DNA of 24,000 nucleotides from contig NZ_JBQMUL010000002.1 in NCBI RefSeq assembly GCF_052173275.1, positions 970,108-994,107 of the forward strand, written 5' to 3'. Positions 1-24,000 of the stretch are shown here, piece by piece. The position numbers and the translations under genes were made by a program. The notes beneath the pieces were generated by a model. That model saw nothing but the letters and a program-made list of their open reading frames with translations, searched no databases and was not told the origin of the DNA. Positions within the stretch are counted from its first letter, which is position 1, and the number at the start of each line of letters is the position of its first letter. The DNA comes from Methylophilus sp. Its GTDB lineage: Bacteria; Pseudomonadota; Gammaproteobacteria; Burkholderiales; Methylophilaceae.

Positions 1-2
1 GC

Positions 3-482
3 CAGGACCCTATTTTGTATGGCAATTTCATGGCCAAAGTAGCGCTGGTACCGATCGCTCCGTCGCTTATCGCCTTAACCAACAAGCCTATCGATGTCAG
101 CTTTGCTTCCGATAGCCTGAAAAAATCGGTGGTGGATTTTTTCATTACGCACACGGCCGAGTGGGAATTGCGTATCCAGTTGTGCACCGACATCAATAAA
201 ATGCCGATTGAGGATTCCTCTGTGGTCTGGTCTGAAGATGTGTCGCCGTATCTGCCGGTGGCAAAAATCACCGCCAAACCGCAAATCGCCTGGAGCCCTT
301 ACCGCTCAGAAGTGGTGGATAATGGCATGATGTTCTCGCCCTGGCATGGCATCAAGTCCCACCGGCCGTTAGGCTCAGTCATGCGTTTGCGCAAAATCAC
401 TTATGAAATGTCCAAACATACCAATGCCATGTCGATCGGGAAAGCCATTCCTGAACCCACGCACCTGGATGACTTATGCTAG
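3..482 (+). CDS. Catalase-related haem-protein family, C-terminal part (5' end outside the window)
   Basis: The frame is open from the window edge (phase of nt 3) to TAG at 480-482. The block FSPWHG..HRPLGSVMRLRKITYEMSKH resembles the proximal-Tyr region (R-x3-Y) of catalase-like proteins. A strong terminator follows. Confidence 0.45.
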   Translation, partial: QDPILYGNFMAKVALVPIAPSLIALTNKPIDVSFASDSLKKSVVDFFITHTAEWELRIQLCTDINKMPIEDSSVVWSEDVSPYLPVAKITAKPQIAWSPYRSEVVDNGMMFSPWHGIKSHRPLGSVMRLRKITYEMSKHTNAMSIGKAIPEPTHLDDLC

Positions 483-529
483 ATGGTTATTGTTAGAGGC
501 CTTATTAAACGGCTTCTGCGGATCGTGAT

Positions 530-565
530 AAAAAAACGGCGACCTGGTTTGGTCGCCGTTTTTTA
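530..565. terminator. Bidirectional rho-independent terminator between convergent genes
   Basis: A-run (530-536), 9-bp GC-rich stem ACGGCGACC (536-544) / GGTCGCCGT (551-559), 6-nt loop, then a T-run (559-564). It sits between the stops of the + strand catalase-like gene and the - strand vWA gene. Confidence 0.8.
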
Positions 566-613
566 TTGATGGTGTTTGTCAGCTTGTTAATGGCCTATGC
601 GCCAAGCCAACCC

Positions 614-1582
614 TCATCTGGCGACATTGCGGTAGCGCAAACGATAGACCAGCAGATCTGGAATATAGGTCGCGATCACCATCAGTGCCGCCAGCGTCAG
701 GAACAACCATTTCACTGAATAACTGGTCACAAATTTGGCTGCCGGGGTTTGCGATTGCACAAACTCATAAAACGCCGGCTGGTCCACGCCTTCAATATAT
801 TGCCCTTTGATATCGGAGGCCAGTTCTTTCAAATGTTCCACATCCTGGCTGGATAAATAGCGGTCAAATTCGGCATACGCCACCGGCGGGTCCGGATCGT
901 CTTTGCTGGCATCGTTGTAATTCACACCGCCGCCCGCGCTTTCGGCGGCTGCATCTGTTCCCCAGTAACCGACAAATTTGTTGTTGGCATTAAAGCGCTT
1001 GATAGGCGCTGGCTCGGTGCCACCTATGCCGACAAAGATCACATTCTTGCCTATGCGCACATCGCTGATATCCAGCTTGTTGATGCCGTTGGCTTTCGGG
1101 GCTTCATCGCCATCGGTAAAAAACAGCATTTGCGCGGGGATATTCAGGTAGTCAAACGTAGCCTCAGCCGCTTTCACACCAAACGTCATGCGGCTGTTAC
1201 CGCTCCAGGCCATACGCCATTCCAGATGGTTGATACTATCAGTGATGATGTCAAAGTTAGCGCACACTTCCAGTGGCATAAACAATAACGCTACATTCTC
1301 AGCCGCAAATACACCGACACTGACATAAGTGCCACAAGGGGATGTTTTCACGACCTGCTTCATCAGGTGTTGCGTGTAAGCCAGGCGTGTCGCAGGCTTA
1401 TCGGCGACCTTCATATCTTCCGCGTTCATGCTTTGCGAGATATCAGCCAGCAACAGATAGTTATGCACTTCCTGCTTGAGCTGGATCTCCGGTTTGACCA
1501 GCGCCAGTACCAGGAAAATCATGGCACATAACAACAAAGCCGTTTCGTAGTTGTGTTTTAACAGTGCAAAAAAACGTTTCAT
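614..1582 (-). CDS. Membrane-anchored von Willebrand factor A (vWA) protein, MxaL-like
   Basis: 322-aa ORF with N- and C-terminal hydrophobic helices and a MIDAS DxSxS motif (LLLADISQSM). Its start overlaps the upstream stop by 4 nt. It is the sixth gene of the MoxR/DUF58/vWA operon. Confidence 0.7.
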   Translation of the reverse strand: MKRFFALLKHNYETALLLCAMIFLVLALVKPEIQLKQEVHNYLLLADISQSMNAEDMKVADKPATRLAYTQHLMKQVVKTSPCGTYVSVGVFAAENVALLFMPLEVCANFDIITDSINHLEWRMAWSGNSRMTFGVKAAEATFDYLNIPAQMLFFTDGDEAPKANGINKLDISDVRIGKNVIFVGIGGTEPAPIKRFNANNKFVGYWGTDAAAESAGGGVNYNDASKDDPDPPVAYAEFDRYLSSQDVEHLKELASDIKGQYIEGVDQPAFYEFVQSQTPAAKFVTSYSVKWLFLTLAALMVIATYIPDLLVYRLRYRNVAR

Positions 1583-2142
1583 GGCAACCCCTGTGGCAGG
1601 TTACTGATCTCCAGGCCAGACGGATCCTGGGGCACGGTCTTGATATGCCTGGGGATCACGCCATGCAGCAGGCTCAGGTTGAATTTGGCTGCCTGGTTGT
1701 GCGGGTCAAGCTTTAACGCCTGCTCATACGAAGCACGCGCCTGCAGATAATCGAACTTTGCCTGTTCCTGAATCGCACCGTCTGCCTCTACCAGGCGTTG
1801 CAAACCGGAGCGGAACAGGTGATTACCGATATTGAAATGGATCTGCGATTTCAGCAGGGGGTCAGGCTCGAACACTTGCTCATCCTGCTTTTTAGGTGCT
1901 TCCAGCAATTGCCCGAAATTCTGGCTGGCATGCTTGAAGTTACCGGTTTTCCCTTGCTGGTAAGCATCGGCAAATTTACGGTGGAAGGCAAACTGGTCAC
2001 CTTCCAGCACCTCGCCCCTTTGCAGAATGCTGTTGGCAGAGGCGATCTTATTCACCTGGAAACCTTCGTACACAGTGCCGACCAGCCCGACGAACAACAA
2101 TAGTCCCAGTACCTGGTTTTTGCGCGCTATATGGTTTTTCAT
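1579..2142 (-). CDS. TPR-like membrane-anchored protein, MxaK-like
   Basis: 187-aa ORF with an N-terminal TM helix (VLGLLLFVGLVGTV) and a TPR-like segment (ARASYEQALKLDPHNQAAKFNLSLL). It has ATGA-type 4-nt overlaps with both neighbours. Confidence 0.6.
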   Translation of the reverse strand: MKNHIARKNQVLGLLLFVGLVGTVYEGFQVNKIASANSILQRGEVLEGDQFAFHRKFADAYQQGKTGNFKHASQNFGQLLEAPKKQDEQVFEPDPLLKSQIHFNIGNHLFRSGLQRLVEADGAIQEQAKFDYLQARASYEQALKLDPHNQAAKFNLSLLHGVIPRHIKTVPQDPSGLEISNLPQGLP

Positions 2143-3104
2143 TCATACACCCTTAAATTTTTAATACCCAGGATCAACAACACCAGCACCAGTGCACTGA
2201 TCACGAATATTTTTGAATAATCAAAACCGGCGATGGTTTCGTTATACTTAATGACCTTTTTCTCACGCGAATCAATGTCATTGATCGCTGATTGCAGAGT
2301 CTCCGGATTGTCGGCTTCATAGGCTTTGTATTTCAGCCCCAATGACTGGAAGTATTTATGCAGCACGATCGAATTTGGCGTGCGGCCTTCTTCGTATTCG
2401 TCCTTGGAGAAGATACTGGCCTCGCCGGGTTCGCGTAGCATGATCCAGTAGATACTCAGTTTGCGGCTCTTCAGGCGTTCGCTCAGTAAAAACTTCACGC
2501 GTGGGCTCAGCTTGCCCGCGCCATCTGATAATAAAATCACCGCACGAGAACCGGAGTTCTGGATGTTATCGAACAGGCCGACCGCTTCCGTCAAACCGGC
2601 GCCGATATTGGTCTGGTTCAGTGACGGGCTGGTCGCCGCCACGATCGCCGCATGGATCGCGTCGCGATTGGTGGTGATTTTGATGCCGTACAAGGCCGAG
2701 TTGGTAAAGCCAACCACGCCCATCATGTCGTTCGGCCGTGAGTCGATAAACTGGGTAATGATGCGCCGTGCGGTCGCGGATTTGATCTCAGCTACATGCC
2801 CGGACGAATCACCGGCAAACGGGTGATCCATACTGACACTGCGGTCTATCACCATCACCGTTTGCGCGCCCTTGCCTACCTTAGGCACCTGCTCATCCGA
2901 ACCTCTGGGCGAGGCCAGTGCAATCACGATGCTCAGCAACAGCAACGACATGATGACTTTAACCGCCAGGTTCAGCCGGTCAGAAAAAACGTCTTCGGGC
3001 ACGATATCCAGCCAGCTGTAATGCTGGCCCTGATGGCCTTTTAACCAGAAAGGCAGCAGCGCGATCGGCAACAGCGCAAATGCCCACGGATGCAAGATAA
3101 TCAT
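2139..3104 (-). CDS. Membrane vWA-domain protein, MxaC-like
   Basis: MIDAS DxSxS motif (VMVIDRSVSM), N-terminal TM helices and a C-terminal TM anchor. The start is placed at ATG 3104, which forms an ATGA overlap with the upstream stop (3101-3104). The longest ORF would start at 3122. Confidence 0.7.
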   Translation of the reverse strand: MIILHPWAFALLPIALLPFWLKGHQGQHYSWLDIVPEDVFSDRLNLAVKVIMSLLLLSIVIALASPRGSDEQVPKVGKGAQTVMVIDRSVSMDHPFAGDSSGHVAEIKSATARRIITQFIDSRPNDMMGVVGFTNSALYGIKITTNRDAIHAAIVAATSPSLNQTNIGAGLTEAVGLFDNIQNSGSRAVILLSDGAGKLSPRVKFLLSERLKSRKLSIYWIMLREPGEASIFSKDEYEEGRTPNSIVLHKYFQSLGLKYKAYEADNPETLQSAINDIDSREKKVIKYNETIAGFDYSKIFVISALVLVLLILGIKNLRVYE

Positions 3105-4078
3105 GCCACGCCCCGCTCGCAATCACGCAGCTGTTTGCTGAGTTGCACCAGTTGCGCGATCACCTGCTGGCTGTCGCGTGTTTTAACGTCATATAAAGAC
3201 TGATTGGACGCTTCAAAGAATTGCGTGATCTCGCTTTGCATGCCTTTAAAACCAGGGCGCAAACGCATAAATTCTTCGATATCCCGCGCAAAAATGTTCG
3301 CGCCATAATGCTGGTTAAAAGCTTGATGCAGATACACCAGTGCTTTTTTCTCTTCCACCGCCGTTTTTGGTTTGGATGATTTTGCCAGGCGTTTGAGCTG
3401 GCGATGGGCGCGGGCAAAAGCACCGCCCATAAACGGTAACCATTGCCCATCGGCATTGATATAAAGCAAGCCCGCCAGGCTGGCGACCAGCAAGGTGACA
3501 AATAACCCCAGGCGTTGCTCATCGGCACGGCTTACGATCAGTGGCGTTTTAAATTCCGGCAGCAGGTTCTTCTTGGCGGTGGCAGTACCGCCTGTGACCA
3601 AAGGTGAAAACCAGAAGCCCCAGGCAGGCACTTCAACTGTCGTTGCCGTTGCCCCGGTAAATGCGAGTTTCTCAGCCGGTAAATGCATCACACTCGGGTA
3701 AGTGCTGACAGCAAATACCTGGTAACTGAGTTGCAGGGTGTATTGAGTATGGTCAGATTGCGGCTTGGTTTGTAGGGCCACATCGACCAACTCAATGCCG
3801 TCATGCTTGCTGCCTTTTTTAGGCAAGGCATTGTCGGCCAGTGTATACGCTGTTGGCGCATCGACCACCACCGTTCTGCTCAGTACATCGCCAATATGCA
3901 CGCCATTGGTAGAAGGCGGATTGGTCACTGTCACCACTGGTGCCGATGTCACCGAAGTGCTGGCAGGTGGCGCGGCCTCTTCTGCCACCACGATACTGGC
4001 GGTGCCTAATAAGCTGGCGACTAGCACCAGGCGTTGCAGCGCCTGGCGGTTCGTCTGGTATGAAATCTGTTTTAGCAT
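3101..4078 (-). CDS. Signal-peptide/TM protein in the MxaA position of the operon
   Basis: 325-aa ORF with a signal-like N-terminus (LVLVASLLGTASIVVA/EE) and one internal TM helix (LGLFVTLLVASLAGLLYI). I recognised no catalytic motif. The call rests on its position between the DUF58 and vWA genes. Confidence 0.5.
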   Translation of the reverse strand: MLKQISYQTNRQALQRLVLVASLLGTASIVVAEEAAPPASTSVTSAPVVTVTNPPSTNGVHIGDVLSRTVVVDAPTAYTLADNALPKKGSKHDGIELVDVALQTKPQSDHTQYTLQLSYQVFAVSTYPSVMHLPAEKLAFTGATATTVEVPAWGFWFSPLVTGGTATAKKNLLPEFKTPLIVSRADEQRLGLFVTLLVASLAGLLYINADGQWLPFMGGAFARAHRQLKRLAKSSKPKTAVEEKKALVYLHQAFNQHYGANIFARDIEEFMRLRPGFKGMQSEITQFFEASNQSLYDVKTRDSQQVIAQLVQLSKQLRDCERGVA

Positions 4079-4136
4079 AATTGTATATTTCGCTCGGTTA
4101 ACTGGTGATCACTATTTGCTTTTCACGCTGTTTGGG

Positions 4137-5045
4137 TCACATGGCTTGTTCAAAATAATGCGTCATCAGCTCTGGCCGGTAGTCACCGTGCATAAACAGC
4201 GCCGGACTATCAAAACGCAAAAACAAGGCTTCCAGCGCATGCCTGCGTGCATTAAATGCAGCTAGGAATTTTGCTTTCACTTCGCTGCGGAAAAACAGCG
4301 TACGGTTAAGACCGGTTTCGAGATCTATCATGGTGCCAAAGCCAAACTTGGGCAGTTTTTTGTATTCCTCGTCATCCCATAGCACGATAGGAATGACCTT
4401 ATGCGCCGACATCGCCAGCAAGGTTTTTTCTATCAGGCTCAGAGGCATATGAAAGTCTGAAATCCAGAACACCAGCGCACGCGTCTGGCCGAGGAAATTG
4501 GGCACATCAGTCACGCCCTCCACGCCTATGCGCAAATGCCGGTAGTCATGCAACAAGGCAATGGCGGCTTTACTCTGGTGCAAATTGCGGCTTAACGGCA
4601 AGGTGAAATCTTCGATCACCTGCTGGTTATAGCCAATAAACCCGAACAGATCACCCGCGTTGTAGGCCGAATTCGCCACCGCGGTGGCAATCTCGATCGC
4701 AGTATCCAGCTTGCGCTTGCGCCCACTGAATTGCATGGAGCTGGACAAATCACACACAGCGTAAATAGGCGTGGTGCTGTCCTGGTTAAACTGCCGCACC
4801 TGCACTTGCTCAAACGGGTCACGTATGGTCTGACGCAAATCCATGCGCCGCGCATCCGGGTAATCGACCAGGTTGACGGTACCACGGTAATCCGAGCCCA
4901 GGCCACGCTGGGTACCGGCATGATCACCCAGTTGTATGCTGTCCGATTTCCAGCCGATCACATACTCGAACGGCCGCGCATAGCTCGCATCGTCATACTG
5001 CCCGGCTGGCTGCTTATCCGCTTTTTTGATGAATGAACGTATCAT
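4137..5045 (-). CDS. DUF58-family (vWA-like) protein, MxaS-like
   Basis: 302-aa ORF immediately downstream of the MoxR ATPase (9-nt gap), which is the canonical MoxR-DUF58 pairing. It has a DxSxS-like motif (AVCDLSSSMQF). Confidence 0.7.
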   Translation of the reverse strand: MIRSFIKKADKQPAGQYDDASYARPFEYVIGWKSDSIQLGDHAGTQRGLGSDYRGTVNLVDYPDARRMDLRQTIRDPFEQVQVRQFNQDSTTPIYAVCDLSSSMQFSGRKRKLDTAIEIATAVANSAYNAGDLFGFIGYNQQVIEDFTLPLSRNLHQSKAAIALLHDYRHLRIGVEGVTDVPNFLGQTRALVFWISDFHMPLSLIEKTLLAMSAHKVIPIVLWDDEEYKKLPKFGFGTMIDLETGLNRTLFFRSEVKAKFLAAFNARRHALEALFLRFDSPALFMHGDYRPELMTHYFEQAM

Positions 5046-5054
5046 TGGCTGGCT

Positions 5055-6104
5055 TTAGGCTGCTTTGCTGAAGGTCAGGCTAGGCACGGCAAGCGTGCGG
5101 ATGATATTGGTCGTCAGTTCACGCGCCAGCGCCGTCCTGCGGTTTTCATAGGCCGCGTTAAACACCAGGCGGTGCGAGATCACTTCGTGGAACACGGCAT
5201 GGATATCTTCCGGATACAGGCTGTCGCGGCCATTCAGCCAGGCATTCACGCGGGCCGCTTTCATCAGCATGCCCATGCCGCGCGGGCTGGCGCCGGTCTG
5301 GATCACACGGCCGACATCCACACTGTCCATGGTCACGCCAAACTTCTCCGGGCTTTGCGTGGCATCCCACAGATCCATGGTGTACTCTTCCAGCACATCG
5401 CTGGATTTGATGTGGTCTTGCAGTAAGTCAGAAAACGCATTCAACTGGTCAAATTTCAGGATATCGCTCTCTACCTGTTGCGTCAGTTTTTCGGCATGCT
5501 GGAATTTGGTATTGAACACCAGTGACTTTTTCAGCTCGCGGTCAGACGGGATCTCGATCGGGATCTCCATCATGAACCGGTCACGCGCCGCAGAAGGGAT
5601 CTCAAACGTCTCGTTTTTTTCCACCTGGTTACGGTCAGCAAACACGATCATGTGCGGCATGCGGTATTCTTTTTTGAACGCGCTGATATGGCGCTCGGCC
5701 ATCACGCGCAGCATCAGCGCATGCACTTGTGGCCGGGCACGGTTGATCTCATTAAAGAAAAACACGGATAAGTTTTCACCCGCGCGCAGCAGCGGGCCTT
5801 CGTCAATCTGCGGCCTGCCGTCCGGGCCGAGGAAGGTATGGTAGATCAGGTCATTCGGCATCAGATCCACCGTGCCCTCGATCCGCTCGTAAGCGCCACC
5901 GATACCGCGCGCAATCGATTGCAACAAAGTGGTTTTACCGACACCGACGCCGCCATCCAGCAACACATGGCCGCGTGCAAAAATCGCAATGTTCATCAAA
6001 CGAATGGCTTTGCTTTGCCCAACAATCACCTGGTTGACCTGCTTTTCCAGGTTCAGAGCATGGTTACGCCAATCTGCCAATTGAATATCTAATGAAGCGG
6101 ACAT
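5055..6104 (-). CDS. moxR: MoxR-family AAA+ ATPase (MxaR-like)
   Basis: 349-aa ORF with Walker A GGVGVGKT (res 51-58), the MoxR-type box VFFFNEINRARPQV (Walker B reads NE, not DE) and ...SPRG... near the C-terminus. It is the first gene of a six-gene coupled operon. Confidence 0.85.
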   Translation of the reverse strand: MSASLDIQLADWRNHALNLEKQVNQVIVGQSKAIRLMNIAIFARGHVLLDGGVGVGKTTLLQSIARGIGGAYERIEGTVDLMPNDLIYHTFLGPDGRPQIDEGPLLRAGENLSVFFFNEINRARPQVHALMLRVMAERHISAFKKEYRMPHMIVFADRNQVEKNETFEIPSAARDRFMMEIPIEIPSDRELKKSLVFNTKFQHAEKLTQQVESDILKFDQLNAFSDLLQDHIKSSDVLEEYTMDLWDATQSPEKFGVTMDSVDVGRVIQTGASPRGMGMLMKAARVNAWLNGRDSLYPEDIHAVFHEVISHRLVFNAAYENRRTALARELTTNIIRTLAVPSLTFSKAA

Positions 6105-6120
6105 GAATCTTTCCTTTAAT

Positions 6121-6279
6121 AGAATGTTTCAAAAATGTAACAGAATGTAACTAGTCCACAATCCTCCAGTTTCGAGAACTTTGCTGGTCCAGTTAAATAT
6201 GCGATATAGTGAAGGTTACATAGTCCAGATTGCGACTAAAGAAAAGGGATTTTTTCCCGCTGTTGCGTATATTCAGCGG
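6121..6279. promoter_or_regulatory. Divergent control region with several short repeat families (candidate MocR operator/promoters)
   Basis: A(G/A)AATGT occurs at 6121, 6132 and 6142 with about 10-11 bp period, including AATGTAAC twice (6134, 6144). T(A/G)GTCCA occurs at 6152, 6185 and 6221 (33 and 36 bp apart). The inverted repeat CCGCTG-N11-CAGCGG (6257-6279) lies just upstream of the GGAG RBS (6285-6288) of the MocR gene. Confidence 0.35.
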
Positions 6280-6297
6280 CGGATGGAGACGTGAAAA

Positions 6298-7764
6298 ATG
6301 CTACGTTCGTGGAGCCTTAAATTAACCATTACCGACACCTCGGGGTTACCGGTCTACCTGCAAATCGCCCAGCAAATCATGGAAGAGATCCAGCGCGGCC
6401 GCCTGGCGCCTTCGACCGCCATGCCAGGCACGCGGGAGCTGGCCGAAAAACTGCAGGTCAACCGTAAAACGGTGATCCTGGCCTATGATGAACTGATCGC
6501 CCAGGGCTGGCTGGTTTCCGAGCAGCGCCGGGGCTCGTTTGTTTCTGCCAGCCTGCCTAACTTCAATGCACAGCCGCAAACAGCCAATACCAGCAAGCAA
6601 CCCGCCAATGTGGTGGAAGCGACCAATCACCCGCTGCTGAGTTACCAATCGCCGGTCGATGGCGTGATCGACTTTAATGACGGCATCCCCGATGCGCGAC
6701 TGATCCCGTTCAATATCCTGTCGCGCGCATTCAGGCATGCACTCATAGGTTCCAGCAAAGGCAAAAGCCTGGGGTACGGCGACCCGCGCGGCACACTGGC
6801 GTTACGGCAATCCATCGCCACCATGCTGAATATGGAAAGAGGCCTGAGTGTCGCGATCGACCAGATCTGTATCGCGCGCGGCAGCCAGATGGGTATTTTC
6901 CTGGCGGCGCGTGTACTCACCAGACCTAATGACAATATCGTGGTCGAGCAGCTCAGCTACCCGGCGGCAAAAGAAGCCTTCAGGTCTTGCGGCGCCAACA
7001 TCCTCACTGTCGGGCAAGACAAACACGGCATCGATGTCACCGCGCTGGAAAAACTCTGCCAGCAACAGCCTATACGCGCTATTTATGTCACGCCACACCA
7101 TCAATTCCCCACCACCGTGATCATGACTGCCGAGCGGCGCCTGAAACTGCTGATGCTGGCCGAGCAATACGACTTCACCATTGTGGAAGACGACTACGAC
7201 CACGAATTCCACTTCTCGCACCACCCTGTGTTTCCGCTGGCCAGCACCAACCACGGCGGCCGTGTCATGTATGTAGGTTCACTCTCCAAAGTGCTGGCAC
7301 CCGGTTTACGCGTAGGCTACCTGGTGGCAACCCCAGGCCTGATAGACCGCTGCGCTAAAGAGGTCATGCTGATAGACCGTCAAGGTAATTCCATCACTGA
7401 GCTGGCCGTGGCCGAGCTCATGGATTCCGGCGAAATCAAACGCCATATCCGCCGGACATTCAAAGTGTATAACGAGCGCCGTAACCTGCTGATCGCGCTG
7501 ATTAATCAGGAATTGAAACAGTACGTGACCTTTGATGCGCCAGATGGTGGCCTTGCCATCTGGCTACGGCTAAAGGAAGGTATAGACGTGGAGGCTGTCT
7601 CGGCACAAGGGTTAAAACATCAGGTACGCATCCTGCCCGGCACCCTGTTTTCAGAATCCGAACAAAGCGTGCATGCAATCAGGCTGGGCTTTGGCAGTTT
7701 GACGACCGCTGAATTGGAAAAAGGGGTGTTGGCATTGAAAGCGGCGTTTCAAGCAACGCTGTAG
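6298..7764 (+). CDS. MocR/GabR-type transcriptional regulator (GntR wHTH + PLP aminotransferase-like domain)
   Basis: 488 aa. It has an N-terminal GntR HTH (GTRELAEKLQVNRKTVILAYDELIAQGWL) and a C-terminal fold-type I aminotransferase-like domain with a PLP-lysine motif (SLSKVLAPGLRVGY). It is divergent from moxR. Confidence 0.85.
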   Translation: MLRSWSLKLTITDTSGLPVYLQIAQQIMEEIQRGRLAPSTAMPGTRELAEKLQVNRKTVILAYDELIAQGWLVSEQRRGSFVSASLPNFNAQPQTANTSKQPANVVEATNHPLLSYQSPVDGVIDFNDGIPDARLIPFNILSRAFRHALIGSSKGKSLGYGDPRGTLALRQSIATMLNMERGLSVAIDQICIARGSQMGIFLAARVLTRPNDNIVVEQLSYPAAKEAFRSCGANILTVGQDKHGIDVTALEKLCQQQPIRAIYVTPHHQFPTTVIMTAERRLKLLMLAEQYDFTIVEDDYDHEFHFSHHPVFPLASTNHGGRVMYVGSLSKVLAPGLRVGYLVATPGLIDRCAKEVMLIDRQGNSITELAVAELMDSGEIKRHIRRTFKVYNERRNLLIALINQELKQYVTFDAPDGGLAIWLRLKEGIDVEAVSAQGLKHQVRILPGTLFSESEQSVHAIRLGFGSLTTAELEKGVLALKAAFQATL

Positions 7765-7843
7765 CGCAAGCGCTAAGAGAATTAGTTTTTATTGCTTTTT
7801 GCAGCCAGACACCAATAAAGCAGGGGATAAAGCCTGGAGCGCT

Positions 7844-9292
7844 TTATGCCTGCTGTGGCTGCGCGTCGGATGACAACATCTCGCAGGCTATCGCCCCCAC
7901 ATCACGCACCGCCTGCTCAATGGCTAATGTCCACAGATGGCTGAAATTCAGCCGGATATAGTGGGTGAGGTCTTTTTTGAGGGAAAAAATAGTGCCGGGT
8001 GCGACCGTGATGCCGTTGTCGATAGCGGCCCTGTACAACGTAAGTGCATCCAGCGCTGGTGGCAGTTTGACCCAGATCACGTAGCCGCCTTTGGGTTCTG
8101 AAAGCTGCGTGCCCGCCGGGAAGCTTTGCTCGATCACGTTGCGCATCAACACATAATTCGAGCGCAAGGTATGCCGCAACTGCTTGAGGTGTTGTTCAAA
8201 ACTGTCGCGCTGCATAAATTTGGCAATCGCGATCTGCGGTGCAGAAGTCAGCGACAGGCTGTTGAGGAACATCAGTTGTTCCACTTGCTGGCGATAGCGC
8301 CCGGCGCTGGTCCAGCCAACGCGATAGCCAGGCGCCAGTGATTTGGAGAACGACGAGCAATGCAGCACCATGCCGGTTTTATCATAGGCTTTGGCCGGTA
8401 ACGGCGGCTCATCACTGAAATACAGCTCGCTGTAGACATCGTCTTCAATCAGCGGGATTTCCTGCTCGGCCAAAAACGCCACTAAGGCCTGCTTTTTAGC
8501 GTCCGGCATCACAAAACCAAGCGGGTTCTGAAAGTTGCTGGTGAGGATCACGGCCGCAATACGCACCTGGCCGGTCATGACACGCAAGGCTTGCAGGTCT
8601 ATGCCGGATTCCGGGTCAGTCGCCACTTCAGCCACTTTCATGCCCAGGCGTTCCACCGTGTGCGCCAGTGCGTAATAGCCGGGCGACTCCATGGCTATGA
8701 TATCGCCAGCCTTGGCCACGGCCTGCAAACACAGCGTGATCGCTTCAGTTGCGCCATGCGTGATGACAATATCGTCCGGCGAGACATCCATGCCATTGGC
8801 CAAATAGCGGCGCGCGATCTGCTGGCGCAGCATTTCGTTGCCGGGCGGCAGGTCACTCAGCACGCCCCACTCGCCCTGGTCATCCGTCAGGGCTTTTTCA
8901 TACTGGTGTATCTTTCTGAGCGGGAACAGTTGCGGGTCGGGGAAAGGCGAGCCTAGCGGCACGGTGCCGAATTCGCGGATGGATTTAAGGGTAGTCAGCA
9001 CCAGCCGGCTGGCATCCACTTCAGATAGATTGATATCTTTGGCAAGTGGCGAGGCGTGTTTTTGCTGCAGGCGTTTGCGCAGCGTGACATAGTAACCGGA
9101 TTGCGGATGGCTGCTGATCACGCCTTCCTGCTCCAGCAACAGATAGCTGCGCAACACGGTGCTGATGCTGAGGCCATATTTCTGGCTGGCCTGGCGTACC
9201 GAGAAAATCCTGTCTCCTGGCCGTAAAACGCCTTCATCGATCATTGCGCGTATGCGGGCGGCAAACGAGACATAAAGCTTCATGGTGGCCAA
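7844..9292 (-). CDS. MocR/GabR-type transcriptional regulator (second copy, divergent sequence)
   Basis: 482 aa. It has a GntR HTH (SVRQASQKYGLSISTVLRSYLLLEQEGVI) and an aminotransferase-like domain with SFSKSLAPGYRVGW (PLP Lys retained). Confidence 0.85.
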   Translation of the reverse strand: MATMKLYVSFAARIRAMIDEGVLRPGDRIFSVRQASQKYGLSISTVLRSYLLLEQEGVISSHPQSGYYVTLRKRLQQKHASPLAKDINLSEVDASRLVLTTLKSIREFGTVPLGSPFPDPQLFPLRKIHQYEKALTDDQGEWGVLSDLPPGNEMLRQQIARRYLANGMDVSPDDIVITHGATEAITLCLQAVAKAGDIIAMESPGYYALAHTVERLGMKVAEVATDPESGIDLQALRVMTGQVRIAAVILTSNFQNPLGFVMPDAKKQALVAFLAEQEIPLIEDDVYSELYFSDEPPLPAKAYDKTGMVLHCSSFSKSLAPGYRVGWTSAGRYRQQVEQLMFLNSLSLTSAPQIAIAKFMQRDSFEQHLKQLRHTLRSNYVLMRNVIEQSFPAGTQLSEPKGGYVIWVKLPPALDALTLYRAAIDNGITVAPGTIFSLKKDLTHYIRLNFSHLWTLAIEQAVRDVGAIACEMLSSDAQPQQA

Positions 9293-9319
9293 GCGGGGAG
9301 GAAAATTCAGGTGTTTTCC

Positions 9320-9349
9320 ATTATACGTCAGCCTGGCCCCGGCTGTCGT
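9320..9349 (-). promoter_or_regulatory. Candidate sigma70 promoter for the second MocR gene
   Basis: The minus strand reads ACGACA - 18 nt - TATAAT (perfect -10 at 9325..9320), about 28 nt upstream of the ATG at 9292. Confidence 0.4.
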
Positions 9350-9373
9350 TCTACGAATAGCGCGTCGTGCTGG

Positions 9374-9685
9374 CTAGGCGGTTTTCAAGACCTGCGAAAT
9401 TTCTTCGCCGCTGGTGGTGAGGGCAGCCACCAGACGGTCTTTTTGCATAGACACGTCAACAAGTTGTTGCTCATTGAGTGCCGTCATCAACCGTTGCACC
9501 GTACTCATGCGGATATCCAGCCGCTTGCAGATCACGGCGAGCGAAACCTGCGCGCGGCCTTCAGCATGCTCGGCATGCAGCAGCTCCAGGATACTCAGCA
9601 TCAGCACTGTGCTCCTGTCCAGCGGGGCATAGTCGGCAAACGCTTCTTCTACCGGCGCGTTCAAATAATCGTGATCAAGCAGCAC
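9374..9685 (-). CDS. Small winged-helix (MarR/IclR-N-like) DNA-binding protein
   Basis: 103 aa with an HTH-like segment (VSLAVICKRLDIRMSTVQRLMTALNEQQLV). The GTG start lies inside the last codons of the upstream oxidoreductase gene (11-nt overlap), implying co-translation. Confidence 0.5.
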   Translation of the reverse strand: MLLDHDYLNAPVEEAFADYAPLDRSTVLMLSILELLHAEHAEGRAQVSLAVICKRLDIRMSTVQRLMTALNEQQLVDVSMQKDRLVAALTTSGEEISQVLKTA

Positions 9686-11999
9686 GGGCCACCTCTGGTG
9701 CAGTGGTTTTCTCGAGGATCACCGGGATAGACTTAGAGGTAGGTGTGCGCGACCCATCGGCCACGCTTTCCAGCGGCACCAGGTTATTGGTTTCCGGGTA
9801 ATAACCACTCAGGCAGCCTTGCGGAATATCGTAAGACACCACCAGGAACTTGTCCGCGCGACGGGTGATGCCATCCTGCCAGACGCTGACCAGATTGACC
9901 CAGTCACCGGCCTCCAGCCCCATGCGCGCAATATCCACCGGGTTCATAAACACCACGCGACGCTGGCCGAACACGCCACGATAGCGGTCATCCATGCCAT
10001 AAATGGTGGTGTTGTACTGGTCGTGCGAGCGGGTGGTCATCAGCACAAACAGGCGGTCGCCATATTGCTCACGTGCCAGGTGGATAGGCGACTGGCTGGG
10101 GATCGCCTGCACCGTGAACTCAGCCTTGCCGGAAGGTGTTTTCCAGATACGCTCACTGGAAGGCACCGGCATGCGGAAGCCGCCCGGCGTCTTGATACGT
10201 TCGTTGTAATCCCTGAACGCCACCGGCATGGTGCGCTCTATCATGTCGCGGATCTTGCTGTAATCCTTGATCGCTTCCAGCCACGGCGTTTTGCTGTGCT
10301 TGAGCGTGGCATGCGCCAGGCGCGCCACAATGGCAGGCTCTGAAAGCAGATTCGGCGAAGCAGGTTTGTTGATGCCATAAGACACATGCACCATGCTCAT
10401 GGAGTCTTCAACGGTCACGCCTTGCGGCCCGGTTTCCTGGGTATCGATCTCAGTACGGCCCAGGCATGGCAGAATCAGGGCATCCTTGCCATGTACCAGA
10501 TGGCTGCGATTGAGCTTGGTGGTCACATGCGCGGTCAGGTCGCATTTGCGCATGCCTTCCCAGGTGCGGTCGGTGTCGGGTGTCGCAATCGAAAAATTGC
10601 CCCCCAGCCCAAAGAATACTTTGCCTTTACCATCTATCATGGCCTGGATGGCCGCTACGGCATCATAGCCAGGTGTCTTGGGCACCTTGATATCAAACAC
10701 GCGCTCCAGGCTTTCGAGAAACTCCAGTGGCATCTTTTCATAAATACCCACGGTGCGGTTGCCCTGCACATTGCTATGGCCACGCACCGGGCACAGGCCA
10801 GCGCCTTCCTTGCCAATATTGCCACGCAACAGCATCAGGTTGACCAGTGTTTTAATCGTGGCGACACCATGTTTGTGCTGGGTAATGCCCATGCCCCAGG
10901 TCGCGATCACGCGGTCACCAGTGGCATAAATACGCGCAAGTTCTTCGATCTGCGCCAAAGGCACGCCCGACTCTTCTACGATCAAATCCCAGTTTTCCTG
11001 GCGCGCATCGGCCGCAATCGCCTCAAAGTTGTTGGTGTGCTGCTCGATAAACTCCAGGTCGACCACGCGCTCGGCACCCTGCTTGATCGCTTCGTCATCC
11101 CACTGGATGATGAACTTGATCATGCCTTTGACCAGCGCCAGGTCACCTCCCAGTGTCGGCTGGATAAACAGGTCGCTGATCTTGCTGCCTTTGAAAGAAA
11201 GCATATCAAACGGGCTTTGCGGGTCGGCAAAGCGCTCCAGGCCACGCTCTTTCAAGGGGTTGATCGCCACAATGCGCGCGCCGCGTTTAGCGGCTTCGCG
11301 CAGCTCACCCAGCATGCGCGGATGGTTGGTGGCAGGGTTCTGGCCGAAGATCAGTATGGTGTCGGCATGCTCAAAATCATGCAGAGTCACCGAACCCTTG
11401 CCTATGCCCACGGTAGGCGGCAAGGCCATGCTGGTGGATTCGTGGCAAAGGTTGGAACAATCGGGGAAATTATTGGTGCCGAATTCACGCACGAATAACT
11501 GGTACAGAAAAGCCGCTTCATTCGCCGCACGGCCAGAAGTGTAAAAAATCGCCTCATTCGGGTCGGCCAGGCCGTTCAGGTGTGTCGCCAGCAGCTCAAA
11601 CGCACCATCCCAGGAGACTTCTTCATACTTGTCCGTCACCGCGTTATAGCGCATAGGGTGCGTCAAACGGCCTTCGTTCTCCAGGTCAAAATCGCTCCAG
11701 CCCATCAACTCGGTCACCGTGTGCTTGGCAAAAAACGCAGGCGGCGTGCGTTTGGCAGTCGCTTCAGCAGCCACGGCCTTGACGCCGTTTTCACAAAACT
11801 CAAACGTAGACGTGTGTTCCTTGTCCGGCCAAGCACAGCCCGGGCAGTCAAAGCCATCCGGCTGGTTTTGTGCAAGCAAAGTCATGATCCCCTTCACCGG
11901 GATCTTCTGCAGCGCGAGTTGCGCAGCCACTTGCTTCAACGCACCCCAACCGGCGGCTGGGTGGTGATAAGGCTTGATGGAGGCTTTTTGTTGCGACAT
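9675..11999 (-). CDS. FdhF/YdeP-family molybdopterin oxidoreductase (formate-dehydrogenase-alpha-like)
   Basis: 774 aa. It has an N-terminal Cys cluster (FDCPGCAWPD...FEFCENG), an active-site-like CSNLCHESTS and typical MopB-family blocks. There is a good RBS (TAGGAAAAATG). Confidence 0.8.
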   Translation of the reverse strand: MSQQKASIKPYHHPAAGWGALKQVAAQLALQKIPVKGIMTLLAQNQPDGFDCPGCAWPDKEHTSTFEFCENGVKAVAAEATAKRTPPAFFAKHTVTELMGWSDFDLENEGRLTHPMRYNAVTDKYEEVSWDGAFELLATHLNGLADPNEAIFYTSGRAANEAAFLYQLFVREFGTNNFPDCSNLCHESTSMALPPTVGIGKGSVTLHDFEHADTILIFGQNPATNHPRMLGELREAAKRGARIVAINPLKERGLERFADPQSPFDMLSFKGSKISDLFIQPTLGGDLALVKGMIKFIIQWDDEAIKQGAERVVDLEFIEQHTNNFEAIAADARQENWDLIVEESGVPLAQIEELARIYATGDRVIATWGMGITQHKHGVATIKTLVNLMLLRGNIGKEGAGLCPVRGHSNVQGNRTVGIYEKMPLEFLESLERVFDIKVPKTPGYDAVAAIQAMIDGKGKVFFGLGGNFSIATPDTDRTWEGMRKCDLTAHVTTKLNRSHLVHGKDALILPCLGRTEIDTQETGPQGVTVEDSMSMVHVSYGINKPASPNLLSEPAIVARLAHATLKHSKTPWLEAIKDYSKIRDMIERTMPVAFRDYNERIKTPGGFRMPVPSSERIWKTPSGKAEFTVQAIPSQSPIHLAREQYGDRLFVLMTTRSHDQYNTTIYGMDDRYRGVFGQRRVVFMNPVDIARMGLEAGDWVNLVSVWQDGITRRADKFLVVSYDIPQGCLSGYYPETNNLVPLESVADGSRTPTSKSIPVILEKTTAPEVARAA

Positions 12000-12147
12000 T
12001 TTTCCTACTTGCTTGCGAATAAAGGCTGGGGGCTGGTTAAAGCAGAACAGCGAATAACTACGGATTGAGGATTACAGCCATGCTAAGACAGCCAGCGCAA
12101 GGAAAACAGATACAAAAGCGGGGAATTTTTAGAGTACAGTTAGCAGG

Positions 12148-12265
12148 TGATCTGAGGGAGATCAATAAGCAACATATTGATATTTAAGAAAAATCAAATA
12201 CTACCGAAAACAATTTAATATCAATGAACTTAATTTATTGTGGGAAGATAGTAATAGATCAATAT
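12148..12265. promoter_or_regulatory. AT-rich control region with a palindrome and an ATCAAT hexamer array
   Basis: The palindrome TGATCT-N5-AGATCA spans 12148-12164. Exact ATCAAT occurs on the + strand at 12161, 12220 and 12258, and on the - strand as ATTGAT at 12177-12182. A variant ATCAAATA is at 12193. All lie within about 105 bp upstream of the GGDEF-EAL gene. Confidence 0.3.
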
Positions 12266-12283
12266 TAAATATTCATTCATTTT

Positions 12284-14359
12284 ATGGAAAATATTAAAAA
12301 ACAAAATATTGAAAGCAACCAATACATCCAGACCCTGATCGATAATTTTCCATTCATGGTCTGGCTCAAGGATGCGAACAGCCGCATCCTGGTGGCGAAT
12401 ACTGCCTATGCCAATATGGTGGGCGTCTCTTCAAGTGCCGAACTGATAGGCAAGACCGATTTTGATTTTTTCCCGCCCGATCTGGCGCAGGAATATGTCG
12501 ATGGCGACAAAAAAGCCATGCTCAGCACCTCACCCAGCCCAGTCACCGTGCCGATTAAAAATGCAGAAGGCGAGTATTACTGGATAGAGTCTTATAAATC
12601 TGCCGTGGTGGTCAATGGCAAAGTGGTGGGTTCGCTGGGTTACGCCAGGGATGTCACCGAAGATATCCAGAAAGAGCACGAGTACAAATCCATCGTAGAA
12701 AACTCGTCCAATTGCATCGCCAAGTACAACAAGGACTGCGAGCGCATCTTCCTCAACAATGCCAACTCTTCATTTTATGAAGTGAATGCCAGCAGCCTGC
12801 TAGGCAAAACGCCCTCGCAATATCCAGGTGGCGCATCCGCGATAGCGCTGGAGCAAAGCATACGTGAAGTGTTCCAAAGCGGCGAGAACCAGCATGTCGC
12901 CTTCAGGCTCACCACAAAAAACGGCAAGCACAAGATCATGGATACCGTGCTAACGCCGGAATTCAACGCCATCCACGAAGTCATCGCCGTCATCGCCATC
13001 GGGCAGGATATGACGCAGTCGTATGAAAACCTGGACCGCATCAATAATCTGGCCTATTTTGATTCCATCACCAAACTGCCCAACCGCATCTCGTTGCTTG
13101 AGGTACTGGATCACTGCATCAAACAATCGCAGCAGTCAGCATCCTCATTTGCGTTTCTAATGCTGGACCTGGATGGTTTCAAAGCCGTCAACGATCTACT
13201 CGGGCACGCAGAAGGTGACTTGCTGCTCTACGAAATGGCGAGACGCATTGAACGGGCAGTGCGCCCTACCGATACCGTTGCCCGCCTGGGTGGTGACGAA
13301 TTTGCCATCGTGCTGACAGAAGTCAAAGACCCTAAAAATGCCGGCATCGTCGCCAAAAAAATCTTGGAGGCGATCAAACAACCTATCCTGATCCGCGGCA
13401 CCGAACTGTTTATTTCGGCCAGCATAGGCCTGGTCATTTGCCCCGACCACAGCAGTGACGTCAGTGATATTGTGAAATATTCCGATATCGCCATGTACAA
13501 AGCCAAAAAGCACGGCCGCAACAACTACCAGTTTTATTCGTCCGACCTATCGCAAACCACCATTGAACGCATAGACATCGAACGCTCGTTACGCACCGCC
13601 CTGCAAAACGATGAGTTCCTGCTGCACTACCAGCCGCAGGTCAATTTAGAGACCAACAAAATCGTCGGCGTAGAAGCCCTGCTCAGATGGCACCGCAACC
13701 ACAACGAAATGATCCCTCCCAACCGGTTTATCGGCATCGCAGAAGATTCAGGCTTCATTATCGAGATCGGCGAGTGGATCATGCAAACGGCGTTTAAAGA
13801 TGCCGTCAGATGGAACACGGGCCGCACAGACCCTATCAGCGTCGCCATCAACTTGTCCAGCCGCCAGTTTATCCATAACAACCTGCTCAACTCCATCAAG
13901 CACCTGTTAAAGAAAACTCACTGCAACCCGGCATGGATCACCCTGGAAATCACCGAAAGCCTGCTCCTAAGCGACAGCCTGCATATCCGAAAAACCCTGA
14001 AAAGCCTGGATAGCCTGGGCTTCAGAATCTCCCTCGATGACTTCGGCACCGGCTATTCAGCGCTCAGTTATTTAAACAAATTCCCCGTCAGTGAAATCAA
14101 AATTGATCAGTCATTTGTGCAAGGCATTGCAGATAACAACGACCACAGGCTGATTGTGCAGGCGATTATTTCAATGGCGAAAAGCTTGGGTAAAGAACTG
14201 GTGGCAGAAGGGGTGGAGACGGCAGAACAGGCTAAGTATCTACTAGACTGTGACTGCAAAGTGGTGCAAGGCTTTTACTTTAGTAGACCTAAGCCGTTTG
14301 ATGAAATTGATATGAAAGCATCGTGGGAAACTGCTATTAAAGAAAATAAATCTAGTTAG
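12284..14359 (+). CDS. PAS-PAS-GGDEF-EAL c-di-GMP signalling protein
   Basis: 691 aa with two PAS-like regions. It has an intact GGDEF (RLGGDEF) with an RxxD I-site 5 residues upstream (RPTD). The EAL-domain motifs are intact (EALLRW, DDFGTGYS, EIKIDQSF, AEGVET, QGFYFSRP). Confidence 0.9.
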   Translation: MENIKKQNIESNQYIQTLIDNFPFMVWLKDANSRILVANTAYANMVGVSSSAELIGKTDFDFFPPDLAQEYVDGDKKAMLSTSPSPVTVPIKNAEGEYYWIESYKSAVVVNGKVVGSLGYARDVTEDIQKEHEYKSIVENSSNCIAKYNKDCERIFLNNANSSFYEVNASSLLGKTPSQYPGGASAIALEQSIREVFQSGENQHVAFRLTTKNGKHKIMDTVLTPEFNAIHEVIAVIAIGQDMTQSYENLDRINNLAYFDSITKLPNRISLLEVLDHCIKQSQQSASSFAFLMLDLDGFKAVNDLLGHAEGDLLLYEMARRIERAVRPTDTVARLGGDEFAIVLTEVKDPKNAGIVAKKILEAIKQPILIRGTELFISASIGLVICPDHSSDVSDIVKYSDIAMYKAKKHGRNNYQFYSSDLSQTTIERIDIERSLRTALQNDEFLLHYQPQVNLETNKIVGVEALLRWHRNHNEMIPPNRFIGIAEDSGFIIEIGEWIMQTAFKDAVRWNTGRTDPISVAINLSSRQFIHNNLLNSIKHLLKKTHCNPAWITLEITESLLLSDSLHIRKTLKSLDSLGFRISLDDFGTGYSALSYLNKFPVSEIKIDQSFVQGIADNNDHRLIVQAIISMAKSLGKELVAEGVETAEQAKYLLDCDCKVVQGFYFSRPKPFDEIDMKASWETAIKENKSS

Positions 14360-14380
14360 CATTAATGGAAATTCGCTCTT

Positions 14381-15310
14381 TTATTTCTTACCTTCATAAG
14401 CATCGACAATAAAAGCCTTAGCCTTTTCTAAATCGTCAAAGGTTGAAATAGTAAATTCAATGTCACCTGTACCCCAATGTCCTATTTCGCGAACATCACG
14501 AAAATTGTCAGGGAAATTTGAATATGCTGAAGGATTAAGATGTAAAAACAGAAGAATCTTGTTTTTCTGTAACACTACTGTGGCGAAATTCTTAATGCGC
14601 TTGAAAGCAGAATAAAGCTTGAGCTCTTTCTTTTCAATATCATCACCCAAGGAAAAAATATACTCTTCAAGTGAAGATAACACCTGCATCAATTCAGGTG
14701 ACAAATCGACGATCCATTCCGCATAACTCTTATCACCGGTCTTAGTAAGCTTGGTTCCAGCTAAAACTTTGGCTGTTTTTGGGCTAATCTTATTGCTTTG
14801 ACCTGCCGAGGTTGAGTTCACCAATTCAAACAACAGCAAATCATCTTCAAATAATCTGTAGCGGATTAGCTGTATTTCGCGATTCATTTGCTGAACAGCA
14901 TGAGCATCATACTTCGTAAAATCTCCAGCAATACAGACTAAACGTGGTTGTGACCAATCGATGGTATCAGAAACTAACTGACCATACTTTTTCATGACCA
15001 AGAGTTCAAACTCAGCTTTATGATCCATTAACCAATCTAAATAAAATAAACCTTGGTTAATGACATTTTCGCCCGTCGAACGCTTGTATTCCAAAATCAC
15101 TGGACTACCATTTTCATCAATGCCTAAGCTATCAATGCGTCCAGCGTGGGTTTTGCCAGTTGAATATTCTGTTGCTAGAAATCTGACCCCTAATAATGTT
15201 TCTAGATTTGTTTCTATTAATGTTTGCAATGGCTTTTCAAGGTCCGAGGCAGACCCTGTGAGCTCCGTCGCGGCTTGATTCTTTATTTTGAAAAGTTTTA
15301 TATCGCTCAT
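14381..15310 (-). CDS. NucS/DUF91-like PD-(D/E)xK nuclease-fold protein with DUF5655-like C-terminal domain
   Basis: 309 aa. The nuclease-fold motif set is E48 ... GRID60 ... E74-Y-K76 ... Q86xxxY90 (GRIDSLGIDENGSPVILEYKRSTGENVINQGLFY). The C-terminal block KLYSAFKRIKNFATVVLQKNKILLFLHL...VREIGHWGTGDIEFTI matches my memory of DUF5655. It is the last gene of the hsd operon, 13 nt after the hsdM stop. Confidence 0.6.
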   Translation of the reverse strand: MSDIKLFKIKNQAATELTGSASDLEKPLQTLIETNLETLLGVRFLATEYSTGKTHAGRIDSLGIDENGSPVILEYKRSTGENVINQGLFYLDWLMDHKAEFELLVMKKYGQLVSDTIDWSQPRLVCIAGDFTKYDAHAVQQMNREIQLIRYRLFEDDLLLFELVNSTSAGQSNKISPKTAKVLAGTKLTKTGDKSYAEWIVDLSPELMQVLSSLEEYIFSLGDDIEKKELKLYSAFKRIKNFATVVLQKNKILLFLHLNPSAYSNFPDNFRDVREIGHWGTGDIEFTISTFDDLEKAKAFIVDAYEGKK

Positions 15311-15323
15311 GCTTAACCTGTTG

Positions 15324-16931
15324 TTAAGGTATCAAGGGTAAACCCAGTTCTTTCAAAAATTCGTTATGGCGTGTTTTGGCTTCATTAACTTTTTCTTCCG
15401 CAGCCAATAAATCTGCATTCACTTTCAGCAAGTCAATTGCCTGCTCGGCAACAGAGGTGCTGATGTACCGCGAGATATTCAGGTTGTAATCATTTTTCTC
15501 AATTTCTGCCATCGGAACACGGCGCGAGTAACGCTCTATTTCATTGCGATATTGATAGGTGCTAACAATCTGGTCGATCTGATTTTCCAGCAAGCGGTTT
15601 TGGCGTTTGCCCTTTTCAAAATGCTCGGCGGCGTTAATAAACAACACATCATCTGGCTTTTTGCAGCGCTTAAGCACCAAAATACACACTGGGATGCCCG
15701 TGGAATAAAACAGGTTGGCAGGCAAGCCTATCACGGTATCAATATGCCCATCTTTAAGCAGCTTAGTGCGTATGCGCTCTTCTGCGCCGCCACGGAATAA
15801 CACACCGTGCGGCAAAATAATCGCCATCACGCCACTCTCACTCAAAAAGTGAAAGCCATGCAGTAAAAAGGCAAAGTCTGCTGCAGATTTTGGCGCAAGG
15901 CCATAATTGGCAAATCTAAAATCTTTGCTCATTTCCTCGGTGGGTTCCCAGCGCAAACTAAAAGGTGGGTTTGCCACAATCGCATCAAACTCTACCTTAT
16001 TAGCTGGGTTGCGCTCATTGAGCATGGGCCATTCGTTATCTAGCGTGTCACCGTGAAAAATCTCAAACTCGGTATCTTTCACACCATGCAACAGCATGTT
16101 CATTCGCGCCAGGTTATAGGTGGTGATGTTTTTTTCTTGCCCGTAAAACTTGCCAATCCCATGTTCGCCCAACTGATGGCGCACATTCAGCAACAGCGAG
16201 CCAGAGCCACAGGCAAAATCCAGCACGCGTTCTATTTTGGTTTTTTTGCCTAGTGTTGGATCTTGGCTATCCAACGTCACAATGCGAGAGAGTATGGTCG
16301 AGATTTGTTGCGGGGTATAAAACTCCCCAGCCTTTTTACCAGAGCCAGCGGCAAATTGCCCAATCAAATACTCATAAGCATCGCCCAACACATCGCTACT
16401 GGTAGAAAAGTGTGCGATACCTTCGGCAATTTTAGTGATAATCGTGCACAGCTTGGCATTGCGGTCGGTGTGTGTTTTGCCCAGCTTTTCTGAGTTGAGA
16501 TTAATCTCAGAAAACAAGCCTTGGAAGGTGCTGTTGAATGACTCATTTTCAATGTAATCAAAACCCTTATCTAATGTTTCTAGCAATACTGTGTCTTGTA
16601 GCCTTGCCTGCTCAGCAATGTTGCGCCATAGATACTGCGGCTGAATCACATAATGCAGCTTACGGCGCATCTGCTTTTCAAACTCTAAATAGTCTTCTAA
16701 ATTCAGCTCATACCACTCGGTTAAAGGTGACCTTTTGTCATCTTTATCAAGTGTTGGATAGTCAGAACCTAGTTCCTTTTTTGCTGCAACCTCGTAGTTA
16801 TCTGAGAGGTAACGTAAGAACAAAAACGAGAGCATGTAGTCACGGAAATCGTCCGCGTTCATCGCGCCGCGCAATTGGTCAGCAATGCCCCATAGGGTTT
16901 TACCGAGTTGATTTAATTCTTCTTGAGTCAC
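15324..16931 (-). CDS. hsdM: Type I restriction-modification system, DNA methyltransferase subunit M (N6-adenine)
   Basis: 535 aa with an HsdM_N-like N-terminus (LWGIADQLRG), AdoMet motif DFACGSGSLLL and catalytic NPPF (IVANPPFSLRW). The GTG start lies 3 nt after the upstream stop. Confidence 0.95.
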   Translation of the reverse strand: MTQEELNQLGKTLWGIADQLRGAMNADDFRDYMLSFLFLRYLSDNYEVAAKKELGSDYPTLDKDDKRSPLTEWYELNLEDYLEFEKQMRRKLHYVIQPQYLWRNIAEQARLQDTVLLETLDKGFDYIENESFNSTFQGLFSEINLNSEKLGKTHTDRNAKLCTIITKIAEGIAHFSTSSDVLGDAYEYLIGQFAAGSGKKAGEFYTPQQISTILSRIVTLDSQDPTLGKKTKIERVLDFACGSGSLLLNVRHQLGEHGIGKFYGQEKNITTYNLARMNMLLHGVKDTEFEIFHGDTLDNEWPMLNERNPANKVEFDAIVANPPFSLRWEPTEEMSKDFRFANYGLAPKSAADFAFLLHGFHFLSESGVMAIILPHGVLFRGGAEERIRTKLLKDGHIDTVIGLPANLFYSTGIPVCILVLKRCKKPDDVLFINAAEHFEKGKRQNRLLENQIDQIVSTYQYRNEIERYSRRVPMAEIEKNDYNLNISRYISTSVAEQAIDLLKVNADLLAAEEKVNEAKTRHNEFLKELGLPLIP

Positions 16932-16934
16932 TGG

Positions 16935-18014
16935 TTATTCCGCATGTAAAACAAACTTATATTTTTCTATTAGCCTATCAAATATCTCTATAAAAATAGA
17001 TTTATTATCTGGCTGCATAATATCAGATTGATGGTAATAGATTTTCTGATGAGATAGGGTGTTGACGATAGTTGCTACTCTATCTTTATCCGCTATACCA
17101 ATTTGCTCCAAGACATAGGAAAACTGACCGACCCCCAAAAAAGAAGCAATATTCTCAAGTGCTTGTCGTAGCAATGCAAAATGATAGGTATAAAGCTGTC
17201 CATCTTTTGCTTGTTGCAATAACTTCATGAGTTGTAAATGATACAAAAGCACATCATTTCTTGTGCTTTCTAAAGAGAGCTCATCAGCATTACGACTCAA
17301 AATATACATCTGATACTTATTGTTGTTACGCTCTTTGAACTGACTAGCTTTTTCACCTTTCGTGATCCAATCACTTAAAATCGAAAACAAGCCTAAGTGA
17401 TGGGTTGTAATAATTATTTTTCTATTTTTGAAGTGCTTATCTATTAACTCAAACAATGTAAAAGCTGTAACGAAAATATTATGGTCATCTAAACTTGAAA
17501 CAGGGTCGTCTATAAAGAAATGTTTTGATTGCTTATCTGCCCAGCCTTCAACCTCAAACAATGCTAAAAATAAACACCAAACAAAAATACGCTCCTCACC
17601 TCTTGAGATCTTAATTGGTGTCTCACTATCCCCTTTTACATAGAAAGTGACCGCATCAATACCAAGTTCGGGATTTTCATTTGTATTAAAGTAAAAGTCA
17701 TATCTTGGCTGATATGGTGCTAATTTCGCATTTACATCCTCTTCAGTGATTGAGGAATGTAGTCTATTTAAACTACTTCTCTTGACCTCAAGCTTAATAT
17801 TCTGTTCGTTGTTTTCATTATCATTATCCCAAACGAAGAGGTCCTCGCTAAAGGCATTGTAATAAACCCCTTCATGTTCGCCACTATCAGCATTTTTGCT
17901 AACATTTTTATAGGCTACAGATAATCTTGTTTTCCCCGTTGCGTTAAAGGCATAAACAAGAATGATATTTTTTTCTGATTGATAAAGCTGTGTGGCAACT
18001 TGCTCTAAATTCAT
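16935..18014 (-). CDS. PrrC-like AAA_13/ABC-type ATPase, putative anticodon nuclease
   Basis: 359 aa. The motifs are Walker A A22FNATGKT29, ABC-signature-like S137RGE, Walker B FFIDD170, D-loop SSLD176, H-loop TTHH206, and a C-terminal R283-x3-E287 ... H322 triad-like pattern. It sits between hsdS and hsdM with an ATGA overlap to hsdS. Confidence 0.6.
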   Translation of the reverse strand: MNLEQVATQLYQSEKNIILVYAFNATGKTRLSVAYKNVSKNADSGEHEGVYYNAFSEDLFVWDNDNENNEQNIKLEVKRSSLNRLHSSITEEDVNAKLAPYQPRYDFYFNTNENPELGIDAVTFYVKGDSETPIKISRGEERIFVWCLFLALFEVEGWADKQSKHFFIDDPVSSLDDHNIFVTAFTLFELIDKHFKNRKIIITTHHLGLFSILSDWITKGEKASQFKERNNNKYQMYILSRNADELSLESTRNDVLLYHLQLMKLLQQAKDGQLYTYHFALLRQALENIASFLGVGQFSYVLEQIGIADKDRVATIVNTLSHQKIYYHQSDIMQPDNKSIFIEIFDRLIEKYKFVLHAE

Positions 18015-19261
18015 TGTTCAATGGCCTGCGAATCAATTGCCTTTGGGAAAAGCTGCTGCATTAAGCCTTTTTTGTGCTCTCTTAAGGATTCTAGTTTTTT
18101 AATTTGACTAGTGACTGCATCATCAATTGAGGTTAAGCAGTTAGCAATTCTTTTTTGCTCAGCATAGTCAGGCAACGGTAACAATTTCTCAGAAAATTGA
18201 AAAAAGGAAACCATTTTCCCATCTCTTATTCCCTCTATATTTTTGTTAAGGTCACGTATAAATAAATCTGTTTTGAAGTAATATTTAAAAAACAAGTCAA
18301 ATACTTCTATTTTCTTACGCAAAATAATATACGCGGGACTACAAATACCTTTGTAATTTGAGTATTCAATACCTCCCTGAAAAGACCTGAGACTTATAAT
18401 GAAGTCACCAACCTCAACTATTTTATAACTTTCAATACTTTGTTCTGTTGCAATGACTTTGTAATCAATTAGCTCCCGAGGAATTGCCCCATGTTCTTGG
18501 CTGATAGCTAAAATGGGTAAGTCTGAATTGTGTTTTTTGTTGCTTATTGGTTCGAAAATTTTATCTCCGTTCAAAAACGCCCACTCTCCATCTTCCTCAA
18601 ACTCAGAAAAACGAAGTTTGGGGACGGTTTTACCTTCAGCGGGGAAAAGTTGTTGCATCATGCCTTTTTTGTATTTTTTTAAGGCTTCAACTTTTTGGTT
18701 TTGTACGGTGATTAAATCATCAAGTGATGACAGGCAATCGGCAATTTTTTGTTGTTCTTTTGGTTCTTTGGGAACGAAAAATTTATATTTCAAAAATTTA
18801 CTGCCGTTTATTGAGTTGATTGTTGCACCTAAGTCAGCATCAACTTGGTCTTGATACGAATCTGTTTGAAACAACTGATAGACAAATTTTGCTATTGGCG
18901 AGCGAAAAACTGTCATGAATGCGCCATGTGTGCATAGCGACATTCCATCTGGTATTAACGCATTTTTTCCAATCAGTGCTTTTGAGCCATTCCTAACACA
19001 AATCAAAATATCATTTGGTTTTGCTAAGTTAGCGCCTTTAATGCTCGGCGTCACATAAACGTTATCATCAAGCGAGATTTGACCATTTTGGACGTTTGAT
19101 GATCTTAGAACTAACAAGCCACTCTCACGAACATCTTCAGGGCTATAAGTTAAACCTGAAACAAGTTTACCTAATTGATTCAGTTCTTGAGGTTTCCATT
19201 CACTGACATCTCTAAACTCAGGAAACCGCAATTTAGGCACTAATTTAATTTTCTCACTCAT
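18011..19261 (-). CDS. hsdS: Type I restriction-modification system, specificity subunit S
   Basis: 416 aa with the classic two-half architecture. PKLRF(P/S)EF..EW opens each target-recognition domain. Each half closes with a conserved helix, QQKIADCLSSLDDLI...KKGMMQQLFP in the first and QKRIANCLTSIDDAV...KKGLMQQLFP in the second. Confidence 0.95.
   Translation of the reverse strand: MSEKIKLVPKLRFPEFRDVSEWKPQELNQLGKLVSGLTYSPEDVRESGLLVLRSSNVQNGQISLDDNVYVTPSIKGANLAKPNDILICVRNGSKALIGKNALIPDGMSLCTHGAFMTVFRSPIAKFVYQLFQTDSYQDQVDADLGATINSINGSKFLKYKFFVPKEPKEQQKIADCLSSLDDLITVQNQKVEALKKYKKGMMQQLFPAEGKTVPKLRFSEFEEDGEWAFLNGDKIFEPISNKKHNSDLPILAISQEHGAIPRELIDYKVIATEQSIESYKIVEVGDFIISLRSFQGGIEYSNYKGICSPAYIILRKKIEVFDLFFKYYFKTDLFIRDLNKNIEGIRDGKMVSFFQFSEKLLPLPDYAEQKRIANCLTSIDDAVTSQIKKLESLREHKKGLMQQLFPKAIDSQAIEQ
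18045..18101. repeat. HsdS conserved-region repeat, copy 1 (C-terminal helix coding)
   Basis: About 80% identical by hand alignment to 18642-18698, which lies 597 bp (199 codons) away (GGGAAAAGyTGyTGCAT..GCCTTTTTTGT..TTAAGG). Confidence 0.8.
18642..18698. repeat. HsdS conserved-region repeat, copy 2 (central helix coding)
   Basis: This is the partner of 18045-18101. Internal direct repeats are typical of hsdS genes and are substrates for TRD shuffling. Confidence 0.8.
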
Positions 19262-22200
19262 ATGCCGCCAACCCCGAAATCTCTCTGCCTTGCGCTTGTT
19301 TTTTGAGCAGTGGCACCATATCTTCCATCAAAGCGAGCTCTTTTTGTGTACGAGCCTTCCAGCCAAGATCTTGCTCGGTAAATAGTTCACTGAGTTTGTC
19401 ACCGTCAAAAATCATGCGGTTTAAAATACCATTCACAAAGGCTTTGAGTTTTTCGAGTGTCAAGCCATGTTTCTTCGCTACTTCTGCCAACGCTTTGTTA
19501 TTCTTCTCGGCTTTAAAACGTTGTAAATCTTGGCCTATTTGTTGGTCTGTCATCACCTCACCGACTGGCAGGCTGTTGATAAATTCGATGATGGCGTCTT
19601 GCTCGTCCATCATATTAGAGTGAGATCGGATATAGTCCACCAACTGCTGGCGGGTCATTTTTTGTTTGTTGCTGTCCACCTGCGTCGATTTAGCAATCAG
19701 GCTCATGATGTAGTCGTAATCAATCACCGCCGAGGCAAACAGCACCAGTTCTAAATCAAGTTGTTCCAGATTAGCTTCGTCGACATAGCTCGCTCTTTCT
19801 TGCTCCACTTTGTTCGGGTTGGTGACTTCTTGCTGAGTTTTGAGTTGTTGGGCGGTTTCAATATAGCGGCCTCTAAAACTGCGCAAGGTGACTTCGGGCA
19901 TGAGTTGCTCGATAGTGTGTTTGTGCTCTTCTGTGAGGTCAGTGTATTGGTCGAGCTGAGTTTTAAAGCGCTGCACCTCTTTAAAGTGGTTGATAAAGCC
20001 CATTTTGGCGTTATTGCCTTTGAGGTTGCTCACTTGCTCTGGCGCACAGTCTAGGCCTTGTTTTTCCATAAATTCACCCAACTTGGTCACAGCGCTCTGC
20101 AATTTTTCGATCACTTTAGGCGCAGGGTCTACCAGCCAGATTTCACGCGCGCTGGCTTCGTCTTGTTTGCCAGAAAATAATTTAATGGCCGCATCGACTT
20201 CGGTCTCTTGGCCTCTAAAGTCGAGAATATTGCCCCATGGTTTGGTGTCGTTAAGTACGCGGTTGGTGCGTGAAAACGCTTGAATCAGGCCATGATTTTT
20301 GAGGTTTTTATCCACATACAGTGTGTTGAGATATTTTGAGTCAAAGCCTGTGAGCAGCATATCCACCACAATCACAATATCGATTTTGTTTTTGTGCGGG
20401 TAATTGGCGTATTGGTGGTCTTTAATGCGCTTTTGCACATCCTGATAGTAGGCATCAAACTCGGTAATGGTGTGGTTAGTGCCAAACTGTTGGTTATAGG
20501 CCACCATGATTGCAATAAGCGCGGCTTTTTTCTCTTCGGGCGCTTGTTGGTTGTCTTGCTGCTCAGTGGGTAAGTCTTCTTGTAGCTGTTGCACCTCAAC
20601 ATTGCCTTGAGCGGGTGGTGAAAACACACAGGCAATATTGAGCGCTTTAAAGTTTGCATCTTCGGCTTGTTTTTGCGCCTGCATTTGCGCAAACACTTTG
20701 AAATACTCAATGGCGCTGTTGATGGACGAAGTCGCCAAAATGGCATTAAAGCGACGATGGTTCGTCGCGGCATCGTGCTTTGCAAAGATTTCGTTAATCA
20801 CGGCTTGCGGGATGGGTACCTCGCTCTTTTTGGGCTTTGTATCTTCGCCTTTGTTTTTGCCAAAATAATCAATATGAAAGCTGAGGACATTTTTGTCTTC
20901 AATAGCGTTGGTAATGGTGTAAGCGTGTAGCTCGCTCTCAAACAAATCTTGTGTGGTTTTAAACGAGCCGACATTGCCATCAACCTGCACAAAGCTGGAG
21001 TTGGCGTCAAAAATAGGGGTGCCGGTAAAGCCAAACATTTGCGCTTTGGGGAAAAACTCTTTAATAGCTTTGTGGTTTTCACCAAACTGCGAGCGGTGGC
21101 ATTCGTCAAAAATAAAGGCGACGCGTTTGTCGCGTAATGGCTCTAAGCGCTCTTTATAAGTGAGCTTGCCCTTTTGCACATTCACTTGATTACGCTTGCT
21201 ATTTTCATCCAGCGCCAAGCCTAATTTTTGGATGGTGGTGACAATCACCTTATCCGCATAATCTTCGGAAAGCAGGCGGCGCACCAAGGTCTCGGTGTTG
21301 GTGTTTTCTTCTACACAGCCTTCTTGAAAGCGGTTAAATTCTTCGCGTGTTTGGCGGTCGAGGTCTTTGCGGTCAACCACAAAAAGGCATTTTTCAATGT
21401 CTGGGTTATCTTTGAGCAGCGTAGAGGCTTTAAATGAGGTGAGCGTTTTGCCACTGCCTGTGGTGTGCCAGATATAGCCATTCCCACGATTTTGGTGGAT
21501 GCACTCGACGATCTTTCTAACCGCATAAATTTGATATGGGCGCATAACCATGAGTTTTTGCTCACTGGCGACCAGTACCATATAACGGCTTATCATTTGC
21601 CCCAAGGTACATTTGACTAAGAAGACATTTGCAAAGTCATGCAAGTGCGAGATTTTATGGTTTTGCTCATCTGCTAATTGATAAATAGGCAAAAAGCGTT
21701 CATCGGCATTAAAACTGAAATGCTCGTTTTTATTGTTCGCAAAATAAAGCGTATTGCTTTGGTTGCTGACAATAAACAACTGCATAAAACACAGCAAGGT
21801 ATTGGCGTAACCATTGCCTGGGTCATTTTTGTAATGGACGATTTGTTCGATGGCTTTGCGTGGGATGACTTCAAAAGTTTTAAGCTCGATTTGCACGGTA
21901 GGAATACCGTTAATCAGCAAAATTACATCATAACGATGGTGACTATTGTGCGTATTGCACCGTAGTTGATTGATGACTTCAAAGTCGTTTTTGCACCAAT
22001 CTTTGGTATTGACCAGTGTGTAATGCAGCGGCGTGCCGTCTTCACGCTGAAAATAGTTGGTTTCACGTAACCTTTTTGCTGCTTGATAGACATCAGGGGT
22101 GATAATTTCATCACGCAGCCGTGCAAACTCAGCATTGGTTAAGTTAACACGATTGAGTGCTTCAAATTTTTGACGAAAATTGGCTTCAAGAGACTCGCGG

Positions 22201-22286
22201 TCACGAATATCCGCACGATAAGCGTACTTAAGCTCTATGAGCTTTTGAATCAAGTCTTTTTCGATTTGACTTTCAGTCGCCAACAT
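19254..22286 (-). CDS. hsdR: Type I restriction-modification system, restriction/translocase subunit R (EcoR124-like, type IC-like)
   Basis: 1010 aa. It has an N-terminal PD-(D/E)xK motif (RYD120VILLINGIPTVQIE134LK136), helicase motif I HTTGSGKT and motif II FDECH. Its stop overlaps the hsdS start by 8 nt. Confidence 0.95.
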   Translation of the reverse strand: MLATESQIEKDLIQKLIELKYAYRADIRDRESLEANFRQKFEALNRVNLTNAEFARLRDEIITPDVYQAAKRLRETNYFQREDGTPLHYTLVNTKDWCKNDFEVINQLRCNTHNSHHRYDVILLINGIPTVQIELKTFEVIPRKAIEQIVHYKNDPGNGYANTLLCFMQLFIVSNQSNTLYFANNKNEHFSFNADERFLPIYQLADEQNHKISHLHDFANVFLVKCTLGQMISRYMVLVASEQKLMVMRPYQIYAVRKIVECIHQNRGNGYIWHTTGSGKTLTSFKASTLLKDNPDIEKCLFVVDRKDLDRQTREEFNRFQEGCVEENTNTETLVRRLLSEDYADKVIVTTIQKLGLALDENSKRNQVNVQKGKLTYKERLEPLRDKRVAFIFDECHRSQFGENHKAIKEFFPKAQMFGFTGTPIFDANSSFVQVDGNVGSFKTTQDLFESELHAYTITNAIEDKNVLSFHIDYFGKNKGEDTKPKKSEVPIPQAVINEIFAKHDAATNHRRFNAILATSSINSAIEYFKVFAQMQAQKQAEDANFKALNIACVFSPPAQGNVEVQQLQEDLPTEQQDNQQAPEEKKAALIAIMVAYNQQFGTNHTITEFDAYYQDVQKRIKDHQYANYPHKNKIDIVIVVDMLLTGFDSKYLNTLYVDKNLKNHGLIQAFSRTNRVLNDTKPWGNILDFRGQETEVDAAIKLFSGKQDEASAREIWLVDPAPKVIEKLQSAVTKLGEFMEKQGLDCAPEQVSNLKGNNAKMGFINHFKEVQRFKTQLDQYTDLTEEHKHTIEQLMPEVTLRSFRGRYIETAQQLKTQQEVTNPNKVEQERASYVDEANLEQLDLELVLFASAVIDYDYIMSLIAKSTQVDSNKQKMTRQQLVDYIRSHSNMMDEQDAIIEFINSLPVGEVMTDQQIGQDLQRFKAEKNNKALAEVAKKHGLTLEKLKAFVNGILNRMIFDGDKLSELFTEQDLGWKARTQKELALMEDMVPLLKKQAQGREISGLAAYE

Positions 22287-22331
22287 TTGAGACCCTATTT
22301 AGGAAATTTATAAGCAGCGCTAATGATAAAG

Positions 22332-22354
22332 GGTATTGGAAAAAGGCCAATACC
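22332..22354 (-). terminator. Hairpin downstream of the thioesterase gene (weak terminator candidate)
   Basis: GGTATTGG (22332-22339) - 7-nt loop - CCAATACC (22347-22354). On the minus strand it is followed only by a weak CTTTAT tract. It separates the thioesterase gene from the hsdR start. Confidence 0.35.
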
Positions 22355-22363
22355 AATTGGTAA

Positions 22364-22810
22364 TTATTTATACAGAATAAAAACCCCTTGAAACTTAGAT
22401 GTTGCTTTTGATTCACTGATAATCTGTGCAGTGACTACAATTCTCGCCCTGCCCTTTTCCTCATAACTCTTTTTAAAACTATCCCAGTCATCCGCTGATT
22501 GAAAACTCGCCACACATTCAAAATCTGTTTTCACAGGCAATAGATAGTCGATCTCCTGGCGCTTGATCACCAGGTTACCTTTTAAGCCTGCTTGCTCGAT
22601 TTTTGACTGCACTAATGACCAGGCCGTGGTAATTGAAATGGCAGCAATGCTGCCACCAAATACGATATCGAGATGGTTTTTGTTCAGGGCATAATCGCCA
22701 TGCACGGTGATCTGATTTTCATCAATCTTGGTGATTTTTATCCCTAAGTTTTTGGTTTGCGGGATGAGTTTAAACAGAGTGTTTTGAAAGTTTTCTTCTA
22801 GCTGGCTCAT
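22364..22810 (-). CDS. Hotdog-fold thioesterase, YiiD C-terminal-domain-like
   Basis: 148 aa. The pattern NLGIKITKIDENQITVHGDYALNKNHLDIVFGGSIAAI... matches PaaI/YiiD_C-type thioesterases as I recall them. The RBS AGGA lies about 9-12 nt upstream. Confidence 0.55.
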   Translation of the reverse strand: MSQLEENFQNTLFKLIPQTKNLGIKITKIDENQITVHGDYALNKNHLDIVFGGSIAAISITTAWSLVQSKIEQAGLKGNLVIKRQEIDYLLPVKTDFECVASFQSADDWDSFKKSYEEKGRARIVVTAQIISESKATSKFQGVFILYK

Positions 22811-22852
22811 GCGTTTTTTCCTTCAGAGAAAATAATCACGCGTTACCTTAAC

Positions 22853-22880
22853 AAAAAAAGCTCCCGAAGGAGCTTTTTAT
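22853..22880. terminator. Rho-independent terminator (bidirectional shape)
   Basis: AAAAAAAG-CTCC-cgaa-GGAG-CTTTTTAT: a 6-bp stem AGCTCC/GGAGCT with a 4-nt loop, flanked by an A-run and a T-run. It lies immediately downstream of the small minus-strand ORF. Confidence 0.75.
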
Positions 22881-22908
22881 ATTTGCTTGTTTGGAATCTG
22901 TTCAGGGC

Positions 22909-23097
22909 TTAGATGTCATTCTCGCTGCTTAACTCGCCGGGGGATACTTTGCCGTCTTCAACTTCGGTTGCGATCTCCGCCGAGTGTGAGCCGGGTTGTT
23001 TGTTTTTGGTGTTTGGGTGTATGGGCGGTAACAACGAGGTTTCGTCATAGACTGGCGTTGCGGGTGGGTTTGCATTGTTTTTGGATGCATCTGACAT
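22909..23097 (-). CDS. Small (62 aa) acidic, Pro/Ser/Asn-rich hypothetical protein
   Basis: The start is chosen at ATG 23097 because of a GGAG RBS 7 nt upstream (GGAGATACCCATG). Its own terminator is at 22853-22880. The sequence MSDASKNNANPPATPVYDETSLLPPIHPNTKNKQPGSHSAEIATEVEDGKVSPGELSSENDI looks low-complexity or disordered. Coding status is not proven. Confidence 0.4.
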   Translation of the reverse strand: MSDASKNNANPPATPVYDETSLLPPIHPNTKNKQPGSHSAEIATEVEDGKVSPGELSSENDI

Positions 23098-23238
23098 GGG
23101 TATCTCCATCAAATATTGAAACAGTTGGTTACTGATGAGTCTGACAATGCAGCAGCGCATGTGTTTCAATGAAAGTATATGCTATTAAATCTAAATCATG
23201 TTTAGCTGTAAAAATATGCACACCTGTTTGAAAGTGAA

Positions 23239-24000
23239 TTGGCTTTGAGCACTCAACCTATTGCATTACCGGCTGGTTTCCGCGCGCAGGATTTCCTGAC
23301 CTTTCATGGGCGGGACAAGTTGGCAGTGTCGGAAAAAGTGACTGGCAATGTGCTGGAAAAGGCGATCGTGCTGCACGACCGCCCTGCCTTGTTGACGCTG
23401 ACGTTTAGCGAGCAGAAAGTTGACTACAGCCTGGCGGTGGATGCTGCCGTGCATGAGGTGGATGCGGATGCGGTTGTTCAAATGGTGCAGCATATGCTGG
23501 GCTTTACGCAGCCGATTGCAGAATTTGAACAGGCTTATGCCGACCACCCTTTGCTAGGCATAATGATTGCCCGGCAGGCGGGGTTGCGGGTGCCGGTGAG
23601 TATGAGCCCGTTTGAAGCGCTGACGTGGGCGGTGATTGGCCAGCAAGTGAGTTTGCATGCGGCGATTTCGATGCGGCGTAAGTTTATTCAACTGGCTGAT
23701 ATGCAGCATTCATCCGGTTTTTATTGCTACCCTTCACCAGCGCAGGTGGCACAATTATCTGTTGAGGGTTTACGGCTGGCTGGCCTTTCGCAAAGCAAGG
23801 CCAACACCTTGCTGAAAGTAAGCGAGTTGGTGCTGGCGGGCGAGTTGCCTATGGATGACTGGCTGCGCGATCAGGTTTCTTCTGAGGTGATCGCCACGGC
23901 GTTAGCTGCGATCAAAGGCATAGGGCCGTGGACCATCAGTTACACATTATTGCGCGGCTACGGTTGGCTGGATGGCTCCTTGCATGGGGATGCAGCGGTA
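23239..24000 (+). CDS. AlkA-like DNA-3-methyladenine glycosylase II family (HhH-GPD), 3' end outside the window
   Basis: The frame is open from TAA at 23209-23211 to the window end. Only TTG starts are available (23239 or 23245). My translation gives ...PFEALTWAVIGQQVSLHAAISMRRKF... and the HhH motif AIKGIGPWTISYTLLRG. The gene is absent from the ORF track because it has no stop in the window. Confidence 0.7.
   Translation, partial: MALSTQPIALPAGFRAQDFLTFHGRDKLAVSEKVTGNVLEKAIVLHDRPALLTLTFSEQKVDYSLAVDAAVHEVDADAVVQMVQHMLGFTQPIAEFEQAYADHPLLGIMIARQAGLRVPVSMSPFEALTWAVIGQQVSLHAAISMRRKFIQLADMQHSSGFYCYPSPAQVAQLSVEGLRLAGLSQSKANTLLKVSELVLAGELPMDDWLRDQVSSEVIATALAAIKGIGPWTISYTLLRGYGWLDGSLHGDAAV

Follow-up and report, generated by a model that had tools for sequence, protein, structure and literature searches.

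Organization of the locus

The window (i.e., the whole 24,000-nt stretch of Methylophilus DNA that was analysed) contains five ORFs that run in the same direction on the minus strand and together span positions 14381–22286 in the ORF listing. In reading order these are hsdR (19254–22286; 1010 aa, a restriction subunit of the EcoR124 or type IC kind), hsdS (18011–19261; 416 aa, with two target-recognition domains), prrC (16935–18014; 359 aa, an anticodon-nuclease homologue with an ABC-type NTPase N-domain and a C-terminal RNase domain), hsdM (15324–16931; 535 aa, the N6-adenine DNA methyltransferase subunit) and a gene encoding a 309-aa protein with a NucS/Shedu-like PD-(D/E)xK domain and a DUF5655 domain (14381–15310; PADLOC candidate PDC-S18, referred to as S18). 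They occupy a variable, low-GC defence island (14379–22362) that was delimited by its GC profile (35–47% vs. 52–58% in the flanks), by synteny breaks and by alternative cargos at the same site. The island is flanked by a conserved YiiD_C thioesterase gene (22364–22810) upstream of hsdR and a conserved PAS-GGDEF-EAL gene (12284–14359) on the S18 side, and a search at the locus for an integrase, a tRNA gene or flanking repeats found none.

The five genes are tightly packed. The hsdR and hsdS genes overlap by 8 nt (19254–19261), and hsdS and prrC by 4 nt (18011–18014), with the prrC start overlapping the hsdS stop (ATGA). A gap of 3 nt (16932–16934) separates prrC from hsdM, whose GTG start follows directly, and a gap of 13 nt (15311–15323, minus strand; CAACAGGTTAAGC) with a weak AGG ribosome-binding motif inside it separates hsdM from S18. 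The original prediction had given exactly these four junctions and had read the block as a single unit. Gene spacing supports that reading, and the five genes are probably co-transcribed. Its claim that the block lacks an internal terminator is likewise reasonable, since the intergenic spaces are too small and the minus-strand terminator-like matches within the block (at 21135, 21133, 17270, 16344 and 14700) are weak hairpins inside coding sequence; the scanned region yielded 17 terminator-like matches, vs. 11.2 ± 3.4 in shuffled sequences.

A candidate hsdR promoter (TTGGCC-16-TATCAT; 22323–22354, site 22350–22323, minus strand) was called from a consensus scan only and overlaps a hairpin that could act as terminator for the YiiD_C thioesterase gene lying upstream. 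Classical type I loci have separate promoters for hsdMS and hsdR, and internal promoters could similarly divide the five genes into independently regulated units; such a promoter might lie, for example, within the 3′ end of hsdR and drive hsdS-prrC-hsdM, or within hsdM and drive S18. Such a division would fit weak minus-strand promoter-like matches at 19527–19500 and 17329–17301, as well as the secondary joining of S18 to the cassette (see below). However, no gap exceeds 13 nt and two of the junctions overlap, promoter-like matches overall were below the shuffled level (10 vs. 19.9 ± 5.5), so that little weight can be given to the promoter scan, and the clone of a four-gene Klebsiella system included no more than the 300 nt preceding hsdR (PMC11555353). 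We therefore consider separate transcription units somewhat unlikely.

The Hsd subunits and PrrC

The predicted type I identities of HsdR, HsdS and HsdM were borne out by Pfam, PADLOC and TIGR00348/TIGR00497. HsdR carries the Pfam domains HSDR_N, SWI2_SNF2/ResIII, T1R_D3-like and EcoR124_C, matches PADLOC REase_I with 1050 bits and scores above the TIGR00348 cut-off. HsdS matches Pfam Methylase_S in two stretches and PADLOC Specificity_I (E = 3e-104), and its gene has an internal direct repeat of 116 nt (18045–18160 and 18642–18757). HsdM consists of HsdM_N and N6_Mtase (E = 2e-101) and exceeds the TIGR00497 cut-off. The three subunits, the nuclease, SF2 motor and C-domain of HsdR, and the two-TRD HsdS with its repeats place the enzyme in the EcoR124 (type IC) family. 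Compared with the proteins of PrrC cassettes, identity was 63–68% for HsdR (49 cassettes) and 70–78% for HsdM, and only 25–35% to most homologues for HsdS, as expected because the TRDs are variable.

The protein predicted as a PrrC-like ATPase proved to be a PrrC-family anticodon-nuclease homologue by both profile and motifs. Its 359 residues match the PADLOC PrrC profile over their full length (E = 1.2e-103; residues 2–356 on model positions 20–348 of 372), and Pfam AAA_13 was found as well. Among 20 homologues, N24/T26-G27-K28-T29, S137-R138-G139-E140-E141, D169-D170, H205-H206 and R283/E287/H322 are invariant, the last three with R-x3-E spacing and the His 35 residues further. The N-terminal ABC-type NTPase motifs described for PrrC (Walker A, degenerate signature, Walker B and linchpin His; PMC3014915) are all present. 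The window PrrC is 35% identical to the PrrC homologue of E. coli AR_0137, with which the invariant motifs align, R283/E287/H322 falling on LRTILEK...LSH; these three residues may correspond to the PrrC catalytic triad Arg320, Glu324 and His356, with which they have the R-x3-E spacing in common. The window protein falls in a subfamily that is common among Bacteroidota, and its gene sits inside a type IC hsd locus, flanked by hsdS and hsdM of an EcoR124_C-type system.

The gene order is the norm for PrrC cassettes

The order of the genes, with hsdR first and hsdM split from hsdS, had been regarded as unusual, but turned out to be the family norm. Metagenomic PrrC loci were sampled (80 in total), and every one with the full set of four genes (49/49) had the order hsdR-hsdS-prrC-hsdM; all truncated loci were consistent with it, and wherever flanks exist prrC is placed as in the window (80/80 sampled homologue loci). 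Overlaps in these loci (–8, –11 and –4) are similar to those of the window. E. coli AR_0137 has the order hsdR-...-hsdS-PrrC-hsdM, and a "PrrC system (HsdR, HsdS, PrrC, HsdM)" from Klebsiella quasipneumoniae, with its four genes listed in the order of the window, is detected as such by DefenseFinder/PADLOC and has been cloned and published (PMC11555353). This order is thus the invariant architecture of the PrrC subfamily to which the window protein belongs.

Besides the EcoR124-type HsdR, HsdM and HsdS, the classical EcoprrI locus (E. coli CT196) shares with the window a PrrC-family gene that directly follows hsdS, together with ABC-type NTPase motifs and, probably, an Arg-x3-Glu...His triad (as aligned via the AR_0137 homologue). 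It differs in its order, i.e., hsdM-hsdS-prrC-hsdR (PMC3014915), and in the length of its PrrC (396 aa vs. 359 aa in the window). The window also differs from the metagenomic PrrC loci in having S18 after hsdM, a gene that was absent from all sampled PrrC cassettes with downstream sequence (0/40).

S18 is a conserved PD-(D/E)xK protein with a DUF5655 domain

The predicted NucS-like PD-(D/E)xK and DUF5655 identity of the fifth protein was confirmed by Pfam, PADLOC and Foldseek. S18 matches PADLOC PDC-S18 (PDLC04946) with E = 3.9e-140 over residues 1–307, and is built of a PD-(D/E)xK nuclease domain (about residues 1–165), a linker and DUF5655 (about residues 195–309). The corresponding Pfam matches are NucS_C at 27–99 (24.6 bits vs. 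a cut-off of 24) and DUF5655 at 205–306. The AlphaFold model (pLDDT 83) yielded Foldseek matches of the N-domain to EndoMS (5gke, E = 3e-5), NucS (2vld) and Shedu (8ps5, E = 4e-3, and 8ti9), and of the C-domain to YjbR (2fki) and a YdhG-like protein (9t2w). S18 thus resembles NucS/EndoMS and Shedu in its N-terminal PD-(D/E)xK fold and D...ExK motif, and differs from them in its C-terminal DUF5655 with a YjbR/YdhG-like fold. D60, E74 and K76 are invariant among 100 homologues; judged from these residues and the NucS- and Shedu-type fold of the model, the nuclease site is intact. The same 100 sequences have 66 invariant residues, and identity is 52–93% across phyla, so that by this alignment S18 is unusually conserved for a defence gene.

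S18 was rejected as a NucS/EndoMS proper, with a score of 28.8 vs. a cut-off of 216 for the NucS equivalog and no NucS N-terminal domain: its NucS_C match sits N-terminally, whereas NucS has an N-terminal DNA-binding/dimerisation domain followed by a C-terminal PD-(D/E)xK domain. It was also rejected as Shedu (SduA), there being no Shedu model among its PADLOC matches and no DUF4263, and the likeness is at the level of the fold only.

DUF5655 is also found fused to GmrSD, TIR-HEAT, Mrr_N repeats, an ABC ATPase, HSDR_N_2 and HIRAN-NucS. A set of partners this varied is typically seen for a sensor domain that different immune proteins share, and DUF5655 may serve as a sensor or nucleic-acid-binding domain. 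PDC-S18 was catalogued as a putative phage-defence system, a "guilt by embedding" candidate (Payne et al. 2024), for a single gene in or beside BREX, DISARM or type I RM loci. By profile match and position the window S18 is a member of this family, with no difference in kind, and the family is found inside or next to loci for type I RM, type III RM and BREX. A literature search for "PDC-S18" and "DUF5655" returned no relevant paper and no reported function or phenotype for the family.

S18 follows different modification-based systems

S18 neighbourhoods were scored in 80 loci for RM and PrrC content and in 73 loci for the upstream gap. A same-strand RM or BREX component lay near S18 in 48/80 loci, and in 55/73 another gene on its strand preceded it at a distance of less than 150 nt. 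S18 follows type I, type III, MmeI-like or BREX systems, with neighbours including HsdM/S/R, type III Mod/Res, BrxL and Septu PtuA/PtuB, and already known defences, Septu and PD-Lambda-3 among them, are frequently embedded ahead of it. In one clade (L067, L070, L072, L073 and L077) it lies between hsdS and hsdR, and on Staphylococcus plasmids it stands alone, adjoining sugar-metabolism genes. PrrC was present in only 1/80 S18 loci, and the two were seen together again in at least two further loci (L174 and L029). The original prediction had made its case depend on linkage of the two accessory genes to hsd genes or to each other: each of them shows strong linkage to hsd genes, but there is none between the two (0/40 and 1/80). 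S18 is therefore probably an independent module and not a fixed part of the PrrC cassette.

A comparison within Methylophilus revealed the same modularity. S18 (78–93% identical) occupies the same site behind six different cargos, and sister genomes carry at least five cargos other than that of the window; one of the genomes (L174) repeats the five-gene layout and keeps the 13-nt hsdM-S18 junction. Homology of the window to a PrrC cassette without S18 (L166) ends at 15337, homology to a sister genome with a different RM system (L161) spans only 14379–15310, and the stretch 22289–22362, which contains the candidate promoter region, has no homology to either. Synteny breaks at the island relative to L161, L164, L171, L172, L174 and L175, and the breaks in DNA homology fall at the S18 gene boundaries. 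Breaks at gene ends may only reflect a quicker decay of intergenic DNA.

The constancy of S18 beside changing cargo in close relatives, with homology breaking exactly at its ends, might also indicate that it is no immune effector, but a factor that maintains or recombines the variable island (e.g., a structure-specific nuclease promoting cassette exchange) or a DNA-repair nuclease (e.g., one limiting self-damage from restriction). Its nearest structural relatives include the mismatch-repair nuclease NucS/EndoMS, and its sequence evolves slowly, which is not typical of immune genes. Nevertheless, we regard a non-immune role as very unlikely, given the missing NucS N-terminal domain, the fusions of DUF5655 with TIR, GmrSD and a Septu-like ATPase, all classical immune effectors, an island devoid of integrase, tRNA gene and flanking repeats, and the ambiguity of breaks at gene ends.

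Conversely, its conservation, its terminal position in RM operons and the junction kept in L174 could mean that S18 works with the RM enzyme. Like PrrC, it would then function as a partner to the type I enzyme in a three-effector machine, for instance degrading restriction-made DNA ends, or being released or activated upon inhibition of the RM complex. In line with such an integrated five-gene system, S18 nearly always has the orientation of the RM operon beside it, with translational coupling in many cases (–4 overlaps), is consistently the last gene of these operons, lies inside the hsd locus in the clade mentioned above, and has known defences embedded between itself and the RM genes as if it were a frame gene. 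Yet its partners have unrelated mechanisms (type I of two families, type III, MmeI-like, BREX and ResIII-only cargo), it is solitary on the Staphylococcus plasmids, near-identical alleles stand behind different systems at one locus, and the PrrC cassette normally lacks it, which makes integration unlikely.

Probably two modules in one co-oriented block

The explanation that we favor, and hold to be reasonably probable, is that a PrrC/type IC system and a nuclease that is probably autonomous were brought together at a defence hotspot of the chromosome, giving two modules in one co-oriented block. The locus combines known parts in a new way and does not represent a new kind of system: the five genes had been proposed to form an undescribed dedicated system, but four of them are the known PrrC cassette and S18 is a catalogued candidate. 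The more general idea of layered defence is supported.

The identities of the genes, the conservation of their catalytic motifs, the architecture statistics and the modular history come directly from the analysis, and the biochemical activities of the proteins, their co-transcription and a role of S18 in defence are inferred. The first module (15324–22286) would be the known four-gene cassette in its usual order, in which HsdM2S would methylate host DNA and HsdR2M2S would cut incoming unmodified DNA. PrrC would be kept latent by the Hsd complex until a phage anti-restriction factor disables that complex, upon which PrrC would cut a tRNA anticodon loop and the infection would be aborted, as in the published model of PrrC regulation (PMC3014915, PMC12707154), where the target in E. 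coli is tRNA-Lys. The second module (14381–15310), the separate single-gene unit S18, would act alone as a further DNA-targeting defence and would ride at the 3′ end of whichever modification-based system holds the site.

It is quite unlikely that S18 serves as a general companion nuclease of methylation-based immunity. DUF5655 would then sense a signal shared by type I, type III, MmeI-like and BREX systems (e.g., complexes that have stalled or been inhibited, DNA ends left by restriction, or an anti-restriction protein) and switch on the NucS/Shedu-like nuclease. S18 would in that case be a second, widely distributed RM "guardian", standing beside PrrC in this operon.

Little changes for the locus as submitted, which is a further PrrC/type IC instance with a catalogued candidate attached. 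S18 itself belongs to a very large family, strikingly conserved across phyla and terminal behind many unrelated modification-based systems, and in Methylophilus it is the fixed edge gene of a hotspot whose cargo is swapped among close relatives. Its spread and terminal position, the defences embedded ahead of it, the partners of DUF5655 and its place at the hotspot edge together make it a phage-challenge target that is well defined and cheap, and a handle for finding defence hotspots.

Other hsd loci also harbor additional genes. That of E. coli AR_0137 has no S18 but embeds a TrlF/Ppl-like ATPase and a Schlafen-like protein, and has a TniQ-like ORF after hsdM. As in the window, extra ORFs are intercalated in the Campylobacter jejuni rlo loci; RloC, which has the NTPase and nuclease triad of PrrC in common and is mostly unlinked to R-M (PMC3014915), is far longer (826 aa in A. 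baylyi), whereas the window protein matches the PrrC model.

Organization of the five-gene block

In the window, which derives from a Methylophilus sp. genome, five minus-strand ORFs, i.e., hsdR (19254–22286, 1010 aa), hsdS (18011–19261, 416 aa), prrC (16935–18014, 359 aa), hsdM (15324–16931, 535 aa, with a GTG start) and the S18 gene (14381–15310, 309 aa), follow each other in this order of transcription. Their coordinates confirm the placement and junctions put forward in the original prediction: hsdR and hsdS overlap by 8 nt, hsdS and prrC by 4 nt (ATGA), and hsdM is separated by 3 nt from prrC and by 13 nt (CAACAGGTTAAGC) from S18. The GC profile of the window revealed a GC content of 35–47% in the block vs. 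52–58% in its flanks, of which one carries a PAS-GGDEF-EAL gene (12284–14359, plus strand, convergent with the block) and the other a YiiD_C thioesterase gene (22364–22810). A consensus scan indicated a promoter-like site directly 5′ of hsdR (22350–22323) and, within the block, weak hairpins in coding sequence only, with neither class of match being meaningfully above shuffled-sequence expectation. Judged from spacing alone, the five genes plausibly form a single transcription unit. Immediately following the YiiD_C gene, a hairpin (22332–22354) overlaps the promoter-like site of hsdR, and the 74 nt at 22289–22362 have no counterpart in the Methylophilus sister genome L161 or in the S18-less PrrC cassette L166.

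Identity of the encoded proteins

Domain content and PADLOC profiles also showed the predicted gene identities to be correct. Since it contains HSDR_N, SWI2/SNF2, T1R_D3-like and EcoR124_C domains, HsdR is of the type IC kind. HsdM carries HsdM_N and N6_Mtase domains, and HsdS two Methylase_S domains with the usual internal repeat. In hsdS, a 116-nt direct repeat (18045–18160 and 18642–18757; 72% identity, 597 nt apart) corresponds to the conserved central and distal regions. Recombination of type I specificity genes takes place between these regions.

The 359-aa protein matched the PADLOC PrrC profile over nearly its full length (E = 1.2e-103). Alignment of 20 homologues revealed an invariant Walker A-like T26-G27-K28-T29, an ABC-signature-like S137-R138-G139-E140-E141, D169-D170 (Walker B) and H205-H206, as well as invariant R283, E287 and H322. 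When patterns are compared, the latter three residues show the same R-x3-E...H arrangement as the published catalytic triad of EcoPrrC (i.e., Arg320/Glu324/His356; PMC3014915). The motifs moreover align with those of an E. coli PrrC homologue of 35% identity. An assignment to RloC was ruled out by the length of the protein and its PrrC profile match, and a PDB sequence search with PrrC returned nothing meaningful.

Gene order among related PrrC cassettes

The R-first order, with hsdM split from hsdS, had originally been considered unusual. A PrrC-alignment scan of metagenome contigs yielded 80 loci, for which gene order was determined by tblastn with the window proteins. All 49 loci long enough for four genes (49/49) displayed hsdR-hsdS-prrC-hsdM on one strand, making this order the norm of the subfamily, and every truncated locus was compatible with it. 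Compared to the window, these metagenomic cassettes encode an HsdR of 63–68% identity, an HsdM of 70–78% identity and a variable HsdS, and their junction overlaps (–8, –11, –4) are similar. In some PrrC loci, extra genes separate R from S or PrrC from M, and the nearest PrrC (92% identical) sits in an R-YhcG-S-PrrC-M arrangement.

A near-identity search of E. coli genomes with the whole five-gene block gave no match, and a distant search of E. coli genomes gave hsdM-level similarity only, pointing to a locus in strain AR_0137 (L168, 1–17480). The latter is composed of hsdR, a TrlF/Ppl-like ATPase gene, a Schlafen-like gene, hsdS, PrrC (E = 5e-142 against the PADLOC profile), hsdM and a TniQ-like ORF, and its hsdM is matched by ca. 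100 E. coli genomes. The locus is of type IC, its Schlafen-like protein is Schlafen/pAgo-associated-like, and the TniQ-like ORF, located 3′ of hsdM, comprises 400 aa. The classical order, as in CT196, is hsdM-hsdS-prrC-hsdR (PMC3014915). Given the R-S-PrrC-M loci, including that of AR_0137, the CT196 order is therefore just one of two PrrC arrangements. Moreover, the EcoEI-type system of a Methylophilus relative is arranged as R-S-(ABC ATPase + partner)-M-S18, indicating that the splitting of M and S by embedded genes is not specific to PrrC.

A Methylophilus defence hotspot with variable cargo

Methylophilus relatives share a common site, running from YiiD_C via S18 to GGDEF/EAL or GntR, in which S18 is 78–93% identical while the cargos differ. 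These cargos include an HsdR-like protein with an M/S fusion and PD-Lambda-3 (L161 and L175), three genes of which the last encodes a ResIII helicase (L171), an EcoEI-type R-S-ATPase-partner-M (L172), an MmeI-like enzyme with BrnT and T5orf172 (L164), and an EcoR124-type R-S-PrrC-M (L174). With six different cargos, the YiiD_C–GGDEF/EAL (or GntR) site is a defence hotspot in these relatives. S18 is the constant last gene at the hotspot, sometimes with RhuM, thioredoxin or Fic genes after it.

DNA homology to L161 spans window positions 1–7752, then only 14379–15310 (S18, 84%), and then 22363–22789, while homology to the S18-less cassette L166 spans 15337–22288 (85–87%). Together, these limits indicate that two modules meet at the 13-nt gap. 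A reading of this junction as a one-off juxtaposition is weakened by L174, which keeps it in a second lineage. Specifically, L174 is collinear with the window across hsdM, the 13-nt junction and S18 (78%), and its hsdR shares 87% nucleotide identity, whereas the hsdS-prrC segment differs and encodes a frameshifted PrrC of the E. coli-like subfamily (L174:6200–7377). It follows that the five-gene layout is older than the window and L174 lineages, and that it is mosaic, with an exchange of the hsdS-prrC segment between the L174 and window cassettes. Rather than a dedicated system of wide conservation, the layout is a rare recurring combination.

A search for mobile-element signs at the island detected no tRNA gene, no flanking repeat and no structured RNA or Rfam element. 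The 6.6 kb at 7753–14378, with genes for a second GntR-aminotransferase and a molybdopterin oxidoreductase, a 162-aa ORF and the PAS-GGDEF-EAL gene, have no equivalent in the syntenic sister contig L161; there, S18 lies directly next to the first GntR gene. L172, L174 and L175 do carry the GGDEF/EAL gene. A minus-strand cluster of MoxR AAA+ ATPase, DUF58 and VWA-domain (BatA-like) genes at 614–6104 is conserved in L161 and L174.

S18 as an independent module

The 309-aa S18 protein matched the PADLOC candidate PDC-S18 (E = 3.9e-140), with Pfam matches to NucS_C (residues 27–99) and DUF5655 (residues 205–306), and an NCBI MAG protein from a 3.1-Mb contig shares 100% identity with it. The family is very large, with at least 8000 homologues retrieved (all E ≤ 0.001), and highly conserved, showing 52–93% identity to the window protein across Proteobacteria, Planctomycetes, Verrucomicrobia, Acidobacteria, Bacteroidota and Firmicutes.

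In a neighbourhood survey of 80 genome loci, a same-strand gene lay <150 nt upstream of S18 in 55 of 73 loci, and the two nearest 5′ genes mostly encoded Methylase_S, N6_Mtase/HsdM_N, ResIII/HSDR_N or AAA_21/AAA_15 ATPases. A same-strand RM or BREX component was found near S18 in 48/80 loci. Recurrent layouts were R(EcoEI-type)-M-S-[variable]-S18, M-S-S18-R (with 4-nt overlaps on a Cupriavidus plasmid), type III Mod-Res-S18, and BrxL-S18, with established systems or genes of a defence type occupying the variable slot (Septu PtuA/PtuB, Schlafen-like, YhcG, HipA+HIRAN, PD-Lambda-3). On several Staphylococcus plasmids, S18 (53% identity to the Methylophilus protein) stands alone beside sugar-metabolism genes (e.g., 9001–9918 on Staphylococcus equorum plasmid pC2014-1, L169), showing cross-phylum transfer and an existence independent of RM genes. 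S18 homologues also occur in three phage-labelled records.

Linkage between the two accessory genes was not enriched: S18 followed the PrrC cassette in 0/40 cassettes with at least 1 kb beyond hsdM, and PrrC occurred in only one of the 80 S18 loci (L029). The S18 gene is an independent module. The proposal of an undescribed five-gene system could thus not be upheld, as its gene order is the norm for the subfamily and its additional gene is a catalogued PADLOC candidate. The accompanying idea of layered defence by three potential effectors is reasonable but generic, since defence embedding in RM operons is well described. The interest of the locus is modest and lies chiefly in the S18 family and the hotspot.

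Literature searches for "PDC-S18" or "DUF5655", including the supplements of Payne et al., found nothing on the S18 family. In Methanosarcina, a putative COG3586 nuclease was noted early on together with a type I system (PMC1189080), and may belong to the same or a related family.

Predicted structure and role of S18

A first AlphaFold model of S18, built from 20 close homologues, had a pLDDT of 59, and its matches were taken as weak. A 100-sequence alignment yielded a model with a pLDDT of 83 and a pTM of 0.77, in which residues 168–191 form a disordered linker. Foldseek matched the N-domain to EndoMS/NucS (5gke, E = 3e-5; 2vld), Shedu SduA (8ps5, 8ti9), the FokI cleavage domain and HamA, and the C-domain to YjbR (2fki), YdhG-like (9t2w) and SPO1766. 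A PDB sequence search with the S18 profile gave nothing meaningful. Membership of S18 in Shedu and orthology to NucS were both ruled out by domain content and profile scores. Residues D60, E74 and K76 (ID...ExK) are invariant, so that the nuclease site looks intact. We infer that S18 acts as an autonomous nuclease effector, which is a predicted role; the PDC set as a whole comprises candidate systems.

An exhaustive search with the S18 C-domain uncovered DUF5655 in fusion with further modules of an immune type, namely TIR + HEAT repeats (P0476), four Mrr_N repeats (P0455), a Septu-like ABC ATPase (P0474), HSDR_N_2 (P0436), HIRAN + NucS_C (P0445) and GmrSD. DUF5655 is accordingly a candidate for a shared sensor or nucleic-acid-binding domain. 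The GmrSD-type (type IV restriction) protein, of 707 aa with a C-terminal DUF5655, is encoded between hsdS and prrC in the comparison locus L102 (7786–9909).

What the first reader, a model, noticed from the sequence alone, without database searches (positions are those of the whole stretch)
14381..15310. NucS-like PD-(D/E)xK + DUF5655-like protein as the terminal gene of the hsd operon, with unknown function
Residues 48-90 form a complete restriction-endonuclease-fold motif set: E48, D60, E74-x-K76 and QxxxY at 86-90. The arrangement matches NucS/DUF91-type nucleases. The C-terminal 110 aa resemble the uncharacterised DUF5655 module. The gene lies 13 nt downstream of hsdM, and a 6-bp hairpin spans the hsdM stop and the spacer. 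It shares the low-GC composition of the operon. I know of no assigned role for a stand-alone nuclease of this type co-translated with a type I methylase. It could be a second DNA effector, a sensor of modified or unmodified DNA, or an anti-restriction-triggered backup.
Basis: partly seen in the sequence, partly recalled or inferred. Interest (0 to 1): 0.7.

Follow-up and report, generated by a model that had tools for sequence, protein, structure and literature searches.

The report
R-M-linked NucS-type defence nuclease candidate
The last gene of this restriction-modification operon encodes a two-domain nuclease from a widespread family that is already listed as a candidate anti-phage gene (PADLOC PDC-S18) but has never been tested; it probably cuts foreign DNA on its own rather than serving the neighbouring methylase.

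Summary
Window 14381-15310 (minus strand) encodes a 309-aa protein. It has a NucS-type PD-(D/E)xK nuclease domain (E48, D60, E74-x-K76, Q86, Y90), a disordered Lys-rich linker and a C-terminal DUF5655 domain. It is the last gene of a tight hsdR-hsdS-prrC-hsdM-X operon.

It is not new as a family. It matches PADLOC candidate PDC-S18 (E 4e-140) and corresponds to COG3586, a family already predicted to be a PD-(D/E)xK nuclease.

The catalytic residues are kept in 35-38 of 40 distant homologues. Of 80 genome loci, 47 carry type I R-M genes within 10 kb, almost always upstream on the same strand. Six more carry type III R-M.

The link to HsdM is not specific. Copies 78-92% identical sit at the same chromosomal site behind unrelated R-M cassettes, and solitary copies exist. 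The same nuclease module occurs naturally fused to DUF4268, the C-terminal domain type of PDC-S11. PDC-S11 (Madara) was recently shown to be a modification-dependent restriction enzyme.

Best reading: an autonomous modular defence nuclease with DUF5655 as the sensor, possibly type IV-like. This is untested. The 6-bp hairpin is no better than chance. Interest is moderate.

The parts
14381..15310 (-). Gene X: 309-aa NucS-type nuclease + DUF5655 protein (PADLOC PDC-S18 / COG3586 family); last gene of the operon
   Evidence: ORF. Pfam NucS_C + DUF5655. PDC-S18 E 3.9e-140 over residues 1-307. An identical protein is annotated in a Methylophilus sp. MAG.
14801..15310 (-). Residues 1-170: PD-(D/E)xK nuclease domain of NucS/EndoMS type
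   Evidence: pLDDT 82-97. Foldseek matches EndoMS 5gke, NucS 2vld, Shedu SduA 8ps5/8ti9 and the FokI cleavage domain. 54% identical (E 3e-70) to the N-terminal domain of the DUF4268 chimera P0245; the homology ends at the linker.
15041..15169 (-). Residues 48-90: catalytic motif set E48, D60, E74-x-K76, Q86-x3-Y90
   Evidence: Kept in 35, 38, 35, 37, 36 and 37 of 40 homologues at 34-51% identity. Aligns to NucS D160/E174/K176/Q187/Y191.
14729..14800 (-). Residues 171-194: Lys/Thr/Ser-rich flexible linker
   Evidence: pLDDT below 50 at residues 172-190 in both models. Length and sequence vary among homologues.
14384..14728 (-). Residues 195-309: DUF5655 domain, the proposed DNA-binding or sensor module
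   Evidence: Pfam PF18899. pLDDT 84-98. Fold resembles SPO1766 3dnx, YjbR 2fki (TM 0.51) and YdhG/DUF1801 2oc6. No profile similarity to DUF4268.
14462..14482 (-). Residues 277-283: conserved GHWGTGD loop of DUF5655
   Evidence: H278 in 35/40, G280 in 34/40, G282 in 38/40 divergent homologues. Its function is unknown; it is a candidate target for mutagenesis.
15311..15329 (-). hsdM-X junction: 13-nt spacer with an AGG Shine-Dalgarno-like triplet and the 6-bp inverted repeat
   Evidence: Read directly from the sequence. Folding z-score -0.41, so not beyond chance. No promoter-like site lies between hsdM and X.
15324..16931 (-). hsdM, type I methyltransferase subunit
   Evidence: TIGR00497 hsdM 1e-114. 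Pfam N6_Mtase + HsdM_N.
16935..18014 (-). prrC-like anticodon nuclease embedded between hsdS and hsdM
   Evidence: PADLOC PrrC 1.2e-103. Pfam AAA_13.
18011..19261 (-). hsdS, specificity subunit
   Evidence: Pfam Methylase_S, two stretches. PADLOC Specificity_I 3e-104.
19254..22286 (-). hsdR, restriction subunit (EcoR124_C type); first gene of the operon
   Evidence: TIGR00348 2e-113. Pfam HSDR_N, SWI2_SNF2, T1R_D3-like and EcoR124_C. A promoter-like site lies at 22350-22323 on the minus strand.

Best explanation
Gene X encodes an autonomous, modular defence endonuclease of the catalogued but experimentally untested family PDC-S18 / COG3586.

Shown:
- It has a NucS-type PD-(D/E)xK catalytic domain with a conserved active site, a flexible linker and a C-terminal DUF5655 domain.
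- It is co-oriented with, and tightly packed behind, hsdR-hsdS-prrC-hsdM.
- Its family sits recurrently at the 3' end of R-M operons, or inside them, and next to other defence genes.
- The same nuclease module occurs in nature with other C-terminal modules.

Inferred:
- DUF5655 is the substrate-recognition (sensor) module and the N-terminal domain is the effector that cuts DNA.
- The protein works independently of the particular R-M enzyme next to it and needs no methyltransferase of its own.
- The most likely specific mechanism is modification-dependent (type IV-like) restriction. This rests on analogy with two tested proteins built on a NucS-like nuclease: Madara/PDC-S11 (EVE-like sensor) and END-Mag (iEndoIII sensor). 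Under this model DUF5655 recognises a feature of phage DNA that host DNA lacks. Nuclease domains then pair and cut. This would cover phages that escape the type I enzyme by modifying their bases.

Rough confidence: about 0.75 that it is a defence nuclease with an exchangeable sensor; about 0.35 that the signal is DNA modification.
For: Family: full-length match to PDC-S18. PDCs were defined by embedding in BREX, DISARM or type I R-M.

Active site: E48/D60/E74/K76/Q86/Y90 are conserved in 35-38 of 40 homologues at 34-51% identity. The fold matches EndoMS/NucS, Shedu and the FokI cleavage domain.

Context: of 80 species-level loci, 47 have type I genes within 10 kb (43 within 3 kb), 6 have type III R-M and 8 have Septu or Fic genes. 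In the 75 loci with gene calls, X lies downstream of hsd genes on the same strand in 34 and between hsdS and hsdR in 6, against 1 upstream and 1 on the opposite strand. In 12 loci the X start codon overlaps the preceding stop codon by 4 nt, whatever gene precedes it. Plasmids of Cupriavidus and Acinetobacter (the latter only 28% identical) carry hsdS-X-hsdR.

Autonomy: copies 92% and 78% identical occupy the same chromosomal slot behind a fused M-S system or an MmeI-type enzyme. DNA homology to the 92% copy (L087) ends exactly at the X start codon. Four locus pairs have X 80-94% identical but HsdM only 25-29% identical. Solitary copies without any methyltransferase occur on Staphylococcus plasmids and in Janthinobacterium/Massilia chromosomes.

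Modularity: P0245, P0267 and P0214 combine an X-type nuclease (54% identity, E 3e-70) with DUF4268, the C-terminal domain type of PDC-S11.

Precedents: Madara (PDC-S11) restricts T4 carrying glucosyl-hmC but not T4(C), and D63A abolishes its defence. A NucS-like nuclease fused to iEndoIII targets hypermodified phages.
Against: No experiment exists for PDC-S18 or DUF5655: literature searches for 'PDC-S18' found nothing and for 'DUF5655' nothing relevant.

DUF5655 has no detectable relation to DUF4268 (hhalign probability 0.3%). It is also not a PUA/EVE-type fold. Its nearest structures (3dnx, YjbR, YdhG) have no established function. The modification-reader role is therefore pure analogy.

X and the neighbouring HsdM are partly co-inherited (Mantel r 0.46, p about 0.001), so a functional link to type I systems is not excluded.

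Five of 40 divergent homologues lack E74 or another catalytic residue. Nineteen of 80 loci showed no R-M or defence gene with my limited query set, and some of those sit on truncated contigs.
Confidence: 0.55

Rival explanations
1. A nuclease that senses DNA ends or DNA structure, in the manner of Shedu. DUF5655 and the linker would bind DNA generically or recognise free ends or ssDNA of invading or replicating DNA. The nuclease would then cut such substrates regardless of base modification.
For: Foldseek places the nuclease domain close to Shedu SduA (8ps5 E 2e-3; 8ti9). One homologue carries an N-terminal HIRAN domain (P0131). HIRAN is known, from general knowledge, as a module that binds DNA 3' ends. 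The nearest folds to DUF5655 include YjbR, which I recall being described as a putative DNA-binding protein.
Against: The domain order is the reverse of Shedu, and there is no DUF4263 hit. The only tested proteins with this nuclease type fused to a C-terminal sensor are modification-dependent. There is no direct evidence on the substrate.
Confidence: 0.2
2. A PrrC-like guard or backup of the type I enzyme. X would be held inactive by the Hsd complex and released when a phage anti-restriction protein disables that complex.
For: X lies immediately after hsdM and is probably co-transcribed with it. PrrC, the classic guard of a type I enzyme, sits in the same operon. X lies between hsdS and hsdR in 6 genome loci and in two plasmid lineages. 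X and HsdM are partly co-inherited.
Against: Near-identical X copies follow type I families that share only 25-29% HsdM identity, a fused M-S enzyme, MmeI-type, or type III systems. Solitary copies exist. A guard that binds its guardee should co-vary with it, yet X (median 64% identity) is far more conserved than HsdM (median 30%).
Confidence: 0.12
3. An addiction or toxin-like nuclease that stabilises the island, or a selfish passenger with no anti-phage role.
For: The gene is horizontally mobile. Methylophilus and Staphylococcus plasmid copies are 53% identical, and the gene is present on 40 plasmids. It sits exactly at the junction of exchangeable cassettes.
Against: No cognate antitoxin or immunity gene is conserved next to it. 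Solitary copies sit stably among core genes. The C-terminal swap pattern is typical of sensor-effector defence proteins.
Confidence: 0.06
4. A housekeeping DNA-repair enzyme of the NucS/EndoMS mismatch-repair type.
For: It shares the catalytic domain and motif with NucS.
Against: It lacks the NucS N-terminal mismatch-binding and dimerisation domain. The NCBIfam NucS equivalog model scores 28.8 bits against a cut-off of 216. Its distribution is patchy and horizontally transferred, in low-GC defence islands and on plasmids.
Confidence: 0.03

Closest known systems
PADLOC PDC-S18 (phage defence candidate; Payne et al. 2024, bioRxiv 10.1101/2024.01.29.577857); corresponds to COG3586 'predicted transport protein' and to Pfam DUF5655-containing proteins
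   Same: Full-length HMM match, E 3.9e-140. The architecture is the same. It shows the same R-M-linked context that defined the candidates.
   Different: Nothing structural differs; X is a member. The family is only a bioinformatic candidate. No activity, target or mechanism has been reported.
Madara / PDC-S11 (bioRxiv 10.64898/2026.09.05.749240), a modification-dependent single-protein restriction system
   Same: It has an N-terminal NucS-like PD-(D/E)xK nuclease, a linker and a C-terminal putative sensor. The catalytic Asp is essential (D63A there; the equivalent here is D60). It sits beside a methylation-based system (BREX there, type I here). PDC-S11 models hit X residues 4-97 (E 1.7e-8). 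Natural chimeras join an X-type nuclease to the PDC-S11 C-terminal domain type.
   Different: The C-terminal domain is DUF5655, not DUF4268 (described as EVE-like). There is no profile similarity between the two. The target of X is unknown.
END-Mag (NucS-like PD-DExK + inactive EndoIII; Yee et al. 2025, PMC12191111)
   Same: A NucS-like nuclease is used as the effector of a modular modification-dependent restriction enzyme, with the sensor domain exchanged between families.
   Different: The sensor there is an iEndoIII helix-hairpin-helix domain. X has DUF5655.
NucS / EndoMS mismatch endonuclease (PDB 2vld, 5gke)
   Same: The catalytic-domain fold and the D-ExK-Q-Y motif are shared.
   Different: X has no N-terminal mismatch-binding domain. 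It is not a housekeeping gene, it scores far below the NucS equivalog cut-offs, and it carries an extra DUF5655 domain.
PrrC / EcoprrI (anticodon nuclease guarding a type I enzyme)
   Same: It is an accessory nuclease gene carried inside a type I hsd operon. A PrrC homologue is present in this very operon.
   Different: PrrC is an ABC-type ATPase RNase and is almost exclusively embedded in type I R-M. X is a DNA-type nuclease fold found with many R-M types and also alone.

Membership tests
PADLOC PDC-S18 / COG3586 | Full-length match to the family HMM | tested here: met
   PDLC04946 E 3.9e-140, residues 1-307; PDLC04945 E 8e-64. JGI names the homologues 'predicted transport protein', which is the name of COG3586.
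PADLOC PDC-S18 / COG3586 | Found embedded in or attached to BREX, DISARM or type I R-M | tested here: met
   Here X follows hsdM. 47 of 80 loci have type I genes within 10 kb, and 6 loci have hsdM-hsdS-X-hsdR.
PADLOC PDC-S18 / COG3586 | Anti-phage activity | not testable with these tools
   No published test was found.
Pfam DUF5655 (PF18899) | Domain match above the gathering score | tested here: met
   30.3 bits against 24 for the full protein; 33.3 bits for the isolated domain; up to 62.9 bits in homologues.
NucS / EndoMS | C-terminal PD-(D/E)xK catalytic domain with the D, ExK, Q and Y residues | tested here: met
   NucS_C 24.6 bits against 24. Residues map to NucS D160/E174/K176/Q187/Y191. 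Foldseek 5gke E 5e-5.
NucS / EndoMS | N-terminal mismatch-binding and dimerisation domain; whole-protein equivalog score | tested here: not met
   X residues 4-100 align to NucS positions 113-204, so X begins where the NucS nuclease half begins. NF003270 scores 28.8 bits against a cut-off of 216.
Madara / PDC-S11 | NucS-like N-terminal nuclease with an essential catalytic Asp | tested here: met
   PDC-S11 models hit residues 4-97 (E 1.7e-8). D60 is conserved in 38/40 homologues. Whether it is essential was not testable.
Madara / PDC-S11 | C-terminal domain of PDC-S11 type (Pfam DUF4268 in the chimeras examined here; described as EVE-like for Madara) | tested here: not met
   X has DUF5655 instead. 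hhalign of DUF5655 against DUF4268 gives probability 0.3%.
Type IV (modification-dependent) restriction enzymes, as a functional class | Nuclease effector plus exchangeable sensor domain in one polypeptide | tested here: met
   The same nuclease module is found with DUF5655, with DUF4268, or with an added HIRAN domain.
Type IV (modification-dependent) restriction enzymes, as a functional class | No cognate methyltransferase required | tested here: met
   Solitary copies lie among core or metabolic genes with no methyltransferase nearby.
Type IV (modification-dependent) restriction enzymes, as a functional class | Cleaves only modified DNA | not testable with these tools
   This needs phage or biochemical assays.
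Shedu (SduA, DUF4263) | DUF4263 nuclease domain at the C-terminus with an N-terminal sensor | tested here: not met
   There is no DUF4263 Pfam hit. The similarity is at fold level only (8ps5 E 2e-3). The domain order is reversed.
PrrC-type guard of type I R-M | Near-exclusive embedding in type I R-M and dependence on it | tested here: not met
   X is found with type III, MmeI-type and fused M-S systems, and alone. Dependence on the R-M enzyme was not testable.

The most novel reading that the evidence does not exclude
DUF5655 is a previously unrecognised reader domain for modified or otherwise non-self DNA. It is unrelated to PUA/EVE/SRA, iEndoIII or winged-helix sensors. PDC-S18 would then be a large new family of type IV-like restriction enzymes (at least 2,900 clusters at 50% identity) built on an exchangeable NucS-type nuclease module, carried at the ends of R-M operons to catch phages that evade methylation-based immunity.
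Probability: 0.3. Interest if true: 0.65.

Novelty: new member of a known kind. Interest (0 to 1): 0.4.

Why it matters
If the proposed mechanism holds, DUF5655 would be a new kind of DNA sensor domain. A very widespread, strongly conserved family would gain a function: it spans Pseudomonadota, Bacillota, Actinomycetota, Planctomycetota and others, and the Methylophilus and Staphylococcus plasmid copies are 53% identical. It would also show that R-M operons routinely carry a complementary nuclease on an exchangeable nuclease-plus-sensor design. The natural DUF5655 and DUF4268 versions of the same nuclease module provide a ready domain-swap experiment. As it stands, the gene is one more member of a family already flagged as a defence candidate, so the finding sharpens a hypothesis rather than revealing something unknown.

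Tried and rejected
- Hairpin as a regulatory element: rejected. RNA folding of 15296-15345 gives z = -0.41.
- Specific HsdM partnership: weakened by synteny breaks exactly at the X start codon and by pairs with high X but low HsdM identity. A Mantel test still shows partial co-inheritance (r 0.46), so it is not fully excluded.
- Homology between DUF5655 and DUF4268 (the PDC-S11/Madara C-terminal domain type): none found.
- Word-indexed search with the isolated C-terminal domain, meant to find other architectures: it returned only 23 mostly fragmentary hits and was uninformative.
- Profile search of PDB sequences: only a marginal NucS hit (E 0.4) and a spurious match to a designed protein.
- Several 'alternative C-terminus' representatives (P0140, P0170) look like frameshifted translations and were discarded.
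- One Pfam call failed because of a bad coordinate.
- The supplements of Payne et al. held as text contain no 'PDC-S18', 'DUF5655' or 'NucS'.
- Phage origin: rejected. Hits in 3 of 50,697 phage records and 25 of 2.9 million IMG/VR contigs; 9 of those 25 lie next to hsd genes.
- No tRNA gene was found in the window, and no integrase was noticed among its ORFs.
Full report
1. THE OBSERVATION

The ORF at 14381-15310 is on the minus strand. It starts with ATG and encodes 309 aa.

Pfam finds NucS_C at residues 27-99 (24.6 bits, cut-off 24) and DUF5655 at residues 205-306 (30.3 bits, cut-off 24). Both scores are marginal, so I looked for independent support:
- A profile of 40 divergent homologues aligns D60/E74/K76/Q86/Y90 to P. 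abyssi NucS D160/E174/K176/Q187/Y191.
- An AlphaFold model built on that alignment has mean pLDDT 90. It shows two compact domains joined by a disordered linker at residues 172-190.
- Foldseek places the N-terminal domain nearest to EndoMS/NucS (5gke E 5e-5; 2vld). Shedu SduA (8ps5, 8ti9) and the FokI cleavage domain follow.
- Ten divergent C-terminal domains all hit DUF5655, with scores up to 63 bits.

The gene is the last in a tight minus-strand operon:
- hsdR, 22286-19254, EcoR124_C type
- hsdS, 19261-18011
- a PrrC homologue, 18014-16935 (PADLOC E 1e-103)
- hsdM, 16931-15324
- X, 15310-14381

Junctions between successive genes are overlaps of 8 and 4 nt and gaps of 3 and 13 nt. A promoter-like site precedes hsdR, and none lies between hsdM and X. 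GC is 0.35-0.47 over the operon (0.39 at X), against 0.55-0.58 in the core genes.

The 6-bp inverted repeat at the hsdM stop codon exists, but the region folds no better than shuffled sequence (z = -0.41).

2. WHAT THE FAMILY IS

The identical protein is annotated as 'DUF5655 domain-containing protein' in a Methylophilus sp. MAG. JGI calls the homologues 'predicted transport protein', which is the name of COG3586. COG3586 was listed as a putative PD-(D/E)xK endonuclease family in 2005 and was seen then in a type I R-M cluster of Methanosarcina acetivorans.

PADLOC matches X full-length to PDC-S18 (E 3.9e-140). PDC-S18 is one of 145 'phage defence candidates' derived from genes embedded in BREX, DISARM or type I R-M systems. 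Searches for 'PDC-S18' and 'DUF5655' found no functional study.

The family is large. It has 2,924 clusters at 50% identity with E <= 1e-3, and 434 with E <= 1e-30. At least 594 species genomes carry close relatives.

It is also unusually conserved across phyla. The Methylophilus protein is 53% identical to copies on Staphylococcus plasmids.

In 40 full-length homologues at 34-51% identity, the catalytic residues are kept as follows: E48 in 35, D60 in 38, E74 in 35, K76 in 37, Q86 in 36 and Y90 in 37. Within DUF5655, Y233, N241 and the GHxGxG loop (H278, G280, G282) are similarly conserved.

3. CONTEXT

In 80 species-level loci with up to 10 kb on each side:
- 47 have type I genes within 10 kb. 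Of these, 43 are within 3 kb and 13 are directly adjacent.
- 6 have a type III Mod/Res pair.
- 8 have Septu (PtuAB) or SoFic genes. Several of these are on contigs cut just upstream.
- 19 showed nothing with my query set.

The arrangement is strongly directional. X is downstream of hsd genes on the same strand in 34 loci and between hsdS and hsdR in 6, against 1 upstream and 1 on the opposite strand.

Other cargo often lies between hsdS and X. Examples are Septu, Fic, Schlafen/AlbA_2, a YgjP-like peptidase and PDC-M07. In 12 loci the X start codon overlaps the preceding stop codon by 4 nt, whatever the preceding gene is.

Locus L030 repeats the hsdS-prrC-hsdM-X order of the window. Plasmids of Cupriavidus (54% identity) and Acinetobacter (28% identity) carry hsdS-X-hsdR. 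Staphylococcus plasmids carry X alone.

X is rare in phage collections. It appears in 3 of 50,697 phage records and 25 of 2.9 million IMG/VR contigs, and 9 of those 25 lie next to hsd genes. Bacillus phage G Gp54 has the same two-domain fold.

4. IS X TIED TO HsdM?

Mostly not.
- In a metagenome relative (X 92% identical), the slot between yiiD and the core genes holds a helicase-type R subunit, a fused M-S protein, two small genes and X. DNA homology to the window covers exactly the X gene and stops at its start codon.
- In Methylophilus methylotrophus (X 78% identical), X lies beside the same GGDEF-EAL gene. There it follows an MmeI-type enzyme, BrnT and a T5orf172 protein, and precedes RhuM and SoFic.
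- Across 31 loci with both genes, identities of X and HsdM are moderately correlated (Mantel r 0.46, p about 0.001). Fifteen of 19 pairs with X >= 80% identical also share a similar HsdM. Four pairs, however, have X 80-94% identical with HsdM only 25-29% identical. X (median 64% identity) is far more conserved than HsdM (median 30%).
- Janthinobacterium and Massilia carry X alone between RecQ, BacA, MFS and DeoR genes on one side and a dehydrogenase on the other. No methyltransferase is nearby.

Taken together, X usually travels with an R-M cassette. It tolerates exchange of that cassette, and it can exist alone.

5. MODULARITY AND PRECEDENTS

Representatives P0245, P0267 and P0214 have an X-type nuclease domain: PDC-S18 E 1e-85, and 54% identity to X residues 1-170 (E 3e-70), ending at the linker. 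Each is joined to DUF4268, which matches the C-terminal half of PDC-S11 models (E 1e-40). DUF5655 and DUF4268 show no profile similarity. Another relative adds an N-terminal HIRAN domain, and one has two DUF5655 domains.

PDC-S11 was recently named Madara. It has a NucS-like nuclease, a linker and an EVE-like C-terminal domain, and it lies next to BREX. It restricts T4 carrying glucosyl-hmC but not T4(C), and D63A abolishes its defence.

Independently, a NucS-like PD-DExK nuclease fused to an inactive EndoIII sensor (END-Mag) targets hypermodified phages. The authors of that study set out the modular model of nuclease plus sensor.

6. MECHANISM

Shown:
- An intact, conserved NucS-type active site.
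- A two-domain architecture with a flexible linker.
- Recurrent placement in the same operon at the 3' end of R-M systems and in defence islands.
- Exchangeable C-terminal modules.
- Existence without a methyltransferase.

Inferred:
- X is an autonomous defence endonuclease. DUF5655 selects the substrate and the NucS-type domains cut, probably after pairing as in NucS, Shedu and FokI.
- The most likely selectivity is for modified phage DNA. This would complement the type I enzyme, in the way Madara complements BREX and McrBC and Mrr complement EcoKI.

I put the general claim at about 0.75 and the modification-dependence at about 0.35.

The main rival is recognition of DNA ends or structure (0.2). 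It is suggested by the fold similarity to Shedu and by the HIRAN fusion. A PrrC-like guard role (0.12) fits the position of the gene, but it is hard to reconcile with partner exchange and solitary copies. Addiction or selfish roles (0.06) and housekeeping repair (0.03) are unlikely.

7. COMPARISON AND NOVELTY

X is a member of PDC-S18 / COG3586 (membership met).

It is not NucS. It has no N-terminal domain and scores 28.8 bits against a cut-off of 216. It is not Madara, because the C-terminal domain differs. It is not Shedu, because there is no DUF4263 hit and the domain order is reversed.

The gene is therefore a new member of an already catalogued, unvalidated candidate family. Its sister architecture has just been validated.

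What this analysis adds:
- The active site is conserved in distant homologues.
- X lies directionally at the 3' end of R-M operons.
- The upstream R-M cassette can be exchanged at the same chromosomal slot.
- Natural chimeras carry DUF5655 or DUF4268 on the same nuclease module.
- DUF5655 has a YjbR/YdhG-like fold.

8. VERDICT

Interest is moderate (0.4): a specialist would not be surprised, but the family is widespread, untested and now comes with a sharp, cheap experiment.

Noticed in passing
window 16935-18014 (-): A PrrC-type anticodon nuclease homologue (359 aa; PADLOC PrrC E 1.2e-103; Pfam AAA_13) is embedded between hsdS and hsdM. The operon therefore carries two accessory nucleases. 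Locus L030 has the same hsdS-prrC-hsdM-X order.
   Followed up: partly
window 14381-22286, compared with L084 and L087: The slot bounded by yiiD (22364-22810) and the GGDEF-EAL gene (12284-14359) behaves as a defence hotspot. Related Methylophilus-type genomes keep X there but replace the whole upstream cassette. One carries MmeI + BrnT + T5orf172 upstream and RhuM + SoFic downstream. The other carries a fused M-S system plus a Hypoth_Ymh protein. Homology to L087 breaks exactly at the X start codon.
   Followed up: yes
window 7844-14359, compared with L087: Relative to L087, the window has about 6.5 kb of extra sequence between X and the GntR/aminotransferase gene. It holds a second GntR-aminotransferase paralogue (7844-9292), a 774-aa oxidoreductase-like ORF (9675-11999, not annotated here) and the PAS-GGDEF-EAL gene.
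   Followed up: no
homologues P0176, P0191, P0251, P0254, P0266 (alignment A2): A subgroup of full-length family members has lost E74 (to K, S, Q or A) and sometimes E48, D60 or K76. They share a 'DIGF' motif. They may be catalytically inactive paralogues.
   Followed up: no
homologues P0131 and P0126; also P0193, P0195, P0210: Unusual architectures occur. P0131 is HIRAN + X-type nuclease + DUF5655 (644 aa). P0126 has tandem DUF5655 domains. P0193, P0195 and P0210 have an X-type nuclease followed by a short Lys-rich C-terminal segment with no Pfam match; by eye it might be a small helix-turn-helix.
   Followed up: partly
BFVD entry G3MBC4 (Bacillus phage G Gp54): A giant-phage protein of 296 aa matches the whole two-domain model (Foldseek E 4.9e-13, 13% identity). 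A few phages therefore encode the same architecture.
   Followed up: no
L018, L022, L023, L036, L041, L047, L090 and others: A Septu pair (PtuA/PtuB; PADLOC E 3e-170 and 1e-87) is repeatedly inserted between hsdS and X in type IB hsd operons. This gives a recurring hsdR-hsdM-hsdS-ptuA-ptuB-X string.
   Followed up: partly
L008, L010, L016, L025, L040: In Stenotrophomonas (L016, L025, L040) X lies immediately after guaA, the GMP synthase gene; in Caballeronia (L008, L010) guaA lies a few genes upstream of X. L016 and L025 have a type III R-M pair just beyond. guaA may flank an insertion site for this island.
   Followed up: no

What the first reader, a model, noticed from the sequence alone, without database searches (positions are those of the whole stretch)
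16935..18014. Compact PrrC-like ATPase with a conserved R-x3-E...H pattern, in a non-canonical position
The protein carries the full ABC/AAA_13 motif series: AFNATGKT, SRGE, FFIDD, SSLD and TTHH. Its C-terminal region has R283-QAL-E287 and H322 (NTLSHQ). As I recall the literature, the E. coli PrrC anticodon-nuclease residues are R320, E324 and H356 in a 396-aa protein. This ORF is 37 aa shorter, and R283/E287 map onto R320/E324 with exactly that offset (H322 maps about 3 residues off H356). That is consistent with a PrrC homologue shortened at the N-terminus. Two things are unusual. The Walker A motif starts with Ala and lies only about 20 residues from the N-terminus. The gene also sits between hsdS and hsdM rather than between hsdS and hsdR. 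If it is an anticodon nuclease, its latency control by this R-M complex and its tRNA target are unknown.
Basis: partly seen in the sequence, partly recalled or inferred. Interest (0 to 1): 0.65.

Follow-up and report, generated by a model that had tools for sequence, protein, structure and literature searches.

The report
Ordinary PrrC-type anticodon nuclease gene
This gene encodes a typical member of the PrrC family of suicide tRNA-cutting enzymes that back up a DNA restriction system against phages, and its features that looked odd (gene position, Ala-first ATP-binding motif, short length) are normal for its branch of the family.

Summary
The ORF is real. It is a PrrC-family protein: the PADLOC PrrC profile matches at E 1.2e-103 over the full length. 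I recovered a 396-aa protein that matches E. coli PrrC at all 53 published mutagenised residues. Aligned to it (33% identity, E 2e-36), R283, E287 and H322 fall on R320, E324 and H356. H259, H278 and N318 fall on the essential H295, H315 and N352. The R/E/H triad is present in 94 of 95 diverse family representatives.

The three "unusual" points are not unusual:
- E. coli PrrC itself has the Walker A motif AFNGTGKT.
- Only 18 of the 37 missing residues are N-terminal; the rest are internal indels.
- The order hsdR-hsdS-prrC-hsdM holds in 10 of 12 related loci examined (one has its hsdS genes after hsdM, one contig holds no hsdR), with prrC directly upstream of hsdM in all 12. It is also the order of the tested Klebsiella PrrC170 system, which defends against phages and targets tRNA-Lys.

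Two things remain open. The tRNA target is unknown, because the Lys-anticodon recognition peptide is absent. The Arg that aligns with the essential R349 of E. coli PrrC is Thr here, with an Arg three residues upstream.

Verdict: a new member of a known kind, of low interest.

The parts
16935..18014 (-). prrC-family gene, 359 aa plus stop codon. N-terminal ABC-type NTPase domain (about residues 1-250) and C-terminal helical nuclease domain (about residues 252-359).
   Evidence: PADLOC PrrC profile E 1.2e-103, residues 2-356. Pfam AAA_13 E 1.5e-14. 33% identity and E 2e-36 to the E. coli PrrC-type protein of L034. AlphaFold2 model with mean pLDDT 84.7.
17928..17951 (-). Walker A motif AFNATGKT (residues 22-29). 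K28, T29 and R30 correspond to the essential K46, T47 and R48 of E. coli PrrC.
   Evidence: The Ala-first form is shared with E. coli PrrC (AFNGTGKT) and with 81 of 95 representatives.
17820..17870 (-). End of the 'PrrC box', GVYYNAFSEDLFVWDND (residues 49-65). E57, W62, D63 and N64 correspond to the essential E88, W93, D94 and N95.
   Evidence: The PrrC box is described as unique to PrrC proteins in PMC1484252.
17592..17612 (-). ABC signature region KISRGEE (residues 135-141). K135 and R138 correspond to K168 and K171.
   Evidence: K171R retains toxicity in E. coli PrrC (PMC3025547).
17478..17522 (-). Walker B and D-loop HFFIDDPVSSLDDHN (residues 165-179). D169, D170, S173, S174, D176 and D177 correspond to D215, D216, S219, S220, D222 and D223.
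17397..17408 (-). H-loop TTHH (residues 203-206). T204 and H205 correspond to T250 and H251.
17154..17168 (-). R283-Q-A-L-E287. These correspond to the catalytic R320, N321 (as Gln) and E324 of E. coli PrrC.
   Evidence: R and E are each present in 94 of 95 representatives.
17049..17063 (-). N318-T-L-S-H322. These correspond to N352, S355 and H356 of E. coli PrrC.
   Evidence: H is present in 94 of 95 representatives.
17070..17081 (-). R312-V-A-T315. T315 aligns with the essential R349 of E. coli PrrC. R312 may stand in for it.
   Evidence: Among 121 close relatives, Arg is at 312 only in 97, at 315 only in 7, at both in 1 and at neither in 16.
19254..22286 (-). hsdR, 1010 aa, type I restriction subunit with an EcoR124_C C-terminal domain. 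First gene of the operon.
   Evidence: Pfam hits. PADLOC REase_I PDLC03048, 1050.7 bits; the HsdR of the E. coli PrrC-type locus matches the same model best.
18011..19261 (-). hsdS, 416 aa, specificity subunit. It overlaps hsdR by 8 nt and prrC by 4 nt.
15324..16931 (-). hsdM, 535 aa, N6-adenine methyltransferase. It starts 3 nt after the prrC stop codon.
14381..15310 (-). Fifth gene of the low-GC island: PADLOC candidate defence gene PDC-S18 (NucS_C-like nuclease domain plus DUF5655). It is probably co-transcribed. It is not part of the conserved PrrC module.
   Evidence: Absent from the 12 related loci.

Best explanation
This is a PrrC-family anticodon nuclease. It has an N-terminal ABC-type NTPase domain and a C-terminal helical, HEPN-type RNase domain. 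It is encoded inside a horizontally acquired type I restriction-modification operon, hsdR-hsdS-prrC-hsdM, in a Methylophilaceae chromosome.

Shown here: family membership; conservation of the NTPase motifs and of the R/E/H nuclease triad; tight, translationally coupled operon structure; and conservation of this operon across phyla.

Inferred by homology with E. coli PrrC and Klebsiella PrrC170: the protein is held inactive by binding to the Hsd complex. When a phage anti-restriction factor disables the complex, NTP-dependent activation frees the nuclease. [quoted passage not shown] Translation stops and the infection is aborted. The tRNA it cuts is unknown, because the Lys-anticodon recognition peptide of E. 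coli PrrC is absent.
For: - The PADLOC PrrC profile matches at E 1.2e-103 over residues 2-356. The next best family scores only E 2e-14.
- A 396-aa protein from metagenome locus L034 matches all 53 published E. coli PrrC residue identities and numbers. It also matches the EcoPrrC sequence printed in the supplement of PMC11555353. The window protein aligns to it at 33% identity, E 2e-36.
- In that alignment K28/T29/R30, E57, W62/D63/N64, K135/R138, D169/D170, S173/S174/D176/D177, K199 and T204/H205 fall on essential NTPase residues. H259, H278, R283, Q284, E287, N318 and H322 fall on essential nuclease residues.
- R283, E287 and H322 are invariant in 121 close relatives, 2 E. coli relatives and 39 E. 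coli PrrC-type proteins. Each is present in 94 of 95 diverse representatives clustered at 50% identity.
- The genes overlap or abut: ATGA at the hsdS/prrC junction and 3 nt between prrC and hsdM.
- The order hsdR-hsdS-prrC-hsdM, with HsdR/HsdM 57-93% identical to the window's, recurs in 10 of 12 related loci: E. coli, Pseudomonas fulva, Pontibacter, Sulfurimonas, Marinarcus and metagenome contigs. In the two Chitinophagaceae loci the hsdS genes lie after hsdM, and one short contig holds no hsdR. prrC is directly upstream of hsdM in all 12.
- PrrC170, cloned as HsdR-HsdS-PrrC-HsdM, defends against T1 and T7, is toxic when expressed alone, and depletes tRNA-Lys (PMC11555353).
- The AlphaFold2 model (pLDDT 84.7) has an N-terminal domain that matches Rad50/SMC/ABC ATPase heads.
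Against: - No experiment exists on this protein or on any member of its immediate clade. The tested relatives are only about 33-34% identical (33% measured against the EcoPrrC-type protein, 34% against the enterobacterial type that PrrC170 resembles).
- The Arg that aligns with the strictly essential R349 of E. coli PrrC (the Arg of the HEPN Rx6H motif) is Thr315 here.
- N257 and E262 of E. coli PrrC are also not conserved; they align with S211 and W216.
- The HEPN fold of the C-domain could not be confirmed. The best Foldseek hit is a HEPN protein (2hsb, TM 0.50), but with E 3.2 and probability 0.25.
- NCBIfam has no model that matches, and no related structure has been solved.
Confidence: 0.85

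Rival explanations
1. It is a PrrC-fold protein whose nuclease is weakened, or is redirected to a substrate other than a tRNA anticodon loop, because the HEPN-motif arginine (R349 of E. coli PrrC) is lost. It might act as a non-catalytic RNA binder, an mRNA or rRNA nuclease, or an NTPase accessory of the R-M complex.
For: T315 aligns with R349, whose Ala, Lys and Gln mutants are all inactive in E. coli PrrC. In the close clade this column is F in 63, D in 16, N in 11 and R in 8. The LARP recognition peptide is absent.
Against: All other nuclease residues (H259, H278, R283, E287, N318, H322) are invariant in 121 close relatives, which argues for selection on an active site. An Arg sits at position 312 or 315 in 105 of the 121, almost mutually exclusively, as expected if the residue has moved rather than been lost. 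R349 is not family-wide in any case: it is R in 53 and K in 13 of 95 representatives.
Confidence: 0.1
2. It is an RloC-like or other free-standing ABC-HEPN sensor. On this view it responds to DNA damage or another signal by itself, and its place in the R-M operon is mere hitch-hiking.
For: Pfam places it only in AAA_13, a model that also matches the E. coli PrrC-type protein. These R-M operons do collect unrelated cargo genes, including RhuM, Schlafen/AlbA_2, DUF1016 and PDC-S18.
Against: It is 359 aa with a single Cys (C147), so it has no coiled-coil insert and no CxxC zinc hook, and the model shows no long coiled coil. The PrrC box residues are conserved. prrC lies immediately upstream of hsdM in all 12 related loci across at least three phyla, with start/stop overlap. 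RloC is described as rarely R-M-linked (PMC3458546 abstract).
Confidence: 0.03

Closest known systems
E. coli PrrC (EcoPrrC, 396 aa), the tRNA-Lys anticodon nuclease of the prr / EcoprrI locus
   Same: - Same two-domain architecture.
- 33% identity over nearly the full length, E 2e-36.
- Same Ala-first Walker A (AFN[GA]TGKT).
[quoted passage not shown]
- Nuclease residues H295, H315, R320, E324, N352 and H356 are all conserved.
- Embedded in a type I R-M operon whose HsdR carries the EcoR124_C domain and matches the same PADLOC REase_I model best.
   Different: - The gene order is hsdR-hsdS-prrC-hsdM. All 20 E. coli PrrC-type loci that hold both flanking genes read hsdM ... prrC ... hsdR instead (hsdS confirmed in L034).
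- HsdR and HsdM are only 31-40% identical to those of the E. coli PrrC-type loci.
- No LARP peptide (KYGDSNKSFSY).
- R349 aligns with Thr, N224/H225 are swapped to H/N, K325 is Asn.
- 18 residues shorter at the N-terminus, plus internal indels.
PrrC170 system of Klebsiella quasipneumoniae (Azam et al. 2024, PMC11555353) and its E. coli relatives (loci L001 and L002)
   Same: - Same four-gene order, HsdR-HsdS-PrrC-HsdM.
- In the related E. coli loci HsdR is 61-66% and HsdM 71-73% identical to the window's.
- The system is experimentally shown to defend against phages, and the toxin is toxic when expressed alone.
   Different: - The PrrC proteins of that enterobacterial type are only 34% identical to the window protein.
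- They keep an Arg at the R349 position.
- PrrC170 keeps a partial YGD motif, and its target is tRNA-Lys.
- The window protein's target is untested.
RloC (wobble-nucleotide-excising anticodon nuclease)
   Same: ABC-type NTPase domain fused to a related C-terminal nuclease domain. [quoted passage not shown]
   Different: RloC carries a long Rad50-like coiled coil with a zinc hook and is rarely linked to R-M (PMC3458546 abstract). The window protein is 359 aa with one Cys and no coiled coil.
Rad50/SMC heads and PtuA (Septu, retron Eco7/Ec78) ABC ATPases
   Same: The N-terminal domain of the model superposes on these ATPase heads. Foldseek gives E 8e-5 to 4e-3 at probability 0.75-1.0.
   Different: The resemblance is of fold only, at 11-20% identity. 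These proteins have no PrrC box and no PrrC nuclease domain.

Membership tests
PrrC anticodon nuclease family (broad) | Full-length match to a PrrC sequence profile, better than to any other defence ATPase family | tested here: met
   PADLOC PDLC02360 PrrC gives E 1.2e-103 and 345 bits, residues 2-356 against profile positions 20-348 of 372. The next family scores E 2.3e-14. The same model scores the E. coli PrrC-type protein at 489 bits and the E. coli R-S-C-M type at 453 bits.
PrrC anticodon nuclease family (broad) | ABC-type NTPase motifs with the essential residues K46, T47, R48, K168, K171, D215, D216, S219, S220, D222, D223, T250 and H251 | tested here: met
   The aligned residues are K28, T29, R30, K135, R138 (K171R is tolerated), D169, D170, S173, S174, D176, D177, T204 and H205.
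PrrC anticodon nuclease family (broad) | PrrC box, a motif unique to PrrC proteins (E88, W93, D94, N95 essential) | tested here: met
   E57, W62, D63 and N64 within YYNAFSEDLFVWDND. E and W are each present in 94 of 95 representatives.
PrrC anticodon nuclease family (broad) | C-terminal nuclease triad R320/E324/H356, plus H295, H315 and N352 | tested here: met
   R283, E287, H322, H259, H278 and N318. The triad is invariant in all three clades sampled, and each residue is present in 94 of 95 representatives.
PrrC anticodon nuclease family (broad) | Gene embedded in a type I R-M locus | tested here: met
   hsdR, hsdS and hsdM flank the gene directly, with overlapping or abutting reading frames.
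PrrC anticodon nuclease family (broad) | Anticodon-loop cleavage of a tRNA; silencing by the Hsd complex; activation by an anti-restriction factor | not testable with these tools
   Requires expression, tRNA-seq and phage assays. Shown only for E. coli PrrC and PrrC170.
PrrC anticodon nuclease family (broad) | HEPN fold of the C-domain with an Rx4-6H motif (Anantharaman et al. 2013, PMC3710099) | tested here: inconclusive
   The C-domain model (pLDDT 84.7, five helices) has a HEPN protein as its top PDB hit (2hsb, TM 0.50/0.45), but at E 3.2 and probability 0.25. The His is present (H322). The Arg at -7 is Thr, with an Arg at -10. That Arg column is R in only 53 of 95 representatives, so it does not define PrrC membership.
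E. coli PrrC-type (LARP) subgroup, tRNA-Lys specific | Lys-anticodon recognising peptide KYGDSNKSFSY (residues 284-294) and the order hsdM-hsdS-prrC-hsdR | tested here: not met
   The aligned segment reads STRNDVLLY, with no YGD. The gene order is reversed relative to the 20 LARP-type loci that hold both flanking genes. The protein is therefore not filed in this subgroup.
RloC | Rad50-like coiled-coil insert with a CxxC zinc hook, and a size far larger than PrrC | tested here: not met
   359 aa, a single Cys (C147), and no long coiled coil in the model.

The most novel reading that the evidence does not exclude
The window protein belongs to a large, cross-phylum PrrC clade (Bacteroidota, Campylobacterota, Beta- and Gammaproteobacteria). 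Members share at least 58% identity with the window protein and only about 33% with either characterised PrrC. The clade may cut a tRNA other than tRNA-Lys, and it may use a re-positioned active-site arginine (R-x9-H in place of R-x6-H). If so, it would be a functionally distinct PrrC subtype with a new target specificity.
Probability: 0.35. Interest if true: 0.4.

Novelty: new member of a known kind. Interest (0 to 1): 0.17.

Why it matters
It matters little beyond annotation. The locus should be labelled a PrrC / type I R-M defence system, which PADLOC's PrrC protein model already recognises. It adds one more example of the hsdR-hsdS-prrC-hsdM architecture that was validated for PrrC170. The open points of modest interest are the tRNA specificity of this LARP-less clade and whether an Arg one helical turn upstream can replace the 'essential' R349. 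Answers would help predict which phage tRNAs counter which PrrC variants.

Tried and rejected
- blastn of the gene against 5,426 complete E. coli genomes found nothing. The hsdM gene did hit, and it led to the E. coli R-S-prrC-M loci L001 and L002.
- Three weaker hsdM hits (H25, H27, H28) were inspected in search of the classical prr locus. They were unrelated type I systems without prrC.
- NCBIfam has no matching model.
- A PDB sequence search gave no relative, so no PrrC structure is available for comparison.
Context was then obtained through the look-up of encoding contigs instead.
- Pfam on the isolated C-domain gave nothing.
- Foldseek on the C-domain model was not significant.
- No tRNA genes, Rfam matches or island-flanking direct repeats were found.
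- The idea that the protein is an N-terminally truncated E. coli PrrC was rejected. There is no in-frame upstream extension, because the ORF starts at the first start codon after a stop. Close relatives have the same length of about 355-367 aa.

Full report
**Observation.** The ORF at 16935..18014 is real, lies on the minus strand and encodes 359 aa. On the minus strand the genes run as follows:
- hsdR, 22286..19254, 1010 aa, with HSDR_N, SWI2_SNF2/ResIII, T1R_D3-like and EcoR124_C domains;
- hsdS, 19261..18011;
- this gene, 18014..16935;
- hsdM, 16931..15324;
- a fifth gene, 15310..14381.

The reading frames overlap or abut. hsdR and hsdS overlap by 8 nt. The hsdS/prrC junction is ATGA. The gap between prrC and hsdM is 3 nt, and the gap between hsdM and the fifth gene is 13 nt. 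The only promoter-like site in a sensible place lies just upstream of hsdR, at 22350-22323. The block from about 14.4 to 22.3 kb has 35-46% GC against 51-57% in the flanks, so it is an acquired island. Cluster mates of a flanking protein come from Methylophilus and Methylobacillus, and the source contig is 3.1 Mb. The host is therefore a Methylophilaceae chromosome.

**Identity.** The PADLOC PrrC model matches residues 2-356 at E 1.2e-103. The next family, PDC-S06, reaches only E 2e-14. Pfam sees only AAA_13 over residues 66-331. NCBIfam has no matching model and the PDB holds no sequence relative. Homologues are abundant: 7429 among the 8000 candidates scored, and the best 120 are 58-92% identical and 351-380 aa long (most 354-367). 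They come from Bacteroidota, Pseudomonas and Methylobacter, and a few are already named 'anticodon nuclease' by their sources. An exhaustive search of representatives clustered at 50% identity found 700 clusters at E<=1e-3 and 88 at E<=1e-30.

**Direct comparison with E. coli PrrC.** R320, E324 and H356 are the proposed catalytic triad of the 396-aa protein (PMC1484252). Meineke et al. list 33 essential residues (PMC3025547). To obtain the sequence, I scanned metagenome contigs for a back-translation of the published Lys-anticodon recognising peptide KYGDSNKSFSY. One of the 48 loci, L034, encodes a 396-aa protein that carries the right amino acid at all 53 published mutagenised positions. It also agrees with the EcoPrrC sequence printed in the supplement of PMC11555353.

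BLASTP of the window protein against this protein gives 33% identity and E 2e-36 over residues 17-348. The NTPase residues correspond as follows:

| Window | E. coli PrrC |
|---|---|
| K28/T29/R30 | K46/T47/R48 |
| E57 | E88 |
| W62/D63/N64 | W93/D94/N95 |
| K135/R138 | K168/K171 |
| D169/D170 | D215/D216 |
| S173/S174/D176/D177 | S219/S220/D222/D223 |
| K199 | K245 |
| T204/H205 | T250/H251 |

The nuclease residues correspond as follows:

| Window | E. coli PrrC |
|---|---|
| H259 | H295 |
| H278 | H315 |
| R283 | R320 |
| Q284 | N321 (reported as Asn or Gln among homologues) |
| E287 | E324 |
| N318 | N352 |
| S321 | S355 |
| H322 | H356 |

R283, E287 and H322 are invariant in 121 close relatives, 2 E. 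coli relatives and 39 E. coli PrrC-type proteins. Each is present in 94 of 95 diverse representatives.

**The three 'unusual' points.**

First, E. coli PrrC itself has AFNGTGKT. Among the 95 representatives the first Walker A position is Ala in 81 and Gly in 14. From general knowledge, the classical P-loop pattern is [AG]-x4-G-K-[ST].

Second, the protein is not simply cut at the N-terminus. The offset between the two proteins is 18 at Walker A, 31 at WDN, 33 at the signature, 46 at Walker B and the H-loop, 37 at R/E and 34 at H. The exact 37 is a sum of indels. The ORF cannot extend upstream, and about 360 aa is the normal size in this clade.

Third, gene order. Twenty loci of the E. coli PrrC type hold both flanking genes, and all read hsdM ... 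prrC ... hsdR, with HsdM and HsdR only 31-40% identical to the window's. For L034 the intervening hsdS was confirmed. S. mutans has the same order. By contrast, I examined 12 loci that carry a window-type or enterobacterial-type prrC:
- E. coli L001 and L002;
- Marinarcus L006;
- Sulfurimonas L007;
- metagenome L056 and L057, which carry the 92%-identical protein;
- Pseudomonas fulva L058 and L059;
- Chitinophagaceae L060 and L061;
- Pontibacter L062;
- Methylobacter L063.

Ten of these 12 read hsdR ... hsdS ... prrC-hsdM. In the two Chitinophagaceae loci the hsdS genes lie after hsdM, and the short Methylobacter contig holds no hsdR. prrC lies directly upstream of hsdM in all 12, and HsdR/HsdM are 57-93% identical to the window's. 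This hsdM type covers at least 80% of the query in 83 of 5,426 complete E. coli genomes.

The arrangement is also published and tested. Azam et al. 2024 cloned 'HsdR, HsdS, PrrC, and HsdM' from Klebsiella quasipneumoniae as PrrC170, which is 35% identical to EcoPrrC. They showed defence against T1 and T7, toxicity of PrrC alone, and tRNA-Lys depletion by tRNA-seq (PMC11555353). Both HsdR lineages carry EcoR124_C and match the same PADLOC REase_I model best.

**Structure.** An AlphaFold2 model built on 52 sequences has mean pLDDT 84.7. Its N-terminal domain matches Rad50, SMC and ABC ATPase heads, and also PtuA of Septu and retron systems. A separate model of residues 252-359 (pLDDT 84.7) is a five-helix bundle. 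Its best PDB match is a HEPN-domain protein (2hsb, TM 0.50), but the match is not significant at E 3.2. This is compatible with the published HEPN assignment of the PrrC nuclease domain (PMC3710099) but does not confirm it independently.

**What differs from the characterised PrrCs.**
- The LARP peptide is absent. The aligned segment is STRNDVLLY-H, and a YGD motif occurs in only 2 of the 95 sequences in that alignment. Kaufmann's group already proposed that LARP-less homologues have other targets, so the target here is unknown.
- R349 of E. coli PrrC is the Arg of the HEPN Rx6H motif. It is strictly essential in yeast toxicity assays. It aligns with T315 in the window protein.
- Among the 121 close relatives, an Arg sits at position 312 only in 97, at 315 only in 7, at both in 1 and at neither in 16; 11 of those 16 have Lys at one of the two positions. 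This near-exclusive pattern suggests the Arg has moved one helical turn. The sequences are related, however, so the counts are not independent.
- Across the 95 diverse representatives the R349 column is R in 53, K in 13 and D in 10, so this Arg is not a family-wide requirement.
- N224/H225 are swapped to H178/N179, and N257 and E262 are not conserved.

**Mechanism.** Shown: family membership, intact NTPase and nuclease motifs under conservation, and a conserved, translationally coupled position inside a type I R-M operon. Inferred from E. coli PrrC and PrrC170: the protein is held latent on the Hsd complex and released when a phage anti-restriction factor disables that complex. Activation depends on NTP. 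The nuclease then cuts an anticodon loop by transesterification, with R283 and E287 assigned the roles proposed for R320 and E324, and H322 the role proposed for H356. Translation shuts off. The tRNA target and the trigger are unknown.

**Verdict.** This is an ordinary, well-conserved PrrC-family gene in the R-S-prrC-M type of locus. It is a new member of a known kind. Confidence that it belongs to the PrrC family is about 0.95. Confidence that it works as a restriction-guarding anticodon nuclease is about 0.85. Interest is low.

Noticed in passing
window 14381-15310 (-): A 309-aa gene lies 13 nt after the hsdM stop codon, on the same strand and at low GC. It matches the PADLOC candidate defence family PDC-S18 (E 3.9e-140) and has a NucS_C-like nuclease domain plus DUF5655. 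It is absent from all 12 related R-S-prrC-M loci, so it looks like extra cargo on this island.
   Followed up: partly
window 14400-22300: The five-gene R-M/PrrC block has 35-46% GC against 51-57% in the flanks; prrC and hsdS are lowest at 35%. No tRNA gene, integrase or flanking direct repeat of 16 nt or more marks its borders. The left border is only 21 nt from the stop codon of a convergent GGDEF-EAL gene.
   Followed up: partly
window 18045-18160 and 18642-18757: A 116-nt direct repeat (72% identity) lies inside hsdS. It probably reflects the repeated conserved regions of the two-domain S subunit.
   Followed up: no
L007 3109-7004; L056 5067-6077; L001 1812-5596; L060 10812-15556: Related loci carry different accessory genes inside the same operon frame.
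- Sulfurimonas: DUF4917, Schlafen/AlbA_2-HATPase_c_4 and RhuM between hsdS and prrC.
- The 92%-identical metagenome locus: DUF1016/YhcG between hsdR and hsdS.
- E. coli: TrlF ATPase and Schlafen/AlbA_2 between hsdR and hsdS.
- Chitinophagaceae: DUF3800 plus inverted hsdS genes next to an integrase gene, which looks like an hsdS shufflon, downstream of hsdM.

   Followed up: partly
window 17070-17081 (residues 312-315 of the PrrC-like protein): Among 121 close relatives an Arg sits at position 312 only (97) or 315 only (7), with both in 1 and neither in 16. This looks like an active-site arginine that has moved one helical turn relative to R349 of E. coli PrrC.
   Followed up: partly
window 614-6104 (-) and 6298-9292: Upstream chromosomal genes: a MoxR-type AAA ATPase, a DUF58 protein and two VWA-domain proteins in one operon, followed by two divergent GntR/aminotransferase (MocR-type) regulators. 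These are unrelated to the finding.
   Followed up: no
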